Source: Clostridia bacterium (lineage in GTDB: Bacteria > Bacillota > Clostridia > UMGS1883). From it: a stretch of DNA of 64,000 bases. Below the pieces are notes generated by a model. The model saw nothing but the letters and a program-made list of their open reading frames with translations, had not been told where the DNA came from and did not search any database. The stretch is from the NCBI GenBank assembly GCA_045636425.1, contig JAZTXM010000003.1, positions 4,903-68,902 on the forward strand, written 5' to 3'. The translations under genes and the position numbers were made by a program. Shown piece by piece: positions 1 through 64,000 of this stretch. Every line of letters begins with the position of its first letter. Within the stretch, counting starts at the first letter, position 1.

Positions 1-429
1 GCTCCCCGTCAGTATGCACTGACGCAGACTCATAAGCACCTTCCCGAGATGACAAAAATAACAGGACTTGAAAACGCTCCCGTATTTTGCCCCATTGTTT
101 CCGATTATTATAGCGGAATGGTTGTAACAGTGCCGATTTTCAAAAGCCAGCTTAATGATGGCTTTACGGCAGAGGACATTAAAAATGCCTATAAAGAAAA
201 GTATACCGGCGGAATTGTTACATACAATGATTCGATTTCCGAATCAGGGCTTATCAGTGCCAATGCACTTTCCTTCAATGATTCCATGCAGATAACAGTT
301 GAGGGAAATGATGAAAGAATTCTTCTTATTGCAAGGTACGATAATTTAGGTAAGGGTGCCTCAGGTGCCGCACTTGAATGTATGAATATTTCAATGGGGG
401 CTTCTCCCGCTGAAATGCTGGATATATGA
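1..429 (+). CDS. argC: N-acetyl-gamma-glutamyl-phosphate reductase, C-terminal part (5' end outside window)
   Basis: Frame 1 is open from base 1 to TGA 427-429. The C-terminal ...ARYDNLGKGASGAALECMNI... is ArgC-like. It is the first gene of an arg cluster. Confidence 0.85.
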   Translation, partial: APRQYALTQTHKHLPEMTKITGLENAPVFCPIVSDYYSGMVVTVPIFKSQLNDGFTAEDIKNAYKEKYTGGIVTYNDSISESGLISANALSFNDSMQITVEGNDERILLIARYDNLGKGASGAALECMNISMGASPAEMLDI

Positions 430-1667
430 AAGGAATGATACATATGTTTAAAATCATAGAGGGCGGCATTTGTGCTCCCAAGGGATTTTCCGCCAACGGT
501 ATTCATTGCGGAATCCGCAAAAACCGCACCAAGCGTGACATTGCACTTATTGTAAGTGATGTTCCTGCGGCAGCTGCGGCAACATATACAACAAATCTCG
601 TAAAGGGTGCTCCCCTTACCGTTACAAAGGACAATATCAAAAACGGTTACGCACAGGCTGTTATCTGTAACAGCGGTAATGCAAACACCTGCAATGCAGA
701 CGGCATTGAAATAGCACTGAAAATGTGCGGTCTTGTTGAAAAACATACCGATGTTAAGGCGGAGGATGTTATTGTAGCGTCAACAGGCGTTATCGGTCAG
801 CCTCTTGACATTACCCCCATATCGGACGGAATGGAGGAGCTTGTAAAGGGTCTTGGTAAAGATGCCGAGCATGCAAATTACACCTCCGAGGCAATTCTTA
901 CAACTGACCTTGTAAAAAAAGAGATTGCCGTAAGCTTCACCCTGGGCGGTAAGGAATGCACCATTGCAGGTATTGCAAAGGGAAGCGGTATGATCCATCC
1001 CAACATGGCCACCATGCTTGTGTTTATTACAACCGATGCCGCCATTTCTCCCAAAATGCTTCAGAGAGCGTTATCGGCAGATATAAAGAAAACCTTTAAT
1101 ATGATAAGCGTTGACGGCGATACATCAACAAATGATATGGTATCGGTTATGGCAAACGGCCTTGCGGGAAATGCTTTAATCGAAGAAGAAAACGAAGACT
1201 TTGAAACCTTTGCAAAAGCACTTAACACTGTTACAATCTACCTTTGCAAAATGATTGCAGGTGACGGTGAGGGTGCAACAAAGATGCTTGAATGCTCTGT
1301 TTCCGGTGCTAAGGATGAAAAATGTGCAAAGACAGTGGCAAAATCCGTTATCTGTTCATCGCTTCTTAAAGCGGCAATGTTCGGTGCCGACGCCAACTGG
1401 GGCAGGGTGCTTTGTGCAATAGGCTACAGCGGTGCAAACGTGGATGTAGATAAGATTGATGTGTCCTTTGCTTCAAAGGAAGGCACAATCAAGGTTTGCG
1501 AAAACGGAGCAGGCGTGAATTTTTCTGAAGAAATTGCAAAGAAAATATTGCTTGAAAAGGAAATTAATATTATAATAGATCTTAAAGACGGTGACGCACA
1601 GGCTACCGCATGGGGCTGTGACCTTACTTACGATTATGTAAAGATCAACGGCGATTATCGTACTTGA
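426..1667 (+). CDS. argJ: bifunctional ornithine acetyltransferase / N-acetylglutamate synthase
   Basis: KGSGMIHPNMATMLVFITTDA carries the ArgJ autoprocessing ATML site. ATGA overlap with argC. The alternative start ATG 444 has AAAGGAA 8 nt upstream. Confidence 0.9.
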   Translation: MKGMIHMFKIIEGGICAPKGFSANGIHCGIRKNRTKRDIALIVSDVPAAAAATYTTNLVKGAPLTVTKDNIKNGYAQAVICNSGNANTCNADGIEIALKMCGLVEKHTDVKAEDVIVASTGVIGQPLDITPISDGMEELVKGLGKDAEHANYTSEAILTTDLVKKEIAVSFTLGGKECTIAGIAKGSGMIHPNMATMLVFITTDAAISPKMLQRALSADIKKTFNMISVDGDTSTNDMVSVMANGLAGNALIEEENEDFETFAKALNTVTIYLCKMIAGDGEGATKMLECSVSGAKDEKCAKTVAKSVICSSLLKAAMFGADANWGRVLCAIGYSGANVDVDKIDVSFASKEGTIKVCENGAGVNFSEEIAKKILLEKEINIIIDLKDGDAQATAWGCDLTYDYVKINGDYRT

Positions 1668-1670
1668 TAC

Positions 1671-1902
1671 GGGATGTTAAAAATGCCCAGACCACAAAGG
1701 ACAGAATAAATTTGTGTTTACACTTTGAATAAAACGCTCAACAGCACTGTATTTCTCGTTTAGTGTAGAAATTCGCCGGACGAATTTCGGATTATATGTC
1801 CTTTGTTACGAACAAACTTCACCTCTCGCTGTATATCAATACAGCTTCGGGCAAGCCCCTCCGGGGTTCAGTTTGTCCGTTCTGAACATTTTTTCCTATC
1901 CC
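1671..1902 (+). repeat. structured interspersed element, copy 1 (unclassified family)
   Basis: Terminal arms GGGATGTTAAAAATGCCCAGACC / GTTCTGAACATTTTTTCCTATCCC. 10-bp inner helix 1694-1703/1798-1807. Conserved 3' three-way domain. Begins 3 nt after the argJ stop. Confidence 0.85.
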
Positions 1903-1956
1903 TAAACTACTCTGTTTTAACAGTTTTATTAATTATTCATTCCGGAGGAAACTACT

Positions 1957-2811
1957 ATGACTAACGCACAGCGCGCAGAAGTACTTACCCAGGCACTTCC
2001 TTATATACAAAAATACAACAACAAAATAATCGTTGTGAAATACGGCGGAAACGCTATGATTAACGATGAGCTTAAGGATGCCGTAATGGGTGACATTGTT
2101 CTTTTGTCCCTTATCGGTATTAAGGTTGTTCTCGTTCATGGAGGCGGTCCCGAAATCACACAGATGCTTAAGCAGGTTGGGAAGGAATCCCAGTTTGTTA
2201 ACGGCCTTCGTGTAACAGATAAGGAAACCGTGGATATTGTGCAAATGGTGCTTGCGGGAAAGGTTAATAAAAACCTTGTAAATCTTCTCCACCATAAGGG
2301 TGGCAATGCTATCGGTCTTTGCGGCATTGACGGTCATATGATTGAGGCAGAGGTTCTTAACCCTGAGCTTGGCTATGTCGGAGAAATCACCAAGGTGAAC
2401 GTACAGCCCATCACCGACCTTCTCGAAAAGGGCTACATACCTGTTATTTCCACCGTTGGTTGTGATAAGGATGGCAATGTGTATAACATCAACGCTGATA
2501 CTGCCGCATCCAAAATAGCAGGTATCTTAGGTGCTGAAAGCCTTATTTCCATGACAGACATCGAGGGTATTCTTCGTGATAAGGATGACCCCTCTACTCT
2601 CATTTCCAAAATTTGCGTGGAAGATGCCCCCAAGCTTGTCGAGGAAGGCGTTATCTCAGGCGGCATGATTCCCAAAGTGGAATGTTGTATTGACGCTATC
2701 AAAAGTGGCGTGAGAAAGGTATTTATAATTGACGGCAGAATCCCCCACTCCATACTTATCGAAACCTTGACCAATGAAGGTATCGGTACTATGTTTGTTC
2801 GCGGAGAATAA
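1957..2811 (+). CDS. argB: acetylglutamate kinase
   Basis: 284 aa with IVVKYGGNAM and VLVHGGGPEI amino-acid kinase motifs. GGAGG SD upstream. Arg cluster context. Confidence 0.92.
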   Translation: MTNAQRAEVLTQALPYIQKYNNKIIVVKYGGNAMINDELKDAVMGDIVLLSLIGIKVVLVHGGGPEITQMLKQVGKESQFVNGLRVTDKETVDIVQMVLAGKVNKNLVNLLHHKGGNAIGLCGIDGHMIEAEVLNPELGYVGEITKVNVQPITDLLEKGYIPVISTVGCDKDGNVYNINADTAASKIAGILGAESLISMTDIEGILRDKDDPSTLISKICVEDAPKLVEEGVISGGMIPKVECCIDAIKSGVRKVFIIDGRIPHSILIETLTNEGIGTMFVRGE

Positions 2812-2875
2812 ATGTTTTTACGGTGCGTAGCAAAAGTCTATGCACCGTAATTTGGGATATAAAAGGAGTTAAATC

Positions 2876-4036
2876 ATGAACACATTTGAGAAAGACAAAC
2901 AGTTTGTCGCACCCACATATGGGCGTTTTCCTGTAGAAATTGTCGGTGGAAAGGGTGCTGTTTTAAAGGGTAGCGACGGAAAAGAATATATAGATTTGGG
3001 AAGCGGAATCGCAGTAAACACCTTCGGTTTTCGTGATGATGAATGGGTTAACGCAGTGAAAGCACAGCTTGACTCTTTTGCACACACTTCAAATCTTTAC
3101 TATACCTCCCCCTGTGCTGACCTTGCAAAGATGCTTTGCGAGAAAACTGGAATGAAGAATGTTTTCTATTCAAACTCAGGTGCGGAAGCAAATGAATGTG
3201 CAATCAAAGCCGCTCGCCGCTACGGCTCACTAAATAAGGGCGAGGATTATTATACAATCATTACACTGGAAAAAAGCTTCCACGGCAGAACTCACACAAC
3301 ACTTGCGGCAACAGGTCAGGAAAGCTTTCATAAAGACTTTCTCCCCCTTACCCCCGGTTTTGTGCATACTCCCCCGAATGATACAGAATCTCTTAGAAAA
3401 GCCGTGAAAGATAACAAGTGCTGTGCGATAATGATGGAAATTGTTCAGGGCGAGGGCGGTGTATGTGCCCTTGAAAAGGAATTTATTCTTGAAGCCGAGA
3501 AGCTTTGCCGTGAAAATGACCTTGTACTTATTATAGATGAGGTACAGGCAGGAAACGGCAGAACGGGTAAGCTTTACGCATATATGCACTACGGCATTAC
3601 TCCCGATGTAGTAACCACTGCAAAGGGACTGGGAGGCGGACTTCCCATCGGTGTAACAATGCTCGGAGAAAAGGTAAAGGATATTTTTGCTCCGGGGCTT
3701 AACGGCTCCACTTTTGGAGGAAACCCCGTTTGCTGCAGCGGTGCAATCAGTATTCTCTCAAGACTTACAGATGAGTTTTTGGAGGGAGTAACAGAAAAAG
3801 CTGAAATAATAAGAGAAACCTTAAGCGGAGCCGAAGGAATCGAAGATATTTCGGGACTTGGTCTTATGATAGGTATTAAAACAGTGAAAGAAGCAAAGGA
3901 AGTAGTAAATAAGTGCATCGAAAATGGCGTGCTTGTTCTTACCGCAAAGGATAAGGTAAGGCTTCTTCCCCCGCTTAATATAGATAATAATCTGCTTAGA
4001 AAAGCACTTGAAGTAATTAAGGAGGCATGTAAATAA
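2876..4036 (+). CDS. argD: acetylornithine aminotransferase
   Basis: 386 aa class-III aminotransferase with DEVQAGNGRTG and the PLP lysine in TTAKGLGGG. AAGGAG SD. Confidence 0.9.
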   Translation: MNTFEKDKQFVAPTYGRFPVEIVGGKGAVLKGSDGKEYIDLGSGIAVNTFGFRDDEWVNAVKAQLDSFAHTSNLYYTSPCADLAKMLCEKTGMKNVFYSNSGAEANECAIKAARRYGSLNKGEDYYTIITLEKSFHGRTHTTLAATGQESFHKDFLPLTPGFVHTPPNDTESLRKAVKDNKCCAIMMEIVQGEGGVCALEKEFILEAEKLCRENDLVLIIDEVQAGNGRTGKLYAYMHYGITPDVVTTAKGLGGGLPIGVTMLGEKVKDIFAPGLNGSTFGGNPVCCSGAISILSRLTDEFLEGVTEKAEIIRETLSGAEGIEDISGLGLMIGIKTVKEAKEVVNKCIENGVLVLTAKDKVRLLPPLNIDNNLLRKALEVIKEACK

Positions 4037-4938
4037 TGAAGCATTTATTAAAGCTGGGCGATCTTACAAAGGAAGAGATTGTAGAAATTCTCGACCTTGC
4101 GGATAAGCTTAAATATGAAAAAAGAAACGGAATTGAGCATCACTTGCTCAAGGGAAAGACACTGGGAATGATTTTCCAGAAGTCCTCCACCAGAACAAGA
4201 GTTTCCTTTGAGGTTGGTATGTTTGACCTTGGCGGAAGTGCACTTTTCCTCAGCCCCAGAGATTTGCAGATTGGCAGAGGTGAGGTTGTAGAGGATACTG
4301 CAAGAGTTCTTTCCAGATTCTTAGACGGAATTATGATCCGCACCTTTGAACAAAAAGAGGTTGAAGATTTTGCCTCCTACGGTGATATTCCGATTATTAA
4401 CGGACTTACAGACTACTGCCATCCCTGTCAGGTATTGGCTGACCTTATGACAATCCGTGAAAAGAAAGGAAATCTTGAAGGTCTTAAAATGTGCTTTGTT
4501 GGCGACGGTAATAATATGGCAAACTCCATTATCGTGGGATGCATCAAGATGGGTATGGAGGTTTCCATAGCTTGTCCCAAAGGTTATGAGCCTGACAGCG
4601 ATATTATGAAGTGGGCAAACGAAACAGGAAAGTTTACTTGCACAGAAGATGTAATGGAAGCGGCAAAGGGTGCAGATGCTCTCTATACAGACGTATGGGC
4701 TTCTATGGGACAGGAAGAAGAATTTAACGAAAGAGCAAAGGTATTCAAAAATTACCAGATTAATTCCGAGCTTATGAAGGTTGCAAATGAAGGTGCGATG
4801 GTGCTTCATTGTCTGCCTGCACACCGAGGCGAAGAAATCACGGCGGAGGTAATTGAACAGCATGCCGATGAAATTTTTGAAGAAGCCGAAAACAGACTTC
4901 ACGCACAGAAGGCTGTTATGGTTAAATTAATGGCATAA
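4036..4938 (+). CDS. argF: ornithine carbamoyltransferase
   Basis: 300 aa with the STRTRVSFE, HPCQ, SMG and HCLPAHRGEE motifs. TAATG junction with argD. Confidence 0.92.
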   Translation: MKHLLKLGDLTKEEIVEILDLADKLKYEKRNGIEHHLLKGKTLGMIFQKSSTRTRVSFEVGMFDLGGSALFLSPRDLQIGRGEVVEDTARVLSRFLDGIMIRTFEQKEVEDFASYGDIPIINGLTDYCHPCQVLADLMTIREKKGNLEGLKMCFVGDGNNMANSIIVGCIKMGMEVSIACPKGYEPDSDIMKWANETGKFTCTEDVMEAAKGADALYTDVWASMGQEEEFNERAKVFKNYQINSELMKVANEGAMVLHCLPAHRGEEITAEVIEQHADEIFEEAENRLHAQKAVMVKLMA

Positions 4939-4986
4939 TTCGTATTCACATTTCTTATATACTATAATTCAGAAAGGCATGGTTTT

Positions 4987-6039
4987 ATGAAAGCATATTT
5001 GACTTTGGAAAACGGAAAGGTTTTCTCGGGAGAAGCATTCGGTGCAATATGCGACGAGGTTGGAGAAATAGTATTTTCCACTTCTATGGGCAGTTACATT
5101 GAAGCACTTACAGACCCCTGCTATTACGGACAGATTCTTGTCCAGACATATCCGCTTATCGGTAACTACGGTATGATTTACTCCGATATGGAAAGCAGCA
5201 AGATTCACGCAAAGGGTTACATTGTGCGAGAAATTTGCGATACACCTTCAAACTTCCGCTCGGAGGGACTCTTGGAAGATTTCCTCAAAGAGCAGGGTGT
5301 TATGGGTATTTCGGGAATTGATACACGTGAAATCACAAAAATCATTCGCGAAGAAGGCACTATGACAGCACGCATCTCAACTAAAGAGCCTTCAGGCGAA
5401 AAGCCCCAGATGCCCGACATTAAAAACGCGGTTAAAGAAGTCAGTGCAAAGGAAAAACACACTGTAGGCGATGCAGATGTGAAAATTGCACTTCTCGACC
5501 TGGGAACAACTAAAAGTGCCGTTAAAACACTCGCAAATAAAGGTGCTATGGTAACAGTTCTTCCCTGTGACACAAAAGCGGACGAGTTTCTTTCCTACGA
5601 TGCGATTTATCTTTCCGATGGTCCGGGAAACCCCGAGGACTATAGTGAAATCGTAGAAGTAATAAAAGAAGTATTCGGCAAAAAGCCTATTTTTGCCACG
5701 GGACTTGGTCATCAGCTTCTTGCTATGGCAAACGGTGCAAAAATTCACAAGCTTCCTTATGGTCACCGCGGTGCAAATCAGCCTGTTAAGCAGCTTGAAA
5801 GCGGCAGAGTTTATATCACTGCACAAAACCACAGCTATGCAGTAGTTTCCGATACTCTCCCCTCTTACGCACAGGTAACTTATGAAAACCTTAACGACAA
5901 GAGCTGTGAGGGTATTGAGTACAAAGACAAAAATGCTGTTTCAATTCAATTCCGTCCCATAGAGGGAGACGGTCCTAACGAAACAGACTTCTTATACAGA
6001 AAATTCTTTGAAATGATTGGAGGAAGCAAGAATGCCTAA
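4987..6039 (+). CDS. carA: carbamoyl-phosphate synthase small-subunit homolog lacking the glutaminase catalytic triad
   Basis: 350 aa. The CarA N-domain (LTDPCYYGQILVQTYPLIGNYG) and GATase fold are retained. The nucleophile motif reads FATGLGHQ instead of FGICLGHQ, and HPE reads RPI. Overlaps carB by 8 nt. Confidence 0.85.
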   Translation: MKAYLTLENGKVFSGEAFGAICDEVGEIVFSTSMGSYIEALTDPCYYGQILVQTYPLIGNYGMIYSDMESSKIHAKGYIVREICDTPSNFRSEGLLEDFLKEQGVMGISGIDTREITKIIREEGTMTARISTKEPSGEKPQMPDIKNAVKEVSAKEKHTVGDADVKIALLDLGTTKSAVKTLANKGAMVTVLPCDTKADEFLSYDAIYLSDGPGNPEDYSEIVEVIKEVFGKKPIFATGLGHQLLAMANGAKIHKLPYGHRGANQPVKQLESGRVYITAQNHSYAVVSDTLPSYAQVTYENLNDKSCEGIEYKDKNAVSIQFRPIEGDGPNETDFLYRKFFEMIGGSKNA

Positions 6040-9000
6040 GAATAAAGACATCAAAAAGGTACTGGTAATCGGCTCGGGTCCTATTGTAATCGGGCAGGCT
6101 GCCGAATTTGACTATGCAGGTGCACAGGCTTGCCGAGTACTCCGCGATGAGGGCGTAAATATCGTCCTTGTAAACTCCAACCCCGCTACAATTATGACAG
6201 ATAAGGCTCTTGCAGATGAAATTTATCTTGAACCTCTTACAACAGATACAATCAAGAGAATCATTGAAAAGGAAAAGCCCGACAGTCTTCTTGCATCGCT
6301 TGGCGGACAGACAGGTCTTACCATTGCAATGCAGCTTGATAAGGAAGGCTATCTTGACAAAATGGGCGTTAAGCTTATCGGCACAAATGCCGAAGCTATC
6401 GACCGTGCAGAGGATAGAGAGCTTTTCAAGGAAACGATGCTCAAAATCGGGCAGGGTTGTATCCCCTCCGACATCGCTACAACAGTTGACGAATGTCTTA
6501 GCATTGCAGAAAAAATTGGCTACCCCGTAATTGTACGCCCTGCATTCACCCTTGGCGGTGCAGGTGGCGGCGTTGCGTATGACGCTGATACTCTTGCAAA
6601 GATTGCAAATAATGGTCTTACTCTTTCCCCCATTACTCAGGTGCTTATTGAAAAGTACATCTACGGATGGAAAGAAGTAGAATTTGAAGTTATGCGTGAC
6701 CACGCCGGTAACGCTATTACAATCTGTAGCATGGAAAATGTGGATCCCGTTGGCATCCACACCGGTGACAGTATAGTTGTTGCTCCCGCGGCAACTCTTT
6801 CCGATAAAGAATATTCAATGCTCAGAAAAGCGGCTCTTGATATTATCACAGAGCTTAAGATTGAGGGCGGATGTAACTGTCAGTTTGCACTTAATCCCGA
6901 CAGCTTTGAGTATGCGGTAATCGAGGTTAACCCCAGAGTTTCCCGTTCTTCCGCACTTGCAAGTAAGGCTACGGGTTACCCCATTGCAAAGGTTACCACA
7001 AAGATTGCCCTCGGCTATACGCTTGATGAAATCAAAAATGATGTTACTGGTGTAACATATGCTTGCTTTGAGCCTGCGGTTGACTACATGGTAGTTAAAT
7101 TCCCCAAATGGCCCTTTGACAAATTCGTATATGCCGACAGAAAGCTCGGCACACAGATGAAGGCTACGGGCGAGGTTATGTCTATCGGCAATTCCTTTGA
7201 ATCGGCACTTATGAAGGCGGTAAGAGGTGCAGAGCTTAAGACCGAAACTCTCCGCCATAAGGAAGTTCAAGCTATCGAGGATATTGAAAAGAAGCTTTAT
7301 GACCTTGACGACCTTAGAATTTTCACAGTTTATGAAGCTCTTGTAAGAGGAATTACTGTAGACAGAATCAACGAAATCACAAGAATTGATAAATGGTTCC
7401 TTTCCAAGATTAAAAATATTGTGGACTATGAAAAGAGCATTGTGGGCAATCTTACTCCCGAGCTTTACGAAAAAGGTAAGAAGCTTGGCTTTACCGATAA
7501 GATTCTGGAAGAAATCAGCGGTGAAAAAGTTCCCTGCCATAAAAATTGCGTTTACAAAATGGTTGATACCTGTGGCGGCGAATTTGCAGCTAAAACTCCC
7601 TACTTCTACTCCACTTATGACAATGAGTGCGAAGCAAGGGCCGTTGCTACAAACAACAAAAAGGTAATCGTTCTCGGCTCCGGTCCTATCAGAATCGGTC
7701 AGGGTATCGAATTTGACTACTCCTCCGTTCACTGTGTATGGGCACTTAAGGAAATGGGCTACGAGGTAATTATTATTAATAACAACCCCGAAACCGTTTC
7801 CACCGACTTTGATACAGCGGACAGGCTTTATTTTGAGCCTCTTACTCCCGAAGATGTAATGAACGTAATCGAGGTTGAAAAGCCCGAGGGCGTTGTGGTT
7901 GCATTCGGCGGTCAGACTGCAATCAAGCTGGTTAAATTCCTTGACGAAAGCGGAATTAAAATCTTAGGTACTTCTGCAAAGAGCATTGATATGGCAGAGG
8001 ATCGTGAGCAGTTTGATGCACTCCTTGAAAAGTTCAACATTAAGCGTCCCAGCGGTCTTACCGTTATGACACGCACTGAAGCACTCGAGGCGGCAGAAAA
8101 GCTTGGCTACCCCGTACTTCTGCGTCCCTCATACGTAATCGGCGGTCAGAATATGACGATTGCTTACAAGGAAGAAGACGTAGAACGCTATATGGATATC
8201 ATTCTTTCTCAGAAGATTGAAAACCCTGTACTTGTGGATAAGTATATGATGGGTAAGGAGCTTGAGGTTGACGTAATCAGCGACGGCAAAGACGTTCTTA
8301 TCCCCGGTATTATGGAGCACGTTGAACGTGCAGGTGTACACAGCGGTGACTCTATCGCAGTATATCCTCCCTTTAACGTGACGGATAAGATGCTTGATAA
8401 GATTGTTGACTGCTCAATAAAGCTTGCTCTTTCCCTTAAGACACAGGGACTTATAAATATTCAGTACCTTGTATATGAAAACGAACTGTATGTAATCGAG
8501 GTTAACCCCAGAGCATCAAGAACAGTTCCCTATATCAGTAAGGTAACGGGCATTCCTATGGTAGACCTTGCTACACAGGTTATGCAGGGTACTCCCCTTC
8601 TTGACCTTGGCTACGGCAGCGGTCTTTACAAGATGCCCCCCTACTATGCAGTTAAGGTTCCTGTGTTCTCATTTGAGAAGCTTTCGGGTATCAACTCTAT
8701 CTTAGGACCTGAAATGAAGTCCACAGGTGAAGTTTTGGGTATTGGTAAAACGCTTAACGAGGCACTTTACAAAGGTCTTGTTTCCGCAGGCTTCAATCTT
8801 GAAAGCCGTGGCGGAGTATATATCAGCGTTGACTCAAAGGATAAGTACGACCTTATTGAGCTTGCAAAGAAGCTTTACGATGCAGGTCTTGAAATCTACG
8901 CAGATGAAATGAATGCTCTCATTATAGATTCATTGGGTATCCCCGTGGAAACAGTTGAGGGAGAAAAGATTTATTCACTCCTTGAAAGCGAAAAGATTGG

Positions 9001-10036
9001 TTATATAATTCACACCAATTCAGGCAGACCTAAGGAAATTGAGAAGTTTATAAGACTGCACCGCAGAGCACTTCAGTTAAGCATTGCATGTCTTACATCG
9101 CTTGATACTGCAAATGCACTTGCAGATATTCTTCTCAGCCGATTCAATCAGTATAATACAGAGCTTACGGATATTGCTAAGCTCCGCACAGAAAAGCTGA
9201 ACATTCCCTTTATCAAAATGCAGGGAACCGGCGATGACTATATATTCATCAATAACTTTGATGGAAACATTGCATTCCCCGAAGCACTTGCAATTGTATT
9301 CTCCGACCGCCGCAGAGGTATCGGTGCAGACGGACTTGTTCTTATCGAAAAATCCGATGTGGCAGATGCGAAAATGCGTATATTCAACACTGACGGCAGT
9401 GAGGGCAAAATGGCAGGTAACGCTATCCGTTGCGTAGGTAAATACCTTTGGGATAACGGCTATGTAACACACCGCCATATAGCAATTGAAACTGCAAGCG
9501 GTATAAGAAAGCTTACGCTTCACCTCTTCGACCACAAGGTTACAAGCGTAACCGTCCAGATGGGACAGGCACAGTTTAATCCCGCTCAGATTCCCGTGGA
9601 TATGCCCGGAGATAAAGTAATTAACGAAAAGGTTACAATCGGCGGTAAGAAGTACGATATTACGTGCGTATCTATCGGAAATCCCCACTGTGTTGTTATC
9701 TGCGATAATGTATATAACATTGATGTGGAAACAATCGGTCCGAGGTTTGAAAATGCACCTATATTCCCCGAAAGAATCAATACGGAATTTGTTAAGATTA
9801 TCGACAAGCGTACCATCAGAATGAGAGTATGGGAACGCGGTAACGGTGAAACTCCCGCCTGCGGTACAGGTGCTTGTGCGGCGGCTATTGCGGCAGTTGA
9901 AAACGGCTACTGTGAGAAGGACACCGACATTTCCGTAAGAGTTGAGGGCGGAGAGCTTATCGTACGCTATACAGACGAGGGAGTATTCTTAACCGGTGAT
10001 GCGGAGAAGGTATTTGAGGGAATTTATCAGTATTAA
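6032..10036 (+). CDS. carB: carbamoyl-phosphate synthase large subunit fused in frame to a C-terminal DapF-like (diaminopimelate epimerase fold) domain
   Basis: Start ATG 6032 has GGAGG 9 nt upstream. About 1040 aa of CarB (two ATP-grasp halves plus an MGS-like domain), then a linker. From nt 9197 a DapF-like domain follows (KMQGTGDDYIFIN ... GNPHCVV ... ERGNGETPACGTGACAAA). No stop or SD lies between the two parts. Confidence 0.88.
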   Translation: MPKNKDIKKVLVIGSGPIVIGQAAEFDYAGAQACRVLRDEGVNIVLVNSNPATIMTDKALADEIYLEPLTTDTIKRIIEKEKPDSLLASLGGQTGLTIAMQLDKEGYLDKMGVKLIGTNAEAIDRAEDRELFKETMLKIGQGCIPSDIATTVDECLSIAEKIGYPVIVRPAFTLGGAGGGVAYDADTLAKIANNGLTLSPITQVLIEKYIYGWKEVEFEVMRDHAGNAITICSMENVDPVGIHTGDSIVVAPAATLSDKEYSMLRKAALDIITELKIEGGCNCQFALNPDSFEYAVIEVNPRVSRSSALASKATGYPIAKVTTKIALGYTLDEIKNDVTGVTYACFEPAVDYMVVKFPKWPFDKFVYADRKLGTQMKATGEVMSIGNSFESALMKAVRGAELKTETLRHKEVQAIEDIEKKLYDLDDLRIFTVYEALVRGITVDRINEITRIDKWFLSKIKNIVDYEKSIVGNLTPELYEKGKKLGFTDKILEEISGEKVPCHKNCVYKMVDTCGGEFAAKTPYFYSTYDNECEARAVATNNKKVIVLGSGPIRIGQGIEFDYSSVHCVWALKEMGYEVIIINNNPETVSTDFDTADRLYFEPLTPEDVMNVIEVEKPEGVVVAFGGQTAIKLVKFLDESGIKILGTSAKSIDMAEDREQFDALLEKFNIKRPSGLTVMTRTEALEAAEKLGYPVLLRPSYVIGGQNMTIAYKEEDVERYMDIILSQKIENPVLVDKYMMGKELEVDVISDGKDVLIPGIMEHVERAGVHSGDSIAVYPPFNVTDKMLDKIVDCSIKLALSLKTQGLINIQYLVYENELYVIEVNPRASRTVPYISKVTGIPMVDLATQVMQGTPLLDLGYGSGLYKMPPYYAVKVPVFSFEKLSGINSILGPEMKSTGEVLGIGKTLNEALYKGLVSAGFNLESRGGVYISVDSKDKYDLIELAKKLYDAGLEIYADEMNALIIDSLGIPVETVEGEKIYSLLESEKIGYIIHTNSGRPKEIEKFIRLHRRALQLSIACLTSLDTANALADILLSRFNQYNTELTDIAKLRTEKLNIPFIKMQGTGDDYIFINNFDGNIAFPEALAIVFSDRRRGIGADGLVLIEKSDVADAKMRIFNTDGSEGKMAGNAIRCVGKYLWDNGYVTHRHIAIETASGIRKLTLHLFDHKVTSVTVQMGQAQFNPAQIPVDMPGDKVINEKVTIGGKKYDITCVSIGNPHCVVICDNVYNIDVETIGPRFENAPIFPERINTEFVKIIDKRTIRMRVWERGNGETPACGTGACAAAIAAVENGYCEKDTDISVRVEGGELIVRYTDEGVFLTGDAEKVFEGIYQY

Positions 10037-10040
10037 AAGC

Positions 10041-10268
10041 GGGATGTTAAAAATGCCCAGACCATTCGTTGGCGATTGATTATATTTTGAAAGAGCGTAT
10101 TTCTTTTAAAGATATGCTTATCGGTTGAAATCCGTACAACGGATTTCTGTTTTAGATGCCAACGAATTACGAACAAACTTCACCTCTCGCTGTATACACA
10201 TACAGCTTCGGGTAACCTGCGGCAAGCCGCAGTTCAGTTTGTCCGTTCTGAACATTTTTTCCTATCCC
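10041..10268 (+). repeat. structured interspersed element, copy 2
   Basis: Same arms and 3' domain as copy 1, but a different cassette. Inner helix 10064-10073/10158-10167. Begins 4 nt after the carB stop. Confidence 0.85.
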
Positions 10269-10295
10269 TTTGACGCCTAATTATTAGTTTGAAAA

Positions 10296-10381
10296 TGAAT
10301 ATTGGTGCATAAAATATAAATTTATGCACCAATATTCAAAATTTATGAATTTTTATGCAAAAACGCTTGCATAATTATACA
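10296..10381 (+). promoter_or_regulatory. candidate ArgR operator region (ARG-box-like sites)
   Basis: Two boxes, TGAATTTTTATGCA (10346-10359) and TGCATAATTATACA (10368-10381), are 22 bp apart centre to centre. An 18-bp perfect inverted repeat TGAATATTGGTGCATAAA / TTTATGCACCAATATTCA lies at 10296-10313/10321-10338. Confidence 0.45.
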
Positions 10382-10395
10382 TTTAATGTTATACT
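10367..10395 (+). promoter_or_regulatory. sigma-A type promoter of argG
   Basis: TTGCAT (10367-10372), 17-nt spacer, TGtTATACT extended -10 (10390-10395). The -35 overlaps ARG-box-like site 2. Confidence 0.5.
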
Positions 10396-10437
10396 GTTTT
10401 CATTGAAAGAATGAAAAGAAAAAAGGAGATTTTAAAA

Positions 10438-11658
10438 ATGGATAAGAAGGATATTAAAAAAGTAGTTCTCGCTTACAGCGGAGGACTTGACACATCAATC
10501 ATTATTCCGTGGCTTAAGGAAAACTACAACAACTGTGAGGTTATCGCCGTTGCAGGTAATGTAGGACAGAATGACGAGCTTGAAGGTCTTGAAGAAAAGG
10601 CTATAAAGACAGGGGCTTCCAAGCTTTACGTTCTTGACCTTACAGAGGAATATGTAGATGAATACATCATCCCCACTATGAAAGCAGGTGCAATTTACGA
10701 GGAATATCTTCTCGGAACAAGCCATGCTCGTCCCTGTATTGCAAAGGGTCTTGTAGATATTGCAATCAAGGAAAATGCAGATGCTATCTGCCATGGTTGC
10801 ACAGGTAAGGGTAACGACCAGGTGCGTTTTGAGCTTACAATAAAGCACTTTGCTCCTAATATGCCCATTATTGCCCCCTGGCGTATTTGGGATATTAAAT
10901 CCCGTGAAGAGGAAATTGAATATGCAGAGGCACACAATGTTCCTCTTAAGATTAACCGCGAAACAAACTACTCAAAGGATAAGAACCTCTGGCATCTTTC
11001 TCACGAGGGTCTTGACCTTGAAGATACAGGCAACGAGCCTCAGTACGAAAAGCCGGGCTTCCTTGAAATGGGCGTATCTCCCATCATGGCACCCGATGAG
11101 CCTACATATATCACTCTTGACTTTGAGCAGGGCATTCCTGTAGCATTCAATGACAAGAAGATGAGTGCAAAGGAAATCATTCTTGCCCTTAATGAAGTTG
11201 GCGGAAAGAATGGTATCGGACTTCTCGACATCGTTGAAAATCGTCTTGTAGGTATGAAATGCCGCGGCGTTTACGAAACTCCCGGCGGTGCAATCCTTTA
11301 CAAGGCACACAGCGTTCTTGAATCCATCTGCCTTGACAAGATGACACTTCACGAAAAGCAGAAGCTTTCTATCACATTTGCAGAGCTTGTTTATAACGGT
11401 CAGTGGTTTACTCCTCTCCGTGAGGCTCTCAGTGCATTTGTTGATAAGACTCAGGAAAAGGTTACAGGTAAGGTACGCCTTAAGCTTTACAAGGGTAATA
11501 TGATTAATGCAGGCGTATGGAGCGATTACAGCCTTTATTCAGAAGAAATCGCAACCTTTGGCGAAAGCGATTACAACCAGAAGGATTCCGAAGGCTTCAT
11601 TAACCTTTACGGTCTTCCCATTGCAGTACAGGCTATGGTTGATGCAAAGAATAAATAA
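10438..11658 (+). CDS. argG: argininosuccinate synthase
   Basis: [10 protein letters not shown]-type ATP-PPase motif. Start ATG 10438 has AAGGAG 8 nt upstream. The ORF-track start at 10411 lacks an SD. Confidence 0.92.
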
Positions 11659-11659
11659 C

Positions 11660-11900
11660 GGACGTATTAAAATAGCACTGAACGCATAAAGCATGAAGGC
11701 TCATATCATGGCAATTAGAAAGCGTAGATATTTGAGTTTAATCCCGTTTGTCGGGAAAAAATTCGCTCCACGAATTTTATTGACTTATCTGCTTTATGCT
11801 ACGAACAAACTTCACCTCTCGCTGTATACACATACAGCTTCGGGTAACCCACGGCAAGCCGTGGTTCAGTTTGTCCGTTCCGCACTATTTTACTACATCC
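11660..11900 (+). repeat. structured interspersed element, copy 3 (diverged arms)
   Basis: Arms GGACGTATTAAAATAGCACTGAAC / GTTCCGCACTATTTTACTACATCC still pair. Inner helix 11684-11693/11790-11799. The 3' domain is conserved. Begins 1 nt after the argG stop. Confidence 0.8.
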
Positions 11901-11904
11901 TCAC

Positions 11905-11951
11905 AAAAAAGTATGAAACTGTAGTAAAGAAATTTACTACAGTTTCATACT
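11905..11951 (-). terminator. 19-bp perfect hairpin; intrinsic-terminator-like only when read on the minus strand
   Basis: AGTATGAAACTGTAGTAAA-GAAA-TTTACTACAGTTTCATACT (11910-11951). An A-run lies at 11905-11910 on the + strand, which is a U-run after the stem on the - strand. No T-run follows on the + strand. Confidence 0.4.
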
Positions 11952-11974
11952 TAACAGACAATGGAGGTAAAAAT

Positions 11975-13345
11975 ATGGACAAGATGTGGGCAGGGCGTTT
12001 TTCAAAAGCCCTGGATAAAGAAGCTGATGATTTTAATTCATCCATACATTTTGACTGCAAAATGTACAGGCAGGATATAGAGGGCTCTATTGCCCATGCG
12101 ACTATGCTTGCCGAATGTAACATTATTTCCAAAAGCGACAGTGAAACAATAATTGCAGGACTTAAAGAAATTCTTGCTGACCTTGAGGGCGGAGCACTCG
12201 GCTTTGACTTTGATGCGGAAGATATACATATGTTTGTGGAGGCCGAGCTTACACGCCGTATTGGAGATGTGGGAAAAAGGCTTCATACCGCAAGAAGCCG
12301 TAACGACCAGGTGGCCTTAGATATCCGCCTTTACATGCGTGACGAGGCAAATGAGGTTATTTCCCTTATCCGGAAGCTTCTTGGTGCTATTCTTCTTCAG
12401 GCAGAAGCTAACAAGGAAACAATTCTCCCCGGCTACACGCATCTTCAGCGTGCACAGCCCATTATGTTTGCACATCATCTTTGTGCATATGCAATGATGT
12501 TTATCCGCGATATCGGAAGAATCGAGGACGCACTTAAGAGAATGAACCTCTCCCCCTTAGGCTCATGTGCCCTTGCGGGAACAACCTATGAAACAAACCG
12601 CGAAAGGACGGCAGAGCTTCTTGGCTTTGACGGAATTACCTTAAACAGCATCGACGGCGTTTCCGACCGTGACTTCTGCGTTGAGCTGATGAGTGCATTC
12701 GCACTTGTGATGACGCATCTTTCAAGATTCTCCGAGGAGGTTATTCTCTGGTCATCATGGGAATTCAAATTCGTGGAGCTTGACGATTCCTATACAACAG
12801 GCTCCTCCATTATGCCCCAGAAGAAGAATCCCGATATGGCAGAGCTTGTACGCGGTAAGACGGGCAGAGTATATGGCGATTTGATTGCAATGCTGACAAT
12901 ACTAAAGGGTATTCCCCTGGCATACAACAAGGATATGCAGGAGGATAAGGAAGCAATCTTTGACAGCGTGGAAACAGTTAAAAAGTGCCTCAGCATTTTT
13001 GCTCCCATGATTGCTACCATGTCTGTGCGTGCGGACAAAATGTACGCCGCAGCAGGTGAAGGCTTTATCAATGCCACAGACCTTGCCGACTATCTTGTAA
13101 AGAAAGGGCAGCCCTTCCGCAGTGCGTATAAGACAGTAGGGCAGATTGTGGGAAAGTGCGTCGCGGAAAAGAAAACTCTTGAAACGCTTACCCTCCCCGA
13201 ATATAAGGAATTTGATGAGCTTTTTGAGGAAGATTTATATGCAGAAATCGACCTTAAAAACTGCGTGGAAAAACGTATTTCCGCAGGTGGAACTTCTGTA
13301 GCATCAATTAATACACAGATTGAATATATAAAAAAATTTGTATAA
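11975..13345 (+). CDS. argH: argininosuccinate lyase
   Basis: MDKMWAGRFSK... is a typical ArgH N-terminus. GGAGGT SD at 11963-11968. 456 aa. The ORF-track start at 11693 reads through repeat copy 3. Confidence 0.92.
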   Translation: MDKMWAGRFSKALDKEADDFNSSIHFDCKMYRQDIEGSIAHATMLAECNIISKSDSETIIAGLKEILADLEGGALGFDFDAEDIHMFVEAELTRRIGDVGKRLHTARSRNDQVALDIRLYMRDEANEVISLIRKLLGAILLQAEANKETILPGYTHLQRAQPIMFAHHLCAYAMMFIRDIGRIEDALKRMNLSPLGSCALAGTTYETNRERTAELLGFDGITLNSIDGVSDRDFCVELMSAFALVMTHLSRFSEEVILWSSWEFKFVELDDSYTTGSSIMPQKKNPDMAELVRGKTGRVYGDLIAMLTILKGIPLAYNKDMQEDKEAIFDSVETVKKCLSIFAPMIATMSVRADKMYAAAGEGFINATDLADYLVKKGQPFRSAYKTVGQIVGKCVAEKKTLETLTLPEYKEFDELFEEDLYAEIDLKNCVEKRISAGGTSVASINTQIEYIKKFV

Positions 13346-13346
13346 C

Positions 13347-13383
13347 AAAAAATGTCAGGTTTGATTAAACCTGACATTTTTTT
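13347..13383. terminator. bidirectional rho-independent terminator (argH / convergent minus-strand operon)
   Basis: AAAAAATGTCAGGTTT-gatt-AAACCTGACATTTTTT. Confidence 0.85.
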
Positions 13384-13386
13384 GTG

Positions 13387-13950
13387 TTACAACACACCAT
13401 CGTATATGTGTTTTCGCTTTTTAAAGTATTTGAAATTTATAATGAACAGCAGAGAATGAACTACAATATGAATTGGAACTATAATATCTATTCCGCCGAT
13501 TGTGCTATATGTGGGTTCGTACACCATATTGATAAAATACATCATATTGGTCGTGATAAAGAGAAAATGGGTAGCATAGGTGAAACGAGGACCTATCTTT
13601 TTATAGGTAAGAAGTCCGTATATTGCCACAATTGAAGCAATCGCTTCAATCACTCCGCCAAAGCCCAAGAAGTTTTCCATAGACTCGATATATGAACCGA
13701 GATACCCGTACTTTCTCATATAATAAGCGGTTTCAAGATTCATCACCTTAATTCCGTCTATTGCCACCCACAGTGCGTCTATGGCAAGAAGAACACAGAA
13801 TATCTTTGCCCATAGTGTCGGAAGTGCAGGCTTTGAGAAATAACTCTCCACATTCAGTTCTGCTTCTAAATCTGCATTACACATTGGGCAGGCAGAAAGA
13901 TTACTGTTAAAAATCCCTGCACCGCATTTAGGACAAAATCGCATAATCAA
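13387..13950 (-). CDS. zinc-ribbon membrane protein, function unknown
   Basis: N-terminal CPKCG...CPMC zinc ribbon followed by several hydrophobic helices. Confidence 0.6.
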   Translation of the reverse strand: MIMRFCPKCGAGIFNSNLSACPMCNADLEAELNVESYFSKPALPTLWAKIFCVLLAIDALWVAIDGIKVMNLETAYYMRKYGYLGSYIESMENFLGFGGVIEAIASIVAIYGLLTYKKIGPRFTYATHFLFITTNMMYFINMVYEPTYSTIGGIDIIVPIHIVVHSLLFIINFKYFKKRKHIYDGVL

Positions 13951-14381
13951 TTCCCCCTGATAATTCTTTTCAGTTTTCTTATCACACGACCGGGAAAGCT
14001 TTTAGCTCTTCTCCATTTCAGGCTCTTAACGGTCTTTTCTGCGTATTTTAAGTATTCCCTATCCTCTATAGAAACGTATTTATCCCCCTGATAAAAGCCC
14101 TCAAGAACGCCTACAATATCGCTTTCACGCACATCTTTTTCTAAGGCTATACGATTATCACCGCAAATGATATATCCGTTCTTTTTTACCTTGACAATTC
14201 TGTGCATTGTGTAATGCCCCTGCTTTCTGTAGACGGGAATGTCATACTTTTTAAGAGGAAATTTGGGAGGAACTATTACCACCCTATCCCGTCCCTCTAC
14301 AAGCATAGGATTCATACTGTTCCCTTTGGTGAGGGTTACATATATTCCGTTCTGTTTTAAGCTTTCTTCAAGTCCTATCAT
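13947..14381 (-). CDS. S24/S26-family (LexA / signal-peptidase-like) serine peptidase homolog
   Basis: GNSMNPML Ser motif and HRIVKV Lys motif. 4-nt overlap with the downstream gene. Confidence 0.6.
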   Translation of the reverse strand: MIGLEESLKQNGIYVTLTKGNSMNPMLVEGRDRVVIVPPKFPLKKYDIPVYRKQGHYTMHRIVKVKKNGYIICGDNRIALEKDVRESDIVGVLEGFYQGDKYVSIEDREYLKYAEKTVKSLKWRRAKSFPGRVIRKLKRIIRGN

Positions 14382-15164
14382 TTATTCCAACTCCAATAAC
14401 TTTGCAGCATTAGTATAGAATATTTTCTCTTTTTCTTCTTCTGTTAGGTCAAGTGCTTCAATTCTGTCCGCTTCCGCCCTGAGAGAAACAGCAGGGTAAT
14501 CTGTGCCAAAAAGCACCTTATCAGCACCGTGTGCACGAATAAGCTCCACCATTTTCTCAGGAGATACCTCCCACATAGTGCTGGAGGTGTCAAACCACAC
14601 ATTTTTTCCCACAAGGCTTTTTGCATCGGTATCCCACACGCTGTAGCCGCCCATATGTGCCGCCACAAATTTGTGTTTGGGGAAAATATCCAGTACTCTT
14701 GAAAGGCGGACAGGATTTGAAAAATCCAAATTCTTATCCCCCACGTGGAGGACTATGGGATAATCCTCCCCTATCTGTTCATACATATAGAGTGCTTTAT
14801 CATCGTCAATATTAAACTGCTGAAAATCGGGGTGGAATTTAAACCCACGAAGCCCGTGGTTTTTTATACGCTGAATTTCATATGCTACATCTTCAAAATC
14901 AGGATGCACACTGCCGAAAACTATAAATCTTTCATCTCTTAAATCAAAGAGAAAGTCATTATTTATCGTTACCTGGGTAGGCTTTGTGGGGGTGGAAAAA
15001 ATAACGGCTTTGTAAAATCCCGATCTATCCATTTCCGCTTTCATATCGGTAAATGTCCCCAAACATTCCCATGGCATACCATAGTGTTTTTCAAGGTTTG
15101 CTATTGCAAGATGTGCAATCTTGGGGTTAAATATATGTGCATGAAAATCAATTATTTTTCTCAT
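14382..15164 (-). CDS. amidohydrolase-family metal-dependent hydrolase
   Basis: MRKIIDFHAHIF... HxH motif of TIM-barrel amidohydrolases. I prefer start ATG 15164. The ORF-track start at 15206 lies inside a hairpin. Confidence 0.7.
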   Translation of the reverse strand: MRKIIDFHAHIFNPKIAHLAIANLEKHYGMPWECLGTFTDMKAEMDRSGFYKAVIFSTPTKPTQVTINNDFLFDLRDERFIVFGSVHPDFEDVAYEIQRIKNHGLRGFKFHPDFQQFNIDDDKALYMYEQIGEDYPIVLHVGDKNLDFSNPVRLSRVLDIFPKHKFVAAHMGGYSVWDTDAKSLVGKNVWFDTSSTMWEVSPEKMVELIRAHGADKVLFGTDYPAVSLRAEADRIEALDLTEEEKEKIFYTNAAKLLELE

Positions 15165-15180
15165 CTTAAAACTTCTTTCT

Positions 15181-15217
15181 AAAAATATTGTTGCAGCGAA
15201 ATTCACTGCAACAATAT
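15181..15217 (-). terminator. hairpin plus U-run after the HIT gene
   Basis: ATATTGTTGCAG-9 nt-CTGCAACAATAT, with TTTTT following on the minus strand. Confidence 0.5.
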
Positions 15218-15226
15218 AAATCTACT

Positions 15227-15568
15227 TTAGCCGGGGGGCCACTGGAGGCTTCTTCCGCCGAGCATATGGAAATGAAGATGCTTCACTGTCTGTCCGCCGT
15301 CCTCACCGCAGTTATTCACGATGCGGTAGCCGCCCTCTGCAATACCTTCTTCCTTTGCGATCCTTGCCGCAACGGCGAATATATGACCTACTACTGAAGC
15401 ATTTTCCTCAGTAAGCTCATTTGCCGATGTAATATGCTCTTTGGGAATAATGAGAATATGCACGGGTGCCTGAGGCTCAATATCACGGAATGCGTATACT
15501 TTATCGTCTTCATACACCTTGCTTGAGGGAATTTCCCCATTTATTATTTTACAAAATAAGCAATCCAT
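15227..15568 (-). CDS. HIT-family (histidine triad) nucleotide hydrolase
   Basis: 113 aa with the HLHFHMLGG histidine triad. Confidence 0.9.
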   Translation of the reverse strand: MDCLFCKIINGEIPSSKVYEDDKVYAFRDIEPQAPVHILIIPKEHITSANELTEENASVVGHIFAVAARIAKEEGIAEGGYRIVNNCGEDGGQTVKHLHFHMLGGRSLQWPPG

Positions 15569-15580
15569 AATTACACTTCC

Positions 15581-18208
15581 TTATGCGATAATCTCGGAAA
15601 CCTTTGCAAGTGCTTCGGCAATTTTTCCTGCGTCCTTACCGCCGCCCTGTGCACTGTCGGGCTTACCGCCGCCGCTGCCGCCTGCAACAGCTGTGATTTC
15701 CTTAATTATCTTTCCGCAATGTATGCCTGCCTTAACAGCATCCTGACTTGCCATTGCAACAAAGGAAATCTTTCCTTCTGTTTCTGCACCGAATACGCAA
15801 ACGCTCATAGGAGTCTTGTCCTTTATAGCGTCGCCCGTCTTACGGAGAGAATCAACTGTTGCACCGTCAAGCTGAGCTACTACAAGTGTAATATCGCCGA
15901 TTTTCTTAGCGTTTGACATAATGTCGCTTGCCTTTGCATTAGCCATCTGCGCAGCTATTTGTTCAAGCTTCTTCTGCTGTTCGCGGTTTTCGTTTACAAT
16001 AGATTCAGCACGGTGAACAAGCTCACCCTCGGTTGTTTTAAGTGCCATAGCTGTATTTGCAATGATAGCGTTCTTTTCTTCAATATAGCGAAGTACTCCC
16101 TCGCCTGTTACAGCTTCGATTCTTCTTACGCCTGCCGCAACGCCGCCCTCGGACAGAATCTTGCAAAGACCTGCCTCTGCAGTATTCTTAAGATGGCAAC
16201 CGCCGCAAAGCTCGATTGAATATCCACCCATATTTACTACGCGGACAGTATCACCATACTTTTCACCAAAGAGTGCCATTGCACCCTCTGCCTTAGCATC
16301 TGCAATAGACATATTCTTGATTGTAACGGGGTATGCCGCAAGAATTGCCGCATTTACTTTATTTTCAACCTCTTGAAGCTGCTCTTTTGAAACTGCTTCA
16401 AAGTGAGAAAAGTCAAAACGAAGTCTTGATTCGTCAACGTAGCTTCCTGCCTGCTCAATATGGCTGCCCAATACTTCACGAAGGGCTTTTTGCAGAAGAT
16501 GCGTTGTTGAGTGGTTACGTGCTGTAGCCATTCTTTTCTTGGCGTCAATTGTTACATGAACCTTGTCACCCTTATTGGCACTTCCCTCTGTAACGGTTAC
16601 ATGGTGAAGAATCTTTCCGTCGCCGAGCTTCTTTGCATCGGTAACGGTCATCTTAAAGCCTTCGCCGGTAATTTCACCATTATCGCCCATCTGACCGCCG
16701 CTTTCGCCGTATACTACAGTCTTATCAAGAATGATAACTGCGTTTTCGCCATCAGAAACACTTTCGGTAACCTGTCCGTCCTTTACGATAACAGTAATAT
16801 TCGCATCACACTGGGAATTGTCATATCCGATGAATTCTGTTGTGATTTCCTTGCCTAATGTCTGATAAATATCCTCGCTCCATGCCGCTTCATCACCGAC
16901 ATTTCTTCCCTCTCTTGAACGGGTTTTCTGCTCAAGAAGAAGGGCATTGAATGCATCGCGGTCAACGCCGAGACCTTTTTCCTGAAGAATTTCTTCTGTA
17001 AGGTCAATGGGGAAGCCGTAAGTATCATTAAGCGTGAAAGCATCATCACCTGAAAGAATCTTTCCACCTGATTTTTCAAGGTCTTGTATCTTTTCTTCGA
17101 GAATTGAGAGACCGCGGTCGATTGTCTGCGCGAAGCTTTCTTCCTCTCTCTTAATAACTCTCTTTATATAATCCTGCTTTTCTTCAAGCTGGGGATATGC
17201 ACCCTTTGACTCACGGATAACCGTATCGGCAATATTATAAAGGAATGTGCCCTCTACACCGAGAAGTCTGCCGTGACGTGCCGCACGCCTTAAAAGTCTG
17301 CGAAGAACGTAGCCTCTGCCCTCGTTTGAGGGGGAAACGCCGTCGCAAACCATAAAGGTTGTGCTTCTGATGTGGTCAGTGATAACACGCAGTGAAATAT
17401 CTGTCTTTTCGTTTTCGCCGTAATTAACCTTTGCCACCTTGCTGATTTCAAGCATAATGTTGCGGATTGTATCAACCTCAAAAAGGTTATTTACATCCTG
17501 CATGATAACAGCCATTCTTTCAAGACCCATACCTGTATCGATATTGGGATTTGCAAGGCGGTTATATACGCCGTTTTCATCTTTATCAAACTGGGTGAAT
17601 ACAAGATTCCAGAATTCTACGAATCTGTCACACTCACAGCCTACCTTACAATCCGGGCTTCCGCAACCGTATTTTTCACCGCGGTCAAAGTAAAGCTCAC
17701 TGCAGGGACCGCAGGGACCCTGACCGATTTCCCAGAAGTTGTCCTCTTTACCCATCTTAGAAATATGGGAGGGGTCTACTCCTACCTCTTTTGTCCAGAT
17801 GTCGATAGCTTCATCGTCTTCCTCGTAAACTGTGATATACACTCTGTCCTCGGGAAGTCCGAGCTCTTTGGTAACAAACTCCCAAGCCCACGCGGTAGCC
17901 TCGTGCTTGAAATAGTCACCAAAAGAGAAGTTACCCAGCATTTCAAAAAACGTACCGTGACGGGCAGTTATACCAACACGCTCAATGTCGGGTGTACGAA
18001 TACATTTCTGGCAGGTGGTCACTCTCTTACGGGGAGGAACCTCCTTCCCTGTGAAATAGGGCTTAAGCGGTGCCATACCTGCATTTATAAGAAGGAGACT
18101 GTTGTCATTCTGCGGAACGAGCGGAAATGACGGCAGTCTTAAATGTCCCTTACTTTCAAAGAATTTTAAATATCTTTCGCGAATTTCATTGAGTCCTAAT
18201 TTTTCCAT
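15581..18208 (-). CDS. alaS: alanine--tRNA ligase
   Basis: MEKLGLNEIRERYLKFFESKGH... with class-II motifs and the HxxxH/CxxxH editing domain. AAGGAG SD. The ORF-track extension to 18469 crosses a promoter and a terminator. Confidence 0.93.
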   Translation of the reverse strand: MEKLGLNEIRERYLKFFESKGHLRLPSFPLVPQNDNSLLLINAGMAPLKPYFTGKEVPPRKRVTTCQKCIRTPDIERVGITARHGTFFEMLGNFSFGDYFKHEATAWAWEFVTKELGLPEDRVYITVYEEDDEAIDIWTKEVGVDPSHISKMGKEDNFWEIGQGPCGPCSELYFDRGEKYGCGSPDCKVGCECDRFVEFWNLVFTQFDKDENGVYNRLANPNIDTGMGLERMAVIMQDVNNLFEVDTIRNIMLEISKVAKVNYGENEKTDISLRVITDHIRSTTFMVCDGVSPSNEGRGYVLRRLLRRAARHGRLLGVEGTFLYNIADTVIRESKGAYPQLEEKQDYIKRVIKREEESFAQTIDRGLSILEEKIQDLEKSGGKILSGDDAFTLNDTYGFPIDLTEEILQEKGLGVDRDAFNALLLEQKTRSREGRNVGDEAAWSEDIYQTLGKEITTEFIGYDNSQCDANITVIVKDGQVTESVSDGENAVIILDKTVVYGESGGQMGDNGEITGEGFKMTVTDAKKLGDGKILHHVTVTEGSANKGDKVHVTIDAKKRMATARNHSTTHLLQKALREVLGSHIEQAGSYVDESRLRFDFSHFEAVSKEQLQEVENKVNAAILAAYPVTIKNMSIADAKAEGAMALFGEKYGDTVRVVNMGGYSIELCGGCHLKNTAEAGLCKILSEGGVAAGVRRIEAVTGEGVLRYIEEKNAIIANTAMALKTTEGELVHRAESIVNENREQQKKLEQIAAQMANAKASDIMSNAKKIGDITLVVAQLDGATVDSLRKTGDAIKDKTPMSVCVFGAETEGKISFVAMASQDAVKAGIHCGKIIKEITAVAGGSGGGKPDSAQGGGKDAGKIAEALAKVSEIIA

Positions 18209-18233
18209 TGTAAACACTCCTTTACAAAATAAC

Positions 18234-18262
18234 ATTATACCTTTTTTTAGGAATGTTGTCAA
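18234..18262 (-). promoter_or_regulatory. consensus sigma-A promoter of alaS
   Basis: On the minus strand: TTGACA (18262-18257), 17-nt spacer, TATAAT (18239-18234). Confidence 0.7.
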
Positions 18263-18353
18263 CCGAAAAAGACTATTTTTTAGGGTTTTAAACGGCAAAA
18301 AAGGACACCCTCGCAATGTTTTTGCCAAGGCGTCTCTTTTGCCGAAGTATTTA

Positions 18354-19388
18354 TCAGAAACATTTTCCGTCTTTGCAGTCGTGCGTGTTTCCTCCCCGAT
18401 AGCAAAGTTCGTTGGGACACTGCCCTTTTTCAAAGAAGCCTTCCAGATTTGAAATTGTGGTGTCGGCAATATTTGTAAGTGCTTCCTTTGTCAAAAACGC
18501 CTGATGTGACGTCACGATGACATTGGGCATGGATATAAGCCGTGCCAAGGTATCATCCTCCACGATATGCCCCGAATAATCCTCGAAGAAAAGCTCTGAC
18601 TCCTCCTCGTACACATCGAGGCACGCCGCCCCGACCTGTCTTGACTTGATGCCGTTTAAAAGGGCTTCCGCATCCACCAGCGCACCGCGGGAGGTATTTA
18701 TAATCACTACACCCCTTTTGCATTTTTCAATAGAATTTTCGTCAATGATGTGGTAGGTTTCATCATTAAGCGGACAATGCAGGGAAATTATATCACTGCT
18801 GCTGAAAAGCTCATCGGTGGAAACATATCTGATGTTTTCCCCGTCGGCAAGTCCCTCCGCGGGAAACTTGTCATAGGCAAGAACTTTCATTCCAAATCCG
18901 CGGCAAATGTCAATAAACACTCTGCCGATTTTTCCTGTTCCTATTATTCCCACGGTTTTTCCGTGAAGGTCAAATCCTGTCATTCCCGAAAGGCTGAAAT
19001 TAAAGTCCTTCGTACGGATATACGCCTTATGAATACGCCTGATTGATGTAAGAAGCATTGCCATGGCATGCTCCGCCACCGCATAGGGTGAGTATGCAGG
19101 CACCCTGAGAACATGAATTTTACCGAAAGCATACTTCATATCTACGTTATTAAATCCTGCACAGCGAAGTGCAACCACACCCACGCCCAATTCACACAGG
19201 CGGTCGATTACCTCTTTATTAACAGAATCGTTTACAAATACGCATACTGCATCAAAGCCCTTTGCAAGACCTACAGTATCCTCATTCAGCTTGGTTTCAA
19301 AATATTTTATGGTAATGTCCTTCCCTGCCGAAGCACTTTCAAAAGACTCCTTATCATAGGGTTTTGTGTCAAAAAACGCTATTCTCAT
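18354..19388 (-). CDS. ldhA: D-isomer-specific 2-hydroxyacid dehydrogenase (D-lactate dehydrogenase-like)
   Basis: GIIGTGKIGR NAD-binding motif with an LdhA-like layout. Has an extra Cys-rich C-terminal tail. Confidence 0.75.
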   Translation of the reverse strand: MRIAFFDTKPYDKESFESASAGKDITIKYFETKLNEDTVGLAKGFDAVCVFVNDSVNKEVIDRLCELGVGVVALRCAGFNNVDMKYAFGKIHVLRVPAYSPYAVAEHAMAMLLTSIRRIHKAYIRTKDFNFSLSGMTGFDLHGKTVGIIGTGKIGRVFIDICRGFGMKVLAYDKFPAEGLADGENIRYVSTDELFSSSDIISLHCPLNDETYHIIDENSIEKCKRGVVIINTSRGALVDAEALLNGIKSRQVGAACLDVYEEESELFFEDYSGHIVEDDTLARLISMPNVIVTSHQAFLTKEALTNIADTTISNLEGFFEKGQCPNELCYRGGNTHDCKDGKCF

Positions 19389-19566
19389 AATATCCCTCCT
19401 ACAATGGCTATCCTTATTATGGCTGATTAAATAATATTTATCCGCTGCCCCAATATATCACAGATAATTTTCAATGTCAATAATGGAAAAAAACAGTGGA
19501 TTTTTCCATTATTGTATGATAAAATAGTAGTGTTATTTTAGATATTTTATTTTAGGAGGGCTTAGC

Positions 19567-20400
19567 GTGTCTTGGTTAGAAGCATTTATACTTGGACTTA
19601 TTCAGGGGATAAGCGAATTTCTGCCTATCTCATCATCGGGGCATCTGTCGATTGCAGGGCGTCTTATGGGTATGGATCCTGAGGCGGATAGTCTTTTATC
19701 CTTTAACATACTTTTGCACGTGGCAACGCTTGCGGCGGTATTTATTGTCTACCGCAAAGATATTTGGGAAATGATAAAAGCATTTTTCTCCATGTGCGGT
19801 GACCTTTTCACGGGAAAGGGCTTAAAGCTTAAGGAATATACATACCGCCGTCTTATAGTAATGCTCATTATTGCTACAATTCCTGCAACAGTGGCGGCAT
19901 TTTTATTCGGTGATATTATTGAAAACCCTGCCCTGTGGCAGATTGGTACATTCCTTATTATAACGGCTGTGCTTCTGTTTGTCAGTGAAAAGCTTGCGGG
20001 TGGAAAAACACCGCTTGATTCCATGAGCTATAAACAAGCTCTCGGTACAGGTTGCTTCCAGGCACTGGGAACTCTCCCCGGAATCAGCCGAAGCGGAAGC
20101 ACCATTGTGGGTGGACTTTTCTGTAATCTTGACAAAAAGACAGCGGTAAGATTCTCCTTCCTGATGTCAATCCCGGCAATTTTGGGAGCACTGCTTCTTG
20201 ATATAAAGGATATGATGAGCATAGAGACAGCTCTTCCCGGTATACTCCCCGTCTTAGTAGGTATGATAACTGCCGCAGTAAGCGGATACCTGGCAATCAA
20301 GTTTCTTCTGCGTCTGGTTGAAAAGAGTAAGCTCAGCTATTTCTCCTACTACTGCATAGTGGCAGGTATTTTCGCAATAGTGCTGAATTTCACTATCTAA
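19567..20400 (+). CDS. uppP: undecaprenyl-diphosphate phosphatase
   Basis: GTG start with TAGGAGGG SD. Carries the BacA/UppP motifs EFLPISSSGH and PGISRSG. Confidence 0.9.
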   Translation: MSWLEAFILGLIQGISEFLPISSSGHLSIAGRLMGMDPEADSLLSFNILLHVATLAAVFIVYRKDIWEMIKAFFSMCGDLFTGKGLKLKEYTYRRLIVMLIIATIPATVAAFLFGDIIENPALWQIGTFLIITAVLLFVSEKLAGGKTPLDSMSYKQALGTGCFQALGTLPGISRSGSTIVGGLFCNLDKKTAVRFSFLMSIPAILGALLLDIKDMMSIETALPGILPVLVGMITAAVSGYLAIKFLLRLVEKSKLSYFSYYCIVAGIFAIVLNFTI

Positions 20401-20442
20401 GCTGAATTTCACTATCTGATTTGAATCGGAAAGGATATTAAA

Positions 20443-22890
20443 ATGGACAATAAATCTACGAAAAAGAGGTCTACAATCAAAAGGTCAACCTCTCCGAAAA
20501 GTTCTTCAAAAGGTAAAAAGCCTACTAAACAAGCCCCCGCAAAAAAGAGTGCAAATCCCGAAGTGCGCAGAATTTGCCTTTTATTCCTTGCGGCAGTTTT
20601 GCTTTTCTCCCACATGGGTGTGTTTGGTGCTTTGGGCGGTTTTTTGAGGAGACTTTGCAAGCTGTTTTGCGGAAGCATGAGCATAGCAATTCCCCTTATG
20701 CTTTTGACGGCTTCCATCCATCTTTTTGTAAAAAAGACTTTATCACCCCATAAGTACAGATATGTCTTTACGGCACTTTTCTTCGTTTGCCTGTGCGGCA
20801 TTCATACGCTCTATTATTCAAATGCTCAGGCGGAGTTATTCGATGGTCCTTTTGATGCACTCATTGAAACAATCACCGATAGCTCTGATTCAAATTTATC
20901 CGGCGGTCTTATTGGTGCAATCCTTGCACTCCCCCTCAAAGCATTAGTAAGCTCCGTGGGAACTTATCTTATACTTCTCCTTCTCGCCTCTGTATGCTTT
21001 GTGACGGTAACGGGAACAGAGCCGTTTGCGAGAGCTTTTTCCTATCTCTACAAAAATATATCGGAATTCCTCTTTAACATAAAAGAAGAAAACGAGGCAG
21101 ACCAAGAAGCCGAGGACCTTATTATAAACGGCGTTGAGGACGAAAGCACTCCCAAAAAGAAAAAGAGAAAAGCCGCAGACGGCGAAGAACCCGAAAAGAA
21201 GAAAAAGAAGAAAATCGGAAAAGAAACACTTACAGATGAAGAAATTACGGCGGCAGACAGTGACAATAACGAATTTACCATAAATCTTTACGACAATAAA
21301 AAGTCCAAAAATGAGGAACCCCCCTTAGAAAAGGTTGAGATTCCCGAAGAAATCAAAAAAGCCGCAATGGAGGCTTCGGGTGGCGTGGAGGAAGTAAAAG
21401 AAGATACCTCCCCCATAGCCGTGACGGAGGATGAAATTGAGCTTGAATATATCCCTTATACATTCCCGCCTATAGACCTTCTTTCAAAGGCAAAGGCAGG
21501 AGGCTCTGCGGACAAGCCCGAAGACCTTCGCACACAGGCTAAGAAGCTTGTTGACACATTGGCAAGCTTCGGAGTAGAGGCAAAGGTTTTAGAGGTAAGC
21601 AAAGGCCCTGCCGTAACAAGATTTGAGCTTCAGCCCTCTGCCGGAGTAAAGGTGAGCAAAATTGTAAATTTGGCAGATGATATTGCCCTTAACCTGGCAG
21701 CATTCGGCGTAAGAATCGAAGCTCCCATCCCAGGCAAGGCTGCCGTAGGTATAGAAATCCCCAATAAGAGCACCTCAATGGTTGCTCTCCGCGAAGTAAT
21801 CGACAGCCAGGAATTCCGCTCATTTAAATCCAAAACTGCCTTTGCAATGGGTAAGGATATTGCGGGGCAGGCAGTTGTCAGCGATATTTCAAAGATGCCC
21901 CATATGCTTATTGCCGGTGCTACGGGCAGCGGTAAGAGTGTGTGTATAAATTCACTTATCACAAGTATTCTCTATAAGGCAGACCCCAACGAAGTAAAGC
22001 TTATACTTATTGACCCCAAGGTTGTCGAGCTTGGCGTATACAACGGGATTCCCCATCTTTTAATCCCCGTGGTGACAGACCCCCGCCGTGCGGCAGGTGC
22101 TCTTAACTGGGCGGTTCAGGAAATGGTTAAGCGTTACAGCATGTTTGCTACGGCAAATGTCCGTGATATTAAGGGCTACAATGAATATGCCGCTCTTAAC
22201 GGTGAAAGACTTATGGAGCAGATTGTCATTGTTATCGACGAGCTTGCAGACCTTATGATGGTGTCCCCTCATGAGGTTGAAGACTCTATATGCCGTCTCG
22301 CACAGATGGCAAGAGCCGCAGGCATGCACCTTGTAATTGCAACACAGCGTCCCTCGGTAGACGTTATTACAGGTCTTATTAAGGCAAATGTACCCAGCCG
22401 TATTGCGTTCTCCGTATCAAGCCAGATTGACAGCCGTACAATTTTGGATATGGGCGGTGCAGAAAAGCTTTTGGGTAAAGGAGACATGCTCTTCCTGCCC
22501 ATGGGAGCAAGCAAGCCCAAGAGGCTTCAGGGTGCATTCGTTTCCGACAAGGAAATTGAGAAAATTGTTGAATTTGTAAAGAACTGTTCCTCTGCACATT
22601 ACAACGAGGATATTATAGAGCATATTGAAAACGGTGCTGAAGACCATAGTGGCGGAGATGACAGCGAGGCTGATGATTTACTGCCGCAGGCAATCGAAAT
22701 CGTGGTGGAAATCGGACAGGCAAGTGCGTCACTGCTTCAAAGAAAGCTAAAGGTCGGATATTCACGTGCAGGCAGGCTTGTTGACCAGCTTGAGGAAAGA
22801 GGAATCATCGGTCCCCACGAAGGAAGCAAGCCCCGTAAGGTGCTGATAAGCAGAAGCGAATTCCAGGAAATGATGGTAAATCAGGAGTAG
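20443..22890 (+). CDS. ftsK: DNA translocase FtsK/SpoIIIE
   Basis: N-terminal TM helices, a K/E-rich linker, the Walker A GATGSGKS motor and a C-terminal winged-helix gamma domain. Confidence 0.92.
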
Positions 22891-22927
22891 AATATCGACA
22901 CGCGATGTTTTTTTGTTAATATTCGAC

Positions 22928-22977
22928 AAAAAAAATACTGTAGAATGCTTAAATTTGAGCATTTTACAGTATTTTTT
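22928..22977 (+). terminator. rho-independent terminator after ftsK
   Basis: AAAAATACTGTAGAATGCT-8 nt-AGCATTTTACAGTATTTTTT. Confidence 0.75.
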
Positions 22978-22978
22978 C

Positions 22979-23007
22979 TTGACATCTGAAATTTTAAGTG
23001 TTATAGT
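22979..23007 (+). promoter_or_regulatory. sigma-A type promoter of sigH
   Basis: TTGACA (22979-22984), 17-nt spacer, TATAGT (23002-23007). Confidence 0.6.
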
Positions 23008-23026
23008 AGTAATATGGAGGCGTTAT

Positions 23027-23656
23027 ATGGGTAATTTTAATTCACTAAATAACTTTGCCTCATTCAGTGATGAAAAGTTGGCTGTTCTTGCCGGGCAGGG
23101 AAATGACCGAGCGCTTGATTATTTACTCAGCAAGTATCGTGTTTTTGTTCGCAATAAATCTCTTTCTTATTTTATTGCCGGTGCTGATAGGGATGACATT
23201 ATTCAAGAGGGTATGATTGGTCTGTTTAAAGCTGTCAGGGATTTTTCTCCTGAGCGCGGTGTATCTTTTAAGACATTTGCCGACCTTTGTGTGACAAGGC
23301 AGATTATAACCGCGGTGAAAAACGCCAGCAGACAAAAGCATGCACCTCTTAATTTTTATGTTTCACTGAACAAACCGCTTTCAGATGATGAAAACGATTC
23401 TACTTTGGAACATCTTTTGGGACATGCTGAAAATCTTAATCCCGAAGAAATAGTAATTAAAAAAGAAGATGCAGATGCATTAGGCTCAGATATGAATCGT
23501 ATATTATCTCAGTTTGAAGCTTCTGTGCTGTCGCTTTATCTCAAGGGTCATAGCTATGCGGACATATCCAAAATTGTCTGCAAGGATGTAAAGGCTATAG
23601 ACAATGCTTTGCAGCGAATAAAGAAGAAGTTTGAAAAGCTTTCATCTAAAGAATAG
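23027..23656 (+). CDS. sigH: RNA polymerase sporulation sigma factor SigH
   Basis: ADRDDIIQEGMIGLFKAVRDF...FADLCVTRQIITAVKNASRQKHAPLN matches the Spo0H signature. GGAGG SD. The ORF-track start at 22913 lies upstream of the promoter. Confidence 0.85.
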   Translation: MGNFNSLNNFASFSDEKLAVLAGQGNDRALDYLLSKYRVFVRNKSLSYFIAGADRDDIIQEGMIGLFKAVRDFSPERGVSFKTFADLCVTRQIITAVKNASRQKHAPLNFYVSLNKPLSDDENDSTLEHLLGHAENLNPEEIVIKKEDADALGSDMNRILSQFEASVLSLYLKGHSYADISKIVCKDVKAIDNALQRIKKKFEKLSSKE

Positions 23657-23753
23657 CTGCACGGCGAAAATCACATTGCTATATGCCCGAATCGGTGTGG
23701 TAACCGTAACGGGTAAAAAATATTTTTATAGGTAAAGGTAAGGAGATTCGAAA

Positions 23754-24023
23754 ATGTACGAAGACAAGACTTTAGTCTGCAAAGATTGCGGACAGGAATT
23801 CGTGTTCACAGCAGGCGAGCAGGAATTCTATGCTGAAAAAGGCTTCCAGAACGAGCCTCAGAGATGTAAGGACTGCAGAGCAGCTAAGAAGGCATCTCTC
23901 AGAGAAAACAGAGAAATGTATACTGCTGTTTGCGCTGAATGTGGCGGAGAAGCAAAGGTTCCTTTCGTTCCCAAGGACGACAGACCTGTTTACTGCAGCG
24001 AATGCTTTGCAAAAAACAAATAA
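23754..24023 (+). CDS. small double zinc-ribbon protein (four CxxC pairs)
   Basis: 89 aa with CKDCG...CKDC and CAECG...CSEC. AAGGAG SD. Confidence 0.7.
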   Translation: MYEDKTLVCKDCGQEFVFTAGEQEFYAEKGFQNEPQRCKDCRAAKKASLRENREMYTAVCAECGGEAKVPFVPKDDRPVYCSECFAKNK

Positions 24024-24047
24024 TCTCCTTATTAACCAGAGAAGATT

Positions 24048-24090
24048 ACAACAAAATGGTGTTAGCTAAGCTAACACCATTTTTTGTTGT
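24048..24090. terminator. bidirectional terminator
   Basis: ACAACAAAATGGTGTTAGC...GCTAACACCATTTTTTGTTGT. Confidence 0.8.
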
Positions 24091-24111
24091 CTTATAGGAA
24101 TTTACCTGAAA

Positions 24112-26001
24112 TTAAGACGCATGAAACTGTGTTCGCACCGGGCAAGGGTGCGACGTGGGTGAAGCGGCACGCTTCTTTTTCATCATTCGCATAGCGTTTA
24201 ATACCGCTATTATCATTACACCCACATCGGCAAATATTGCCGCATACATATTGTCAAATCCCAATATGCTCAAAACCATTACTCCAAACTTAACACCAAG
24301 GGACAAGGCTATATTTTGCCGCACAATTTTCATGGTTTTCTTTGAAAGTGCCACAGCCCTGGCAAGTAGCGATAAATCGTCATTCATAATTACAATATCC
24401 GCCGCTTCAACTGCCGCATCGCTTCCCAATGCACCCATGGCAAAGCCTACATCTACGCAGGAAAGAACAGGTGCATCATTTATTCCGTCCCCTACAAAAG
24501 CGGTGATGCCCTCCTTTTTCATCTGTAAAACCTTTTCCACCTTATCCTGCGGCAGAAGCTCTGCATAAGCTTCATCGGCTCCTACTTCTTTCTGGACTTT
24601 TAATGCCGTCTCTTCGTTATCCCCCGTCAGCATTACTATGCGTTTAATCCCTGCCTTTTTCAAGGCACGCAGACTTTCAGGAGCGTTTTCCTTGACTTTA
24701 TCCTCCATGAGGATAAAGCCTGCGGCACTATTATCATACGCCACATATACATACGTGCCGTCCTCATCATTATATGGTATGTGAATTTCATTATCAATCA
24801 GAAGCTTGCGGCTTCCTGCAAGCACCCTTTTTCCGTCAATTTCAGCCGAGATTCCCTTTCCCGGAATGGTAATGACATTTTTTATACGCTCTTTCTGAAT
24901 TTCCTTGCCATATTCTTTAATTATGGAAAGTGCTATGGGATGATTTGAAAAGCTCTCCGCATATGCTGTTATTTCCAGTAACTTTTCTTCACTGATGCCC
25001 GATGCACATATTTTTGAAACGGAAAATTCTCCCTTTGTCACCGTTCCCGTTTTATCAAAGGCGACAATTGATGCTTTCGACAATGTTTCAATATGCTCCG
25101 AGCCTTTAATAAGCACCCCTTGTTTTGAGGCAGCACCTATTGCTCCGAAGAAAGACAGCGGTACTGAAATGACCAGTGCGCAGGGGCATGAAACTATAAG
25201 AAATACCAACGCACGCCTGAGCCATATTAAGAAGCTTTGCCCAAATAAAAGCGTGGGAACTATAGCCGCCGCAAGTGCCGCAAAGAATACGCAGGGAGTA
25301 TACTTACGGGAAAACTTCGTAATAAATTTTTCCGATTGCGATTTGTAAGCGGATGAAGTTTCCACTAAATTAAGAATCTTTGCCACGGTGCTTTCCCTGT
25401 AGACGCTTTCCGTCTTGATTTTTACGGGGCTTTGTATATTTATCATTCCGCTGAAAACATAGTCGCCCGCTTTAAGCTCACGGGGTATACTCTCCCCAGT
25501 AAGTGAGGAGGAATCAAAAAAGCTGTATCCTTCCTCAATAATTCCGTCCAAGGCTACTTTTTCGCCGGGAATAACAAGGATTGTCTCCCCCTTTAAAATT
25601 TCTTCGGGAGTAACTCTTATTTCCTTTCCGTCTCTTATAACCGTAGCAAAATCCGCTTTCAGCTTCATCAGTTCTTTTATTGATTTACGGCTTTTCCCTA
25701 CTGCCACACTCTGGAAAAGCTCACCCAACTGATAAAGGGTCATAACCATGGCGGCTTCTGAAAACTCCTGTAGGATAAGTGCACCGGCCGTCGCCACAGA
25801 CATAAGTATTTCTTCGTCAAAAAGCTGTCTTGAAAATATTTTTCTGACGGCAGAACAAAGCACATCAAATCCCGAAAGTGCATAAGCGGCACAAAACAGC
25901 GGGATTTGCACATACTCATTTTTTACAAAAATTGCCGATATAAGAATCAATACTGCCGATACAAGTATCTTATATAGATTTTTTCTTTGTCTTTTTGTCA
26001 T
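24112..26001 (-). CDS. cadA: heavy-metal translocating P1B-type ATPase (Cd/Zn-type)
   Basis: CPC transmembrane metal site (SCPCALVIS), DKTGT phosphorylation site and GDGINDAP motif. Confidence 0.85.
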   Translation of the reverse strand: MTKRQRKNLYKILVSAVLILISAIFVKNEYVQIPLFCAAYALSGFDVLCSAVRKIFSRQLFDEEILMSVATAGALILQEFSEAAMVMTLYQLGELFQSVAVGKSRKSIKELMKLKADFATVIRDGKEIRVTPEEILKGETILVIPGEKVALDGIIEEGYSFFDSSSLTGESIPRELKAGDYVFSGMINIQSPVKIKTESVYRESTVAKILNLVETSSAYKSQSEKFITKFSRKYTPCVFFAALAAAIVPTLLFGQSFLIWLRRALVFLIVSCPCALVISVPLSFFGAIGAASKQGVLIKGSEHIETLSKASIVAFDKTGTVTKGEFSVSKICASGISEEKLLEITAYAESFSNHPIALSIIKEYGKEIQKERIKNVITIPGKGISAEIDGKRVLAGSRKLLIDNEIHIPYNDEDGTYVYVAYDNSAAGFILMEDKVKENAPESLRALKKAGIKRIVMLTGDNEETALKVQKEVGADEAYAELLPQDKVEKVLQMKKEGITAFVGDGINDAPVLSCVDVGFAMGALGSDAAVEAADIVIMNDDLSLLARAVALSKKTMKIVRQNIALSLGVKFGVMVLSILGFDNMYAAIFADVGVMIIAVLNAMRMMKKKRAASPTSHPCPVRTQFHAS

Positions 26002-26219
26002 ATTTCCCTCAGTTCAAAATTACGCTCGGTTTTTCTTCCTGCCTTTATGATTTCCTTTTCAATGCGACTAAAATCGGCTTCCTCTGCCTCCACGGTAAGT
26101 GTCTGCATAATAAAATTAAGCATGGCACTTTTTACACCGTCAATCTCTTTAATTGCGTCCTCAATTTTTCCTGCACAAACGGCACAGTCAATCTCCGAAA
26201 CCTCATATTTTTTAATCAT
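25998..26219 (-). CDS. stand-alone heavy-metal-associated (HMA) domain protein
   Basis: CAVCAGKIE metal-binding loop. Start ATG 26219 lies 9 nt after GAAAGGA. ATGA overlap with the cadA start. Confidence 0.7.
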   Translation of the reverse strand: MIKKYEVSEIDCAVCAGKIEDAIKEIDGVKSAMLNFIMQTLTVEAEEADFSRIEKEIIKAGRKTERNFELREI

Positions 26220-26568
26220 TTTTATCATCCTTTCTTTCTTCAATAAGATGGTCAAAGCCCTGAGCTATAATGCTTCTTACATGGTCATCCGCAAGAAAGT
26301 AAAAAATGGTTTTACCCTCTCTGCGAGAGTCTACAAGCTTATTATTCTTAAGAACCTTTAACTGATGGGATATTGCACTCTGAGCCATACCCAAAAGCTC
26401 TGCAATTGCGCACACGCACATTTCCGATTCAAAAAGAGAGAACAGAATTTTCATTCTCGTTGTATCACCGAAAACCTTGAATAAATCCGCTAAATCGCAA
26501 AGCAGTTCATCGGTGGGAAGCTCGTGACGCACCATATCAAGCAAGGCGTCATGATTATGCTCGTGCAT
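26212..26568 (-). CDS. cadC: ArsR/SmtB-family metalloregulator (CadC-like)
   Basis: ESEMCVCAIAELLGMAQSAISHQLKVL carries the CVC motif and a winged HTH. GGAGG lies 7 nt before ATG 26568. Confidence 0.8.
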   Translation of the reverse strand: MHEHNHDALLDMVRHELPTDELLCDLADLFKVFGDTTRMKILFSLFESEMCVCAIAELLGMAQSAISHQLKVLKNNKLVDSRREGKTIFYFLADDHVRSIIAQGFDHLIEERKDDKND

Positions 26569-26637
26569 ATATGTTCCTCCATTCATATGTTTGTATATTC
26601 ATATGATAGCACACGCATATGTAATTGTCAAGCAAAC

Positions 26638-26675
26638 AAAAAAGAAATTCGTGTTCTCCACGAATTTCTTTTTTT
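26638..26675. terminator. bidirectional terminator after the rnf-CPBP operon
   Basis: AAAAAAGAAATTCGTG-ttctc-CACGAATTTCTTTTTTT. Confidence 0.8.
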
Positions 26676-26678
26676 AAA

Positions 26679-27482
26679 TTATTTACTTTTTCCGTACAAA
26701 ATGATATATGCCAAAGAGAATCCGCACAGCACTATTCCCGACACGCCGTATACTACGGCACTTTTTAAAGACATACTAATCTGCGGAATAATTACCGACA
26801 GATTAAATGCACCGTGAAACAGCGTTGCCGTTTTTAAACTGCGGGTTTTATAATAAATTATTCCCAGCAAAATACCTACGCCAAATGTAAATATTGATTG
26901 AAATAGCACCATATGTGCCGCCGCAAAGAATGCCGCCTGAATTATAATTGCAAACCACGGACGAAAGCTTTTCATAAGCTCTCCCATGAAAAGGCCGCGG
27001 AACAATATCTCCTCAAAAAACGGCATTAAGACAATTATTGCAAAAAGAGCAACTGCAATCTGACCGAGCGTATGAAACTCGGGCACTGCCTCCCCTGCTG
27101 CCTCAATCGATTCTTTCAGGGGCTGAATTTTTTGAGCATAGGAATAAAAAACCGAAACCAATAGCCTTGCACCTATTGCCATGCATACCGCCATTATATT
27201 AACAATAGGGACAACCTTTTCATTTTTTATAATGGTATGTATAGGTGCTTTCCTGAGCTTCCCTATAAGGCTGAATACAAATATTGAAAATATGGCACTG
27301 ATACTGCTTAATGCATATGTATAATCAACCATATCGGTATAAGCTTCTGCTATCGATTTATTCAATATCTTTCTTTGCCAAAAAAGAAACACAAGCTGCA
27401 CACCCATACCGATAAGGTAATATAAAACAACGTATAATGCCCCTTGAAAAAGGGCTTTTAACCTCTTTTTTCGGACGGTCAT
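26679..27482 (-). CDS. CPBP-family intramembrane glutamic endopeptidase (CAAX protease-like)
   Basis: Multi-TM protein with the EEILFRG and HGAFN motifs. 4-nt overlap with rnfB. Confidence 0.8.
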   Translation of the reverse strand: MTVRKKRLKALFQGALYVVLYYLIGMGVQLVFLFWQRKILNKSIAEAYTDMVDYTYALSSISAIFSIFVFSLIGKLRKAPIHTIIKNEKVVPIVNIMAVCMAIGARLLVSVFYSYAQKIQPLKESIEAAGEAVPEFHTLGQIAVALFAIIVLMPFFEEILFRGLFMGELMKSFRPWFAIIIQAAFFAAAHMVLFQSIFTFGVGILLGIIYYKTRSLKTATLFHGAFNLSVIIPQISMSLKSAVVYGVSGIVLCGFSLAYIILYGKSK

Positions 27483-28288
27483 CGTGCATCATCCTTGTTG
27501 ATTGAAACAATTATTTTTTTGGGGCATTTGCTTTCACATAATCCGCAATTTATACATACGGACTGATCTATTTGTGCACAATTGTTTTCAACTTTTATTG
27601 CACCCACAGGACAGTTTTTCTCACAAATTTTGCAACCGATACATCCTACAGAGCACTTTCCCTTCATTTCTGCACCTTTATCGCAGGAGTGGCATTTTAC
27701 GATGTACTTCACCTTTTTGGGTACTATGGAAATGAGATTTTTAGGGCAGGCTGCCGCACATTCGCCGCATCCTCCGCACTTTTCCATATCTACTACGGCA
27801 ATTCCGTTTTCGATTCTTATGGCATTGTTCTGACACACCTTTGCACAAGAACCATAGCCAAGGCATCCGTATGTGCATGCTTTGGCACCTGCACCCTGAA
27901 GTCTTGAAGCTGTTACGCAATCCTCAATTCCCACATATTCGTACTTATCTAAAGCGTTGTCGAAGGTACCGTTACAGATAACTACAGCACACTTTTCCTC
28001 CACCGCTTCACCTGATACGCCCATAATCTCAGCAATGGCATCGGCAACGCTCTGTCCACCGGGGCTACAGCAATTAATCTTTGCCTCGCCTTTTGATATT
28101 GCACCGGCATAGGCACTGCATCCGGCATATCCGCAGCTTCCGCAGTTTGCTCCGGGAAGAACAGAGGTAATTTCTTCGGCTCTTTCATCCTTTTCCACTG
28201 CGAATATTTTAGACGCCAATGCAAGAAGCAGGCCGAGTACAAGTCCGACAGCTCCCATTGCGAGTGCCGGTAATAATATTTCTTTCAT
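27479..28288 (-). CDS. rnfB: Rnf electron-transport complex subunit B
   Basis: N-terminal TM helix, a CGSCGYAGC cluster and several CxxCxxCxxxCP ferredoxin motifs. Confidence 0.9.
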   Translation of the reverse strand: MKEILLPALAMGAVGLVLGLLLALASKIFAVEKDERAEEITSVLPGANCGSCGYAGCSAYAGAISKGEAKINCCSPGGQSVADAIAEIMGVSGEAVEEKCAVVICNGTFDNALDKYEYVGIEDCVTASRLQGAGAKACTYGCLGYGSCAKVCQNNAIRIENGIAVVDMEKCGGCGECAAACPKNLISIVPKKVKYIVKCHSCDKGAEMKGKCSVGCIGCKICEKNCPVGAIKVENNCAQIDQSVCINCGLCESKCPKKIIVSINKDDAR

Positions 28289-28306
28289 TTTTCAAACCTT
28301 CCTTCC

Positions 28307-28909
28307 TCAGAATGACATGCCCTGAAATCCCATAAACGCAATTGCAAGGAGCGATGCACTTATAAGTGCAATCGGAAAGCCCGTGAGTGCTTTGGGAATA
28401 TCTGAGCTTTCAAGACGTTCTCTTACACCTGCAAAGAGGACTATTGCCAAAAGGAAGCCAAGACCTGCACTAAATCCGTTTACAACCGATTCAATCAGAG
28501 TATATGTTCCCACAGGGTTAATTACGGAAGCCGTGCGCACATTAAGAAGTGCAACACCGAGCACCGCACAGTTTGTAGTGATGAGCGGAAGGTATATACC
28601 CAAGGCACTGTACAGTGACGGGATTGACTTTTGCAAAAACATCTCAACAAACTGAACCAACGCTGCAATAATTACGATAAAAGCAATCGTCTGCATATAT
28701 TCCATGTCCAAAGGAACAAGAATAAACTTCTGACAAGCCCATGTAAGCATTGAGGCAAGCGTCATTACAAAGGTTACTGCCATACCCATTCCGAGTGCCG
28801 TATCAAGCTTTTTTGAAACACCCAGGAACGGACAAATTCCGTAAAACTTAACCAATACAAAGTTCTGTACAAATATAGAGGTTAATGCAATTCCTATTAA
28901 TGCTGTCAT
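28307..28909 (-). CDS. rnfA: Rnf complex subunit A
   Basis: 200-aa polytopic membrane protein with a typical RnfA N-terminus (FVQNFVL) and operon position. Confidence 0.88.
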   Translation of the reverse strand: MTALIGIALTSIFVQNFVLVKFYGICPFLGVSKKLDTALGMGMAVTFVMTLASMLTWACQKFILVPLDMEYMQTIAFIVIIAALVQFVEMFLQKSIPSLYSALGIYLPLITTNCAVLGVALLNVRTASVINPVGTYTLIESVVNGFSAGLGFLLAIVLFAGVRERLESSDIPKALTGFPIALISASLLAIAFMGFQGMSF

Positions 28910-29497
28910 TTATCTCTGCTCCTTTCTGTTTCTTATTGCATTTATAATTCCTAAAATAATACCAAGCGTTAAGAAGCCTCCCGGGGGAAGTATCATTACG
29001 GTAGCAGGATTTGCTATTCCCACGCTCACGCCTAAAATAGTGCCGTTACCGAGTATTTCACGCACTGCGGAAATAAGTGAGAGGGCAACGGTAAATCCAA
29101 GTCCCATTCCAAGGCCATCTGCCGCAGACTTTAAAACCGTGTTTTTCGAAGCAAATGCCTCTGCACGGGCAAGAATAATACAGTTTACAACTATCAGTGG
29201 GATAAAGAGTCCCAAGGACGCAGAAAGGCTTGGAACATACGCCTTAAGCACAAGGTCTACCACTGTTACAAAGGTAGCAATAATAACAACATATGCCGCA
29301 ATACGAATTTTCGAAGGTATGATTTTTCTCAGCATGGATATGAGCATATTGGAAAGAATCAGAACAAAGGTTACGGAAAGTCCCATACCGATACCATTTA
29401 CAAAAGATGTTGTTACCGCAAGTGTGGGACACATACCCAAAACCTGTACAAACGTAGGGTTTTCGTTTATAAGTCCGTTTTTAATTGTTTTCAGCAC
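28910..29497 (-). CDS. rnfE: Rnf complex subunit E
   Basis: NPTFVQVLGMCP RnfE motif. I prefer GTG 29497, which lies 9 nt after AAGGAGG, over the ORF-track start at 29569. Confidence 0.85.
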   Translation of the reverse strand: MLKTIKNGLINENPTFVQVLGMCPTLAVTTSFVNGIGMGLSVTFVLILSNMLISMLRKIIPSKIRIAAYVVIIATFVTVVDLVLKAYVPSLSASLGLFIPLIVVNCIILARAEAFASKNTVLKSAADGLGMGLGFTVALSLISAVREILGNGTILGVSVGIANPATVMILPPGGFLTLGIILGIINAIRNRKEQR

Positions 29498-30041
29498 TTT
29501 TCTTTTCCTCCTTATCCATAGCTTCCACAAGCATATTAAATGCTTCATCAACGCCCGAGGCAACGGCACGGCTGGTTATAGTCGCACCTGTAATCGCTGT
29601 AATCTGATCGGGGCTCTCTGTCTTTGTTTTTACAACCTCAAGCGTGGAATTTTTTTTGGAAAACTGGTTCTTGAATTCCGGCTCGGTAGCTTTTGCACCC
29701 AAGCCTGCAGTTTCACTGTGACTTAAAATTTCAATTCCGCAAACCTGTGCATCACTATCTATTGCCACCATCATTTCAATAGCTCCACCATATCCGCTTG
29801 TGGTTACATTAACGCAAAATCCTACGGGGTTTTGGTCTTTCATTCCCTTGAAGACATTATCATTCATCTGCTCAAAGCTATCTGCCTGAGGAAGTATTGC
29901 TTTCATTGCATCCTGAATTGCTTTTTCTTCTGCCGCTGCAATTTTAGGCTTTGTTATATGGTTTACACCTGCAAGAAGCATTGCGGCAACAAGGGTGATT
30001 GCACAAAGAATCCCCGAAAGCTTTATAAATTCCTTTTTCAT
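29481..30041 (-). CDS. rnfG: Rnf complex subunit G (FMN-binding)
   Basis: N-terminal TM helix and the ITGATITSRAV FMN-attachment motif. Confidence 0.88.
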   Translation of the reverse strand: MKKEFIKLSGILCAITLVAAMLLAGVNHITKPKIAAAEEKAIQDAMKAILPQADSFEQMNDNVFKGMKDQNPVGFCVNVTTSGYGGAIEMMVAIDSDAQVCGIEILSHSETAGLGAKATEPEFKNQFSKKNSTLEVVKTKTESPDQITAITGATITSRAVASGVDEAFNMLVEAMDKEEKKSAENN

Positions 30042-30050
30042 ACTCGCACC

Positions 30051-31043
30051 TCACTTCTTCACTTTGCCGAAAGGCGTAGGCATAGTCCATCTGTCAATAA
30101 GGGGTGTAAGAACATTCATAAGAAGTATTGCATAGGTTACACCCTCGGGATATCCACCCCAGAATCTTATTACGCAGGTAATCACGCCGCATCCTATTCC
30201 GAAAATTATCTGCCCGACAGAAGTTGTGGGGCTTGTTACATAATCTGTTGCCATAAATATAGCACCTAAAAGCACACCGCCGCTCATTACTGCAAGGATG
30301 GGGCTTTGTGCCGATACCGATGCATTGGAGCCCAGTGCCCATGTCATCAGCATTACACTGCCTATGTACGCAAGAGGTATTCTTGCACTTATTACTCTGC
30401 GGATGAGAAGATATGCAAAACCCAGTAAAAGTGCCAAGGCACAGGTTTCGCCTATACAGCCGGGGATTGCCGTCCCATTTTCATACATACCGATAAAACG
30501 CTCTTTAATTGTGGGCACTTTCAAAAGGTATTCATTTGAAAGCGGAGTTGCCCCTGTCATAACATCAGCCGTTTTCTGAAAGAAATCTATTTTCTGATAA
30601 GCAAATGAAGTCATTACCGCAGGGAAAGAAGCTAATGCAAAAGCTCTTCCCACCAGAGCAGGATTCATAAAATTCTGTCCGATACCACCAAAAAGCTGCT
30701 TTGTAACTATAATGGCAATAAATGCGGCAACCACAATAGCATAAACCGGTACGCCTGACGGCATGGTAAGACCTAAAAGCATTCCGGTGACAACGGCACT
30801 GAAATCGTTTATTGTAAGCTTCTTGTGTGCGAGAATCTGATACACAAGCTCAAAGCCCACACATGCGGCAACAGATACCAAAAGCACTGCCAAAGCCCTT
30901 TGCCCGAATAAAATCACTCCCGCAAATGCCGCTGGCATAAGTGCAATGATTACATCCAACATAATGTCGTCAATACTGCATTTTGACCTTATATGAGGTG
31001 TTGATGACACTCTTAATTTAAAATTACTTTCCACTCTGTTCAT
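30051..31043 (-). CDS. rnfD: Rnf complex subunit D
   Basis: LRVSSTPHIRS N-terminus and a polytopic body. Start ATG 31043 overlaps the rnfC end. Confidence 0.88.
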   Translation of the reverse strand: MNRVESNFKLRVSSTPHIRSKCSIDDIMLDVIIALMPAAFAGVILFGQRALAVLLVSVAACVGFELVYQILAHKKLTINDFSAVVTGMLLGLTMPSGVPVYAIVVAAFIAIIVTKQLFGGIGQNFMNPALVGRAFALASFPAVMTSFAYQKIDFFQKTADVMTGATPLSNEYLLKVPTIKERFIGMYENGTAIPGCIGETCALALLLGFAYLLIRRVISARIPLAYIGSVMLMTWALGSNASVSAQSPILAVMSGGVLLGAIFMATDYVTSPTTSVGQIIFGIGCGVITCVIRFWGGYPEGVTYAILLMNVLTPLIDRWTMPTPFGKVKK

Positions 31044-32376
31044 TCCTTTCCTGCTGTGCTCTCTTTCGTTTTTCAGCAAGCACGTTTTGCTTTGCAACAC
31101 GTATTGCCTGAACCATATTTCTCTTTGCGGGACAACCGAAGCTGCAGCACCCACATTCTATACAAGCATCCGCATTATATTTTTCACACGCGTCCATATC
31201 GCCGCGTTTTGCAAAATCATAAATATAGAGGGGCATAAGTCCCATAGGACATTGCTCGACACATTTTCCGCACCTGATACATGCACTTTCCTCGGGGATA
31301 TTTGCTTCTTTTTCAGTAAATGCAAGAATTGCAGAATTAGCCTTAATGACAGGCATATCCAGTCTGAACTGTGCCACACCCATCATCGGGCCGCCTATGA
31401 TTATCTTTTTCGGTTCTTCCACAAATCCGCCGTTTTGCTCAATTATGTAGTCTATCGGTGTACCGATACGTACCCTATAGTTTATCTCTCTCGGAAAAGG
31501 CGTACCTACAATAGTAACATTTCTCCTTGTAAGAGGCATTCCGTACATAAATTTACGACCTATTGCCGCACAGGTGTCTGTGTTGATAACTATAGTCCCC
31601 GTGTCCGCAGGAAGTCCGCCCAGCGGAACCTTTCTCTTTGTTACGGCATAGATAAGCTGTTTTTCACCGCCTTGGGGATATTTTGTTTTAAGAACATCCA
31701 CCGTAATGGGAGTATCCTTGCACGCCTCTTTCATTTTTCGAGTGGCAAGAGGCTTATTATCCTCAATGGCAATATGACCGTTTTCAATACCGAATCTGTA
31801 AAGCACCACCATAAGTCCCGTAACAATTTCTTCGGGTGTTTCCATCATTACCCTGTAGTCGCTGGTAAGATACGGCTCGCACTCGGAACAATTGACAATA
31901 ATGGTATCTATCTTTTTATCGGCAGGAGGCATAAGCTTTACATGAGTGGGGAATGCCGCACCACCCATGCCTACAATTCCTGCCTCACGAACCAATTTGG
32001 GAATATCATCAGGATTAACGCTCTTATAATCTATTGGCTTTACCGATTCATCAACCGTGTCCTGAAAATCATTTTCTATGACAATGGACTCAACCATAGA
32101 GCCATTTGACACGGGATACATTTTAAAATCCTTTACCGTTCCCGATACTGATGAGTGAATAGGTGCACTTACAAACGCCTCACAATCGGCAATTTTCTGT
32201 CCCACCTTTACATAGTCCCCTTTTTGCACACAGGGCGTGCACGGAGCACCGATGTGCTGTGACAATGGAAAAATAAGCTCCGTTGGCGGTGTAAGTGTTT
32301 CGATTGTTTTTGCGGCGGTCTGACTCTTATTATCTTTTGGATGTGTTCCGCCTTTGAAGGAAAGCTTTTTCAGCAT
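31024..32376 (-). CDS. rnfC: Rnf complex subunit C
   Basis: GMGGAAFPTHVK NADH/FMN motif plus two CxxCxxCxxxCP clusters. Confidence 0.9.
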   Translation of the reverse strand: MLKKLSFKGGTHPKDNKSQTAAKTIETLTPPTELIFPLSQHIGAPCTPCVQKGDYVKVGQKIADCEAFVSAPIHSSVSGTVKDFKMYPVSNGSMVESIVIENDFQDTVDESVKPIDYKSVNPDDIPKLVREAGIVGMGGAAFPTHVKLMPPADKKIDTIIVNCSECEPYLTSDYRVMMETPEEIVTGLMVVLYRFGIENGHIAIEDNKPLATRKMKEACKDTPITVDVLKTKYPQGGEKQLIYAVTKRKVPLGGLPADTGTIVINTDTCAAIGRKFMYGMPLTRRNVTIVGTPFPREINYRVRIGTPIDYIIEQNGGFVEEPKKIIIGGPMMGVAQFRLDMPVIKANSAILAFTEKEANIPEESACIRCGKCVEQCPMGLMPLYIYDFAKRGDMDACEKYNADACIECGCCSFGCPAKRNMVQAIRVAKQNVLAEKRKRAQQERNEQSGK

Positions 32377-32499
32377 ATACCCCTCTCCCTTTTAATATAA
32401 CGTAGTAGTTTTTAAACTCCCTCTCCAAGGAGAGCCACTAATGGCAGTTTTATAGAAAGCAATAAGGCACCCTGCCCTGCCTACGCAGAGCAACGCACC

Positions 32500-33213
32500 T
32501 TATTTTAAATACTTATTTGAATAATATGAAAGCTTAAGCTGTTTTTCATTTTTATAGGATTCTCTAATCGTTCCTGCAATATCGGAATCAGCGTTAACTG
32601 CCTCAAGTTCTTTTTGCAGCTTGGCAACAATCTTTTCAAACCTGCCGTCGCATTCGGCCTCAAGCCCTCTCACTACAGGGGTGAAATGTGTTATTGTCTT
32701 AGCTCGGGCGACGGGGTCCTGTGGATGTGCCTTTATACTTTCGTAATAGCGAGCACCCTGCTTTATTGTAGCTTCTGCACGGGCATTAAACTCACTCTGC
32801 AAAGAATATAACTGTGCCATGTATTTACTTATAATCTCGTCCTTTTTCTTCTTGTCCGCCGCTGAGTCCGGCTTCTTTACAGAATCAGCGTTCTTTTCAT
32901 CCTTTAAGGATTTTGCAAGGGCTTCTTTTTCTTCAAATATCTTGGCGTAAACCTCGGAGAGGGCAGTGCTTCCATCCTCTATCTGCTTTTTTTCTTCCTC
33001 TGTCAGTTCTCTTACAGGTTCGTCAAGAAACATATTTATATCATTTACCAATGCGGTCTGATTTTTCATTCTTCTGTCTTCGATTTGTTCCTCCGATTCC
33101 ATAAGACCTATATAAACGCTTTTTACGTTCTCCCACTGCCAAAGCACAAGAGAGCCTACAACAATGACTAAAATCAGATAAATTATTGCGACTGCTTTCA
33201 ATGCTTTTTTCAC
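32500..33213 (-). CDS. membrane-anchored coiled-coil protein, function unknown
   Basis: One N-terminal TM helix followed by a K/E-rich helical region. I recognise no family. Confidence 0.5.
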   Translation of the reverse strand: MKKALKAVAIIYLILVIVVGSLVLWQWENVKSVYIGLMESEEQIEDRRMKNQTALVNDINMFLDEPVRELTEEEKKQIEDGSTALSEVYAKIFEEKEALAKSLKDEKNADSVKKPDSAADKKKKDEIISKYMAQLYSLQSEFNARAEATIKQGARYYESIKAHPQDPVARAKTITHFTPVVRGLEAECDGRFEKIVAKLQKELEAVNADSDIAGTIRESYKNEKQLKLSYYSNKYLK

Positions 33214-33240
33214 TATTTCGGCCCTCCTTTTCTCCGACCT

Positions 33241-34332
33241 TTATTTCTCGTTCAGCAGCTGTACTGCCAGATGTGCATTCTGCTTTGCCTTCTCACGAAG
33301 GGGCTTTGATTTTTCACAAAGCTCCTGCCTTAGCATTTCGCTATTTTGAAGGCATGAAAATACTATGTTTCTAAAATCCTCTTCATTAAAATTTTCAAGT
33401 TCAATATAGGTTTTTTGATTCATGTATTCCATGAAACCTTTTATTTTGGGATCATATGCAATTCCCGCCATAGGTACATTCATAACCGACGCAAATATCA
33501 GCATGTGAAGACGCATACCACACACTATTTCACATTTTGCTATAATTGCCAGCATTTCCTCCACCTGCATTTGTGTATCTATAACCTTTGATTGTTCCTT
33601 CATTCGGCTTGCTATACGAAGCGATATATCAAGGTCAGCACTAATCTGCATGGGAATAAAAATCGGCAGATACCCTTTTCTTGAAATGTCATCAAGGACC
33701 TGCGCCATTTTCTCCTCAAAATTCTTCGGAAGAAGGTTAGATTCCCTTACCGAAACGGCAACTATCTTTGAATCCTTGGGAACACAATACTTTTCAAATA
33801 TTTCATCAGCACAGTGTTCATCTCCCAAAGTCAGATTAAAAGCAGGGTCCGCGGTAAGCAGCACCTTAGGCTTTACTATCTTGCACCTTTTAATCTCCTC
33901 TAAAGAAACAGCTTCACGAAGCGTAATCAAATCCACTTTATTAAGAACCCGACTTACCTTTGAAACATTTTTTTCCTTTATCGGGCCCATTCCGTTTGCA
34001 TAAAGCATTACCTTTAGCCCCATTTTTTTTGCCAGAGAAATAATTCCCAGATAATAAAGGAGGCTCTTGGTACTGGTTGCATCTTGAATTAAAGTTCCTC
34101 CTCCGCTTAAAAGGAGCCTTGCTGAGCGGAATTCCTTTATAATCGAAAACGGATTGAAACGATTAATGGTTTTTATTCCGTACATTTTATTGGTAAGGGA
34201 GGCATCCCCCGAAAGTGCTGTAATTGTAATATCAGGACTGATTCTTTTTAAATCATCCACTATGCTCCTGAGCAAAGCTTCATCTCCGCTGTTCCCCAGT
34301 CCATAGTAGCCGGAAATAACAACATCAGACAT
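33241..34332 (-). CDS. csaB: polysaccharide pyruvyl transferase CsaB
   Basis: MSDVVISGYYGLGNSGDEALL N-terminus typical of CsaB. Start ATG 34332 lies downstream of the tyrS stop. Confidence 0.8.
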   Translation of the reverse strand: MSDVVISGYYGLGNSGDEALLRSIVDDLKRISPDITITALSGDASLTNKMYGIKTINRFNPFSIIKEFRSARLLLSGGGTLIQDATSTKSLLYYLGIISLAKKMGLKVMLYANGMGPIKEKNVSKVSRVLNKVDLITLREAVSLEEIKRCKIVKPKVLLTADPAFNLTLGDEHCADEIFEKYCVPKDSKIVAVSVRESNLLPKNFEEKMAQVLDDISRKGYLPIFIPMQISADLDISLRIASRMKEQSKVIDTQMQVEEMLAIIAKCEIVCGMRLHMLIFASVMNVPMAGIAYDPKIKGFMEYMNQKTYIELENFNEEDFRNIVFSCLQNSEMLRQELCEKSKPLREKAKQNAHLAVQLLNEK

Positions 34333-34363
34333 ACATACACCTGCCTTTTGCAGCTCAAAAGGT

Positions 34364-35590
34364 TTACACAAGCTCAATTTTAAGGAAGGCTTTCTTTCCC
34401 TTTTTCGCAACAATTTTTCCTTCCTTAAAGCTATCTTTTGTTACAACAAGGTCAATACCCGTAACCTTTTCGCCGTCTATACTAAGACCGCCCTGCTGGA
34501 TAAGTCTGCGGCCCTCTCCTTTAGAGGGGATAAAGCCCACAAGGCTGAGAAGGTCTAAAACTGCGATTCCATCGCCTATCTGCTCAGGTGTTACCTGTGC
34601 TGAGGGCATATTCGCAATGTCGCCCTGACCTGAGAATATCGCCGCTGCCGTTTCCCTTGCCTTTTGTGCCTCTGCTTCACCGTGAACAAGCTTTGTTACC
34701 TCATATGCAAGTATATCCTTCACGCGGTTAAGCTGGCTTCCCTCAAGCTTTTCATACTCACGGATTTCATCCATGGGAATAAATGTAAGAAGCTTAAGAC
34801 ACTTGCATACGTCATTGTCATCTACATTTCTCCAATACTGATAAAACTCATAAGGAGATGTTTTCTCGGGTGCGAGCCAAACAGCACCGTTTGCAGTCTT
34901 ACCCATCTTTTTACCTTCGCTGTTTGTAAGAAGTGTAAAGGTCATTCCGTAAACCTGCTTCTGGTCTTTTCTTCTGCAAAGGTCAAGACCGCCGAGAATA
35001 TTGCTCCACTGATCGTCTCCTCCAAGCTCAATCTTACAGTCATATTTACGGCTGAGCATCAAAAAGTCATAACTCTGCATAAGCATATAGTTAAATTCAA
35101 GGAAAGACAGTCCCTTTTCAAGTCTTTGCTTAAAGCACTCTGCGGAAAGCATCTGATTTACTGAGAAGCAAGAACCGATATCACGGATAAACTCAACATA
35201 ATTAAGGTCAAGAAGCCAATCGGCGTTATTAACCATAATAGCCTTGCCGTCAGAAAAATCAATAACCTTTGAAAGCTGTTCCTTGAAACGCTCACAGTTA
35301 TAGTCAATGGTTTCTTTTGTCATCATCTGACGCATATCGGTTCTTCCCGACGGGTCCCCTATATGGCCTGTGCCGCCGCCTACAAGTGCGATAGGACGAT
35401 GTCCGTGCATCTGCATATGACGCATAACAACCATTTGCAGGAAATGGCCTACATGAAGGCTGTCTGCCGTGGGGTCAAATCCGATATAAAAAGTAACCTT
35501 CTCTTTTCCGAGAAGTTCTCTGATTTCTTCTTCATGGGTGGTCTGTGCAAGAAGACCTCTTTCTTTTAAAACGTCAAAAACGTTTGCCAT
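34364..35590 (-). CDS. tyrS: tyrosine--tRNA ligase
   Basis: HVGH (HIGH) and KMGKT (KMSKS) motifs with a C-terminal S4-like domain. Confidence 0.93.
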
Positions 35591-35638
35591 TTATAATCAT
35601 TCCTTTCCGAAATTAAAAGCAATCCATATCTAATATAC

Positions 35639-35668
35639 ATTATAACATTTTTCGGCATATCTTTTCAA
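35639..35668 (-). promoter_or_regulatory. sigma-A promoter of tyrS with extended -10
   Basis: On the minus strand: TTGAAA (35668-35663), 18-nt spacer, TGtTATAAT (-10 at 35644-35639). Confidence 0.6.
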
Positions 35669-35707
35669 GGGGTAAATAGTATTTTTATCGCAAACTGCAT
35701 ATTTTTT

Positions 35708-36658
35708 CTAAAAAAAGATTCCGCTTCCGTCAAAATCTGGAATAAAGCTTTCTAAGGAGGCTTCTCCTTCTTGAATATACGCGTCTTCAATACCCAAGTT
35801 TATGCAAAAATCTATTATATTATCATATTCTTTATCAGACAGTTTTCTCTCTAAATTGTCAAACCCGCATTTTGTCACGGGAGTATACTGACTCATTATG
35901 CTAAGCACTATGTTGTCTTTATATTTTTCAAACACTTGTCTTATAACCTTTTTTGAATCCTCCGTATGCCCAGGCAGACACAAGTGCCTCACAATAACTC
36001 CTCTTTGTATAATGCCGCTTTCATCAAAAACCACTTCGGGCTTATACTGCACCATTTTTCCCAAGGCTTTCCACGCAACAACCGGATAATCCTCCGCCAA
36101 AGAGTAGAGCTTTGAAAGCCTACCATCCTCATATTTAAAATCCACTAAATACACATCTATTACATCCTTTAAAATCTCAAGTGTATTAAGCGATACATAT
36201 CCGCTGCTGTTCAGGATAACAGGAATCTTAAGCCCCCTTTTTTTCGCTTCTGTTATTGTATATTTAACGGTAGGTGCGTAATGCTCGGCAGTAACCAAAT
36301 TGATATTATGTGCTCCTTCGCCCTGTAACCTAAGGAATATTTTCACAAGCTGCTGCTCATCGACTATAGTGCCTTTGTTACCGCGGCTCAACCCATAATT
36401 TTGGCAATAACAGCACCTTAGAGTGCACCCTGAAAAGAAAACCGTTCCCGAACCGTTTGTTCCCGATATGCACGGTTCCTCCCAAAAATGCAAGGCTGCT
36501 CTGCCAATCTTAGGCATTGCGGTTTCTTTGCAAAAGCCTGTTTCCTTATATCTGTTTACTTTGCATTTTCTTGGACACAACTGACATTTCTCATATAATG
36601 AGTTCAGCACAAAACCACCTGCATTTTCATTAAAACAAAAGGGGATGTAAAAAATCAT
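35708..36658 (-). CDS. radical SAM protein (PflX-like activase family)
   Basis: CTLRCCYCQN is a CxxxCxxC motif. The start is uncertain: ATG 36658 lies inside a terminator-like hairpin, and GTG 36610 (VLNSLYEKCQLCPRKC) is the alternative. Confidence 0.75.
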   Translation of the reverse strand: MIFYIPFCFNENAGGFVLNSLYEKCQLCPRKCKVNRYKETGFCKETAMPKIGRAALHFWEEPCISGTNGSGTVFFSGCTLRCCYCQNYGLSRGNKGTIVDEQQLVKIFLRLQGEGAHNINLVTAEHYAPTVKYTITEAKKRGLKIPVILNSSGYVSLNTLEILKDVIDVYLVDFKYEDGRLSKLYSLAEDYPVVAWKALGKMVQYKPEVVFDESGIIQRGVIVRHLCLPGHTEDSKKVIRQVFEKYKDNIVLSIMSQYTPVTKCGFDNLERKLSDKEYDNIIDFCINLGIEDAYIQEGEASLESFIPDFDGSGIFF

Positions 36659-36669
36659 TTTTTACCCCC
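36641..36669. terminator. bidirectional terminator-like hairpin whose arms match the termini of the interspersed element
   Basis: GGGGATGTAAAAAATCATTTTTTACCCCC, flanked by AAAA and TTTTT. The first 14 nt are identical to the left end of element copy 4. Confidence 0.55.
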
Positions 36670-36686
36670 TTTTTCTATCATAGCCA

Positions 36687-37400
36687 TTAATAAATTCTTT
36701 CTGCACCTTTCAAAACACTATTAGGTCTTGAGAGGAGCTGTTTAAGTTCAGCATCACTGAGTTTCCTTTGAAGTATATTTACTGCTTGCGAATAGTCTGG
36801 TGCTCTGTCACTCAAATTATGACAGTCCGACCCTATGGCAAAAACCGCCCCTGATTTGATGAGCTTCACAGCTCTGCGCCTTGTTTTGAAATCATTTATA
36901 TACTTGCAGTTCATTTGCAAAAGCGAACCTATTTCTACCAATTCATATAACTTCTCCCGATTGCCTTTGTATTTCATATATCTTTCAAAATGAGCAATAA
37001 CAGGTGTTAAACCCTTTCCGATAATTCTCTCCACGCCTCTGACCATGTTTTCTGTCCACGGAGCAAAGGGCATTTCTACCAAAATATATTCCGTTCCCTT
37101 TATGCAAAATTCCTTAAGCTGCTCTATTCTCCACAGTTCTTCAAAATAGAGCACTTCACATCCCAAATATAATTCTATATCAACGGGATTTTTTTTAAGC
37201 TCAAGTAAAAGCTCTTGCAGTGAGTCTTCCCGCCTTTCGGCAAAAGTCTCCACAGAAGATGCATATGCGTAAAAATGAGGAGTAAGCAATACCTTTTCTA
37301 CGCCTTGATTTTTCAGTTCTTTCAAAAGAGCTACAGACATTTCCAAGCTGGTGCTTCCGTCATCAACTTCCGGTAAAATATGAGTATGAAAATCAATCAT
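36687..37400 (-). CDS. cpsB: PHP-family protein-tyrosine phosphatase (CpsB/YwqE type)
   Basis: The MIDFHTHILPEVDDGS N-terminus is diagnostic of CpsB. Confidence 0.85.
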   Translation of the reverse strand: MIDFHTHILPEVDDGSTSLEMSVALLKELKNQGVEKVLLTPHFYAYASSVETFAERREDSLQELLLELKKNPVDIELYLGCEVLYFEELWRIEQLKEFCIKGTEYILVEMPFAPWTENMVRGVERIIGKGLTPVIAHFERYMKYKGNREKLYELVEIGSLLQMNCKYINDFKTRRRAVKLIKSGAVFAIGSDCHNLSDRAPDYSQAVNILQRKLSDAELKQLLSRPNSVLKGAERIY

Positions 37401-37408
37401 ATAACACC

Positions 37409-38323
37409 CTACTTTTTATTTTTATTTGAGGTAGCCGTGCCTTGAGAACTTTTATTTGAATAACCATAGCCGTAGCCATAGCCGTAGCCGCCGTAGCCGT
37501 ATCCGCCGTAGCCGCCGTAGCCGTAGTTTCCGTAACCGCTTCTGTAATACTTCATTTTCCTTCCATATCGATAATATCCATGTTTGCCGTAACGATATCC
37601 CACCTTAATATCAGAGAGTCTTCCGTTCAGCACAAATCCGATAACATTTGCATCAACAAAAGAAAGCTTTTTAATTGCTTCTGAAACAGATTCCTTGTCT
37701 GTTCTTCCCTGCCTTACAACGAGGAGTATGCCATCAACCATATTTGACATAACAGCCGCATCGGTTACAATATTAATCGGAGAAGTATCCAGGAATATAT
37801 ATTCGTATATTTCAGACAGCTTATCAAGAGTATCGCTCATATTACTGCTTCCCAAAAGCTCAGCAGGATTGGGAGGCATGTCTCCCGACGGGATAACGTC
37901 TAAGTTTGCATACTCTGAATGGACAATTACTGAGTCAACAGTATTAAGATTAGCCAAAACATTGGAAAGACCCGGAGTAGAAGAAATGTTAAGCAGGTTT
38001 GCCACGTTTGGTTTTCTGAGGTCACAGTCTATAACCAGTACCTTTGCCCCTGTCTGTGCAAAAGATATTGCAAGATTAAGGCAATTTGTACTCTTACCCT
38101 CTCCTGCAAGCGCACTTGTCACAATTATTTTTTTTGCTCCCTCTCGGGGGATTGTAAACACCACATTTGTTCTGAGGGCTTTGTAAGCTTCCTTAACATG
38201 GAATGAACTTTTATCATTAAGCACCTTTGCTCTTTTTACCACTAAGGGGCTTCCCGCACTCAAACCGCCGTTTTTAGTAAACTTTAAAGAAAATTTCCTT
38301 AATCCGGATACGAAATTTGCCAT
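37409..38323 (-). CDS. cpsD: BY-kinase (CpsD/YwqD-type tyrosine autokinase) with an expanded Gly-Tyr tail
   Basis: Walker A SALAGEGKST, then VIDCDLRKP and LDTSP. The C-terminus carries 18 Tyr in about 65 residues. Confidence 0.85.
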   Translation of the reverse strand: MANFVSGLRKFSLKFTKNGGLSAGSPLVVKRAKVLNDKSSFHVKEAYKALRTNVVFTIPREGAKKIIVTSALAGEGKSTNCLNLAISFAQTGAKVLVIDCDLRKPNVANLLNISSTPGLSNVLANLNTVDSVIVHSEYANLDVIPSGDMPPNPAELLGSSNMSDTLDKLSEIYEYIFLDTSPINIVTDAAVMSNMVDGILLVVRQGRTDKESVSEAIKKLSFVDANVIGFVLNGRLSDIKVGYRYGKHGYYRYGRKMKYYRSGYGNYGYGGYGGYGYGGYGYGYGYGYSNKSSQGTATSNKNKK

Positions 38324-38415
38324 ATTTTAATCACATTCCTTTCACGTGCCGAAAAGTTTGAACAAACCCTTCCTGCACGCCCAATCATTCAATTACAACT
38401 ACTCACCACAGAGTA

Positions 38416-39165
38416 TTACGCTTCACTTTCCGAATAAGAATCATCATAGGAAATGAAGATTTCCGGAATTGTACCAAGCACGGGATAATCAAACCGGTTT
38501 ACAAGGTCATCAACGGATTTAACACGCACATCAAAAAGTTCTTTGAGAAGAATAAATGATATGCTAAGCACAAAGCCCAATAGCGCACCGATAATCGTAT
38601 TCATTCTTATATTCGGTGAAACAGGTGTGCCGGAAAGCTTAGCTTCGTCTATAATCTGAACCTTACTCAGCTCTATGAATTTCTGTATTTTCGTCGGAGC
38701 GACTTTTGCAATTGTATCGGCAATTTCTCTGGCAATACCGGGGTCTGTTGCCTCTATGGAAACTTTAATGATTTCTGTTTCCGAGACAGCTTCCGCAGTC
38801 ATCATTGTCCTTATTTTGCCGGCACTGAATTTCTTTTTCGTTCTGTCTTCCACCTGGTCGGCAACCTCTCTTAATACATTATCACTCTTAATCATTTCTA
38901 TGTAAGTAGGAACGAGCATCTGAGAAGCAGTAATATCACCGGAAAGAATTCTGGTTTCTACAACATCACTTTCAGTAACATTTCCCCGGTTGTTGACATA
39001 CATGGTTATGCTTGACTCATACTTAGGCGTCAGGAAATACTTACTTAGCGCAAATGAAATTAAACCAAATATCAACGTAATAACTACAATTGATACGATT
39101 CGGTCAAGCACAATCTCTATCATTTGTTTTATATCAATCTTTTCAATATCATTTGAATTATTCAT
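38416..39165 (-). CDS. cpsC: Wzz/CpsC-type chain-length determinant (BY-kinase transmembrane activator)
   Basis: Two TM helices flank a Wzz-like loop. Start ATG 39165 lies 6 nt after GGAGGG. Confidence 0.8.
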   Translation of the reverse strand: MNNSNDIEKIDIKQMIEIVLDRIVSIVVITLIFGLISFALSKYFLTPKYESSITMYVNNRGNVTESDVVETRILSGDITASQMLVPTYIEMIKSDNVLREVADQVEDRTKKKFSAGKIRTMMTAEAVSETEIIKVSIEATDPGIAREIADTIAKVAPTKIQKFIELSKVQIIDEAKLSGTPVSPNIRMNTIIGALLGFVLSISFILLKELFDVRVKSVDDLVNRFDYPVLGTIPEIFISYDDSYSESEA

Positions 39166-39293
39166 GCAAAGCCCTCCAAATTGTTTTATCGCTTTCCACA
39201 CGGGAGTATTAACAATGGTACTCTCCGCGTTATTGCATATACATTTTTATTTTAATACATAACAGGTGTCTTTGTCAATAGGAATAATGGTTT

Positions 39294-39764
39294 TCAGCCA
39301 TTCTTTTCATATTCTGAATCAATATTTGTCGCATCATGGGTATATGCCTCCACTGCCATGGCATCACATATTTCATTATACTTATTTCCGGCATGTCCTT
39401 TAACCCATATAAAACTGACACGATGAATTTTTATAAGTTCAAGCAACATTTCCCACAAATCCCTGTTTAGAACCGCCTTTTTGTCAGATTTTCTCCAGCC
39501 GTTTTTAATCCAGGAATCAAGCCAGTGCTGATTAATTGCATCCGTAAGATACTTAGAATCACTGTAAAGATCCACGTCGCATTTTTCCTTGAGAAGCCTC
39601 AGCGACTCAATAGCTGCCATAAGCTCCATTCTGTTGTTTGTGGTTTTTCTGTACCCGCGGCTTATCTGCTTTTCGCTGCCGTTGTATATAAGAACAGCAC
39701 CGAACCCGCCTTTTCCCGGATTGCCAGTGCAGGCTCCATCGGTGTAGATTTCAACTTTTTTCAA
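39294..39764 (-). CDS. rnhA: ribonuclease HI
   Basis: [21 protein letters not shown] motif. I prefer TTG 39764, which lies 8 nt after GGGAG, over TTG 39779. Confidence 0.85.
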
Positions 39765-39833
39765 AATAACAACTCCCAAAAGGGGGACTGCAGCATAATG
39801 TTATGCTACAGTCCCTCTCTATTTAATACACTC

Positions 39834-40784
39834 TTAGTTTATTTCTACATTTTGCACAAGAGGAATGAATATCGCCTTACCTCTTGCGGCATAGAATCTT
39901 CCTGTTGTGCCGTCCTCATATTTTTTAACAAGCTCCAAAGGATTTTTGTTAAGGTAAATTTTTGTGCCCATTCCTATTCCTCGAATTGATGCATAGGTTC
40001 CCGAATTAATGGAAACCTGCTCTCCTCGGATAACAATTTTTTCGCAAACGCAATCGGTAAAATTAACTATTTCACTGATGCCGTCTCCAAGGTAGATAAT
40101 TTTATCACTGCTTACACCTTTAAAAGAAACATTTTTTGCTCTTACAAGAACATTTCCCTCGGGGAGTGTTGTATACTCGCCATCCTCGTCGATATAAACA
40201 TCGACAATTCTACCCATAATCTGGGCAAACTCAAGTCTGGTCATGGCGTCAAGAGGTCTTAACTCGGTTATATCACCAAGATAGCCTGCCGCTGCAATGC
40301 TTCTTGCCTCAACCTGTGCCCATGATGCAACATTAGCCTTATCGGTATACTTTTCAAGTGCGTTTTCATCAGTGTCCTGTATATCGAAAATTCTGCAAAG
40401 AACAATAAATGCTTCCTGGCGGGTAATGGTATTATTGGGATTAAGACAACTGTTTGTATCCCCTTTGAATGCATCCATGTAAACAGCCTTTGCCATGGCA
40501 TCGTAATACCAGTCGCCTTCTTTCACATCAACAAAAGAAGAAATATCCGCTTTTTTCTCCGCATTCATGGCTCTTGACATGATCGTTGCCATCTGCGCTC
40601 TTGTGATGGGAGTCTGAGGCTGAATGCTTCCGTCCTCAAAGCCTGCTATAAGACCATTGTCAACAGCTTTTTGCAAAACCTCACCATCCTGCCCTGAAGG
40701 CATATCGGTAAACGCCGCAAATGCGCCTACAGACATCGAAAGGACAAGAATCAAACTAAGTACGATAACACTAATTTTTTTCAT
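39834..40784 (-). CDS. secreted S-layer-homology (SLH) domain protein
   Basis: Signal peptide, then an SLH repeat FTDMPSGQDG...ITRAQMATIMSRAM and further SLH-like repeats. Confidence 0.8.
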   Translation of the reverse strand: MKKISVIVLSLILVLSMSVGAFAAFTDMPSGQDGEVLQKAVDNGLIAGFEDGSIQPQTPITRAQMATIMSRAMNAEKKADISSFVDVKEGDWYYDAMAKAVYMDAFKGDTNSCLNPNNTITRQEAFIVLCRIFDIQDTDENALEKYTDKANVASWAQVEARSIAAAGYLGDITELRPLDAMTRLEFAQIMGRIVDVYIDEDGEYTTLPEGNVLVRAKNVSFKGVSSDKIIYLGDGISEIVNFTDCVCEKIVIRGEQVSINSGTYASIRGIGMGTKIYLNKNPLELVKKYEDGTTGRFYAARGKAIFIPLVQNVEIN

Positions 40785-40853
40785 TTTCTACACCTCTATA
40801 TGTATATTTTTAATTATAAATTCAACACCTATTATTTACTGCTTATTATGTAT

Positions 40854-41033
40854 CCCCGCAGTGCCGTTTATTTCGGACTATTCTAAACCTGCCAAAGCAG
40901 GTGGGTGACTCGCTCACCGCTCCTGGGTTTCCCTCTGGCATAGCAAGGGCTTACACGCCACGGCAAGACATTCGGTCTCCCTATATAGATGTGTTGGTTA
41001 AAATAAATCCGTAATTGCGCACACCGCAGGGGG
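40854..41033 (-). ncRNA. candidate structured 5' leader / cis-regulatory RNA of the SLH gene (class unknown)
   Basis: On the minus strand the closing helix is CCCC..GCGGUG / CACUGC-GGGG. A second long-range helix GGAUUUAUUUUAACC / GGUUUAGAAUAGUCC and internal hairpins follow. It lies between a promoter and the SD. Confidence 0.4.
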
Positions 41034-41048
41034 ATTGCTCATGTTTTA

Positions 41049-41077
41049 AGTATAACACATTTTTAAGGACAAATCAA
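41049..41077 (-). promoter_or_regulatory. promoter driving the structured leader and the SLH gene
   Basis: On the minus strand: TTGATT (41077-41072), 17-nt spacer, TGtTATACT (-10 at 41054-41049). Confidence 0.5.
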
Positions 41078-41340
41078 TCCAAAAACTCAAATTCGTCCTT
41101 ATTATTTTCCTTGAAAATATTGTACACCTTGTCAAATATTTCGCCATCGTCAATACCTTCAAGCATTTCTTCCCCATTAACTTCAATAAGTTTCATAACA
41201 AAAACTTCGCCGTCAATTTCCTCTCCATCTGATGCAGGGACAAGCAAGAAGTACGTTTCTCCATCAAGCTCGACCGAGTCGAGAAATTCATAATCCTCCT
41301 CAACTGTTTCAAACGTGGTTTCCTTTGTATTCTCTTCCAT
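41074..41340 (-). CDS. DUF1292-family small acidic protein (YrzB-like)
   Basis: 88 aa and acidic. It sits directly after ruvX, as in the Bacillus yrrK-yrzB pair. AAGGAG lies 8 nt before ATG 41340. Confidence 0.7.
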   Translation of the reverse strand: MEENTKETTFETVEEDYEFLDSVELDGETYFLLVPASDGEEIDGEVFVMKLIEVNGEEMLEGIDDGEIFDKVYNIFKENNKDEFEFLD

Positions 41341-41356
41341 TGCGATTTCTCCTTTT

Positions 41357-41767
41357 TTATAAATTAGCGTCAAGATAACCTTGCAGAATAATCACTGCCG
41401 CTATCTTGTCCACCTTGGTTTTTCTCTTTTTTCCGCTGACCCCGCCGCTTTCCAAAATGCGGTGTGCCTCGGTGCTGGAAAGCCTTTCATCCCACATAAC
41501 ATATGGGACTTCAAGCATTTTCGACAGGTCACGGGCAAACTCCTCGGTATACTCAGCACGATGTCCTATGCTTCCGTCCATACGTTTGGGATTACCCACT
41601 ACAATTTTTTCCACGCCGTGTTCTCTTGCTACACTGGCGGTTTTTTCAAGCTGCAAGGCCCTGTCCTTTTCACAGATAGTGTCCAGGGGATTTGCCAATA
41701 TTCCCAAAGCATCGCTTACCGCCACGCCTATTCTTGCCTCGCCGTAATCAAGACCTAAAATTTTCAT
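41357..41767 (-). CDS. ruvX: Holliday junction resolvase-like RuvX (YqgF)
   Basis: MKILGLDYGEARIGVAVSD is the YqgF signature. Confidence 0.9.
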   Translation of the reverse strand: MKILGLDYGEARIGVAVSDALGILANPLDTICEKDRALQLEKTASVAREHGVEKIVVGNPKRMDGSIGHRAEYTEEFARDLSKMLEVPYVMWDERLSSTEAHRILESGGVSGKKRKTKVDKIAAVIILQGYLDANL

Positions 41768-41825
41768 ATTAATTCACCATAAGTTATTATAACAGATAGT
41801 TTTTTCATTTGCAAGATATTTATAC

Positions 41826-41868
41826 AAAAAGGGCGGTGTAAAAAAACCGAGTTTTTTTACACCGCCTC
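41826..41868 (-). terminator. rho-independent terminator
   Basis: GGGCGGTGTAAAAAAA-ccgag-TTTTTTTACACCGCC, with a U-run on the minus strand. Confidence 0.8.
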
Positions 41869-41873
41869 TCACG

Positions 41874-42482
41874 TTATGCCATTTTTTCTATTTTTGTTAT
41901 AGACAATTCGTACGCCGTTCTGATTTCTGTTTCTTCTTCGGAAATTTTCTTGCTGTAATTTCTCGATTGCAGTCTGCCCCAAAGCATAACATTGCTTCCT
42001 ACTTCAAGGTTTTCGGAGAACACGGCATTTTTGCCCCATGCAATGGCAGGAATATAATCGGAACGATTAAAGGCACGATTTACAGCCACTATCAAATCGG
42101 TGATTTCTCTGCCGAAAGGAGTTCGCCTGTAAATAGGTGCTTTACATATAAACCCGTTTATAAAAATCTCGTTTGGATTTTCATTATCCTCCGATATTGC
42201 AGGGGCAATTCCCTTGGCAAAAACCGTCAGTATTAAACGCGTCTTCGTTCCCGTATACTTGTTATAGCTTCTAAGCTGTCCTTTTACTTTTACCTTATTT
42301 CCGTTTTTTATCAGAACAGGATCCATTTGTCTTGCAGCTACAGTCACCGGCAGTAAATCGTCATTTTCCGAGAGTCTGGGTACTCTTAATGTGAAAGAGT
42401 AAAAATCCTCCCCCAAAACGCTGTGACTGTAAATCGGCTCTGTTTCTACGGTTCCTGTTAATGTTATTACGTTATTTTCCAA
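41874..42482 (-). CDS. tandem OB-fold, SSB-like protein
   Basis: Two internally similar halves (ITLTGTVETEPIY... and IFINGFICKAPIY...). TTG start 9 nt after AAGGAG. The functional assignment is tentative. Confidence 0.5.
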   Translation of the reverse strand: MENNVITLTGTVETEPIYSHSVLGEDFYSFTLRVPRLSENDDLLPVTVAARQMDPVLIKNGNKVKVKGQLRSYNKYTGTKTRLILTVFAKGIAPAISEDNENPNEIFINGFICKAPIYRRTPFGREITDLIVAVNRAFNRSDYIPAIAWGKNAVFSENLEVGSNVMLWGRLQSRNYSKKISEEETEIRTAYELSITKIEKMA

Positions 42483-42609
42483 GGTTTACAACTCCTTTTT
42501 TTATGTAGCTGATTTGTGCAACATGTATTATCTATTATATTCACCCATATTTAAAACTATTACTAAAATTTTAAGAATATCGGGATTTTTTTCCTATATA
42601 CTGTAATGG

Positions 42610-43338
42610 GTGATTTCTATGATAATTATTACTCGCAGAAAATTTGTAACATTCCTGCTTTTTTCAATATTATTTGTCGCCGCACTGATTGGTCACGACA
42701 ATAATACAGCGGAAGTTTTTTCGGGGAAGCTTACAAAACGCATTATAATTGACGCCGGACACGGCTTTCCCGACGGCGGAGCTGTGGGTGCAAGCGGGAC
42801 GATTGAATGTACACTTAACCTTAAAATTGCCAAAAGAATTGAAAAAGAGCTTAAAAAAAAGGGCTATACGGTAATTATGACACGCACTGGAGAAGATTCC
42901 CCGATTTCGGGCGAAGATACCATTTCCAATAAAAAGCACAAGGATATGTACAGGAGGCTTAATATAATAAATAATTCGGAGGCGGATTTATTTGTCAGTA
43001 TTCATATGAACAAATTCAGTGATTCACGCTATCGGGGTGCTCAGGTAATATATTCGGGTAATTTTACCCAATCACATAGCGTGGCACAGTTTATTCAGGC
43101 AGAGCTTAATTTTCTGCCCGAAAACATTTCAAAAAGAACACAGCTTAAATCTCCCGATTCAATCTTTCTTTTACGAAAGGCACAAATTCCTGCCGTGATA
43201 GTAGAATGCGGCTTCCTTTCCAATTTTGAGGAGGAGGAGCTTTTAGGAACGCCTAAATATCAGCAAAAGCTTTCAAAAGCCATAGTAAAAGGAATAGAAA
43301 AATATTATAACAGTGAAAGGAAAGACTCCTCATTATGA
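42610..43338 (+). CDS. cwlD: N-acetylmuramoyl-L-alanine amidase CwlD (Amidase_3)
   Basis: IIIDAGHGFPDGGAVG, SIHMN and an N-terminal TM helix. Adjacent to a cortex deacetylase gene. Confidence 0.8.
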   Translation: MISMIIITRRKFVTFLLFSILFVAALIGHDNNTAEVFSGKLTKRIIIDAGHGFPDGGAVGASGTIECTLNLKIAKRIEKELKKKGYTVIMTRTGEDSPISGEDTISNKKHKDMYRRLNIINNSEADLFVSIHMNKFSDSRYRGAQVIYSGNFTQSHSVAQFIQAELNFLPENISKRTQLKSPDSIFLLRKAQIPAVIVECGFLSNFEEEELLGTPKYQQKLSKAIVKGIEKYYNSERKDSSL

Positions 43339-44090
43339 AAATTTATGTAACGGACAAATACAGAATAATAACCTTTCTGCTCATATGCTCAATAATAGGC
43401 TTGGGCACATATCTTGCAAAAACGCCCACTGTCCCCGCGTCTTCTCAGGGCAAAATAATTCCTATCTACTCTGTTTCGCGTGATGACGGAAAGATTGCAA
43501 TTACATTTGACTGTGCATGGGGAAGCGATGATATAGACAGCATCATCGAAACGCTCCAAAAGCACAACTGCAAGGCGACATTTTTCGTTTTGGGAAGCTG
43601 GGCAGAAAAAAATCCCGATGTCATCAAAAAGCTTGTCGCATCGGGGCACGAGATAGGAAACCACAGCTATAATCATACTCATTACACCACTCTCGGCATA
43701 GGCGAAATTCTCTCCGACATACAAAAAGCCGATGATGCAATTACCAAAGCAGGAGCACCCTCCCCCACACTTTTAAGAGCACCGTCGGGAGATTATAATA
43801 ACGATGTTATCAACGCTTCAAAGGAAGCGGGTATGGAATATATACAGTGGTCGGTTGATTCACTTGACTGGAAAAATCTTAACTGCGAGCAGATGTTAGA
43901 GAGAATTATCCCCAAAACGCAATCGGGGGATATACTTTTATTCCATAACGACACTGCACACACCGCCGAAAGCCTTGACACTATTTTAACCGAGCTTGAA
44001 AAAAAGGGATTTTCCTTTTTAAAGGTCAGCGACTTGATTTATAAGGATAATTATACTATTGACCATACAGGACGGCAGATTAAGCAGTAA
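43335..44090 (+). CDS. polysaccharide deacetylase family sporulation protein (PdaA/PdaB-like)
   Basis: NodB motifs FDCAWG and HEIGNHSYNH. ATGA overlap with cwlD. Confidence 0.8.
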   Translation: MKIYVTDKYRIITFLLICSIIGLGTYLAKTPTVPASSQGKIIPIYSVSRDDGKIAITFDCAWGSDDIDSIIETLQKHNCKATFFVLGSWAEKNPDVIKKLVASGHEIGNHSYNHTHYTTLGIGEILSDIQKADDAITKAGAPSPTLLRAPSGDYNNDVINASKEAGMEYIQWSVDSLDWKNLNCEQMLERIIPKTQSGDILLFHNDTAHTAESLDTILTELEKKGFSFLKVSDLIYKDNYTIDHTGRQIKQ

Positions 44091-44095
44091 ATAGC

Positions 44096-44137
44096 AAATG
44101 GTCAGGGATTCTCTTTTGAGATTCCCTGACCATTTTT
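44096..44137 (+). terminator. rho-independent terminator
   Basis: AAATGGTCAGGGATTCTC-tttt-GAGATTCCCTGACCATTTTT. Confidence 0.85.
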
Positions 44138-44165
44138 AGGGCGAACAAATTATTATTTTTTTGTT

Positions 44166-44918
44166 TTAAGTATCATATTCAAAATAATACATTCTATCAG
44201 TATCGCAATCATAAATAGCTATTTCAAAATTGAAAGAAGCTCTATTAAATAATTCAGAATCATCTCTGTTATCCCTATTTCCCAACTGGCTATCTTCAAA
44301 TATGTAATAACCATTTTCAATTTTAGGAATATGTGCTTCTTGTGCTAAATTAATTTCGTAATTAATATCTTCTTCACCATACATAATATGATTAAGATTT
44401 TTTGACAAGGGAAGTTTGTTCCAATCCTCTATTATCTCCAATGCTTTCTGTTTGTTGCCTGAACAATCTAAAATCATATAATGCGAGCCTTCCCCTTGAA
44501 ATCCGCCATGGGAATCAAGTTCCTCGACAACCGAAAAATCTTTTTTTGCAAATCCAAAATATAGTGTTGTTTTGTCAATGTAATTATTTATCGGTTTTAA
44601 TAGCAGCAAAAGCATCACCGCCAGCAAACCAGTTACTGTTGGGATAAATGTTTTTGCGGTAATTTTATTTTCTTTCCAAGTTTTTGAGAATCCATATACA
44701 TAACCAAAAAGATATATAGCTCCTGCTGCTATTACACATAAAGAAGATAAAATTTCGGCGAAACGAAGTTCCCCTATAATTACACAGGCAATCCATATAA
44801 AAGAAAATAAAAAGCCTACCATAGCAATAGGAATTGGTATTGCAAAAAGAATAAACAAAAGTATAATTAAAATTTTCTTTTTCAAAATATCACCGCTTTT
44901 CAAAACATTTGTTCGCAT
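44166..44918 (-). CDS. hypothetical membrane protein (AT-rich orphan)
   Basis: 3-4 N-terminal TM helices plus a soluble C-terminal domain of about 130 aa. I recognise no family. Confidence 0.5.
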   Translation of the reverse strand: MRTNVLKSGDILKKKILIILLFILFAIPIPIAMVGFLFSFIWIACVIIGELRFAEILSSLCVIAAGAIYLFGYVYGFSKTWKENKITAKTFIPTVTGLLAVMLLLLLKPINNYIDKTTLYFGFAKKDFSVVEELDSHGGFQGEGSHYMILDCSGNKQKALEIIEDWNKLPLSKNLNHIMYGEEDINYEINLAQEAHIPKIENGYYIFEDSQLGNRDNRDDSELFNRASFNFEIAIYDCDTDRMYYFEYDT

Positions 44919-45061
44919 TTTTTCTTATTATATCACGGCAATTTACGAAAATCAAGTCTGCTTTTCTTTTTTTATTTCTGCAAATTCCGACAAAATAATA
45001 AAGGAAAAAAATATTGATTATTACTAAAATTTCTGTTAATATATTTTCAGGGTGATAAAGA

Positions 45062-46177
45062 GTGAAAAAGTCTAATATTTTTTCCGATAAAATTGATATA
45101 GTTTTACTGGTGAGTGTGATTCTCGCTTCCGTTTTCGGTATTCTGATTATTAACAGTGCCACATATGCTCTTGATACACATTTGAAATATGTGGCGGTGC
45201 AAAGCATCGCCCTCATTCTGGGAATCGGTGCAATGACGCTTACCATATTTTTTAGTTACAAATATATAGAAAAGCTACGCTATCTTATTTTTCTATTGGG
45301 AATAGGGATGCTGATTTTAGTTCTTGCAATGGGTAAGCTTTCCAACGGAACGCAGGGCTGGCTGGTATTGGGGCCTGTAACGCTTCAGCCCTCGGAAATT
45401 GCCAAGGTGTGCTTTATTATAACCTTTTCAACCCACCTTGCAAAAAAGCATGAATCGGTTAACAAGCGAAAAACGCTTTTGGGACTGCTTTTACATTTGC
45501 TCTGCTATATGATTCCCGTACTGCTTCAGCCCGACTTTGGTACGGCAACGGTTTTTGCGGTAATATTTGCATTTGAGCTGTTTTTTGCAGGCATATATAA
45601 AAAATATATTGCAGGGGTATTTGCGTTAGGTGCTTTAGCTTCCCCCGTGATATGGTTTTTCCTGAAGGATTATCAAAGAAGCAGAATTATAACTCTGTTC
45701 TTCCCCGAAAGCGACCCTTTGGGCGGAGGCTACCATGTGCTGCAATCGAAGCTTGCCATAGGAAGCGGTATGATTACAGGCAGGGGCTATCTCCAGGGAC
45801 CGCAGACACAGTCGGGATTTCTTCCCGAAAAGCAAACCGACTTTGCTTTTTCCGTTTTGGGAGAGGAATTGGGGCTTATAGGTGCAATTTTCATCACTGC
45901 ATTACTGCTGATTATAGTTTACCGCTGTTTTGACAACGCTAAAAGCTGTTCCCACGACCCCTTCGGTGAATTCATTTGTATCGGCGTCGGCTCGATGATG
46001 TTTTTCCACATAGTGGAAAACATCGGAATGTGCCTTGGTATTCTTCCTATCACGGGAATTCCGCTTCCCTTTATAAGCTACGGCGGAAGTAATCTTGTGA
46101 CCTGCTTTATCGCTATCGGACTTGTTCAGAATGTACGTATGCGAAGGCGGGCAACTAAATTTGATTTTATGGAATAG
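45062..46177 (+). CDS. FtsW/RodA/SpoVE-family peptidoglycan glycosyltransferase
   Basis: GTG start. Polytopic SEDS protein with QPSEIAK and LPEKQTDFAFS motifs. Confidence 0.88.
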   Translation: MKKSNIFSDKIDIVLLVSVILASVFGILIINSATYALDTHLKYVAVQSIALILGIGAMTLTIFFSYKYIEKLRYLIFLLGIGMLILVLAMGKLSNGTQGWLVLGPVTLQPSEIAKVCFIITFSTHLAKKHESVNKRKTLLGLLLHLLCYMIPVLLQPDFGTATVFAVIFAFELFFAGIYKKYIAGVFALGALASPVIWFFLKDYQRSRIITLFFPESDPLGGGYHVLQSKLAIGSGMITGRGYLQGPQTQSGFLPEKQTDFAFSVLGEELGLIGAIFITALLLIIVYRCFDNAKSCSHDPFGEFICIGVGSMMFFHIVENIGMCLGILPITGIPLPFISYGGSNLVTCFIAIGLVQNVRMRRRATKFDFME

Positions 46178-46185
46178 ACGTAAAA

Positions 46186-46438
46186 GGGGATGTAAAAAAA
46201 GTCCAGACCACAAAAAGGCGATAATAATACGGATTATAGGCAGTTGGTGCTTGCCAAAACATGTTAATTTGGTTAAAAATCTCATTTTATTCGATTTTTT
46301 CTTTTTTTGAAGCCTTTTTGTTACGAACAAACTTCGCCACTCGACGTACCCACGTACGCCTTCGGGTAACCTAACAATGCCCAAGCGTGGGCATTGTTAG
46401 CTCAGTTTGTCCGTTCTGAAGCATTTTTTCCTATCCCC
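46186..46438 (+). repeat. structured interspersed element, copy 4
   Basis: Arms GGGGATGTAAAAAAAGTCCAGACC / GTTCTGAAGCATTTTTTCCTATCCCC. Inner helix 46210-46219/46312-46321. Both 3'-domain hairpins are compensated. Begins 8 nt after the SEDS gene stop. Confidence 0.85.
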
Positions 46439-46440
46439 TT

Positions 46441-46480
46441 AAAAGAGGGTGAAAAAATCGTTGATTTTTTCACCCTCTTG
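46441..46480. terminator. bidirectional terminator (SEDS gene / ABC operon)
   Basis: AAAAGAGGGTGAAAAAATC-gtt-GATTTTTTCACCCTCTT. Confidence 0.85.
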
Positions 46481-46482
46481 TT

Positions 46483-48402
46483 TTATTCTAATTCAAATGC
46501 GCCCGTATAAAGCTGATAATAAGTTCCCTTTTGTGCAATAAGTGCATCGTGGTTTCCACGTTCAATGATTCTGCCACGGTCAAGCACCATAATCACATCG
46601 GAATTTTTAACCGTTGAAAGACGGTGCGCAATAACAAAAACTGTCCTTCCCTCCATCAGCTTATCCATACCGCGCTGAACAATTTGCTCGGTTCTGGTAT
46701 CTATGGAGGAGGTTGCCTCGTCTAAAATCATAACGGGCGGATCTGCAACAGCTGCCCTTGCAATGGAAATCAACTGTCTTTGCCCCTGGGAAAGGTTTTC
46801 ACCGTTATTTTCAAGAATGGTATCGTAGCCCTCCGGCAAACGACAGATGAAATCATCGGCACCGGCAAGCTTTGCCGCCAAAATACATTCTTCATCGGAT
46901 GCATCCAGCTTACCGTAACGGATATTATCCATAACGGAGCCTGTAAACAGGTTCGTTTCCTGCAATACAATGCCTAAAGCACGCCGCAAATCGGATTTGC
47001 GGATTTTTTCTATATTAATGCCGTCGTAGCGGATTTTTCCGCCCTCTATATCATAAAATCGGTTAAGCAGATTGGTAATGGTGGTTTTTCCTGCACCGGT
47101 GGCACCTACAAAGGCAACCTTTTGTCCCGGCTCCGCATACAAAGAAATATTGTGCAGAACGTTTTTTCCTTCTTCGTAGGCAAAGTCCACATCAATCATA
47201 CGCACATCGCCGGTAAGCGGTGTGTAGGTAACAGTTCCGTCATGATGAGGATGCTTCCATGCCCATTTACCTGTACGCACAGCCGATTCTGTAATATTAC
47301 CGGCTGAATCCTCTGTTGCATATACCAATGTTACATATCCGTCATCAGATTCCGCTTCTCTGTCAATAATTCCAAAAATTCTTTCTCCGCCGGCTATTGC
47401 CATGGCAATAGCGTTAATCTGCTGTGCTACCTGATTTACGTTGCCGGTAAACTGCTTTGCCATATTCAGAAAGGGTATCATAACATCAAGAGTCAGCGCT
47501 CCCACACTTCCGGCTATCAAAGATGAAATTCCGATATTCGGAACCTGCGACAAAACCAGCACACCACCCATTGTAGCAATAACCACATAGAGTACGTTAC
47601 CTATATTCTGAATAACGGGGCCGAGAATGTTAGAAAACGCATGGGCCTTGAATGCATCATTATACAGCTCTTCGTTAACTTTCCTGAAATCCTCACGACA
47701 TTCGTTTTCGCGGTTAAACACCTTGACAACCTTTTGTCCGTTCATCATTTCCTGAATGAAGCCTTCGGTTTTACCCATAGATTTCTGTTGGCGCATAAAG
47801 TATTTCGCGCTTCCTTTGCCCACTGTTTTGCTGATGAAAAGCATAGCCGCAACCCCAAGCAGCACGATCATGGTCAGCCATAAACTGTAATACACCATAA
47901 TTCCAAACACGCACATAAGCAAAATCGCCGACTGAAGAAGCGTAGGAAGTGCATGGGAAACCAATTGTCTGAGAGAGTCAATGTCATTTGTATAATGGCT
48001 CATAATATCGCCGTGCTTGTTTGTATCGAAATACTTAATAGGCAGATTCTGCATTTTATCAAACATTTCACGACGCATTTTGTCAAGAAAGCCCTGGGTG
48101 ATATATGCCATAAGCTGTGTATATGCCATAATTGCCAGGAGTGAACCGACATACAGGCATCCTAACACTGTAATTTTGGGCAAAATAACCTTTGCCGCAG
48201 AAGCCCAATCCCCCGATTTATACCACACACCTATATCGGACAGCACCTGCTGTTGAAATATTGCGGGAAGCGAAGCCGTAACCGCAGATATTATAATACA
48301 CACTGCCGTAAGAGGAATTAATACCGGGTATGTTTTTATCAGCATAGACACTATACGGACAAGGCTGCCTTTTTTTATTTTGGGTCGTTTATTCATTTGC
48401 AT
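46483..48402 (-). CDS. ABC exporter, fused permease/ATPase (heterodimer partner 2)
   Basis: Six-TM domain plus an NBD with GATGAGKTT, LSQGQRQ and ILDEATS. The start is chosen among ATG 48405, 48402 and 48396 after GGGGGGAGGG. Confidence 0.85.
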   Translation of the reverse strand: MQMNKRPKIKKGSLVRIVSMLIKTYPVLIPLTAVCIIISAVTASLPAIFQQQVLSDIGVWYKSGDWASAAKVILPKITVLGCLYVGSLLAIMAYTQLMAYITQGFLDKMRREMFDKMQNLPIKYFDTNKHGDIMSHYTNDIDSLRQLVSHALPTLLQSAILLMCVFGIMVYYSLWLTMIVLLGVAAMLFISKTVGKGSAKYFMRQQKSMGKTEGFIQEMMNGQKVVKVFNRENECREDFRKVNEELYNDAFKAHAFSNILGPVIQNIGNVLYVVIATMGGVLVLSQVPNIGISSLIAGSVGALTLDVMIPFLNMAKQFTGNVNQVAQQINAIAMAIAGGERIFGIIDREAESDDGYVTLVYATEDSAGNITESAVRTGKWAWKHPHHDGTVTYTPLTGDVRMIDVDFAYEEGKNVLHNISLYAEPGQKVAFVGATGAGKTTITNLLNRFYDIEGGKIRYDGINIEKIRKSDLRRALGIVLQETNLFTGSVMDNIRYGKLDASDEECILAAKLAGADDFICRLPEGYDTILENNGENLSQGQRQLISIARAAVADPPVMILDEATSSIDTRTEQIVQRGMDKLMEGRTVFVIAHRLSTVKNSDVIMVLDRGRIIERGNHDALIAQKGTYYQLYTGAFELE

Positions 48403-50137
48403 CATCAGCCCTCCCCCCTGTTTGCTGTTTGAAAATCTCGTTATAAATTTCACAGCGGTTTATAAGTTCTTCGTGGCTTCCTATGTCGGATATTTTTCCG
48501 TTGTTCAGAACCACAATCAAATCTGCACTCTGTATGGAGGACACACGTTGTGCAATAATAATCTTGGTTGTTTCGGGAATAAATTCCTTGAAGCCTTTTT
48601 GAATGAGTGAATCAGTTTTTGTATCAACTGCACTGGTGGAATCATCAAGAATCAGAATCTTGGGTTTTTTCAGCAGTGCTCTGGCAATGCAAAGCCGCTG
48701 TTTCTGTCCGCCGGAGACATTTACGCCGCCCTGCTCGATATAAGTATCGTAGCCCTTGGGAAACTGAGAAATAAATCCGTCTGCCTGGGCAAGGTTGCAT
48801 GCCTTGGCAATCTCTTCATCGGTTGCATTTTCGTTGCCCCAACGTAAATTTTCATTGATTGTTCCTGAAAAAAGCTGATTTTTCTGCAGTACCATGGCAA
48901 CGTTATCACGCAGGGTGACAAGGTCGTATTTTCTTACATCAACACCGCCTACCAGGATGCTTCCCTCCGTCACATCATACAGTCGGGGAATCAGCTGTAC
49001 CAGCGTAGATTTGCCGCTTCCCGTTCCGCCGATAACACCCACGGTCATACCGGATTTTATATGCAGTGTAACGTCGGACAGGGAATTTCTTTTTGATTTT
49101 TCGGAGTATTTGAAGCTGACAGCGTTAAAATCAATACTGCCATCCTTTACCTCTGTAATGGGGTTTTGGGGATTGGTCAGTGTAGATTCCTCGGAAAGAA
49201 CTTCGCCGATTCTTTTCATAGATTCAAAGGACATTGTAATCATAACATAAACCATGGAAAGCATCATAAGCGACATCAGAATCTGTACCCCATAGGTAAG
49301 CATTGCGGAAATCTGCCCCACATCCAAGGCACTGCCCATACTCGAAATAATAAGCTTCGAACCGACAGTCAGAATGAAAATCATATTAAAATACATACAC
49401 ACCTGCATCAGCGGATGGTTAAAAGCAATAATTCGCTCTGCTTTGGTAAAATCCTTGCGGATGTTTTCTGCCGCCTTGCCGAACTTTTCTTTTTCGTACT
49501 CTTCTCTGGAAAAGCCCTTTACCACGCGCATTCCGCGAACATTTTCTTCAACGGATTCATTGAGCTTGTCGTACTTTTTAAATACTCTGCGAAATGCCGG
49601 CATAGCTGTTTTTGTAATAATCAGAAGCCCGATAATAAGAACGGGGATTACCACAACAAAGGTTGTGGCAAGGGCTCCTCCCATAATATATGCCATAATA
49701 ACCGAGAACGTAAACATCAGCGGTGCACGAACTGCACTGCGAATGGTCATCATAAATGCCATCTGCACGTTTGAAACGTCGGTAGTCATTCGCGTAACCA
49801 AGGATGATGCGGAAAATTTGTCAATATTTTTGAAGGAATAGTCCTGAATTTTATCAAAAATATCGTTACGCAGATTTTTGGCAAATCCGGCAGCTGCTTT
49901 GGCGCTGGTATAACCTGCCAACGCACCGAAGCTTAATGAAACAAATGCCATTGCTATAAGGGAAATTCCGATTATAAGAAGCTTTTTCATTTCCAAATCG
50001 GCTTTCATCTGATTTACAAGAGCCGCCGTCAAAAAAGGTATCAAGCATTCGATAACCGCTTCGCCAACCATTAAGCAGAATGTAATTATAGTCAGTTTCT
50101 TATTTTCCCTGACACATTCCAGTAATTTTCTTATCAT
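48389..50137 (-). CDS. ABC exporter, fused permease/ATPase (heterodimer partner 1)
   Basis: TMD plus an NBD with GGTGSGKST, VSGGQKQR and ILDDSTS. Confidence 0.88.
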   Translation of the reverse strand: MIRKLLECVRENKKLTIITFCLMVGEAVIECLIPFLTAALVNQMKADLEMKKLLIIGISLIAMAFVSLSFGALAGYTSAKAAAGFAKNLRNDIFDKIQDYSFKNIDKFSASSLVTRMTTDVSNVQMAFMMTIRSAVRAPLMFTFSVIMAYIMGGALATTFVVVIPVLIIGLLIITKTAMPAFRRVFKKYDKLNESVEENVRGMRVVKGFSREEYEKEKFGKAAENIRKDFTKAERIIAFNHPLMQVCMYFNMIFILTVGSKLIISSMGSALDVGQISAMLTYGVQILMSLMMLSMVYVMITMSFESMKRIGEVLSEESTLTNPQNPITEVKDGSIDFNAVSFKYSEKSKRNSLSDVTLHIKSGMTVGVIGGTGSGKSTLVQLIPRLYDVTEGSILVGGVDVRKYDLVTLRDNVAMVLQKNQLFSGTINENLRWGNENATDEEIAKACNLAQADGFISQFPKGYDTYIEQGGVNVSGGQKQRLCIARALLKKPKILILDDSTSAVDTKTDSLIQKGFKEFIPETTKIIIAQRVSSIQSADLIVVLNNGKISDIGSHEELINRCEIYNEIFKQQTGGRADDANE

Positions 50138-50556
50138 TGTGATTCCCCTTTCAGATTGTTGTATATCACCAGTAAAGTTTTCCTGAGCTCTGCAATTTCC
50201 TGCCCGGATAACCCCTTTACAAGCCGCGCTTCACATTTTTTTATATTGGAGTGCATATCCTCCCATACCGACATAGCCTTATGGGTAAGACTGACGTATT
50301 TATCCCTGCCGACCATAGTCGTAGTCAAATATCCGCCCTGCTCCATCCTGGAAACAATGCCTACTACCGTAGGGTGGGAAACCTGGAGAAATTTCTCGAT
50401 TTCCTTTTGGGTGGACTTACCGCCGCGGCTGCTTACATATGCCATAACCCTGCTTTGAGTCATAGTAAGGTTATGACTTTTTAAATCAGCGTCTGAGCGT
50501 GAGCGCATCTTATCATTAATTACTTTTAATAGATATCCGATATCCTTCTCATTCAC
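50134..50556 (-). CDS. MarR-family transcriptional regulator
   Basis: Winged-HTH LTMTQSRVMAYV...QKEIEKFLQVSHPTVVGIVSRME. GTG 50556 follows GGAGGGAGG. The ORF-track start at 50622 coincides with the -35 box. Confidence 0.8.
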   Translation of the reverse strand: MNEKDIGYLLKVINDKMRSRSDADLKSHNLTMTQSRVMAYVSSRGGKSTQKEIEKFLQVSHPTVVGIVSRMEQGGYLTTTMVGRDKYVSLTHKAMSVWEDMHSNIKKCEARLVKGLSGQEIAELRKTLLVIYNNLKGESQ

Positions 50557-50593
50557 GGACAATCCTCCCTCCGTTTTATGTAGCACGCTACAG

Positions 50594-50622
50594 ATTGTAA
50601 CGCAAGTATTTTCATTTGTCAA
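50594..50622 (-). promoter_or_regulatory. promoter of the marR-ABC operon
   Basis: On the minus strand: TTGACA (50622-50617), 17-nt spacer, TACAAT (50599-50594). Confidence 0.6.
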
Positions 50623-50784
50623 TAGTTTTTTGGCAACATTTACAATATGTTCATACCGTTAAAGTAATTAATTGCCTCTGATGTTCACAAAGTATTTTTA
50701 GATTTCAGGAATATTGAGTTCCCTTATTAAAACTTTTTTCGCATGGATGAATATCTCCGTAATAGCACATCCCTGGACGCTATA

Positions 50785-50839
50785 TTTAAAAACAAGAAAC
50801 ACACAACATATCCGCATTCGGAGATGTTGTGTGTTTCTT
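50785..50839 (-). terminator. rho-independent terminator after the CHAP operon
   Basis: AAGAAACACACAACATATCCG-catt-CGGAGATGTTGTGTGTTTCTT, followed by GTTTTT on the minus strand. Confidence 0.8.
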
Positions 50840-50945
50840 ATTTGTGTAGCCGTTCTATTATAACTTTGACACTTCTGTCATAATAAATACTGAAAAAAGC
50901 ATCAGCAAGGTCTATTGTTAATATTTCTTGCTTGGGTTTCAGTTT

Positions 50946-51371
50946 TCACTCTGCCAATGACAAAAACAATCCGCCAATAAGATTTACGCCCAACATTAAA
51001 ACGGTTATTGCCGATATAATCTTATTAGGTTTATTGCTTTTGCGCATTAATAGAACCATTATCGTAGATGCCATAAGCACCATCATCATAAGCATTCTTA
51101 CATTATCGGGCAGAACCGTTCTGTAGGGGTTTCCCCACGCTGCACCTCTCGGCAACGGCTGATACTCTTCTTCAAGACCCAGCATAGCAATTGCAAAAAT
51201 AATTGGAAGTGTCACAAGCGATATAATAAAAGCTGTGACGCTTTTCCCGTTTTCTGACTCTTCGTTCTTTTTCATATCTGAAGAGGTTATAACAATCTCA
51301 GTCCTACACCCACAGTAATTGCAAAACTTATCTTGCTCAGACAATTTTGTACCGCATTCTTTACAAAACAT
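50946..51371 (-). CDS. zinc-ribbon membrane protein
   Basis: MFCKECG...CNYCG zinc ribbon followed by 3 TM helices. Confidence 0.6.
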   Translation of the reverse strand: MFCKECGTKLSEQDKFCNYCGCRTEIVITSSDMKKNEESENGKSVTAFIISLVTLPIIFAIAMLGLEEEYQPLPRGAAWGNPYRTVLPDNVRMLMMMVLMASTIMVLLMRKSNKPNKIISAITVLMLGVNLIGGLFLSLAE

Positions 51372-51384
51372 ATTTACACACTCC

Positions 51385-53880
51385 CTACCTCATTTTATGA
51401 TTCTCATACAAAGTATAATTGGCTTCCTCTCTAGTTACATTTCCATACTGATTTTTTAAATTATAGTATGGCACATTCATTGCATTGCGTACAAGCTTAG
51501 CAATGTTTCCACGGGTTGCATATGCCGTTTTATTGAAATAAATGCTTTCTGTTATTCCCAATTCCGTTGCAACTGCAATAAATCCGTTGGGGTATCCTCC
51601 TTTTTCGTCTGCTTCTTTCGTATAGCCCAACGAAGCTACTATCATCTTTATAGCCTGCTCATAGGTTATATTTGCGTCAGGTGAAAAAGTTGTTGCCGAC
51701 GTTCCGTTTATAATACCTAAATTTTTAGCTGCATAGATATATTTTCTTGCCCAGTGATTCTCAGAAACATCAATAAAGACACCGCTGTCATTGCCTTCTC
51801 CGCACATAATAGTTTCGCAGATTATTTTGGAGAACTCTGCTCTTGTTATCTGATTGTTTGGTTTAAAGCTTCCATCTGTATAGCCGTGGATTATATCAAA
51901 ATCCGAAAGCTCTTCCACGGTCTTTTGCAAGGCTTCATCATAGATATCATTAAAGCCATGGCTTTTTACCGTTTCTTTTTCATAACCGCACAATCCGCAT
52001 ACGTTATCTGAAAAGGAATGAGCTTCTGCTTCACGCTCAGCCTCGTTCTTTTCAAGTTGCATACCGCACTTCTTACAATACACATTGTAGTGTGTAACTA
52101 TGATGTGCTCGGAATCATCCTTTATTTCATAAGTGGCTTCTTTATTTGACATTGTCTTTTCTACTTCATTGTGTGAACATATTTCATCTTCCGAAGCATA
52201 GCCACATTCACCGCATCTGTTATCGAAAAGCTGATGCCTCTGTGAATAGCTTTTTTCCTTGTTTTTCCCAATTACATCATTACAATCTGTACATAAAACA
52301 TCGTATATCTCAGTTACAGTATGATTTTCGCTATCTTTCTGTTTTATCTCAATGTTCTTTATTTCCCCGTCATAGGTTTTTGTATGCTTACACTCAGTTA
52401 TTGTGGGGATTTCCTCTTTTTCAATTTCATAACCACACTTTGAGCACTTATCATTACTGATATTGTGATTCTCGAATTTTTCTTCTGTCAGATTGCTTTT
52501 AACCGTTTCTCCGCATTCCTTGCAAACATTATTGTATTTAATAATGACATTGTGTCCTTTATCATTGTCTTTTTCGTATGTCGTATTGGTTACCTTTTTT
52601 GACACACTGTCGTGCTCGCATTTTCTGCCTATTATATTTCCGCTTGTGTCACACAAATACCATTTCTGATAATCGGCACCTGTCCATTTTTTCAGTTGAA
52701 GCTGTGTGCCATTGCTTTTCGCTGCTGATGCACTCTCTGCAGCAATGACATATCCTTCCTTTGATACAAGCTCAAAGCTATATGCCCCATCCCCACAATC
52801 ATTAATAAAGAAATACTGGGCTGTCAAATCATCTGCTGTCCAGATATCAATTTTATCACCGTCATCTATACTTGCAGACAAACTTTCGCCACGGTTAACG
52901 TCGATAACTCTTCCGCTTGAAGAAGCATTAAATTTCAATAAGTACTTTCCGTCACCTTTGTGCTGAATATAAATTCTCTGGTCTGTTGTTCCGTCGTATT
53001 CCCACGTTGTTACTTTAGTCCCGTTTGCATCTTTTCCGCCATATATGTTCATCATATAGCCGCTCGATACATTTTTCAAGGTGTATAATCCATTTGAAAC
53101 CACTGCATCTTTTTTCGTTTCGGAAGCTTCCGGTACAGTCACATAGCTAAAGCCCGTAAATCCGCTGTTGCCTGCACTGTTTTCAGCACACACTCTGACG
53201 CCGTAAACGTTATCAGGCATTGATTTTGACATAGAAGTCTGTGTTGTACTGAAATAGTTATGACTTCCGCCATTTACCCAAAAATCCACCGTATATTTTT
53301 CCGCTCCGCTTACACTTGACCATGAAACATTAATGGTAGAGCCATCAACCGATACGCTTTTTAAGGTTGGTTTAGTAGGGGCTGTTACGGGAGTCAAATC
53401 TTTTATGTGAATAAATCCACCCGTCACAGACGATGCCGCAATTGTTCTCTCTCCAAACATGCCATCGTAAGATTTATTATATTCCTCAATTGTAATATTG
53501 CTTCCGTTTACCGATTTTACCCATGCAACGTGACCATATGTTCCTGTATTCCACCAAGCAACTGACCCTACAGCAGGAGTTTTATTTACCGGGATTCCTA
53601 GGTTTGCAGCGACAGTTCCCCATGTCTTTGCATGTCCCCAACGGGACGCACCCTTATACTGGTTAGTAAACGCAACACCATTTCTGCTGTTTAAACACCA
53701 TGCAACAAAAGAGGTACATTGTCTGTTATAGAAATTCCATTCATCTACAACAGCATCTATGGCTTTACTTTTATACTTCTGTGGATAGGTGTCCCCCGTA
53801 CTGTACCCAAAAACATTTACGGGCAATAACATTGCAAAAATCAAAATAACAATTTGCACTCTTTTTAAAAATTTTCTCAT
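51385..53880 (-). CDS. secreted multidomain cell-wall hydrolase: CHAP, FN3, ricin-type lectin, 3 Cys/His repeats, SLH anchor
   Basis: Signal peptide, then CHAP (NRQCTSFVAWC...GHVAWV) and FN3 (INVSWSSVSGAEKYTV). A QxW-containing beta-trefoil follows (DYQKWYL). The three Cys/His repeats are about 65 aa each. C-terminal SLH repeats include ITRAEFSKII and ITYEQAIKMIV. Confidence 0.8.
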   Translation of the reverse strand: MRKFLKRVQIVILIFAMLLPVNVFGYSTGDTYPQKYKSKAIDAVVDEWNFYNRQCTSFVAWCLNSRNGVAFTNQYKGASRWGHAKTWGTVAANLGIPVNKTPAVGSVAWWNTGTYGHVAWVKSVNGSNITIEEYNKSYDGMFGERTIAASSVTGGFIHIKDLTPVTAPTKPTLKSVSVDGSTINVSWSSVSGAEKYTVDFWVNGGSHNYFSTTQTSMSKSMPDNVYGVRVCAENSAGNSGFTGFSYVTVPEASETKKDAVVSNGLYTLKNVSSGYMMNIYGGKDANGTKVTTWEYDGTTDQRIYIQHKGDGKYLLKFNASSSGRVIDVNRGESLSASIDDGDKIDIWTADDLTAQYFFINDCGDGAYSFELVSKEGYVIAAESASAAKSNGTQLQLKKWTGADYQKWYLCDTSGNIIGRKCEHDSVSKKVTNTTYEKDNDKGHNVIIKYNNVCKECGETVKSNLTEEKFENHNISNDKCSKCGYEIEKEEIPTITECKHTKTYDGEIKNIEIKQKDSENHTVTEIYDVLCTDCNDVIGKNKEKSYSQRHQLFDNRCGECGYASEDEICSHNEVEKTMSNKEATYEIKDDSEHIIVTHYNVYCKKCGMQLEKNEAEREAEAHSFSDNVCGLCGYEKETVKSHGFNDIYDEALQKTVEELSDFDIIHGYTDGSFKPNNQITRAEFSKIICETIMCGEGNDSGVFIDVSENHWARKYIYAAKNLGIINGTSATTFSPDANITYEQAIKMIVASLGYTKEADEKGGYPNGFIAVATELGITESIYFNKTAYATRGNIAKLVRNAMNVPYYNLKNQYGNVTREEANYTLYENHKMR

Positions 53881-53903
53881 ACTCTTTTTCTCCTTTTCAA
53901 TTT

Positions 53904-54881
53904 TTAATCTTTTACTTTTTCAAAAACATCAATAAAGGCTGACACTCTTGTATAATCTGCACTTAGTTTTGAGTTGTATTTTATTGCTTCCATATTGCTT
54001 GCCATGCTTTTTGTTGTGTTTATCAATCCGTCGGTCTGACTTGCAATCCCACTTAGGATTCGGTTAGATTCCTGTATAGCCTCATATAGCATATACTGCG
54101 TATTAGCTATAATATCAAGCCTTGATATAACCTCATCGAGTTTGCTTATGATAAGGTTCTGGCGAAGTTCACTCTCATATATATTATAAGCTCCATGCTC
54201 CCCTTTTAACGAATTGCATCTTCCTACTTCAAAGTACTCATAAATTGTTGCTATCGGAACAAGCGAACAATACTTGCTATGTACGACATTTAAAGAATAT
54301 GCACGTTGTAAAATGACTTCAACGCTTTGTAGTTCTTTACTGAATTTATTGATCTCGTTATTTATTTCTGCCACCTTTGTCATACGAAATCTGAAATTAT
54401 TTTCTGCTTTTTGCAGTTTTTCTCTGTAATCATTCTTTTGACCTACATGTCCGAAAATACAGAAAGCACCTATAAGAAGACAAATTACAGCCATTGCTAC
54501 TGCAATTTCTTCTGCCGAAGTGAGAAAAAAACATATGGCTCCTATTAATATGGGTATCTTGGCAAGAAAAATAAAAAAAGAAAATGTTCCGATGATTGTA
54601 GGATTTTCATCGGAAGATATCTTCTCCCGATATTGCAGGCTTTTAGCTTTTTCTTGCAACATCTTAATAATGTTTTCCAAAGTATATTTATGCTGCTCCA
54701 ACGTTTTTACATTTTCTAAAAAAGATACTGTTTGTTCGTATGAAAAAGAATCCACAATTGAGTACTCTTTTCTAATAGCAATACTGTTTTCAGCAAAGAA
54801 TGTTTTTTCGCCACAGTTCATACAAAATTTTTCTTGGCTTGACAGTTCTTTTCCGCAGTTTTCACAAAACATTAATTCCAC
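53904..54881 (-). CDS. zinc-ribbon membrane protein with coiled-coil C-terminal domain
   Basis: FCENCG...CMNCG zinc ribbon, two TM helices and a helical C-terminus. The start is ambiguous between GTG 54881 and ATG 54872. Confidence 0.55.
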   Translation of the reverse strand: MELMFCENCGKELSSQEKFCMNCGEKTFFAENSIAIRKEYSIVDSFSYEQTVSFLENVKTLEQHKYTLENIIKMLQEKAKSLQYREKISSDENPTIIGTFSFFIFLAKIPILIGAICFFLTSAEEIAVAMAVICLLIGAFCIFGHVGQKNDYREKLQKAENNFRFRMTKVAEINNEINKFSKELQSVEVILQRAYSLNVVHSKYCSLVPIATIYEYFEVGRCNSLKGEHGAYNIYESELRQNLIISKLDEVISRLDIIANTQYMLYEAIQESNRILSGIASQTDGLINTTKSMASNMEAIKYNSKLSADYTRVSAFIDVFEKVKD

Positions 54882-55004
54882 ACACCTCTTTATAATATAT
54901 ACTCAGTATAACTGAGTCTTTAGCCAATTATATCCAGTTTATTTTTATTTGTCAATAGTTTATAATATTTATAATAAATAAATACTTGATAGGGTTGAGT
55001 AATT

Positions 55005-55244
55005 ATGCTTAATGAAAACGAATACAAAGGAATTCTTTTAGACATTGGCATCAAAATTGGATACTATCGCAGGAGGGCAGGGATGACGCAGGCGGAGCTT
55101 GCGGAGCATACGGGGCTGACACTTTCGTATATCAGCCAGCTTGAAAGTCCCAATCTTCCCTACTGTCCGTCGATTAAGGCTCTTTTCACCATTGCAAAAG
55201 CGTTGGGAGTGAAAGCGTCTAAAATCATTGAAATTGAAGATTAA
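55005..55244 (+). CDS. XRE-family HTH transcriptional regulator
   Basis: 79 aa with RRRAGMTQAELAEHTGLTLSYISQLE. Divergent from the CHAP operon. Confidence 0.8.
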   Translation: MLNENEYKGILLDIGIKIGYYRRRAGMTQAELAEHTGLTLSYISQLESPNLPYCPSIKALFTIAKALGVKASKIIEIED

Positions 55245-55268
55245 CTTTTTCACGGTTTCATCCTCTTA

Positions 55269-55306
55269 GAAAAGCGAGGCACGCATTTTGCGTACCTCGC
55301 TTTTTC
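55269..55306. terminator. bidirectional terminator
   Basis: GAAAAGCGAGGCACGCA-tttt-GCGTACCTCGCTTTTTC. Confidence 0.8.
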
Positions 55307-55316
55307 ATAGTTTTAT

Positions 55317-56051
55317 TTATATTTCACTCGGTTCAAACATCGGCATCATCTGTAATTTAAACAGATTCATTTTATGCAGTCTGTCAATTCTCGCTTTCTT
55401 TTCTTCATCATCAATCACGCCTGTGCGGATGTAGCGGTCAAGCATTGCGTAGGTAAAGCCCAAGTTTTCCTCATCGGTTTTTCCGCAAAGTCCGTCAATC
55501 GGAACTTTTTCCACAAGGTCGCCGGGAAGCCCCAAAAGATGCCCGATTTCTTTAAGCTCCGTCACCGTGATTTTTGCAAGGGGAGAAAAATCTCCTGCCG
55601 CATCGCCATAGCGAGTGGAATATCCAACCCAATCTTCTGAAAGATTGCACGTGTTTGCAACTCTTCCGTTAAAGCACTGGGAAACTGCATATAAGGTTGC
55701 CATGCGGATTCTGGGAGGAATATTGGTGTTTGCCTGGGTTGTGAGCTCTATTTCCTTGGGAAACGCACCTTTGAGGCCGTCTATAGAATCTTTTACATTT
55801 ATAACAAAATGCTTTATTCCCAAATGTTCCACAAGCTTATATGAGCAGGAAATATCCGCCTGCTCTCCGCAGGGCATCAGAACGCCGATAACACGGTCCT
55901 TTCCAAGGGCTTCTACGCAAAGAGCCGCCACAATGGAGCTGTCTTTTCCGCCTGATATGCCTACAATTGCGTTACAGTCCGGACCGTTTTCTTCAAAGAA
56001 TTTCCTTATCCATTCTACACATTCGTTTTTTACTTTTTGTGCGTTAAACAT
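55317..56051 (-). CDS. nadE: ammonia-dependent NAD+ synthetase
   Basis: GISGGKDSS PP-loop. I prefer start ATG 56051, which lies after the pncA stop. Confidence 0.85.
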   Translation of the reverse strand: MFNAQKVKNECVEWIRKFFEENGPDCNAIVGISGGKDSSIVAALCVEALGKDRVIGVLMPCGEQADISCSYKLVEHLGIKHFVINVKDSIDGLKGAFPKEIELTTQANTNIPPRIRMATLYAVSQCFNGRVANTCNLSEDWVGYSTRYGDAAGDFSPLAKITVTELKEIGHLLGLPGDLVEKVPIDGLCGKTDEENLGFTYAMLDRYIRTGVIDDEEKKARIDRLHKMNLFKLQMMPMFEPSEI

Positions 56052-56056
56052 AATTA

Positions 56057-56587
56057 TCACCCTTTTACAATAATCTGACAAGACCGCATTGTTTCAAGTG
56101 CCGCAAGGTGCTTTTCGGGGGTTACCCCTGCACAGCAGCTTGAGTCTACGCTTATATTAATTTCGGGGAAGCTTGCCTTTAGTATCAGTGCGTTTGAAAC
56201 AACGCAGATGTCGGTGCAAAGACCGATAAGCTCAATTTCCGCATTATCCATATCATTTTCTTCTGCCAGAACAAAAGGCAAATCAACGCTTCCGAAAGTG
56301 ATTTTTTCTATTTCCGTATAGGTATCTTTTTTGTCAAGAGCTTCCTTTACCGCCGCATTTAACTGCCAGCCCTCACTTTCCCTTATGCAGTGAGGAACGG
56401 GAAGATTCTTACCCTCACTTGTTTGCATATAATCCTCATAATGGGTATCGTAGGTCACATATATTTCCCCGTCGAAGCTTTCTATCTTTTTCACCACATT
56501 ATCTACAATTGATGCCGCTTCCTTACTTCCCAATGCACCGTCTACAAAATCGTTCTGCATATCCACTACAATAAGTATTTTTTTCAT
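56057..56587 (-). CDS. pncA: isochorismatase-family cysteine hydrolase, probable nicotinamidase
   Basis: ILIVVDMQNDFVDG and GLCTDICV motifs. Sits upstream of nadE. Confidence 0.7.
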   Translation of the reverse strand: MKKILIVVDMQNDFVDGALGSKEAASIVDNVVKKIESFDGEIYVTYDTHYEDYMQTSEGKNLPVPHCIRESEGWQLNAAVKEALDKKDTYTEIEKITFGSVDLPFVLAEENDMDNAEIELIGLCTDICVVSNALILKASFPEINISVDSSCCAGVTPEKHLAALETMRSCQIIVKG

Positions 56588-56606
56588 ATCATAACTTCCT
56601 TTCTAC

Positions 56607-58700
56607 CTAAAATTCAAATTTAACAGTTCCCTCATCAAGCTTTAAAACGGCTGAAAATGCTTTTCCCGACTTCTTGGAAATGAATCCGTCAATTTTGCCT
56701 GTTTTTCCGCTTTGAAGAAGTGTTTTCATATGAGAAATTGAAATCACTCTGTCAAGGATAACATTATTCACGCTGAATTTACAGCCTTCTTTATATTTGT
56801 CACACCCATATCCGTAGCGTGTTCTTACCACATTGCCTCCGCAAAGAGGGCATATTCCTATATTATCCCCCACAAAGCCGTCATCGGTATCCTGTGCTTC
56901 GGGCATCTTAGTTCTTTCAAAAATTCTGCTGATTTCCCTTTGTGTAAGGAGTATGCTGTCTTTAACGGTTATTTCGCCTTTATACACTTTTTTAAGTGCC
57001 TGTCCTAAGTATGAGGTTTTGTATTTATCCATGCTTATCCCCATACGGCTCAGCGATACAATCAGATTTTCACCGTCGGGAAGTATAGTGTATACATCTT
57101 TTTTGAGAGATATGTATTTGCTGTTTATGGCATTTTCAATTATGCCTGTCCTCGTTGCCTCCGTTCCAAGCTCTAATCCCTCAAAAATTGCACGGTACTC
57201 AGCTTCATCATCCTCATTTTGTGCATTTGCCTTTTCTTCACGGAAAGGATTTTTTAAATAGTTATTAAGCGTTTCAATTGTATAGTGCTTAGGCGGAGAG
57301 GTTTCCTTTTCCTTGGGAGCGAAATTCACATCGATTATATCGCCTTTTTCCAGATTTGGCAGAATCTTGTCCTTTTTGCTGTAATCGTCATACTTTGTCC
57401 AGCCCGGCTCAAGAATAACCGTTCCTTTAAGAATAAACTCCTCCATACCGCCCACATCTATTTTTATTTCGCTTTTTTGAGCTATACATTCCTCACTGCA
57501 AAAAACAGCCACAAAGCGACGCATTATTGTGGAATAAACCTTTGATTCTTCTTCGGAAAGAGCCGTTTTTGCAGGAATTTTATGGGTGGGAGTAAGCGCT
57601 GAGTGGGATTCTATCTTACTATCGTCAAAGATTGTTTTTCCGTCTTTGAACTTAACTGGGTAACCCAGCTTTTCTACTGCGGAAAGAATTTGTTTCACCT
57701 TTCCTTTTTCTGCCGTAGCCATATATTCCGAGTTTGTTCTGGGATAGGTTACATACCCTTTCTCATAAAGCCCCTGCACTATCCGAAGGCTCTCATCCAT
57801 GGGCATTTTATATTTTTTTCCCAGTGCGTTCTGAAGCTTTGTAAGAGAAAACAGCTTTCCGGGCGAAAGGGAATCCTTCTTGGTTTTTTTGTCTGTGACA
57901 ACACCCTTTGCCTCATTATATTTATTGCAAAGTGCCTGTGCCTTGGAAAGGGAATTTTTATCAAATTTTTCCTTGCTTGTAAGCTCTATTTCTCCCCCGC
58001 CCTGCTCCGTCAGACTGTAGGGTGCATAGTATATTTCGGGCTTGAAATTGCGTATCTGCATATCCCTGTCATAAATAGCTTTTACTATAGGCACAATGAC
58101 ACGCCCCACACGCATAAGCGTTCCCGTTTTAAGCGTTGCGTAACGGGTGAGGTTAACTCCGTAAAGCCAGTCTATGAAAGTCCGTGCATAGCCTTCCTTT
58201 GCTAAATTATCATATTCAGACTCGTTTTTTAATTCCGAAAGCCCTTGCCTGATTGTTTCCTCCGTCTGGTCGGGAAGCCACAGCCTTAAAAACGGCTTTT
58301 CCTTACAATCGGCTTTCATTACGCAGGTGCGTACAATGATTTCACCTTCTCTGTCAGCATCGCCTGCATTTATAATCTCGGTTACGTCTTTGCGACAACA
58401 AAGGTCCTTTATGGTTTCAAACTGCTGAATTACTCCGCTGTCGATATTCTTATTGCGGTCCTTTTTCAGCTCGAACTCAAACTTTTCGGGAAAGCACGGA
58501 AGATTTTTCATGCTCCATCTGTTTTCTCCATCGGGATTTGGCGAGTAATACTCTATATCAGCCAAAGAAAACAGATGACCGAAAGCCCATGTAACGATAT
58601 AATCTCCGCCCTCAAAGTGACGGGGATGTTTTTTCATGTTTCCGATTGCCGTCGCGATATTTCGTGCCAAACTCGGTTTTTCCGCAATTATTACTTTCAT
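56607..58700 (-). CDS. topB: DNA topoisomerase III
   Basis: TOPRIM N-terminus (MKVIIAEKPSLA, GDADREGE), the active-site region YVTYPRTNS and C-terminal zinc fingers. Confidence 0.88.
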   Translation of the reverse strand: MKVIIAEKPSLARNIATAIGNMKKHPRHFEGGDYIVTWAFGHLFSLADIEYYSPNPDGENRWSMKNLPCFPEKFEFELKKDRNKNIDSGVIQQFETIKDLCCRKDVTEIINAGDADREGEIIVRTCVMKADCKEKPFLRLWLPDQTEETIRQGLSELKNESEYDNLAKEGYARTFIDWLYGVNLTRYATLKTGTLMRVGRVIVPIVKAIYDRDMQIRNFKPEIYYAPYSLTEQGGGEIELTSKEKFDKNSLSKAQALCNKYNEAKGVVTDKKTKKDSLSPGKLFSLTKLQNALGKKYKMPMDESLRIVQGLYEKGYVTYPRTNSEYMATAEKGKVKQILSAVEKLGYPVKFKDGKTIFDDSKIESHSALTPTHKIPAKTALSEEESKVYSTIMRRFVAVFCSEECIAQKSEIKIDVGGMEEFILKGTVILEPGWTKYDDYSKKDKILPNLEKGDIIDVNFAPKEKETSPPKHYTIETLNNYLKNPFREEKANAQNEDDEAEYRAIFEGLELGTEATRTGIIENAINSKYISLKKDVYTILPDGENLIVSLSRMGISMDKYKTSYLGQALKKVYKGEITVKDSILLTQREISRIFERTKMPEAQDTDDGFVGDNIGICPLCGGNVVRTRYGYGCDKYKEGCKFSVNNVILDRVISISHMKTLLQSGKTGKIDGFISKKSGKAFSAVLKLDEGTVKFEF

Positions 58701-58714
58701 TTCTTGCTCCTTTG

Positions 58715-59089
58715 TCAGTGTTCAAAAAAAGCATTTTTTATAATTTCGGTTTTTATATTTGTAAGCTTGCCGCCTTTTGCATCGGCATTTATAAGAACCG
58801 CATCAAACCGCATAGGGGTATCATAGATTTTCTTTGTCACGGCGTAGTATTTTGCCGTCCTTATAATCTTGTGCTGTTTTCTCACATCGATGGTATCCGC
58901 AGGAGAACCGAAATCGTTATTTTTTCTGAGCCTTACCTCTATAAAACAGGTGTATTCCCCGTCCCTCGCAATAATATCGATTTCACCCATCTTTGTTCTG
59001 TAATTACGCTCTATAATTTTATACCCCTGCTTTTTTATTGCTTGAACGGCAGCCTCCTCGCCTAAATTACCGATAGAAACTGCCGTCAC
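58715..59089 (-). CDS. yraN: YraN-family (UPF0102) endonuclease-like protein
   Basis: GEEAAVQAIKKQGYKIIERNYRTKMGEIDIIA motif. GTG 59089 lies 4 nt after the rnhB stop, and its SD is weak. Confidence 0.7.
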   Translation of the reverse strand: MTAVSIGNLGEEAAVQAIKKQGYKIIERNYRTKMGEIDIIARDGEYTCFIEVRLRKNNDFGSPADTIDVRKQHKIIRTAKYYAVTKKIYDTPMRFDAVLINADAKGGKLTNIKTEIIKNAFFEH

Positions 59090-59093
59090 TTTT

Positions 59094-59732
59094 TCATTCT
59101 TTAACAAATTTTTTAATAAAGGTTTTTCTGTGAATTTCACACGCACCATGCTCCTTTAACGCCTCTATGTGCATTTTTGTTCCGTAACCCTTGTGTTGCT
59201 GGAATCCGTACTCGGGATATTTTTCAGCCATCTGGAGCATATGGCGGTCTCGCGACACTTTTGCAAGTACGGACGCCGCCGCAATACTGAGGCTTTTAGC
59301 ATCGCCTTTGACAACACACTCGTGGGGGTAATTACATTCCTTGATACAGTCGCCGTCAACAATCACATAATCGGGTTTTATATTAAGAGCCTCTATTGCT
59401 CTGTTCATTGCCATATATGTAGCGTTGCGGATATTATACTCATCAATTTCCTCTACGCTTGCCGTTGCCACGGCATAGGAATAGGCAACCTCTTTTATTT
59501 CATCAAAAAGCTTCTCACGCTTTTTCTCCGATATTTTTTTAGAGTCATTAAGCCCCTCAATACAAATATCAGGCGGAAGTATTACCGCTGCGGCATATAC
59601 CTCATCGGCAAGAGGACCTCTCCCTGCTTCATCGACACCTGCAATTATATTGTAGCCTTTTTCAAAAAGAGAGTGCTCAATCTCCCACATGGATTGAAGC
59701 CTTAAAAGTTCCTGTTCTTTCATTTGTTTCAC
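59094..59732 (-). CDS. rnhB: ribonuclease HII
   Basis: AGVDEAGRGPLA and DSKK motifs. Confidence 0.9.
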   Translation of the reverse strand: MKQMKEQELLRLQSMWEIEHSLFEKGYNIIAGVDEAGRGPLADEVYAAAVILPPDICIEGLNDSKKISEKKREKLFDEIKEVAYSYAVATASVEEIDEYNIRNATYMAMNRAIEALNIKPDYVIVDGDCIKECNYPHECVVKGDAKSLSIAAASVLAKVSRDRHMLQMAEKYPEYGFQQHKGYGTKMHIEALKEHGACEIHRKTFIKKFVKE

Positions 59733-60572
59733 CTATTCGATAGTGATTTTACCAAGCTTTGCACCCCTGAACTCGTCAAGAATTACGTTTGCTCCACGCA
59801 GATAGTCCACCTCTCCGCCTTTTACGATGAATCCGCGTTTTCTACAAATTCTTTCAAGAATTTCAAATCCCTGAAGATTATCCTCAAGTTCTATTTTATA
59901 CCTCTCGACAAGCTTTTCGGGATACTTATCGGCAAGGAATTTGCAAAGATTGGCACAAAGCTCCTCGCAATCAAGTATTTCGTCCTTGATTGCACCTGTA
60001 AACGCCAATTTAAGGGCAACCTCCTTATCCTCAAACCTTGGCCAGAGGATTCCGGGGGTATCCAAAAGCTCCATGCCGTTTTTGAGGGTAATCCACTGCT
60101 TACCCCTTGTTACACCGGGGCGGTCGCCTGCCTTTGCCGCAGTTTTTCCGTACAGTTTATTTATAAAAGAGCTTTTTCCCACGTTGGGGATTCCGCACAC
60201 CATAATACGGGGAGGCTTATTAACATATCCGCGAGCTTTGTCACGCTCGGTCTTTTCCTTCAAAAGCTCTTTTACCGCATCAAATACCTTTACAATTCCC
60301 TTGGCATCATTGCAGCTCAGGGCAATTGCATACACACCCTCTTTTTTAAAACGCTCTATCCATTTCTGCGTCTCGATCGGGTCAGCAATATCGCTCTTAT
60401 TTATAATAAGGAGCAATTTTTTATTGCCAATAAGTGAAGGAAGCATAGGGTTGCGGCTGCTTTTGGGGCATCTTGCGTCACACAGCTCTATCACACAGTC
60501 ACACAAACGGATATTTTCCGCTATCATTCTCTTTGTTTTGGTCATATGACCGGGAAACCACTGTATATTCAT
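59733..60572 (-). CDS. rbgA: ribosome biogenesis GTPase A (YlqF)
   Basis: Circularly permuted GTPase with NKSD ... GIPNVGKSS ... DTPG. Confidence 0.9.
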   Translation of the reverse strand: MNIQWFPGHMTKTKRMIAENIRLCDCVIELCDARCPKSSRNPMLPSLIGNKKLLLIINKSDIADPIETQKWIERFKKEGVYAIALSCNDAKGIVKVFDAVKELLKEKTERDKARGYVNKPPRIMVCGIPNVGKSSFINKLYGKTAAKAGDRPGVTRGKQWITLKNGMELLDTPGILWPRFEDKEVALKLAFTGAIKDEILDCEELCANLCKFLADKYPEKLVERYKIELEDNLQGFEILERICRKRGFIVKGGEVDYLRGANVILDEFRGAKLGKITIE

Positions 60573-60594
60573 TTATGCTTCCTCCTTTCATATT

Positions 60595-61236
60595 TTAATA
60601 CAGTTTAGCTTCACTAAAGGGCCAGAATCTTACCTTGGCTTTTCCAAGCACATCGTCAGTGCTTACAGGACCTATTACACGGCTGTCACTGCTATGATTG
60701 CGGTTATCGCCCATTACGAAAATACATCCCTTGGGAACTTCTATATCGGTATATATAAAGCCCTGGCTGTACATCATTGGGTCACCGCTTTTATCATCAT
60801 TAATATACGGCTCGTCAATTTTTACGCCGTCTACATATAATTCGTTTCTGTCAAAATCTATTCTGACATGCTGACCTTCGGTTGCAATCACTCGCTTAAT
60901 CCAGTACCTGTCATCGGTAGCCCTGGACTTAAATACAATTATATCTCCTGCCTCGGGCTCATATCCTAATCTCCACACTACCATTCTGTCATTATGCTTA
61001 AGCGTAGACTCCATGGACTGCCCGTCCACACGGACAACCGTAAACACAAAATTACGGATAAGGATTGCTAAAATCGCCGCTATCGCTATTGCCTGAATCC
61101 ACTCCAGAATTTCTCTCATCATTCCTTTTTTAGCAGGCTTTTCTGTTTCCTGCTCCTCTACCTCACGAATTACTTCCTCTGAATTTACCTTTTCATTTTC
61201 ATTATTTTCCCCTACGGGGTAATTATTCTGCTCCAC
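60595..61236 (-). CDS. lepB: signal peptidase I
   Basis: GQSMESTL Ser motif, the KRVIA Lys motif and GDNRNHSSDSR. GTG start 6 nt after GGAGGG. Confidence 0.88.
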   Translation of the reverse strand: MEQNNYPVGENNENEKVNSEEVIREVEEQETEKPAKKGMMREILEWIQAIAIAAILAILIRNFVFTVVRVDGQSMESTLKHNDRMVVWRLGYEPEAGDIIVFKSRATDDRYWIKRVIATEGQHVRIDFDRNELYVDGVKIDEPYINDDKSGDPMMYSQGFIYTDIEVPKGCIFVMGDNRNHSSDSRVIGPVSTDDVLGKAKVRFWPFSEAKLY

Positions 61237-61305
61237 GAATTTCCCTCCTTAAAACTGAAAAAGAAAAAGAAGCCTGCCTTGTGACAGACTTCCTTCTTTT
61301 GACTA

Positions 61306-61647
61306 TTAAAGTCTTTCCTTAACTTTAGCTGCCTTACCAACTCTGTCACGCAGATAGTACAGTTTAGCACGCTTAACTTTACCGTGTCTTACAACCTCGA
61401 TATGGTCAAGGCTGGGTGAGTTAACAGGGAATGTTCTCTCTACGCCGACACCGTATGAAAGACGTCTTACAGTAAATGTTTCCTGGATGCCGCCATGCTT
61501 CTTAGAGATAACGGTACCTTCAAACATCTGAAGTCTTTCCTTTGCACCTTCCTTTACCTTTACGTACAGCTTTACATAATCACCGATTTCAAGCTTGGGA
61601 AGGTCAGTTCTGATTTGTTCCTGAGTAATCGCCTTTAAAACGTCCAC
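61306..61647 (-). CDS. rplS: 50S ribosomal protein L19
   Basis: 113 aa with [12 protein letters not shown]...[17 protein letters not shown] start after AAGGAGAG. Confidence 0.93.
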
Positions 61648-61735
61648 TCAAATCTCTCCTTTCTTACCCACAAACTGTGGTCAAAATAAAGCGTTCTTAC
61701 GAAAGAAATGCAGAGGACCGCTTTTTTACCCGACT

Positions 61736-61764
61736 ACTATATCATACTATTTTTGAAATTGCAA
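61736..61764 (-). promoter_or_regulatory. promoter of rplS
   Basis: On the minus strand: TTGCAA (61764-61759), 17-nt spacer, TATAGT (61741-61736). An 80-nt leader with two hairpins follows. Confidence 0.5.
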
Positions 61765-61781
61765 GCCTTTTTTCCAAAATT

Positions 61782-62084
61782 TTATGCAATTATATTATCC
61801 TCTATAATGTCATCCAACGTTGAGGGAGTGACAAACCCACTGCACAAGCGGTCAATGAACGCTTCCGCTTCCCTCTTGCTTGCAAATATTCCTTCTGCAA
61901 TTTTTCTTTCTCTGACTGTCCTTTCATTGGGAAGCTGTGTGTACATATCAATTCCTATACCATATCTGAAATTTCTTCCCTTTTTATACGGTTTTTCCGT
62001 CTCGCATGTAAAATAGTAGAGTATAATTTTGTCTCCCATTATGCTTTCTGTTTCGGTTTTTCTGATATACATAGGTTCTGCCAT
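61782..62084 (-). CDS. small conserved hypothetical protein
   Basis: 100 aa counted from ATG 62084, which lies 7 nt after AAGGAG. The upstream part of the ORF-track call lacks an SD. Confidence 0.5.
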   Translation of the reverse strand: MAEPMYIRKTETESIMGDKIILYYFTCETEKPYKKGRNFRYGIGIDMYTQLPNERTVRERKIAEGIFASKREAEAFIDRLCSGFVTPSTLDDIIEDNIIA

Positions 62085-62355
62085 GATTCTACTCCTTACT
62101 TTTTTTATTTGGTTCTTTAGATTGTTAGCGTCCTGCTTCACTATCATACCTGCAAAATACGACATTTTCCATAGGCACTTTTTTCCACATATCGCAAAAA
62201 TTATTTTACATATTTTTCCAGTTATTTTCAACAATATATTTTGTTATTCTTTGCATAAAATTTAATAATTATGTAAAATATAGGCGGGAAAACGGCTTTT
62301 TTGGCTGTTTTTCATAAATTTTGCAATGTCAATTTCGCAGAGGAAAAATTTTTCC

Positions 62356-62384
62356 TTGAAATGAAGTTTATATTATATTATAAT
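62356..62384 (+). promoter_or_regulatory. consensus-like promoter of ygiQ
   Basis: TTGAAA (62356-62361), 17-nt spacer, TATAAT (62379-62384). Confidence 0.6.
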
Positions 62385-62441
62385 ATACTATAGATTTTTA
62401 TTGATTATTCAGCAATCTTTAAAAGATTGAAAGGCATAGCT

Positions 62442-64000
62442 ATGAACAACTTGTTTTTACCAATATCAAAAAAGGATATGCAAGAAAGAGGCTGGGATTA
62501 TTACGATTTCCTTTTTATATCAGGTGACGCGTATGTAGACCACCCCTCCTTCGGAACGGCACTTCTTGCAAGACTGCTGGAGGCAAACGGATACAGAGTT
62601 TGCATTTGTCCTCAGCCCGACAGAAACAATCCCAATGCCCTTACCTCTTTCGGCAGGCCCAGACTGGGAATACTGATTTCAGGCGGTGTTATTGATTCAA
62701 TGGTGAATCATTACACTGCTTCGAAGAAAAAACGCAGTAATGATGTTTATTCCCCCGGCGGTAAGGCAGGGCTGAGACCTGACAGATGCGTTATCGTATA
62801 TTCCAATATGGCACGAAATGCTTTTGGGGATATTCCCGTTATTATCGGCGGTACGGAGGCAAGCCTCAGGCGATTCGCCCACTACGATTATTGGCAGGAT
62901 GGCGTACGTCGAAGCATTTTGGTGGACAGCGGTGCTGATATGCTCCTTTTCGGCATGGGAGAAAGAACTCTTCTTACCGTGGCGGAAAAGCTATCTGACG
63001 GTATCCCCATAAATAGAATCACAAATCTTGCGGGGACCTGTTATATTTCGGACAATGTTCCTAAAAACAGCATTGTCCTCCCCTCCTTTGAAAAGGTGCA
63101 AGGCGACAAGGAAAGCTACGCAAGAGCCGCTGCAATGCAGTATTACGAACAGGACAGTATCAGAGGAAAGACATTGGTACAGCAGCACGGGGAAAAGTAT
63201 CTTGTACAGCTCCCTCAGGCAAAGCCTCTTTCCCAAAAAGAAATGGACAAGGTATACGCCCTTAACTATATGCGTGCATGGCATCCCGTTTATGACAAGG
63301 ACGGCGGTATCCCCGCATTGGAGGAAGTAAAATTTTCAATAACCTCCTCAAGAGGGTGTTTCGGAAGCTGTTCATTCTGTGCCTTGACTTTTCATCAGGG
63401 CAGAGTAGTTCAGTCCAGAAGCCACGCATCAATCCTTGCAGAAGCACAAAAGCTTATATGGGATAAGGATTTTAAAGGATATATCCACGATGTGGGAGGA
63501 CCCACGGCAAACTTCCGTTCCCCTGCCTGCCAGAAGCAGCTTAAAAGCGGTACTTGTCGTGACCGACAGTGTCTTTACCCCTCAGTTTGCCCCAATGCAG
63601 ATGTCAGTCACAAGGATTATTCAGAACTTCTCCGTAAACTGAGAGCTCTTCCCAAGGTGAAAAAGGTATTTATAAGAAGCGGTATCAGATACGACTATCT
63701 GATTGCGGATAAGGATGATACATTCTTCCGTGAATTGTGCGAGCACCACGTAAGCGGTCAGCTCAAGGTAGCACCCGAGCATATAAGCGACAATGTACTT
63801 CGCTATATGGGAAAGCCGGGCGTTAGGCAATACGAGAAATTCTGTAAAAAGTTTTATGATATAAATAAAGAAATCGGGAAAGAACAATACCTTGTTCCAT
63901 ATTTAATGTCAAGCCACCCCGGAAGCACACTTCGTGATGCAATAGATTTGGCAGTATATCTAAGGAAGAACAACATCCGCCCCGAACAGGTGCAGGATTT
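62442..64000 (+). CDS. ygiQ: YgiQ-family (UPF0313) radical SAM protein, 3' end outside window
   Basis: I translated it by hand: [38 protein letters not shown]... ...[14 protein letters not shown]... The frame stays open to base 64000, so it is absent from the ORF track, which needs a stop. Confidence 0.85.

Follow-up and report, generated by a model that had tools for sequence, protein, structure and literature searches.

A family of structured, approximately 240-nt non-coding repeats between stop codons and terminator-like hairpins in gut Clostridia

REP/BIME sequences are palindromic units found at the 3' ends of genes, where they serve as landing sites for mobile DNA such as IS1397 and IS621. 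REP units function as terminators or as mRNA stabilisers (PMC3184786). SPRITE, BOX and RUP in Streptococcus pneumoniae, Correia/NEMIS in Neisseria and ERIC in enterobacteria are small repeats with a structure of their own; they lie in intergenic DNA that is transcribed, and for some of them a role at the RNA level has been suggested, SPRITE being terminator-like (PMC3184786). The repeat bcr1 of the Bacillus cereus group is ~155 bp long, has 5-bp direct repeats on either side and is transcribed; its location is not conserved between related strains, and compensatory changes keep its multi-stem fold (PMC3184786). These structured intergenic repeats are the closest known kind to the sequences described here, which are a real, strongly supported and previously undescribed family of ~240-nt non-coding repeats in gut Clostridia. 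Common to both are small size, multi-copy dispersal and transcription, the last being deduced for the new family from the placement of terminators. The new family is set apart by the lack of target duplication, a branched core, a strict rule of position relative to stop codons and terminators, and the coexistence of a short hairpin form.

Like bcr1, the element is an interspersed non-coding repeat of Firmicutes whose fold is maintained by compensatory changes, but judged by the description of bcr1 it differs in its length of ~240 nt, in the absence of a duplication, in a three-way junction with invariant bases and in its strict stop/terminator position. To our knowledge, none of SPRITE, BOX, RUP, Correia and ERIC has been reported 0-8 nt past stop codons in sense orientation or with a long form and a short hairpin form built on one stem, and we are not aware of any among them with a branched core that stays conserved at 56% identity. 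REP sequences are simple hairpins of 20-40 nt with RAYT partners, whereas the element is a large fold that adjoins hairpins similar to its own stem, and no RAYT was seen. Two further systems invite comparison by their placement. Integron attC sites lie directly after ORFs and in ORF orientation, conserve structure over sequence, contain fixed mismatches and insert without duplication. The element resembles them in all of these respects, but has no R'/R'' core sites, integrase or cassette array, is 2-4 times longer and is branched. We rejected an attC assignment: such a site needs RYYYAAC ... GTTRRRY, a length of 57-141 nt and an IntI-associated array, whereas the element has different ends and measures 215-275 nt, and the genes flanking the copies in our window belong to core metabolism, with the arg gene order being the same in relatives that lack the element. 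Group IIC introns use intrinsic-terminator hairpins as landmarks and insert in sense orientation. They differ in that they insert after the hairpin, span at least 600 nt, contain ribozyme domains and usually encode a reverse transcriptase, and the element gave no match to an intron model.

The window, that is, the whole stretch of 64,000 nucleotides that was analysed from the Clostridia bacterium contig JAZTXM010000003.1, contains four copies on the + strand at 1671-1902, 10041-10268, 11660-11900 and 46186-46438, where the initial annotation had placed them. A covariance model returned them as 1670-1904, 10040-10270, 11660-11901 and 46186-46438, with E values of 1e-34 to 1e-40, and found no further full copy in the window. 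The four sequences align end to end at a mutual identity of only ~70%. Two conserved 15-16-mers have four exact occurrences, and a search allowing up to three mismatches gave 7 matches compared to ~1.1-1.4 expected; the four-copy pattern is not due to chance. Fold energies of the window copies lie 4.6 to 6.2 standard deviations below those of shuffled sequence (z -4.6 to -6.2). Copy 1 is located between the argJ stop codon (1665-1667) and argB (1957), copy 2 begins 4 nt past the stop of a carB-dapF fusion ORF and lies upstream of the predicted argG operator/promoter, copy 3 begins 1 nt past the argG stop, and copy 4 begins 8 nt past the stop of rodA/ftsW (46175-46177) and precedes a terminator that also serves the convergent ABC-transporter gene. 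The genes upstream of the copies are thus argJ, the carB-dapF fusion, argG and rodA.

One architecture is common to all four copies: a closing stem P1, a P2-P3 arm and a three-way junction formed by P4, P5 and P6. Along the element, the ends form P1, followed by the 10-bp P2, a variable region that closes with P3, and finally P4 around the hairpins P5 and P6. In copy 1, the 5' strand of P1 (GGGATGTTAAAAATGCCCAGACC, 1671-1693) is partnered with the 3' strand at 1879-1902 (GTTCTGAACATTTTTTCCTATCCC), and the 5' strand of P2 at 1694-1703 with 1797-1806. The P3 hairpin GAAATTCG-CCGGA-CGAATTTC occupies 1768-1788 and the three-way junction 1808-1880, in which P4 (1808-1818 / 1870-1880) contains a conserved A.C inside and encloses P5 (1828-1834 / 1839-1845) and P6 (1856-1859 / 1863-1866), all on the + strand. 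The parts that had been described from sequence inspection were recovered, namely terminal inverted arms that are diverged in copy 3 yet still pair, the 10-bp inner helix (P2), the core hairpin GAAATTCG/CGAATTTC with its variants, the closing helix ACGAACAAACT/AGTTTGTCCGT (P4) and the two junction hairpins that differ between copies. The pairing of the proposed helices was seen, but it is less regular than had been claimed: the P1 arms are imperfect because ATGT stands opposite CCTAT, and ACGAACAAACT/AGTTTGTCCGT and GACGTAC/GTACGCC each contain a conserved A.C mismatch. Comparison of the open frames across copies revealed none in common, as had been stated. In copies 2 and 3, P6 and the TTCAGTTTGT next to it (10217-10232 and 11849-11864, +) score as a weak intrinsic-terminator-like site, which may matter when P4 is unformed.

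The arg region contains further features beside the copies. The carB ORF (6017-10036, +) runs without a stop into two diaminopimelate-epimerase domains to give a product of 1339 aa, and the fusion is not an assembly artefact because relatives encode the same fusion of 1334 aa. A palindrome ATGAATATTGGTGCATAAA..TTTATGCACCAATATTCA followed by TTATGAATTTTTATGCAAAAAC is located upstream of argG at approximately 10296-10345 and recurs in all relatives (L198-L205); it is probably an arginine-repressor operator with a promoter, and copy 2 sits between the carB stop codon and this predicted site. A second, unrelated family of repeats composed of TTCGAAATGCGAAATG / CATTTCGAATTTCGAA motifs fills the same intergenic slots in relatives (L117:2260-2500; the argJ-argB and argG-argH spacers of L198-L200; L205; and the flanks of L001, L034, L065 and L098). 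In the window these motifs have a single match with one mismatch, in a gene region at 231-243, which equals chance expectation. A 6S/SsrS RNA gene at 40849-41035 (-) scored 89 bits over the full-length model and was the sole Rfam match in the window at the gathering threshold.

The pattern AACAAACTTC-N40-70-CAGTTTGTYCGT, scanned over one genome per species, gave at least 126 matches in at least 116 loci. Nearly all of the matches listed come from metagenome-assembled Clostridia (Acutalibacteraceae, Oscillospiraceae and relatives) sampled from the guts of ruminants and other animals. From the matches listed we extracted 93 distinct full-length copies of 215-275 nt, and the 77 representatives among them that share less than 85% identity are 56% identical on average. 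We built a covariance model from an alignment of the listed copies, and its search across 765 kb returned 121 copies, of which only four are those in the window. The family corresponds to no named one: no Rfam family reached its gathering threshold, copies 1 and 4 gave no match at E values up to 10, and their best scores were 13-22 bits compared to family thresholds of 39-100. Copy 4 had no BLAST match among plasmids and phages, IMG/VR gave one match, and a full-text literature search with conserved 12-13-mers retrieved only unrelated primer sequences, which leaves the initial view of an unnamed family standing. ARAGORN found no tRNA or tmRNA in the window, and a tRNA-like element was rejected since the program recognised no cloverleaf. 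We found no conserved small ORF in the element. Exact-product look-ups for the window ArgJ and ArgB found none, and 80 metagenome argG loci, mostly too distant, contained no copy. Many metagenome contigs end within a copy (L004, L008, L011, L033, L047, L061, L063, L073, L083, L099 and L101), and therefore the repeat breaks metagenome assemblies. L117, the closest argG relative, terminates exactly at the expected start of copy 3.

Across the 121 aligned copies, standard pairs occupy 90.7% of cells compared to 76.9% after shuffling, a value that 0 of 500 shuffles reached, and 54 of the 63 pairs show changes on both sides; the alignment behind these counts was made with the model and is biased in favour of its structure. 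When partners were slid by 1-3 columns, only 28-47% remained paired. Every one of the 10 pairs of P2 is altered on both sides somewhere in the family, and an ungapped anchored analysis found 2-4 types of Watson-Crick pair at each position from the first to the ninth; P6 stems, 4-13 bp long, exist in 44 different versions. In the junction and internal loops, CCTCTCG and CTTCGGGTAAC are more than 90% conserved (in copy 1 the conserved junction nucleotides read CCTCTCG and CTTCGGG), and while conservation of the two pattern halves was imposed by the search, that of the nucleotides between them was not. The P1 arms of 23-26 nt pair in nearly all copies around a conserved unpaired core of ATGT opposite CCTAT, and the element starts with GGGGATG... 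and ends with ...CTATCCCC. The interior is more conserved than the arms, and it covaries. The proposal that selection acts on a folded RNA or ssDNA is therefore supported, and covariation became stronger with 121 copies than it had been with four rather than being lost in the wider search. A MITE-like nature of the element does not refute selection on the fold, because the internal fold is conserved beyond the ends.

Variants point to the parts that matter most. Two copies have a short hairpin instead of the P2-P3 arm, one copy (L032:6865-7267) carries a 190-nt expansion in the apex of P5, and a minimal tandem unit of 121 nt (L103:5133-5344) consists of P1 and the junction only, with P4 covaried and its A.C mismatch kept. 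Since P2-P3 is dispensable and P5 expandable in these variants, the core is P1 together with the three-way junction. At least three full copies with a common 11-nt spacer, TTGAGAATGAC, form an array at L003:7663-8000.

The minus strand gives a fold that is better by ~11 kcal/mol in 89 of 93 copies, because P4, P5 and mid-P1 contain conserved A.C mismatches that read as G.U on the minus strand. Other conserved G.U sites belong to the + strand, in outer P1 and lower P5, where one column contains A-U, G.U and G-C. Wobbles on the + strand total 250 G.U and 212 A.C, plus ~119 A.C of P4 that lie outside the model, and sporadic wobbles in the variable helices are balanced as well. We dropped an antisense RNA as a candidate, given that the wobbles are balanced and that the terminator directly downstream of the element conflicts with it; a minus-strand RNA would have to start just downstream of a terminator, which makes it unlikely. 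The wobble counts do not decide between RNA and DNA, nor between the strands. Near-pure Watson-Crick helices with fixed mismatches fit recognition of a folded single strand, either DNA or tightly constrained RNA, equally with a function as RNA.

The position of the element is strict with regard to genes, all family-wide position counts being taken among the matches listed. In 73 of 92 copies, an ORF of at least 100 codons on the same strand ends between -20 and +30 nt from the 5' end of the element, compared to 4 of 94 copies in the mirror control, in which a convergent ORF abuts the 3' end. The stop codon is typically separated from the first G of the element by 0-8 nt, the distance from stop codon to P2 peaks at 25-33 nt, and in seven cases the stop codon is a TAA within the arm of the element itself. 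Left flanks of the copies have only A/T richness in common. Copies occur on both strands within 8 kb in L040 and also in L088, and most of them lie next to an ORF on their own strand; orientation therefore tracks the gene and not replication. In L027, the evidence for gene-following orientation is weak. On the other side of the element, a hairpin whose stem measures 8 bp or more starts within 35 nt past the 3' end, mostly at 1-11 nt, in 68 of 100 copies, compared to 13 of 98 copies by the same test upstream. A T-tail follows this downstream hairpin in 42 cases and an A-lead precedes it in 24, and approximately one third of the copies, including copies 1 and 2, have no downstream hairpin. Because the element lies between a stop codon and an intrinsic terminator, the + strand should be transcribed, and going by terminator placement the element would be expected to form a 3'UTR tail of the upstream mRNA. 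Of 77 downstream ORFs, 47 are convergent, and the fixed neighbour of the element is the upstream stop codon rather than a downstream gene. On these grounds we rejected a riboswitch or leader, which would be placed ahead of the gene under its control.

Hairpins that resemble the element's own closing stem recur next to it. The 5'-arm motif GNTGT(N0-2)AAA is present on the same strand 10-14 nt past the 3' end in 33 of 101 copies and upstream in 1 of 101, against a background of 0.014 per 50 nt, and mostly constitutes the ascending half of the next terminator. The A-tract upstream of this motif repeats the flank of the 5' arm (AAAAGGGG[A/C]TGTAAAAAAA), which creates a direct repeat around the body and linker. 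Of 62 TGTAAAA-type hairpins in the 880 kb around copies, 49 adjoin a copy and 10 stand alone. The similarity between an arm and its own downstream hairpin is weakly locus-specific (p 0.01-0.04), and second copies or 5' fragments of copies often lie 2-14 nt downstream of a copy. In the window, the terminator hairpin after copy 4 (46442-46479) starts 3 nt downstream, and its 5' half AAAAGAGGGTGAAAAAATC repeats the 5' arm of that copy, AAAAGGGGATGTAAAAAAAG. A perfect 20-bp hairpin at 11909-11952, 8 nt downstream of copy 3, has a 5' half (AAGTATGAAACTGTAG) loosely like the copy's own diverged 5' arm; its T-run is found on the minus-strand side only, and it would stop antisense entry into the element, not read-through from argG to argH. 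Two solo hairpins follow genes on the minus strand. The P1-like hairpin AAGGGGATGTAAAAAA-TCA-TTTTTTACCCCCTT at 36639-36670 (GGGGATGTAAAAAA..) lies just past the stop of ORF 36687-37400; the hairpin's 5' half and the opening 16 nt of the copy 4 arm are the same sequence. The P1-like terminator GGCGGTGTAAAAAAA..TTTTTTTACACCGCC at 41831-41868 lies 7 nt past the stop of ORF 41874-42482 and is an unoccupied site of the type that the element adjoins elsewhere. When the model was run with filters off to score stand-alone hairpins in the window, 36639-36670, 41831-41868 and the copy 4 terminator scored as P1-only forms. The two solo hairpins may represent a short form of the element, what is left of it, or its targets.

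Comparison with relatives revealed that the element is mobile, being present or absent among close relatives without target duplication. In relatives with 94-100% identical ArgB the arg gene order is kept and copies 1-3 are absent, and the covariance model found no copies over 230 kb of relatives' loci, most of which cover the arg region. L208 provides a clean empty site for copy 1 and the only clean one obtained. Where the window reads TGATAC-GGGATGTT...CCTATCCC-TAAACTAC, L208 reads TGATAC-GGTCCC-TAAACTAC, with flanks that are otherwise colinear. No duplication is present there, and the GG and TCCC that are left correspond to the outermost two and four bases of the arms, such that GGTCCC is either the footprint of an excision or a target whose bases match those of the arms. 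L117 and L198-L200 lack copy 2, and at the same site L204 and L201 carry 17-nt hairpins, GGATGACAATGTCATCC and GGTTGGCAACGCCAACC. Copy 3 has an orthologous copy in L013 and is absent from L198-L206 and L212. At the site of copy 4, the relative L214 (RodA 80% identical) has the hairpin AAAAGGGATGTAAAA-CGGTA-TTTTTACATCTCTTTT. Besides copy 3/L013, L019/L072 and L088/L093 are pairs of orthologous copies, the last at pgk-tpiA, and they establish that some insertions are old; we saw no near-identical pair of copies that would show a recent jump. The pattern of presence and absence could in part result from loss or allele replacement. In the target-site duplication test, 89 of 99 copies had no direct repeat at their ends, and a palindromic target beyond the G/C ends is in slight excess only (1.02 vs 0.75 pairs). 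Neither a partner enzyme nor a longer autonomous copy was found in the 880 kb around the copies listed, and no arm pair in the same 880 kb encloses more than ~400 nt. Apparently solo 3' domains were rejected as autonomous or ORF-linked forms, as each proved to be a tandem unit, a contig end or a full copy whose arms have diverged. A classical MITE was likewise rejected: inverted repeats are present, but the duplication expected of one was lacking in those 89 copies and at the empty site of copy 1. As for a PATE derived from IS200/IS605, the absence of duplication fits but the inverted termini do not, and we rejected this candidate because orientation is not linked to replication and the left end is not preceded by a conserved target of 4-5 nt.

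Our favoured explanation, which could as easily prove wrong as right, is that of a non-autonomous mobile element that is transcribed as a 3'UTR, lands at the 5' foot of terminator-like hairpins and has its fold under selection; we conclude that the fold is needed for the element's propagation, its function, or both. An enzyme encoded elsewhere would move the element in trans, would recognise the folded single strand by its core of P1 and three-way junction, and would deliver it to the 5' foot of terminator-type hairpins like its own closing stem (AAAAGGGGNTGTAAAAAAA). Such target hairpins would begin a few bases past stop codons, so insertion 5' of a hairpin on a given strand would yield both the stop-proximal position and the sense orientation. 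Delivery 5' of stem-like hairpins would also explain why arm repeats and tandem units occur and why few hairpins are unoccupied. We regard as unlikely a bolder reading in which a protein-less element inserts by a new mechanism, as a folded strand without duplication at the foot of a terminator that its stem mimics, possibly with the help of a host recombinase, and in which competition between P1 and the terminator couples the termination of translation and transcription. A host-serving 3'UTR or intercistronic module, whose fold would block 3'-to-5' decay or provide a processing site in the manner of REP/BIME and ERIC and whose mobility would merely explain its distribution, is a tentative alternative that we think possible but not probable: the sense orientation between stop codon and terminator, the strong covariation, the conserved junction nucleotides and the orthologous copies kept across species (copy 3/L013, L019/L072 and L088/L093) all speak for it, but close relatives have the same genes without the element, G.U and A.C intermediates are equally frequent, unlike in typical RNA helices, and it is the antisense strand that folds better.

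Absence of target duplication is expected of a folded ssDNA recombination site, comparable to integron attC, IMEX or the CTX-phage attP, whose helices and fixed mismatches would single out one DNA strand for a tyrosine or HUH recombinase, with Campbell-like integration at the arm. This reading, which we consider improbable, gains from helices that are nearly all Watson-Crick with two balanced types of wobble, from mismatches at conserved fixed positions, from the arm direct repeats that flank body and linker in one third of copies, and from the tandem units and 5' fragments downstream. The unpaired cores ATGTAAA and TTCCTA may resemble the XerD and XerC half-sites of a Bacillus-type dif, but the junction spacing of ~15 nt is unfit for a Xer site, some copies, such as copy 1, have no flanking arm repeat, and no recombinase gene is linked. 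The downstream arm motifs could alternatively indicate a conditional terminator that senses translation or a ligand, in which the 3' strand of P1 pairs with either the 5' arm or the arm-like half of the terminator; a ribosome halted 0-8 nt upstream would open P1, making read-through likelier, or the junction would bind a factor. In at least 33 of 101 copies, the ascending half of the terminator is a 5'-arm copy placed at fixed spacing, the 5' arm lies inside the ribosome footprint of the stop codon, and the conserved junction looks like an aptamer core. We nonetheless find such a switch quite unlikely, given that the motif is absent from two thirds of copies, that no riboswitch family matches and that the convergent orientation of most downstream genes (47/77) leaves nothing there to regulate; the downstream arm moreover copies TGT, which is unpaired with the 3' arm and hence points to a common origin and not to selected pairing. 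Small size, lack of coding capacity, multiple copies, patchy presence and inverted arms of 23-26 nt would suit an ordinary terminal-inverted-repeat MITE that is cut and pasted by a DDE transposase and whose internal structure is incidental. That account is very unlikely in the light of 89/99 copies without target-site duplication, ends that differ in their conserved core (ATGT vs CCTAT), an interior that is better conserved than the arms and covaries, the strict rule of position and orientation, and the failure to see an IS with these ends in the 880 kb around copies. We give next to no credence to a guide RNA gene (omega RNA, bridge RNA or seekRNA) on a non-autonomous derivative of IS200/IS605 or IS110. 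A multi-helix RNA of ~200 nt, the lack of target duplication and insertion near palindromes, which is typical of IS110, would fit, but no TnpB, IscB or IS110 gene lies beside any of 143 copies, Rfam gave no match, orientation follows genes within single 8-kb loci instead of replication, and neither a flanking target nor a core dinucleotide is conserved.

Structured intergenic repeats are known from a few cultured model bacteria, and their spread and purpose are largely open. The family described here is abundant in uncultured rumen and gut Clostridia and follows unusually clean placement rules. In practical terms, besides breaking metagenome assemblies, it inflates intergenic distances in operons such as arg. 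For those working on bacterial repeats, 3'UTRs and mobile DNA, the placement rules make it possible to test how a non-coding element finds the ends of genes and whether bacteria gain ready-made 3'UTR structures via transposition.

Follow-up and report, generated by a model that had tools for sequence, protein, structure and literature searches.

Introduction

According to Liu et al. (2021, PMC8121099), every eubacterial carbamoyl-phosphate synthetase (CPS) that has so far been characterised depends on glutamine; textbooks likewise present the bacterial enzymes in this way, and ammonia use by a bacterial CPS is almost undocumented. The 2015 CPS1 structure paper (PMC4655335) singles out CPS1 as the sole type of CPS in which glutamine is not used. 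Vertebrate mitochondrial CPS1 (PDB 5dot/5dou) has an incomplete triad and takes in external ammonia (PMC4655335), and it feeds ornithine carbamoyltransferase. The CPS encoded in the window, i.e. the whole 64-kb stretch of DNA analysed here, is similar to CPS1 in that a complete glutaminase-like domain is retained while its nucleophilic Cys is replaced, owing to which CPS1 is unable to hydrolyse glutamine. In CPS1 only the Cys is reported to be replaced, by Ser (PMC4655335), whereas in the window CarA all three triad residues are replaced. CPS1 is one fused, N-acetylglutamate-dependent polypeptide, while the small subunit of the window is the product of a separate gene, and the C-terminal DapF-like domain found on the window large subunit is not present in CPS1. 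The triad loss in bacteria arose independently of CPS1, and repeatedly. Free ammonia is used by CPS1; for the window enzyme this is only inferred.

Variants of E. coli CPS in which the tunnel is blocked or perforated are inactive with glutamine and normal with external ammonia (PMC4655335), and purified bacterial CarB alone behaves as a CPS that depends on ammonium (Trotta et al. 1971, as cited in PMC8121099). Liu et al. (2021, PMC8121099) have proposed that an orphan CarB of Bacteroides thetaiotaomicron, CarB2 (BT3866), is likewise such an enzyme. Like the window CPS it belongs to a gut anaerobe, and a bypass of glutamine is proposed for it when ammonium is plentiful. However, CarB2 is without any small subunit, while in the window a triad-less CarA (such proteins are called dead CarAs below) is retained, overlaps carB and is under purifying selection. 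CarB2 is from Bacteroidota, the window from Bacillota, and in both the ammonia dependence is biochemically unproven. The archaeal ammonia-dependent routes include the carbamate-kinase-like enzyme of Pyrococcus and the minimal CPS of Methanobrevibacter smithii (as cited in PMC8121099). These resemble our proposal as prokaryotic ammonia-dependent syntheses of carbamoyl phosphate, one of them from a gut organism, but they have different architectures, no CarA-like subunit and no homology at the small-subunit level.

The canonical arginine-specific CarAB of Firmicutes (Bacillus subtilis argCJBD-carAB-argF) shares the gene order and the presumed role with the window, and the canonical orthologues found among the relatives (L087, L089, L092, L095) share its syntenic position and the CarB::DapF-like fusion. 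The canonical CarAs keep Ser47, Cys269, His353 and Glu355 (E. coli numbering), none of which is present in the window CarA. The closest known family of the fused domain is diaminopimelate epimerase, DapF (PDB 2otn, 1bwz/2gke), with which the distal-site and second-Cys positions are shared; DapF is a stand-alone protein with Cys73 and Asn11, whereas the window domain is fused to CarB and has Ala and Asp at these places. Neither a triad-less bacterial CarA nor a CarB-DapF fusion was found described in the full-text literature searched.

Results

Genomic context and family assignment

The carA gene of the window is located in an arginine biosynthesis context (Table 1). The same arg gene order is repeated in relatives, and in 80 of 91 loci carA directly follows argF. 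Dead CarAs were also found within the pyrimidine operons of two genomes (L041, L083). No second carB-sized gene and no pyr gene is present in the 64-kb window; the canonical CarAs P0100 and P0109 come from assemblies other than that of the window (CAQALA01 and CAYXLH01). When the window was scanned with Rfam and for tRNAs, the surroundings of the arg cluster were free of regulatory RNAs. As a side observation, the window also encodes a short NadE in which only the NAD_synthase domain was found and the fused glutaminase domain was not detected, which is no more than weak support for ammonia use.

The window CarA is a full-length match to the CarA family profiles, all above the curated cut-offs (NF009475: 401 bits, cut-off 221; TIGR01368: 377 bits, cut-off 307). 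The PF00988 profile was covered along its whole length (1-126 of 126, E 1e-49) and PF00117 matched with an E value of 1.2e-33. The CarA fold is predicted with high confidence: the AlphaFold model (pLDDT 92.5, pTM 0.92) has the two-domain CarA fold, with Foldseek TM values of 0.91-0.94 to the E. coli CarA chains and a TM of 0.91 to the N-terminal moiety of human CPS1. The gene is directly 5' of carB and coupled to it, and the same arrangement is seen in relatives. As separate, overlapping ORFs, carA and carB do not fulfil the single-polypeptide criterion of a CPS I-type enzyme.

Table 1. Features of the arg-carAB locus, in window coordinates.
Feature	Position	Strand	Remark
argC (partial)	1-429	+	arginine biosynthesis, upstream of carA
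argJ	426-1667	+	arginine biosynthesis, upstream of carA
argB	1957-2811	+	arginine biosynthesis, upstream of carA
argD	2876-4036	+	arginine biosynthesis, upstream of carA
argF	4036-4938	+	ornithine carbamoyltransferase, directly upstream of carA
carA	4987-6039	+	CPS small subunit, 350 aa; glutaminase site inferred to be catalytically dead
CPSase_sm_chain domain	4999-5376	+	N-terminal, CarB-docking; CarA residues 5-130; PF00988
Cys45	5119-5121	+	codon TGC; at the E. coli Ser47 position (oxyanion-hole/glutamine-site serine)
Class-I GATase-like domain	5491-6012	+	no Cys-His-Glu triad; CarA residues 169-342; PF00117
Gly239	5701-5703	+	codon GGA; replaces nucleophile Cys269
Arg323-Pro324-Ile325	5953-5961	+	codons CGT (5953-5955), CCC, ATA (5959-5961); replaces His353-Pro354-Glu355
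Ribosome-binding site	6019-6024		GGAGGA, before the carB start
carA/carB overlap	6032-6039		8 nt; carB ATG at 6032, carA TAA at 6037-6039
CarB core	6032-9133	+	residues 1-1034 of the 1334-aa product; NF003671 1454 bits, TIGR01369 1425 bits
CarB residues 231-266	6722-6829	+	around gate residues Cys232/Ala251; recurrent differences between dead and canonical partners
DapF-like domain	9206-10027	+	C-terminus of CarB, residues 1059-1332; PF01678, TIGR00652
Asp1068	9233-9235		N11 position of DapF
Ala1128	9413-9415		codon GCA; C73 position of DapF
Cys1277	9860-9862		C217 position of DapF, second catalytic Cys
argG	10411-11658	+	downstream of carB
argH	11693-13345	+	ORF; likely true start near 11975; downstream of argG

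Loss of the catalytic triad

In the phmmer alignments with the E. coli CarA chains of the PDB, PIFATGLGHQLLA pairs with PVFGICLGHQLLA and SIQFRPIEGDGP pairs with SFQGHPEASPGP, in both cases without gaps, and the same triad columns were reproduced by a MAFFT alignment of 120 homologues. Since the two methods agree, Cys269, His353 and Glu355 (the nucleophile, the general base and the orienting acid, respectively) correspond to Gly239, Arg323 and Ile325 in the window CarA, i.e. the whole triad is lost. Further changes are Ser47 to Cys45, Asn240 to Asp211, Asp244 to Asn215, Gly313 to Ser283 and Phe314 to Tyr284. No alternative Cys/His/Glu triad was placed elsewhere in the window CarA by any alignment. 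Judged as the small subunit of a glutamine-hydrolysing CPS (EC 6.3.5.5), the protein is without both the triad and Ser47. Despite the triad loss, most residues of the glutamine pocket, namely Gly241, Gly243, Leu270, His272, Gln273, Asn311, His312 and Tyr314, are strictly or nearly invariant. The loss of the glutaminase activity itself is inferred from these replacements, as no enzyme assay is available.

A preliminary description of the locus, made from the sequence alone, had already named the Cys to Gly, His to Arg and Glu to Ile replacements, and these held in phmmer and MAFFT. The codon positions that it gave for the three residues, the 8-nt overlap with carB and the intact CarB-docking domain were likewise borne out. 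It had also claimed that none of the replacements could be a single-base slip. This claim failed for His to Arg, where CAT to CGT is one transition, and Cys to Gly is also a single non-synonymous step (TGT to GGT); it held only for Glu to Ile, for which two or more changes are needed. The error is harmless to the conclusion because the triad states are fixed across many species.

Distribution of the dead CarAs and number of losses

The hosts are uncultured gut Clostridia, MAGs of Oscillospiraceae/Acutalibacteraceae from ruminant, deer and human guts. Not one of the 67 nearest protein clusters (90% identity) has an intact triad; they carry Gly at 269, Arg or Ala at 353 and Ile, Val, Cys or Thr at 355. 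Similarly, the intact triad was found in 0 of 79 GTDB species loci, Cys269 being missing in 78. The locus that keeps Cys269 (L040) has His353 replaced by Asn, and in another (L034) the Cys is lost while the His and Glu are kept, thus intermediate states of the triad loss exist. At 50% clustering Cys269 was missing in approx. 105 of the best 150 representatives. Across the dead lineages residue 353 is R, A, E, I, T, N, S or Q and residue 355 is I, V, C, T, D, S, N or A, a variability expected once these positions no longer act in catalysis. A deletion has removed the loop that corresponds to E. coli residues 357-362 from 38 dead CarAs.

Position 47 is Ser in all the canonical relatives, while Cys, Ala, Thr and others occur in the dead CarAs (A, C, S, T, N, G, R, V, I or L in the 50%-cluster representatives; T, C, S, N, V, G or A in the Acutalibacteraceae clade; Ala in part of the clade of the window protein itself). 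The genome contigs were scanned with the motif DPCYYGQI, thus this sample is biased toward Cys47. None of the CarAs retrieved in this way has an intact triad, and all are without Cys269 except that of L040. In most species-level genomes the carA ORF is intact and its translational coupling to carB is kept; in L079 and L084 carA is broken into two ORFs and carB is intact.

Orthologues with a canonical triad were found at the same argCJBDF-carA-carB syntenic locus (L087, L089/L095 and L092). In the CarB tree these canonical loci are nested among the dead ones with 100% NJ bootstrap, a topology that suggests at least three independent losses of the triad. The triad loss is therefore recurrent at one locus, although it cannot be fully excluded that the canonical lineages had their carA replaced by recombination. 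The resolution of the CarA tree is too poor to count losses. A single loss event was also considered; the CarB tree favours several losses, and the CarA tree leaves the matter undecided.

Selection on carA, carB and the fused domain

The carA gene is under purifying selection, with dN/dS values of 0.06-0.16 overall and 0.06-0.09 against close relatives. The GATase-like domain alone gave 0.07-0.10 (unsaturated pairs). Of the two halves of CarA, the N-terminal CPSase_sm_chain domain is better conserved, with 0.02-0.05 against close relatives. For carB the value was about 0.02, and the fused DapF-like domain gave 0.02-0.06. The non-synonymous rate of the dead CarAs was 3.3-5.9 times that of their own CarB. 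In canonical pairs from this lineage the factor was only 1.4-1.5, and the difference is consistent with a partial release of constraint. Close canonical pairs were too alike to serve as a dN/dS control (dS 0.01-0.06), and only distant canonical pairs were used.

The large subunit and its DapF-like domain

In the CarB core the two ATP-grasp halves are present together with the oligomerisation and allosteric domains; its MGS-like domain scored only 20.7 bits, under the cut-off. Compared with E. coli CarB, the catalytic/carboxyphosphate-site residues and those of the ammonia-tunnel gate (Cys232, Ala251 and Ala314) are intact, the other residues kept being Glu217, Glu219, His243, Asn301, Arg303 and Arg306. 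The tunnel-lining residues were taken from secondary sources. Seventeen CarB columns differ repeatedly between the partners of dead and of canonical CarAs, and five of these lie within residues 231-266, where the window CarB has Ile231, Val237, Ser262 and Lys266. The hypergeometric p of this enrichment is about 0.002, with the 231-266 stretch picked post hoc. At position 266 a change was seen in every one of the 8 dead clades.

The fused domain matches the full-length TIGR00652 profile with 276 bits (cut-off 115) and PDB 2otn with an E value of 2e-70. It was aligned to the DapFs of the PDB, C73 and C217 being given in H. influenzae numbering. The first-Cys motif MCGNG reads MAGNA in the window and N11 is replaced by Asp, while the second catalytic Cys is kept in an ACGTG motif; residues aligned to N64, N157, N190, E208, R209 and C217 are retained. 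This state, in which only the second Cys of the catalytic pair of a DapF is left, is shared by approx. 57 of 60 fused DapF-like domains. Since C73 is Ala and N11 is Asp in a domain fused to CarB, and the stand-alone DapFs retain the Cys and the Asn, it is probably no epimerase, as far as can be inferred from its residues. A role of this domain as a replacement ammonia source that caused the triad loss was considered and rejected, since the fusion with the same C73A and N11D replacements also accompanies canonical CarAs (L087, L089, L092).

Discussion

The most probable reading is that the window CarA is a pseudo-glutaminase which serves as the structural subunit of a CPS inferred to depend on ammonia, a case of convergence with vertebrate CPS I. 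In a CarA without the nucleophile, the general base and the orienting acid, the gamma-glutamyl thioester could not form. Such a CarA would be kept because CarB needs a structural or allosteric partner, and it may serve as the vestibule of an ammonia path; this is a proposal. The holoenzyme made of the dead CarA and the CarB::DapF-like fusion would convert bicarbonate, 2 ATP and free NH3 into carbamoyl phosphate, which would pass to the ornithine carbamoyltransferase encoded next door. The putative driver is an ammonia-rich, energy-limited gut habitat, in which the bypass of glutamine would spare the ATP of glutamine synthetase for each nitrogen. Once ammonia suffices, selection on the glutaminase site would end, and this would have been repeated several times at one locus. 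Both NH3 as the substrate and the ATP economy as the selective driver are inferences.

The preliminary description had taken the protein for a pseudo-amidotransferase that is being maintained, not for the product of a gene in decay, and this is supported by the intact ORF, the dN/dS values, the fold, the conserved substitutions and the analogy with CPS I. The analogy, also drawn there, holds in kind, and the window case goes further, as all three residues are gone. The use of free ammonia remains an inference from sequence. Its presentation of the triad loss as a matter of the arg cluster has to be amended: the loss is not specific to that cluster, since it is also seen in pyrimidine operons. 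The survey of related genomes that it had suggested confirmed the substitutions, no intact triad being found in the 67 clusters and 79 loci; the suggested search for a second, canonical carAB gave none in the window.

Several points stand against this explanation. Biochemical data are absent for every member, all of the hosts being uncultured, and the conservation of the glutamine pocket exceeds the obvious needs of a purely structural role. E. coli CPS has a poor Km for ammonia, and no sequence feature demonstrating a better NH3 affinity was found in the window enzyme. Nor has a role been assigned to the fused DapF-like domain. The physiological weight of the enzyme is not established either, since a possible canonical CPS outside the window remains unresolved.

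Among the rival explanations, the one that survives best extends the pseudo-glutaminase model and does not exclude it. According to this, the pocket of the dead glutaminase site is a ligand sensor on an ammonia-using enzyme, and the DapF-like domain may be another; glutamine or another amino acid at the vestigial site would tune CarB allosterically and tie arginine synthesis to the nitrogen status. In favour of the idea, binding residues are kept and catalytic ones lost in CarA and in the DapF-like domain alike, both the GATase-like (0.07-0.10) and the DapF-like (0.02-0.06) domains are under strong purifying selection, and the partners of dead CarAs show recurrent changes in CarB 231-266 near the gate. 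However, the conservation could be merely structural (nucleophile elbow, beta-strand packing), the 357-362 loop equivalent is deleted in 38 dead CarAs, and direct evidence of ligand binding is absent, so we consider it unlikely. The boldest form of this reading, a CPS with two pseudo-domains as allosteric sensors whose dead glutaminase pocket binds glutamine, is equally doubtful without binding data. In that form, C73 to Ala and N11 to Asp may suit a cationic ligand of the size of DAP (arginine, ornithine or citrulline), for which binding data are likewise absent, and the recurrent triad loss would be explained by adaptive remodelling and not by neutral decay, CarB 231-266 having changed to match.

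Another possibility is that CarA is still a glutaminase with a relocated apparatus, Cys45 being the nucleophile aided by His282 (His312) or Arg323, which implies that the enzyme is still glutamine-dependent. In the E. coli CPS structures of Thoden and Raushel, e.g. 1cs0, Ser47 adjoins the scissile carbonyl. The presence of Cys45 where all canonical CarAs have Ser, the lack of an intact triad in all the CarAs retrieved by DPCYYGQI and the near invariance of the pocket residues Gly241, Gly243, Gln273, Asn311 and His312 would fit this idea. On the other hand, position 47 is variable in the dead CarAs sampled without motif bias, no conserved general base replaces His353, and the oxyanion-hole site is inferred to be badly placed for a nucleophilic attack. 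The relocation is thus very unlikely. Equally improbable is a redundant or decaying paralogue beside a second, canonical glutamine-dependent CPS that makes the carbamoyl phosphate: two CPSs are present in some Firmicutes (PMC8121099), carA is split in L079 and L084 while carB is intact, and CarA evolves faster than CarB, but the dN/dS of carA is far under 1 (that of carB being about 0.02 and that of the fused domain 0.02-0.06), the ORF and its translational coupling are intact in most species-level genomes, dead CarAs also occur in the pyrimidine operons of L041 and L083, and the locus is surrounded by a complete arg cluster with argF adjacent in 80 of 91 loci.

We return to the pseudo-glutaminase model. 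Whatever its nitrogen donor, the window protein belongs to a large, unremarked group of bacterial CarAs, inferred to be non-glutaminase yet maintained, with several origins in gut Clostridia. Annotation pipelines call such proteins 'glutamine-hydrolyzing' (e.g. P0369); if the enzymes are ammonia-dependent, these labels would put the wrong nitrogen donor into the metabolic models built from gut and rumen MAGs. In that case the window enzyme would offer a heterodimeric counterpart of CPS I from bacteria, easily expressed and mutated, and the group would represent a natural experiment on the roles of the small subunit beyond glutamine hydrolysis, as well as a case of nitrogen and ATP economy shaping amidotransferases in ammonia-rich guts.

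Loss of the catalytic triad in CarA

The carA gene of the window is set in a complete arginine cluster with the order argC (partial), argJ, argB, argD, argF, carA, carB, argG, argH. Its product covers the Pfam profile of the CarA N-terminal domain end to end (PF00988, 1-126 of 126, E 1e-49), matches the class-I amidotransferase domain (PF00117, E 1e-33) and exceeds the curated NCBIfam CarA cut-offs (NF009475, 401 versus 221 bits; TIGR01368, 377 versus 307 bits). In phmmer comparisons with PDB chains of E. coli CarA, both active-site segments aligned without gaps, PIFATGLGHQLLA on PVFGICLGHQLLA and SIQFRPIEGDGP on SFQGHPEASPGP, and identical triad columns were obtained from a MAFFT alignment with 120 homologues. 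Since the two alignments agree, Cys269, His353 and Glu355 (E. coli numbering) correspond to Gly239, Arg323 and Ile325. Other active-site substitutions are Ser47 to Cys45, Asn240 to Asp211, Asp244 to Asn215, Gly313 to Ser283 and Phe314 to Tyr284.

The loss of the triad, claimed in the preliminary description, is thus real and robust, and the three codon positions and the 8-nt overlap with carB (carB ATG at 6032, carA TAA at 6037-6039) reported there were also confirmed. Its remark that no replacement is a single-base slip failed: CAT to CGT is one transition and Cys to Gly one non-synonymous step.

Coordinates of features in the window
Feature	Position	Strand	Remarks
carA	4987-6039	+	intact 350-codon ORF
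Gly239 codon GGA	5701-5703	+	
Arg323 codon CGT	5953-5955	+	
Ile325 codon ATA	5959-5961	+	
carB::dapF	6032-10036	+	1334 aa
DapF-like domain	9206-10027	+	CarB residues 1059-1332, full domain, TIGR00652 276 bits
argH ORF	11693-13345	+	550 aa from first ATG
Rnf electron-transport gene cluster	27479-32376	-	Fe-S/ferredoxin subunit, two Rnf-Nqr membrane subunits, RnfD-family, RnfC-like
6S (SsrS) RNA	40849-41035	-	Rfam RF00013, 89 bits, full-length match
Short NadE (NAD synthetase) and adjoining isochorismatase-family (nicotinamidase-like) gene	55317-56587	-	NadE 253 aa

The ArgH profile begins only at about residue 95 of the argH ORF (MDKMWAGRF, near 11975), as do orthologues of 456 aa, and the first 94 codons of the ORF are likely to be untranslated.

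Maintenance of the carA gene

The gene is maintained and not decaying. In each of the 67 nearest 90%-identity clusters (62-95% identical to the window CarA) position 269 is Gly, 353 is Arg or Ala, and 355 is one of Ile, Val, Cys and Thr, and canonical CarAs, in which the triad is kept, are first met at 58% identity or below. Three close relatives whose synonymous divergence is not saturated (dS about 0.4) gave a dN/dS of 0.06-0.09 for carA (0.02-0.05 in the N-terminal and 0.07-0.10 in the GATase-like domain), of about 0.02 for carB and of 0.02-0.05 for the C-terminal domain fused to it. A confident AlphaFold model (pLDDT 92.5, pTM 0.92), computed from an alignment of 58 sequences, superposes on E. 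coli CarA with a TM of 0.91-0.94; for the N-terminal moiety of human CPS1 the TM is 0.91.

Despite this maintenance, the constraint on carA is partly released. In close pairs the dN of carA exceeds that of carB by a factor of 3.3-5.9, against 1.4-1.5 in canonical pairs of the same lineage; at the protein level, one relative has 95% identity in CarB and 73% in CarA. Nearly invariant in the CarAs without an intact triad ("dead" CarAs) are Gly241, Gly243, Leu270, His272, Gln273, Asn311, His312 and Tyr314. One sub-clade of 38 dead CarAs (Acutalibacteraceae-type loci, e.g. L046-L080) has a deletion of the loop that corresponds to E. coli 357-362 and includes Gly359. Pro358-Gly359-Pro360 form part of the ammonia-tunnel wall. 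The tunnel block in the E. coli G359F variant stops ammonia derived from glutamine and leaves external ammonia unaffected (as cited in PMC4655335; PDB 1m6v).

Two further observations were made on carA. When the window is paired with L012, L013, L015 and L085, synonymous divergence is about twice as high in carA (dS about 1.6) as in the carB next to it (dS about 0.8); this could stem from recombination or homogenisation of carB, from constraint on codon usage or from an artefact of saturation. At L079 (8688-9770) and L084 (9922-11021) carA is broken into two overlapping ORFs beside an intact carB::dapF, which could be either a true pseudogenisation of the dead small subunit, and as such a stage on the way to an orphan CarB, or an assembly error in the MAG.

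Distribution and repeated loss of the triad

Four encoding-contig look-ups, together with a scan of the GTDB species genomes that used the pattern DPCYYGQI and was hence biased at position 47, gave 79 species-level loci. All host genomes are MAGs of uncultured Clostridia, Oscillospiraceae or Acutalibacteraceae, recovered from the gut of goat, sheep, cattle, buffalo, roe and water deer, and humans. An intact triad is present at none of these 79 loci. Cys269 is absent in 78, replaced mostly by Gly, by Ser in three and by Ala in one, and the sole locus retaining it (L040) has Asn in place of His353. The breadth of the loss was confirmed with HMMER: when 1.84 billion cluster representatives were searched exhaustively, Cys269 was missing from about 105 of the 150 best, and 44 were canonical. 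The argF gene lies directly upstream of carA in 80 of 91 loci. At L041 (6274-10576) and L083 (7323-11648) a dead CarA (Ala/Glu/Glu and Gly/Arg/Val at the triad positions) and an unfused CarB are found within a pyrimidine operon, pyrC-pyrF-carA-carB-pyrK-pyrD; thus the loss is not confined to arginine-specific carbamoyl-phosphate synthetase (CPS). Automated annotation skips the triad check and misses such proteins, as is seen for P0369, named by NCBI a 'glutamine-hydrolyzing' carbamoyl-phosphate synthase small subunit despite Thr47/Gly269/Glu353/Thr355.

The syntenic arg cluster, CarB::DapF fusion included, can also hold a canonical CarA, as in L087 (P0069), L089/L095 (P0089/P0109) and L092 (P0423, human gut). 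Trees were distance-based, with neighbour-joining on the 1,030-column CarB core. In the CarB tree the canonical L087 is sister to the clade of the window and the dead L006/L032 pair lies outside both (both nodes 100% bootstrap), while the canonical L092 clusters with the dead clade of Acutalibacteraceae (100% bootstrap). Most simply read, the triad was lost independently three times or more at a single orthologous locus, and again in L034/L035, L007, L037, L039/L086 and L041/L083. The CarA tree was poorly resolved, and replacement of carA by recombination in the canonical lineages cannot be fully ruled out. Intermediates are also seen: L034 lacks the Cys but keeps His and Glu, and L040 lacks the His but keeps the Cys. 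Positions 353 and 355 are highly variable across the dead lineages, as expected once catalysis is gone.

CarB and its fused DapF-like domain

Residues 1-1034 of the window CarB form a complete CarB (TIGR01369, 1425 bits). Its tunnel gate, described in PMC8674909, is conserved relative to E. coli (Cys232/Ala251/Ala314), as are Glu217, Glu219, His243, Asn301, Arg303 and Arg306. Seventeen CarB columns are invariant in five canonical-partner sequences and altered in at least three dead clades, and five of them (V231I, F237V/I, D258N/T, Q262S/N and S266K/Q/N/G/T) fall within residues 231-266 (6722-6829), adjoining gate residues 232 and 251 (hypergeometric p about 0.002, the interval being chosen post hoc). 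Position 266 is altered in all eight dead clades. Residues 258, 262 and 266 have the i, i+4, i+8 spacing expected for one helix face; placing the five residues at the tunnel or the subunit interface would need a structure.

Apart from L041 and L083, every locus that shows the whole gene has the fusion (1334-1369 aa). Its conservation extends to more than 55 related loci, and it also stands beside canonical CarA in L087, L089, L090 and L092. No description of a CarB-DapF fusion was found in the literature searched (full text). Compared with solved DapFs, the first catalytic Cys (MCGNG) is Ala1128 (MAGNA, codon 9413-9415) and the Asn11 position (GxGND) is Asp1068 (codon 9233-9235), while the second Cys (ACGTG) and the residues aligned to the distal-site positions are kept. 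The pattern is shared by about 57 of 60 fused domains, while Cys and Asn are kept in stand-alone DapFs. It is also found in arg-cluster loci with canonical CarA, thus it is older than, and independent of, the triad loss. The dN/dS of the domain (0.02-0.06) shows strong purifying selection. The domain is maintained, with an epimerase role improbable, as inferred from sequence; a ligand-sensing or oligomerisation role is no more than a guess.

In L090 (1-14724; also L091 and L094), a very common gut species whose protein is listed in 693 collection blocks, a canonical carA-carB::dapF-pyrG lies within a nitrogen-assimilation cluster with GS type III, glutamate synthase, glnA and an ANTAR regulator, and the DapF domain keeps both Cys and the Asn. 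This resembles Bacteroides thetaiotaomicron, where carAB and dapLF stand together in a high-affinity-ammonium locus important only at low ammonium (PMC8121099). Such a shared locus may be the rationale for the origin of the fusion, although this is only inferred.

Proposed role of the triad-less CarA

A Cys at position 47 could be a migrated nucleophile giving residual glutaminase activity. Ser47, invariant in canonical relatives, is always substituted among the CarAs nearest to that of the window, mostly by Cys. However, in samples free of the DPCYYGQI bias the position is A/C/S/T/N/G/R/V, therefore residual activity is judged unlikely.

The maintained pseudo-amidotransferase put forward in the preliminary description is the best supported of the readings weighed, the use of ammonia being inferred. 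Without nucleophile, base and acid the thioester chemistry of class-I amidotransferases would be impossible, since the roles of Cys269 and His353 are established (PMC6245113). According to Trotta et al. (1971; cited in PMC8121099), bacterial CarB purified alone works as a CPS that depends on ammonium. E. coli CPS with a blocked or perforated tunnel has no glutamine activity and is normal with external ammonia (PMC4655335). On these grounds we propose that CarA would be a structural, possibly also regulatory, subunit of an ammonia-dependent CPS supplying the adjacent ornithine carbamoyltransferase. We consider this likely, in the absence of biochemistry, with all hosts uncultured and a second canonical CPS in the genomes not ruled out. 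The short NadE has only the NAD_synthase domain, without a detected fused glutaminase domain, and from this content it may be ammonia-dependent; it fits an ammonia-based amidation economy, but the support is weak, and such NadEs are common in bacteria.

The closest analogue is vertebrate CPS I, which shares the dead-glutaminase principle but is a single polypeptide and N-acetylglutamate-dependent; in human CPS1 only the Cys is reported to be replaced, whereas here all three triad residues are. The CarB2 of B. thetaiotaomicron, proposed as an ammonia-dependent CPS, is an orphan without a small subunit (PMC8121099); no other proposed bacterial ammonia-dependent CPS was found in the literature searched, nor, in full text, any description of a triad-less bacterial CarA. 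PMC8121099 states that every eubacterial CPS known so far depends on glutamine, and according to PMC4655335 glutamine is used by all CPS types except CPS1. The dead CarA is of clear interest for specialists in amidotransferases and in the nitrogen metabolism of gut microbes. In the gut, where ammonia would be plentiful and ATP scarce, a setting which the gut origin of all hosts and, weakly, the short NadE fit, bypassing glutamine synthetase may save these bacteria one ATP per nitrogen.

Follow-up and report, generated by a model that had tools for sequence, protein, structure and literature searches.

Carbamoyl-phosphate synthase (CPSase) is a textbook allosteric enzyme, whose C-terminal domain is the site of action of the effectors UMP, IMP, and ornithine. 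The nucleotide-effector residues of this domain mark UMP-regulated CPSases rather than the large subunit, CarB, as such. In the diaminopimelate (DAP) epimerase DapF, two-base epimerization of DAP requires both thiols of the active site. The roles of the allosteric residues of CarB are known from E. coli, where Thr977 and Lys993 are needed for UMP control (PMC6245113). Cys73 and Cys217 are the named catalytic pair of DapF, and the E. coli enzyme also activates RppH by protein-protein contact (PMC6061791). Literature searches gave neither a report of a CarB-DapF fusion nor one of a DapF lacking a catalytic cysteine, and no characterized CPSase with such an arrangement was found, which agrees with the initial annotation, to which the fusion was unfamiliar. 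The gene described here joins a complete CarB to a DapF-like module without the first catalytic cysteine. It lies in a window of 64,000 nucleotides, the whole stretch of DNA that was analysed, from a Clostridia bacterium.

The fused gene in its arginine operon

The gene order around the fusion is that of an arginine operon, argJBDF-carA-carB::dapF-argGH, with all genes on the + strand. Each of the four genes argJ (426-1667), argB (1957-2811), argD (2876-4036), and argF (4036-4938) has an NCBIfam equivalog match above cut-off, and argG (10411-11658) and argH (11693-13345) were also assigned with NCBIfam. The small (glutaminase) subunit of CPSase is encoded by carA (4987-6039; NF009475, 401 bits), which overlaps the start of carB. 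The fused ORF extends from an ATG at 6032, or a TTG at 6017, to 10036, and when read from the ATG it encodes 1334 aa plus a stop, with no internal stop. Among related loci, carA is upstream of the fused gene in every one that reaches far enough, and argG and argH are downstream only in the window's genus. No conserved downstream partner gene was found in these loci, where the downstream genes vary by lineage.

The CarB part (aa 1-1046; 6032-9169) consists of two ATP-grasp halves, an oligomerization domain, and an allosteric domain. It matches NF003671 with 1454 bits (cut-off 599) over aa 1-1034, up to profile position 1046 of 1058, and TIGR01369 with 1425 bits (cut-off 1027); the Pfam matches in this part are PF02786 (twice), PF25596 (twice), and PF02787 (once). 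The host genome (1.58 Mb, 96% complete) has the fused ORF as both its sole CarB and its sole DapF homologue. Because this is the only CarB of a genome that has argF and pyrB, the fused protein is expected to be active as a CPSase, and it would be the single CPSase large subunit of the organism, serving both arginine and pyrimidine synthesis.

The initial annotation had described an in-frame fusion of CarB and a DapF fold in a single ORF. This is borne out by a full CarB and a full DapF fold with no stop between them, and all of the peptide strings quoted at the time are found in the ORF. The linker, then put at about 18 aa, is shorter. The stretch FNQYNTELT belongs to CarB itself as its C-terminal tail, since this is where plain CarBs from the same order terminate, which leaves a true linker of about 11 aa (DIAKLRTEKLN, aa 1047-1057; 9170-9202). 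The linker's Ile and Arg do not vary in 10 diverse fused proteins, and an AF2 model gives it a short helix (pLDDT 73-83).

A single ORF could mislead if an error hid a stop, or if an internal start or processing gave separate CarB and DapF-like proteins. A promoter-like sequence, TTGAAA-16-TATAAT, does lie within carB at 8982-9009, but the 6 promoter-like sites found are in line with the 4.5 expected by chance, and an internal promoter was rejected despite this one good-looking site. The claim that the module has no start of its own also holds: no in-frame ATG, GTG, or TTG occurs from 9140 to the ATG at 9218, which lacks an upstream Shine-Dalgarno sequence and encodes the Met that is invariant in the K-M strand. 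Moreover, purifying selection acts on the linker (dN/dS 0.05), identical junction peptides recur in many independent assemblies, and the junction is uninterrupted in at least 16 genomes of the window's genus and in more than 100 other species, again from independent assemblies. Separate products are thus highly improbable. The fusion is no assembly error, as it recurs among uncultured gut and rumen Clostridia, in no fewer than 120 protein clusters and in 80 or more species-level genomes.

The DapF-like module and the source of meso-DAP

The module (aa 1058-1334; 9203-10033) scores 276-281 bits against TIGR00652 (cut-off 114.65) over aa 1059-1332 and profile positions 2-269/270, and it matches B. 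anthracis DapF (2otn) with E = 3e-70 and 41% identity. The AF2 model, with pLDDT >90 in the module, has the two-lobed DapF fold and superposes on DapF 9mro with a TM score of 0.92 and an rmsd of 1.5 Å. Of the full DapF domain proposed in the initial annotation, the fold is indeed full-length; the catalytic apparatus is incomplete, as the first catalytic cysteine (Cys73 of E. coli and H. influenzae, in the motif CGNG) is replaced by Ala1128 (codon GCA, 9413-9415). This assignment was made by gap-free alignment to four solved DapFs (2otn, 9mro, 8qzy, and 3ejx). The same alignment places A-G-N-A (aa 1128-1131; 9413-9424) at C-G-N-G, so that the position of G76 is also Ala in the window. At the Cys73 position, each of the 120 closest clusters carries Ala or Gly. 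A move of the catalytic cysteine from position 73 to 76 (as in MAGNCIRC) was considered and rejected, given that the tree has 22 changes among S, C, A, N, and G at position 76, where the window itself has Ala.

The rest of the active site is strongly conserved. The second catalytic cysteine (Cys217, in the motif ACG(T/S)G) corresponds in the gap-free alignment to Cys1277 (codon TGC, 9860-9862) and is kept in 99% of the clade of fused proteins that lack the first (the Cys-less clade), and the equivalents of His159 and Glu208 are kept in 100%. The equivalents of the DAP-binding residues are present as N1119, N1130, N1217, N1250, E1268, and R1269; these residues, which by their motifs correspond to N64, N75, N157, N190, E208, and R209 of E. 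coli, are conserved at 99-100% in the Cys-less clade. This clade keeps all of the family-invariant pocket residues that were checked (N64, G74, N75, GNPH, N190, E208, R209, C217, and GTG). At the Asn11 position, Asp1068 (9233-9235), where GxGNDY reads GTGDDY, is specific to the window's genus. Two further positions distinguish the Cys-less forms: Asn1271 (9842-9844), in ERG-N-GET, is typical of the clade (83 of the 90 Cys-less copies carry it, whereas two-Cys copies have chiefly S, A, or T), and Tyr at aa 1072 has become Phe.

With Cys73 replaced by Ala, the module can no longer run two-base epimerization. A stand-alone dapF, for which the initial annotation had recommended a check, is absent from the host genome, where the fused module is the only copy. 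The genome encodes the meso-DAP dehydrogenase Ddh (478 bits), along with LysA and PyrB; because Ddh is present, the module is not needed for meso-DAP. Judged by gene content, meso-DAP is made via Ddh, and the module is not the cell's route.

It is accordingly very unlikely that the protein is a plain two-enzyme “Rosetta stone”, with the module still acting as the organism's DAP epimerase and water or a different residue standing in for Cys73. The TIGR00652 score far over the cut-off and the lack of any other DapF homologue in the genome would fit such an enzyme, but its two-base mechanism needs both thiols, Ala occupies both position 73 and position 76, and the genome has Ddh and LysA. Across Cys-less fusion genomes, 57 of 60 have Ddh or a separate two-Cys DapF. 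The three others (G047, G068, and G085), which favour a retained epimerase, show neither and are metagenome-assembled genomes of limited completeness. An extra, canonical DapF is kept in 27 of the 30 genomes without Ddh, including two of the same genus (G041 and G055), against 6 of the 30 with Ddh. The raw Fisher p of 6e-8 for this association overstates the independence of the genomes; phylogenetically independent contrasts between Ddh loss and extra DapF run 3.5 the same way against 0.1 the other (p ~0.25, from only 7 pairs). The two-Cys fused forms could well be genuine epimerases; G064 and G066 each have the two-Cys fused copy as their only DapF and lack another route. The profile of LL-DAP aminotransferase, TIGR03540, gave no match above cut-off over the genomes, and aminotransferases cross-match it.

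Descent, constraint, and the proposed role of the module

The arrangement is not rare, as hundreds of database entries have it, hidden under the CarB name; the fused entries are annotated only as “carbamoyl-phosphate synthase large subunit”. One protein cluster alone has more than 3000 member sequences, and of 300 genomes sampled evenly across the class, 26 or more, belonging to 12 families or more, have the fusion. The tree has a single origin of the fusion and two changes of state, and unfused carB-dapF adjacency persists in two genomes (G035 and G004). Both-cysteine forms make up a basal grade of the fused family. Cys73 was lost twice, and one of these losses defines a clade of 88 (SH-aLRT 98). 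Both cysteines are present in all stand-alone DapF copies with a readable motif, of which 17 are from the order and about 24 are second copies found elsewhere. One protein cluster, P0082, mixes 1343-aa fused proteins with 284-aa canonical DapFs; the 284-aa members were considered as split fusions and rejected, being ordinary two-Cys stand-alone DapFs. An aminotransferase gene directly adjoins every stand-alone dapF. In the proposed course of descent, a dapF directly behind carB would have been fused to it through stop loss, early fused forms would have kept both catalytic cysteines, and in the derived clade that includes the window the thiol acting on the L-centre (Cys73) would have been replaced by Ala.

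The module is not a decaying relic. In the window's lineage the module has a dN/dS of 0.06 and CarB one of 0.05, and the DapF/CarB distance ratio hardly differs between Cys-less pairs (1.35) and Cys-kept pairs (1.31-1.34), so that constraint is not relaxed. No truncated module copies were seen except at contig ends. The loss of the cysteine, together with strong conservation and a place outside the meso-DAP route, suggests that the module probably has a new role, such as effector sensing.

The adjacent allosteric (MGS-like) domain of CarB (8822-9169) has an eroded nucleotide-effector site and reaches only 20.7 bits against Pfam MGS, below the cut-off of 24.1. It was compared by alignment to E. 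coli CarB 917-1051 and to plain and fused CarBs. In the window, T974 is Asp958 and T977 is Asn961 (both in the stretch YADEMNA, 8897-8917), K993 has been deleted, and His takes the place of N1015; S948 and K954 are retained, as is the ornithine-site residue T1042, which is invariant in the compared CarBs. Of seven UMP/IMP-site residues, plain CarBs have on average 6.9 intact, fused Cys-kept forms 5.9, fused Cys-less forms about 3.2-3.8, and the window 2. Plain CarBs of the same order keep the nucleotide-site residues.

The reading that we favour, tentatively and with somewhat less than even confidence, is that of a CarB-coupled, non-epimerase, DapF-derived ligand-binding module that supplements or replaces the eroded UMP/IMP input. 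The module would be a clamshell ligand-binding domain with an essentially intact DAP-type pocket, and it would close on a DAP-like diamino-dicarboxylate. The closed state would be passed via the short conserved linker to the adjacent allosteric domain, where the signal would add to, or replace, the nucleotide input. The more specific proposal, a new CPSase input domain in which a former epimerase senses a DAP isomer and takes over from the UMP/IMP site, is possible and rather doubtful. Several observations weigh against sensing. Cys217 (99%), His159, and Glu208 are kept beyond the apparent need of a pure binder, a hint of residual chemistry; the eroded UMP site may do no more than mark an arginine-type CPSase lineage, unrelated to the module; and the trends in cysteine loss and site erosion rest on essentially one evolutionary transition.

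The retained residues bring in the main rival, a one-thiol enzyme with new chemistry, in which Cys1277, with the His and Glu in support, would have as substrate a DAP-like amino acid or one with a ureido or carbamoyl group. The reaction would be elimination, hydrolysis, proton exchange, or stereospecific protonation, and fusion would couple it to carbamoyl-phosphate supply. The near-fixed Asn and the change from Tyr to Phe look like retuning rather than decay, dN/dS is near 0.06, and the fold neighbours include O-ureidoserine racemase (7vdy) and two hydroxyproline dehydratases with one Cys (6r76 and 4k7g). Members of the wider superfamily with one Cys, which are dehydratases and not racemases, are the precedent. 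However, no candidate substrate or pathway partner is visible, the downstream genes differ by lineage, the unchanged distal DAP-recognition residues indicate a pocket not visibly reshaped for another substrate, and the free switching of position 76 leaves no replacement base fixed. Such an enzyme is, on balance, unlikely. A purely structural or assembly role, for example a DapF-type dimer interface that stabilizes the CarAB oligomer with neither sensing nor catalysis, is improbable: DapF proteins dimerize and can work through protein contacts (PMC6061791), and the short, conserved linker and strong conservation despite the lost catalytic residue would suit it, but a scaffold would not need invariant pocket residues and Cys217 across 88 lineages.

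Whatever its role, an altered DapF fold has been placed on the regulatory end of CPSase in widespread, abundant gut bacteria while the nucleotide site decays, and public annotation conceals it behind a plain CarB name. In genome-scale metabolic models the fused ORF should not count as DapF activity. If DAP or a related metabolite is sensed, cell-wall and lysine precursor supply would be linked to arginine and pyrimidine synthesis: a DAP isomer would report the supply of aspartate-family and cell-wall precursors and set carbamoyl-phosphate output. CPSase regulation of this class, derived from a pseudoenzyme, would be new, and it would be a clear case of recruitment from enzyme to sensor.

Comparison with known systems

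The fused protein shares with E. coli CarB (1BXR/1JDB/1CE8; TIGR01369, NF003671) the full domain set and the ornithine-site Thr1042, and it is typical of CarB in its adjacent carA and arginine operon setting. It differs in having about 290 extra C-terminal residues and in its effector site, where Thr977 is Asn and Lys993 is deleted, whereas plain CarBs of the same order keep both. The module shares its two-lobed fold and second cysteine with DapF (EC 5.1.1.7; TIGR00652/PF01678; 2OTN, the cyanobacterial 9MRO, and H. influenzae 1GQZ), as well as the distal and proximal pocket residues, except that Asn11 is Asp in the window's genus. In contrast to DapF, its first catalytic cysteine is Ala, it is fused to CarB, and it is dispensable for meso-DAP. 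The two-Cys fused proteins (for example loci L016, L034, L036, L066, L098, and L119) have the same architecture, linker motif, and upstream carA, and differ from the window in having CGNG or CGNA, ERG(S/T)GET, and a CarB nucleotide site with 5.9 of 7 residues intact.

Among proteins of the wider superfamily, the trans-3-hydroxy-L-proline dehydratases 6R76 and 4K7G and the H. influenzae C73S mutant 2Q9H have the same fold with one of the paired catalytic residues replaced, as in the module, although the replacement is Thr or Ser in these one-Cys comparators and Ala in the module. The one-Cys superfamily members have about 15% identity to the module and a pocket reshaped for proline derivatives, whereas the DAP pocket of the module is unchanged. 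The E. coli DapF-RppH complex (6D13; PMC6061791, PMC4227774), in which a DapF fold modulates another enzyme by contact, is a proposed parallel for the module. The E. coli DapF is a separate, catalytically active protein whose partner is an RNA pyrophosphohydrolase, whereas the module of the window is fused to CarB and is without one catalytic cysteine.

A single CarB-DapF frame and its spread

The open reading frame carB::dapF* (6032-10036) encodes 1334 amino acids in one continuous frame, from an ATG at 6032 (with a TTG upstream at 6017) to a stop codon at 10034-10036. Pfam and NCBIfam profiles assign to it a complete CarB (NF003671, 1454 bits, aa 1-1034, reaching profile position 1046 of 1058; TIGR01369, 1425 bits) and a complete DapF (TIGR00652, 276-281 bits against a cut-off of 114.65, aa 1059-1332). 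The DapF-like part (aa 1058-1334) is referred to below as the module. The peptides quoted in the initial annotation are all present in the frame, and its statement that no independent start precedes the DapF domain is borne out: from 9140 up to the ATG at 9218 there is neither an in-frame start codon (ATG, GTG, or TTG) nor a Shine-Dalgarno sequence, and this ATG is itself the codon for the invariant K-M strand's Met. The linker, first estimated at about 18 residues, is shortened to about 11 (DIAKLRTEKLN, aa 1047-1057) because plain CarBs of the same order terminate at the “...NTELT” position. It is constrained like the remainder of the protein (dN/dS 0.05) and forms a short helix in the AlphaFold model.

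Other assemblies provide strong support that the fusion is real and not an artefact. The initial annotation proposed mapping CarB proteins of at least 1300 aa; a query of aa 980-1334 recovers over 120 clusters of proteins 1334-1349 aa long, with the whole region covered at 57-99% identity. Some of the clusters contain thousands of sequences and lie on contigs that reach 2 Mb; public databases list every one simply as “carbamoyl-phosphate synthase large subunit”. A minimum of 600 stretches matched in the species genomes of GTDB, and the best 80 all span CarB tail, linker, and module; the hosts of these 80 are without exception uncultured Clostridia of gut or rumen (Oscillospiraceae, Acutalibacteraceae, Ruminococcaceae, Eubacterium sp., CAG:341, and Oscillibacter). 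When 300 genomes of the class were sampled evenly, DapF lay within a frame of about 1350 aa in at least 26 of them, from at least 12 families. The single-frame fusion is thus widely conserved, and the chance that it represents two separate proteins or an artefact is very slight. Literature searches found no paper on a CarB-DapF architecture.

Loss of one catalytic thiol in a conserved module

In gap-free alignments with four solved DapFs, the canonical M-C-G-N-G-x-R-C motif reads M-A-G-N-A-I-R-C. The first catalytic cysteine (Cys73 in E. coli and H. influenzae numbering) is Ala1128, and the second (Cys217) is retained as Cys1277; the full DapF-fold domain of the initial annotation is a complete profile match that lacks its first thiol. 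Position 73 is Ala or Gly in all 120 closest clusters. Ninety of the 104 fused copies from genomes lack the cysteine (AGNS 43, AGNA 19, AGNC 16, AGNN 6, others 6) and 14 keep it (CGNA or CGNG); stand-alone copies with a readable motif (17 in the order and about 24 second copies elsewhere) all have both cysteines. Position 76, which is Ala here, changes 22 times on the tree among S, C, A, N, and G, and is therefore ruled out as a relocated catalytic residue. Several Oscillospirales genomes carry, as a second copy, a divergent stand-alone DapF subtype with both cysteines (L164, L165, L167, L168, L171; about 200-215 bits; MCGNGARC ... GNPG(L/I)PHAV ... ERGVEDFT(L/Y)ACGTG).

On a maximum-likelihood tree built from 121 DapF modules, the fused state and the loss of Cys73 take only two changes each. 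Two-Cys fused copies form a basal grade, one clade of 88 copies lacks the cysteine (SH-aLRT 98), and a second, small loss is found in G007 and G008 (SGTA and AGTS). Stand-alone dapF genes directly 3' of plain carB, in the related genomes G035 and G004, fall in the sister group of all fused copies. This topology indicates that a carB-dapF pair was fused first and that the thiol was removed later in the window's lineage. At these loci (G035:C11:21892-27054 and G004:C102:176-5321; L014, L015, L178, L180), plain carB (1064 or 1067 aa), a separate two-Cys dapF, and an aminotransferase gene follow one another on the same strand, an arrangement that looks like the unfused precursor. Elsewhere in the order, too, each stand-alone dapF directly adjoins an aminotransferase gene.

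Decay of the module is ruled out by an unchanged rate relative to CarB (protein distance ratio 1.35 for Cys-less pairs vs 1.31-1.34 for Cys-kept pairs), by low dN/dS against the two nearest species (0.057-0.063 for the module, 0.045-0.053 for CarB), and by invariant residues. Equivalents of N64, G74, N75, GNPH, N190, E208, R209, C217 (99%), and GTG are all kept in the Cys-less clade, in which few positions have switched (1128 Cys to Ala, 1072 Tyr to Phe, 1311 Ile to Val, 1320 Met to Leu); the Asn11 equivalent is Asp in the window's genus. The AlphaFold model of aa 931-1334 (pLDDT 89, pTM 0.75) gives the module a standard DapF fold (TM 0.92 and rmsd 1.5 Å vs 9mro). Judged from these comparisons, the module is under strong purifying selection, with an essentially intact DAP-type pocket. 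Near-perfect retention of Cys217, His159, and Glu208, together with a newly fixed Asn (ERG-N-GET, in 83 of 90 Cys-less copies), speaks for a one-thiol enzyme with new chemistry, the main alternative, although we consider it rather unlikely. A purely structural role is less probable still.

Independent routes to meso-DAP

The fusion lies in an arginine operon (argJ, argB, argD, argF, carA, carB::dapF*, argG, argH). The assembly (1.58 Mb, 19 contigs, 96% complete) contains one CarB and one DapF homologue, both of them the fused frame, which answers the initial annotation's question about a stand-alone dapF. Since pyrB is present and CarB is single, the fused CPSase must also supply pyrimidine synthesis. 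The spacer between the fused gene and argG (10037-10410, 374 nt) contains two terminator-like hairpins (10127-10147 and 10217-10232), and the 21-nt hairpin occurs once in the window. The longest frames of argH (11693-13345, 550 aa) and alaS (15581-18469, 962 aa) each begin about 95 codons ahead of the HMM match, and the true starts probably lie downstream of the first start codon.

The genome encodes LysA and a full meso-DAP dehydrogenase (Ddh; 478 bits, cut-off 181), the latter on contig C9. On contig C4 (G000:C4:53027-54666, outside the window), an aminotransferase gene precedes a 131-aa fragment whose match to Ddh (137 bits) is confined to the first 115 positions; the same aminotransferase adjoins intact ddh in sister genomes, and either a truncated duplicate or a break in the assembly may account for the fragment.

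Across the order (58 genomes), 21 genomes lack any DapF. Two genera, g2 and g3, lack Ddh and have a canonical stand-alone DapF; G041 and G055, of the window's genus and also without Ddh, carry a canonical two-Cys dapF with an adjoining aminotransferase besides the Cys-less fusion. Among 60 distinct genomes with a Cys-less fusion, a separate two-Cys DapF occurs in 6 of the 30 with Ddh and 27 of the 30 without it. The raw Fisher test gives p = 6e-8, and an underpowered phylogenetically independent test (7 pairs, 3.5 the same way vs 0.1 opposite) gives p ~0.25; the correlation should be read as coverage (57/60), not as a strong statistic. Only three genomes, all incomplete MAGs (G047, G068, G085), have neither Ddh nor such a DapF. 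The window's genome and nearly all others with the Cys-less fusion have an independent meso-DAP route, and the fused module is not the cell's epimerase; residual true epimerase activity is highly improbable. In G064 and G066, which have a two-Cys fused copy and no other route, the module may be a working DapF.

The allosteric domain and a putative regulatory role

The allosteric domain was aligned to E. coli CarB 917-1051, and seven nucleotide-site residues were scored (S948, K954, T974, G976, T977, K993, N1015), of which K954, T974, G976, and N1015 are those we take to line the site in the IMP-bound structure. Inhibition by UMP and its binding depend crucially on Thr977 and Lys993, and nucleotide sensitivity on Ser948, whereas Thr1042 binds ornithine (PMC6245113). 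Plain CarBs of the same order (n = 10, three from the same genus) retain 6.9 of 7 residues. The figure is 5.9 for fused copies that keep both cysteines and about 3.2 for the Cys-less ones (about 3.8 once badly aligned rows are dropped). The window retains 2: it has Asp in place of T974, Asn in place of T977, and His in place of N1015, and K993 is deleted. The UMP/IMP residues next to the module are thus eroded, a trend with few independent events behind it; none of the groups varies at the Thr1042 equivalent. An arginine-type CPSase lineage, and not the presence of the module, could explain this erosion. Three genomes of the order (G012, G017, G018) pair a plain CarB of 1061 aa, whose nucleotide site is intact, with a Cys-less fused one, which suggests a split into pyrimidine-type and arginine-type CPSases; the window's genome retained only the fused CarB.

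Our tentative preference is that the module acts as a clamshell that binds a ligand, most probably a DAP isomer; the short conserved linker would couple the module to the allosteric domain, adding or replacing a regulatory input of the CPSase. There is precedent in E. coli, where DapF activates a different enzyme, RppH, by contact (PMC6061791).

Follow-up and report, generated by a model that had tools for sequence, protein, structure and literature searches.

The window, that is, the whole stretch of 64,000 nucleotides that was analyzed, contains an arginine operon with the gene order argJ-argB-argD-argF-carA-carB::dapF-argG-argH (Table 1). The carAB genes lie among arg genes, which is the arrangement expected for an arginine-specific CPS such as that of Bacillus, and the same order is found in loci L002, L004, L008, L009, L010, L040 and L052. 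Other scanned ORFs of the window are alaS, uppP, ftsK, sigH, the rnf complex, tyrS, capsule genes, cwlD, pdaB, rodA, ABC exporters, nadE, topB, ylqF and lepB. No dap or lys gene was detected among the scanned ORFs of the 64-kb window, and hence no association with the DAP/lysine pathway was seen there. When the window was searched by tblastn for a second dapF, using the domain and E. coli DapF as queries, the fused copy alone was found. None of 80 loci had a fusion and a standalone dapF in the same assembly.

Table 1. Features of the arginine operon of the window and of its CarA and CarB::DapF proteins. Coordinates are positions in the window.
Feature	Position	Strand	Basis or remark
argJ	426-1667	+	NCBIfam equivalog TIGR00120, 471 bits
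argB	1957-2811	+	NCBIfam equivalog TIGR00761, 271 bits
argD	2876-4036	+	NCBIfam equivalog TIGR00707, 423 bits
argF	4036-4938	+	NCBIfam equivalog TIGR00658, 439 bits
carA, CPS small subunit	4987-6039	+	PRK12838, 401 bits (cut-off 221)
CarA Gly239	5701-5703	+	replaces nucleophile Cys, in FATGLGHQ
CarA Arg323	5953-5955	+	replaces triad His, in IQFRPIEG
CarA Ile325	5959-5961	+	replaces triad Glu, in IQFRPIEG
carB::dapF fusion gene	6032-10036	+	NF003671 and TIGR00652
CarB allosteric (MGS-like) domain, about aa 937-1039	8825-9133	+	PF02142, aa 946-1027
Linker between CarB and DapF-like domain	9134-9193	+	conserved, ..SRFNQYNTELTDIAKLRTEKLN..
DapF-like domain, aa 1060-1339	9194-10033	+	complete two-lobe DAP-epimerase fold
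Asp1073 (GAT) in place of Asn11	9233-9235	+	alignment
DAP-epimerase signature NTDGSEGKMAGNAIR	9386-9430	+	N at 9386-9388, R at 9428-9430
Ala1133 (GCA), replaces catalytic Cys73	9413-9415	+	alignment to solved DapFs
Asn1222 (N157), Asn1255 (N190), Glu1273 (E208), Arg1274 (R209)	9680-9838	+	DAP distal-end binding residues, kept
Cys1282 (TGC), = Cys217, second catalytic thiol	9860-9862	+	in PACGTGACAAA
argG	10411-11658	+	NF001770, 569 bits; downstream of carB::dapF
argH	11693-13345 (ORF)	+	TIGR00838, 634 bits; downstream of argG

The ORF delimited mechanically spans positions 6017-10036 (1339 codons, with a TTG start at 6017), and residue numbers are counted from 6017; the probable start of carB::dapF is the ATG at 6032, with GGAGG at 6019-6023. 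The CarB part (aa 6-1039) matches NF003671 with 1454.6 bits (cut-off 599) and TIGR01369 with 1425 bits (cut-off 1027), and qualifies as an equivalog of CarB. It has both ATP-grasp halves, the oligomerisation domain and the MGS-like allosteric domain, the last of which was aligned to E. coli CarB 773-1051. The DapF-like domain joins the C-terminal end of this allosteric domain through a linker that, in the 51 fusions compared, has an invariant T-E-L and a nearly invariant V-D-I and Arg (in xMR). An independent MAG contig (L001), 92% identical to the window over the region, shows no amino-acid change over the first 44 codons of the comparison (9050-9181), a segment that includes part of the linker. 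The DapF domain itself matches TIGR00652 with 276-281 bits (cut-off 115) over aa 1064-1337, corresponding to profile positions 2-269 of 270, and PF01678 twice, as found in a full-length DapF. An AlphaFold2 model of the domain has a pLDDT of 89.9, and its top PDB match is a ligand-bound DapF, 9mro_A (rmsd 1.5 A, target-normalised TM 0.93).

Translation of 6017-10036 gives ...RIFNTDGSEGKMAGNAIRCVGKY..., with coordinates verified base by base, and confirms the DAP-epimerase signature that an earlier note, made from the letters alone, had read at this place. The same note proposed that an Ala occupies the column of the first catalytic Cys. This proposal is supported by phmmer alignments, in which Ala1133 lies under the catalytic Cys of 2otn (GKSCGNGLRC), 9mro (PEMCGNGIRC) and 8qzy (VEQCGNGARC); Ala1133 also aligns with the Cys of E. 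coli DapF. Hence, the first catalytic Cys is absent, while the second one is present, as the note had also stated. Its remark that GCA is two substitutions away from TGC or TGT was, however, mistaken, as all three codon positions differ. The minimum path from Cys to Ala involves two amino-acid-changing steps (TGC>GGC>GCC, or via AGC or TCC), and relatives carry GGC (Gly), AGC (Ser) and TTC (Phe) at the codon for position 73. No substitute Cys or Ser is found at the position in this protein: its residue 76 is Ala, and ordinary DapFs also have Cys79 and Cys160. Position 76 sits one helical turn past 73. A move of the catalytic residue to this position was considered and discarded: Ser or Cys is often found there in Cys-less relatives, but the residue is Ala in the window and Asn or Val elsewhere.

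Nine of the ten DAP contacts considered (N11, N64, G74, N75, N157, N190, E208, R209, G218 and S219) are kept in the window, with Thr at position 219 as in Firmicute DapFs. The exception is N11, which is Asp. The roles of the DAP-contact residues, including those that bind the distal end, have been described (PMC8225329). According to the passage of that source that cites Pillai 2006, Asn11 hydrogen-bonds the reacting alpha-amino group of DAP; its replacement by Asp would add a salt bridge to the ammonium of the ligand.

An artefact, either an error of sequencing or assembly or a pseudogene in decay, is hardly credible as the cause of the Cys loss. No evidence in its favour was found, apart from an in-frame stop inside the fusion of one relative (L081). 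The same GCA codon is present in the independent MAG contig L001, which rules out a sequencing error, and Ala is found in 91 of the 120 best database matches. Furthermore, the frame of 1339 codons is intact, and comparison of the DapF domain with that of L001 yields a dN/dS of 0.067 with a dS of 0.84. The domain is under strong purifying selection. A general relaxation of the domain after loss of the Cys was also rejected on the basis of this dN/dS and of the ratio of DapF-domain to CarB-core divergence, which is 1.42 in Cys-less fusions versus 1.56 in Cys-type fusions.

When the family was examined, position 73 was found to be Cys in 18 of 64 full-length CarB::DapF fusions, Ala in 32 (including that of the window), Gly in 11, Ser in 2 and Phe in 1. 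Parsimony requires at least 5 independent changes between Cys and non-Cys among the fusions, and Cys-type fusions form a basal grade in an outgroup-rooted tree of the domain. Loss of Cys73 outside fusions was detected neither in 11 standalone neighbours nor in 120 complete standalone representatives. Loss of Cys73 is therefore recurrent and confined to fusions. One apparent exception, a Cys-less standalone DapF of 272 aa (P0057), turned out to be a gene called from the part of fusion L081 that follows this in-frame stop. P0126 starts with the fusion linker. Many database matches are 449 or 501 aa long and start at conserved CarB methionines (MKSTGEV, MVDLA); the existence of a family of short proteins was rejected, and these matches were treated as truncated gene calls because the genomic loci show ORFs of 1300-1460 aa.

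The remainder of the active site follows a different course. Cys217 is invariant in all 121 aligned fusion sequences. In the 102 sequences that lack Cys73, N64, G74, N190, E208, R209, G218 and C217 are invariant, N75 is kept in 100 and N157 in 99, and position 219 is always Thr or Ser. Genomic fusions show the same conservation of contact residues, with few exceptions. N11D is restricted to sequences without Cys73, of which no more than about half have Asp11. Proteins with Cys73 have invariant Y15 and M62, and nearly invariant M155 and S211, while these four residues, which flank the contacts, are replaced in the older Cys-less clades and all four are changed in the domain of the window. This replacement is as expected if the catalytic tuning near Cys73 had been dismantled and binding kept.

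Genomic context also separates the two types of fusion. Of the 17 Cys-type fusions, 8 have a dapL gene downstream within about 2 kb, as have 5 of 11 standalone dapF loci, but only 1 of 46 Cys-less fusions has dapL within 10 kb. Cys-type fusions adjoin dapL and pyrG, as ordinary dapF does. Upstream arginine genes in the same orientation occur in the window and in 19 other Cys-less loci, and no Cys-type locus has them; where flanks are visible, about half of the Cys-less fusions lie outside arginine operons. The ancestor was a Cys-containing fusion in a glnA-carA-carB::dapF-pyrG/nadE-dapL neighbourhood, and its fused domain was presumably a real pathway epimerase. The Cys-less forms are uncoupled from dapL and found largely within argJBDF-carA-carB::dapF-argGH operons.

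The CarA protein of the window is full length and lacks the glutaminase triad (Cys269/His353/Glu355 in E. coli numbering). The triad columns were taken from an alignment with 54 CarA proteins of related loci; 44 of these keep the C/H/E triad, and relatives read GICLGHQ...QFHPE. As its CarA is triad-less, the CPS of the window is predicted to use free ammonia and is probably ammonia-dependent. The earlier note had viewed CarA and the DapF domain as two accessory modules that both appear catalytically disabled. The absence of the triad in the window is correct, but the two losses do not form a linked package: triad-less CarA is found with 7 of 39 Cys-less fusions and 3 of 15 Cys-type fusions, so that a tie between both losses was rejected. 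In the family, the CarA triad and Cys73 have been lost independently.

Published mutants support the view of the earlier note that a single thiol is insufficient for epimerisation: Cys-to-Ser DapF retains less than 0.1% activity (PMC8225329), and activity is undetectable in a C73A/C217A double mutant (PMC6061791). The note left a choice between a ligand-binding pseudoenzyme and a one-base chemistry, and the evidence still allows both. On balance, we lean towards the view that the domain is a non-epimerase pseudoenzyme with a ligand-binding regulatory or structural role on an arginine-specific CPS; conservation of the pocket, purifying selection and the shift in context favour this view over one-base chemistry. 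The C-terminal 280 residues of CarB would thus be a DapF-derived pseudoenzyme that has lost epimerisation of LL-DAP to meso-DAP because the general base Cys73 is gone, and that has been retained because it is now a working part of the CPS of the arginine operon. The domain is predicted still to fold as DapF, and its interlobe cleft to bind an L-alpha-amino acid resembling DAP. Its most likely role would be that of a ligand-responsive regulatory or assembly module placed directly behind the allosteric domain: the ligand would close both lobes, as in DapF, and the short invariant linker would relay a signal to the allosteric domain of CarB, thereby tuning how much carbamoyl phosphate is supplied for arginine. 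LL- or meso-DAP is the probable ligand, but an isosteric amino acid of the arginine pathway (citrulline, arginine or ornithine) might conceivably take its place. A more specific version, which we advance tentatively as a possibility short of probable, is that the domain is a diamino-acid sensor: binding of LL- or meso-DAP, or of an isosteric amino acid of the arginine pathway such as citrulline or arginine, would close its lobes and allosterically gate an ammonia-using arginine-specific CPS. We know of no established physiological reason for control of an arginine-specific CPS by DAP. A literature search for CarB::DapF fusions and for DapF pseudoenzymes returned nothing relevant.

The complete conservation of Cys217 has a puzzling side, as a pure binding role has no obvious need for it, and this leaves room for residual chemistry. 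One may thus imagine that Cys217 alone deprotonates the alpha-carbon in a reaction other than epimerisation (alpha-proton exchange, beta-elimination/dehydration or isomerisation), in the manner of the one-thiol members of the fold superfamily. Such single-residue relatives appear among the structural matches (6r76, 4k7g, 1u1w and 3g7k), and neither Cys217 nor its helix N-terminus (ACGTG) varies in any Cys-less sequence, in contrast to position 73, which may be Ala, Gly, Ser or Phe. Single Cys-to-Ala DapF mutants are reported to eliminate HF still from 3-fluoro-DAP, an observation attributed to Koo, Blanchard and co-workers in 2000. However, the pocket is unchanged from that of DapF, so that DAP should still be the natural ligand, and DAP lacks a leaving group that could be eliminated. 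Moreover, the Cys-less clades have gained no new conserved acid/base or polar residue: position 76 varies among Ser, Cys, Asn, Ala and Val, and Asp11 is limited to about half of the Cys-less sequences. The arginine operon gives no hint of a need for a reaction of this kind. Nor does the domain resemble a one-thiol dehydratase, as its pocket residues are those of DapF and position 73 is Ala instead of the Thr of a Cys/Thr pair. We therefore consider a one-base enzyme unlikely.

Retention of the full DAP-binding constellation together with one catalytic thiol also admits the explanation that the domain remains the DAP epimerase of the cell, with water in the cavity that results from Cys-to-Ala/Gly, or another group, providing the second proton and a slow rate being sufficient. 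The 64-kb window contains no second dapF, and the flux required may be small, as an E. coli dapF deletion mutant grows normally thanks to low-level conversion by other enzymes (bioRxiv 10.1101/2024.10.14.618325). We find this explanation quite improbable: besides the residual activity of Cys-to-Ser mutants cited above, which is below 0.1%, Ala or Gly cannot donate a proton, the surroundings of position 73 have been remodelled, Cys-less fusions are no longer linked to dapL, as functional dapF is in their relatives, and five or more independent losses argue that the activity was dispensable. If genomes with Cys-less fusions should have no other DAP epimerase (dapF or the PLP-dependent dapF2) and no ddh, the domain may nevertheless supply meso-DAP. 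A purely structural domain, on which folding or oligomerisation of the CPS depends and which has no part in ligand binding or signalling, seems improbable too. Dimerisation is intrinsic to E. coli DapF (PMC6061791), the linker is strongly conserved, and a fusion born from accidental adjacency of carB and dapF could become structurally entrenched. A scaffold would not, however, be expected to hold the buried polar contacts N64, N157, N190, E208 and R209, plus Cys217, near-constant across about 50% sequence divergence while second-shell neighbours change.

If the domain is a pseudoenzyme, as we favour, the family would provide a clean natural case of conversion of an enzyme into a pseudoenzyme, with three stages in living genomes: standalone DapF, bifunctional CarB::DapF and Cys-less CarB::DapF in arginine operons. 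There is also a practical side. Annotation pipelines label the fusion proteins or their fragments "diaminopimelate epimerase", and TIGR00652 scores far above cut-off despite the missing Cys; DapF activity may therefore be wrongly credited, and the error may reach lysine and meso-DAP synthesis in metabolic reconstructions. The taxa affected include many gut Oscillospiraceae, Ruminococcaceae and Christensenellaceae as well as Treponema MAGs. Forms with a triad-less CarA may likewise be wrongly credited with a glutamine-dependent CPS. If regulation of CPS by the domain proves true, carbamoyl-phosphate synthesis would gain a new allosteric input, and the DAP/lysine pathway would be tied unexpectedly to that of arginine; in the case of a sensor, the status of cell-wall and lysine precursors would be coupled to arginine synthesis in gut Clostridia.

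Comparison with known systems starts with DapF itself (EC 5.1.1.7; TIGR00652, PF01678; 2OTN, and 1GQZ/2GKE from H. influenzae), which shares with the domain of the window the two-lobe fold, nearly all the ligand contacts, Cys217 and the distal-site residues that impose the L-configuration. Among solved relatives of the domain, B. anthracis DapF 2otn scores best (E 2.8e-70). Unlike DapF, the domain has Ala for Cys73, Asp for Asn11 and changes at Y15, M62, M155 and S211, and sits on the C-terminus of CarB in an arginine operon, not beside dapL. Its active site is equivalent to the laboratory C73-mutant state among the one-thiol DapF mutants (H. influenzae C73S 2Q9H and C217S 2Q9J; M. tuberculosis Cys-to-Ser), and 2q9h is among its structural matches, with the fold kept. 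In contrast to engineered mutants, however, the state found in the window is natural, ancient and selected (dN/dS 0.07), and has arisen several times, only in CarB fusions.

The Cys-type CarB::DapF fusions of Oscillospiraceae/Ruminococcaceae (for example L015, L019, L028, L046 and L068) have the same architecture and linker, and their DapF domains are 54-61% identical to that of the window. They differ in keeping Cys73, Y15, M62, M155 and S211, and in lying in glnA-carA-carB::dapF-pyrG/nadE-dapL neighbourhoods. Because they are placed like standalone dapF, they are probably true bifunctional enzymes. A DapF fold that acts by contact and not by catalysis has a precedent in E. coli, where DapF is a protein activator of RppH (PMC6061791), and the structure of the complex (PDB 6D13) is among the matches; that DapF is, however, an unfused and fully active epimerase, and its partner is an RNA pyrophosphohydrolase instead of a CPS. 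Members of the superfold with one catalytic residue, such as trans-3-hydroxy-L-proline dehydratase (6r76, 4k7g), PhzF (1u1w) and PrpF/methylitaconate isomerase (3g7k), offer a precedent for loss of one base followed by a new reaction, but their identity to the domain of the window is only 13-16% in Foldseek and their pockets are remodelled for other substrates, while the pocket of the domain is still that of DapF.

A further parallel is human and vertebrate CPS1; in the human enzyme, an inactive glutaminase domain occurs together with a site for an activator in the C-terminal domain (PMC4655335). Ammonia-dependent CPS1 (PDB 5DOU) keeps a glutaminase-like module without the catalytic Cys, whereas the CarA of the window lacks the whole triad; the change is Cys-to-Ser in a fused domain in CPS1, and Cys-to-Gly in a separate subunit in the window. 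CPS1 binds N-acetylglutamate in the MGS-like domain itself, while the CPS of the window has an extra, DapF-derived domain appended. The likeness is convergent. If the domain is a sensor, the window would hold a bacterial counterpart of the CPS1/N-acetylglutamate switch, in which a fused enzyme has been recycled into a receptor.

The DapF domain fused to CarB in the window lacks the first catalytic cysteine, as the earlier note had claimed: alignment to solved DapFs places Ala1133 in the catalytic-cysteine column (position 73 in DapF numbering), and the second catalytic cysteine, Cys217, is present. The AlphaFold2 model (pLDDT 89.9) superposes on the ligand-bound DapF 9mro_A at 1.5 Å. The alanine codon had been described as two substitutions away from TGC or TGT; all three bases actually differ, and two stands as the minimum number of replacement steps. 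Intermediates reachable in one step, namely GGC (Gly), AGC (Ser) and TTC (Phe), occur at this codon in relatives, and alanine uses all four of its codons; this pattern fits an old change along TGC>GGC>GCC.

The fusion gene overlaps the 3' end of carA in an operon with the order argJ, argB, argD, argF, carA, carB::dapF, argG, argH. Among the ORFs scanned outside this operon in the 64-kb window, neither DAP or lysine genes nor a second dapF were found. These ORFs are ordinary chromosomal genes for a spore-forming bacterium of the class Clostridia, and the presence of an rnf operon together with sigH, cwlD and pdaB indicates that the host is a spore-forming, Rnf-using anaerobe.

Features of the window (nucleotide positions unless residues are indicated)
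Feature	Position	Strand	Remarks
carA	4987-6039
CarA Gly239	5701-5703		triad residue absent
CarA Arg323 and Ile325	5953-5961		triad residues absent
carB::dapF ORF	6017-10036		1339 codons; likely start ATG 6032, GGAGG just ahead of it
CarB part	residues 6-1039		complete CPS large subunit; NF003671, 1454 bits
CarB allosteric domain	8825-9133		aa 937-1039
DapF domain	residues about 1060-1339		complete; TIGR00652, 276-281 bits (cut-off 115); PF01678 twice
DapF signature NTDGSEGKMAGNAIR	9386-9430
Ala1133 codon	9413-9415		GCA
Ala1136 codon (position 76)	9422-9424
Second thiol codon	9860-9862		TGC
Two ORFs between argH and alaS	13387-15206	-	187 and 274 aa; no NCBIfam match
sigH	22913-23656
rnf operon	26679-32376	-	rnfC, D, E, A, B identified; adjoins a CPBP-type intramembrane protease/permease gene
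cwlD	42610-43338
pdaB	43335-44090

The loss of the cysteine is real and the domain is under selection. The same GCA codon is present in a MAG contig (L001) with 92% identity over the region, and dN/dS between the two DapF domains is 0.067 at a dS of 0.84. Conservation of the alanine in orthologous fusions was borne out: it occupies position 73 in 91 of the 120 closest database proteins (Cys in 19, Gly in 9, Ser in 1), nearly all of which are fragmentary copies of this fusion, and in 32 of 64 full-length fusions (Cys in 18, Gly in 11, Ser in 2, Phe in 1). Fusions without Cys73 ("Cys-less") do not evolve faster than those that keep it ("Cys-type"), as the ratio of DapF-domain to CarB-core divergence is 1.42 in the former and 1.56 in the latter.

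The 64 fusions comprise that of the window and 63 ORFs of 1300-1460 aa among the 80 loci returned by a scan of one genome per species; 11 other loci harbor a standalone dapF, always with Cys73. Both cysteines are also present in 120/120 complete standalone DapFs retrieved by exhaustive search of 50%-identity representatives, and the matches without Cys73 in that search were all either fusions or fragments truncated at the N terminus. Parsimony on a neighbor-joining tree of the whole protein gives at least five Cys/non-Cys changes, an approximate number as this tree and that of the DapF domain are distance-based. In the latter, rooted with E. coli, standalone proteins occupy the base, a grade of Cys-type fusions comes next, and fusions without Cys73 are derived. 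The fusion thus arose first, with an intact active site, and Cys73 was lost repeatedly thereafter, solely in the fused state.

Most hosts are Oscillospiraceae, Ruminococcaceae, Christensenellaceae and unclassified Clostridia MAGs. The fusion is also found in some Treponema/Spirochaetaceae (L030, L050, L051, L053, L056, L062, L074, L075) and in one Selenomonadaceae MAG (L041), mostly as the Ala73 type. Given its presence in spirochaetes and a Negativicutes MAG from guts, the entire gene must have been transferred horizontally.

Gene neighborhoods also separate the two types. Standalone dapF lies in these bacteria in the order (purA)-(glnA)-dapF-pyrG-(nadE)-dapL, and Cys-type fusions are found at the equivalent position (glnA-carA-carB::dapF-pyrG/nadE/dapL). 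Orthologues of dapL (57-71% identity to a TIGR03542-positive DapL) lie within about 2 kb downstream in 8/17 Cys-type fusions and 5/11 standalone loci, whereas only 1/46 Cys-less fusions has one within 10 kb. Arginine genes lie immediately upstream, on the same strand, in 19 Cys-less loci and in the window, and in no Cys-type locus. The dapL linkage and the contrast in arginine genes argue independently that the Cys-type domain serves as the genuine epimerase of the DAP pathway and that its Cys-less counterpart no longer belongs to that pathway.

According to PMC8225329, citing Pillai et al. 2006, the reacting carboxylate of DAP is held by G74, N75, G218 and S219, the reacting amine by N11, the distal amine by E208 (and Q44), and the distal carboxylate by N64, N157, N190 and R209. 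Nearly all these contacts, as well as Cys217, are conserved in 102 Cys-less sequences. N75 and N157 show few substitutions, Q44 is Gly in Firmicute DapFs generally, and N11 is replaced by Asp in 56/102, a change never seen in Cys-type proteins. Adjoining the contact residues, Y15 and M62 never vary and M155 and S211 hardly do in Cys73 proteins, both fused and standalone (E. coli numbering). These four residues are replaced in older Cys-less clades (F, I, I and N in the window) and are mostly still present in recent losers of Cys73. The pattern is one of dismantling of the catalytic apparatus around Cys73, with the binding pocket and the side of Cys217 left intact.

Position 76, one helical turn past 73, is Gly or Ala in Cys-type and standalone DapFs and often Ser, Cys or Asn in Cys73-less fusions. 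Its variability rules it out as a catalytic residue that has moved, and its changes may reshape the pocket. Some fusion relatives (proteins P0124 and P0188) are more degenerate (NTAANGVHG and EIAANAMR): Gly74 is also lost, as is Arg78 in P0124, and ERG...CG(T/S)G with Cys217 is still present.

Epimerization by one thiol is very unlikely in view of published mutants, as a Cys-to-Ser DapF retains <0.1% activity (PMC8225329) and a double Ala mutant has none (PMC6061791). Strong conservation, a complete pocket and a highly conserved linker behind the CarB allosteric domain are best explained by a ligand-binding module. Such a module would now serve CPS in one of two ways: as a regulator whose lobes, on closing around the ligand, signal to the allosteric domain, or as a ligand-stabilized assembly element. 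The ligand would most simply be DAP; citrulline or arginine, which share the L-amino-acid head and a three-carbon spacer, are a speculation. N11D, present in the window protein, would strengthen the hold on the ligand ammonium, in line with a binding role though not proof of it. The allosteric domain itself differs from that of E. coli CarB at several nucleotide-effector contacts (T974D, T977N, deletion of K993, N1015H and T1017N); E892V and Y1040C are further changes, and E783, D791 and T1042 are kept. The window reads YADEMNA where most related fusions keep YATxGTA. The changes at the effector contacts are likewise in line with a regulatory or assembly module, without proving it.

A pure binding model has its main weakness in Cys217, which is absolutely conserved, and two rivals are kept for this reason. 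One-base chemistry through Cys217 seems unlikely, and residual epimerase activity, against which the mutant data stand, is highly doubtful. An E. coli ΔdapF mutant grows normally (bioRxiv 10.1101/2024.10.14.618325), so that its complementation shows in LL-DAP secretion and not in growth; a PLP-dependent DapF2 also exists. The AlphaFold2 model has 5h2g among its structural matches. A Cys73-Cys217 disulfide occurs in oxidized DapF structures; the one-Cys state would prevent it, which, speculatively, could matter for a regulatory module.

Odd relatives were also detected. In a Ruminococcaceae MAG (L065, 8862-14410), an intact carA, whose stop overlaps the dapF start, is followed by a standalone Cys-type dapF, pyrG, nadE and dapL, with no carB in the locus; in-frame loss of the CarB part from an ancestral fusion could explain it. 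Proteins P0184, P0187, P0189 and P0270 (about 666-692 aa) have a ~400-aa low-complexity N-terminal region, with a partial CPSase_L_D2 remnant in P0187, followed by DapF of the Cys type; here the outcome would be reversed, with decay of the CarB half and retention of the epimerase. Locus L081 (1600-2200), a close relative with 72% identity in the DapF domain, carries a TGA in frame within the allosteric domain (NLESKT*VYISVD) that splits the fusion into two called genes; this reflects either a pseudogene or an error of sequencing. P0125 (512 aa) consists of the N-terminal domain of an OTC (ArgF), the last part of the CarB allosteric domain and a Gly73 DapF-like domain, and stems either from a large internal deletion running from argF to carB or from a chimeric assembly. 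Many database entries of exactly 449 or 501 aa (e.g., P0007, P0009, P0018) start at conserved CarB methionines (MKSTGEV.. or MVDLA..); we read these as truncated gene calls, possibly from contig breaks inside carB, rather than as a short protein family. Automated annotation already names proteins of the fusion family "diaminopimelate epimerase, partial" or "carbamoyl-phosphate synthase large subunit", and our literature search found no paper on a CarB::DapF fusion or a DapF pseudoenzyme.

The CarA of the window scores 401 bits against the CarA equivalog and lacks all three triad residues. The view that both accessory modules of this CPS are disabled thus holds for the window; it does not describe a linked syndrome, as CarA triad loss is unrelated to the DapF state among 54 CarA of the family. 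The nucleophile is lost in 10/54 (window, L010, L028, L031, L033, L036, L043, L055, L057, L075), in about nine independent events, always as Cys-to-Gly and usually with a degraded His/Glu motif. This recurrence suggests repeated shifts to a predicted ammonia-dependent CPS in gut anaerobes. In two loci (L011, 5937-10981; L032, 5982-10987), argF is followed directly by a Gly73-type carB::dapF with no carA between; the small-subunit gene has either disappeared from the operon or relocated.

Without its triad, the window CPS should use free ammonia, a predicted likeness to vertebrate CPS1, for which ammonia use is known (PMC4655335).
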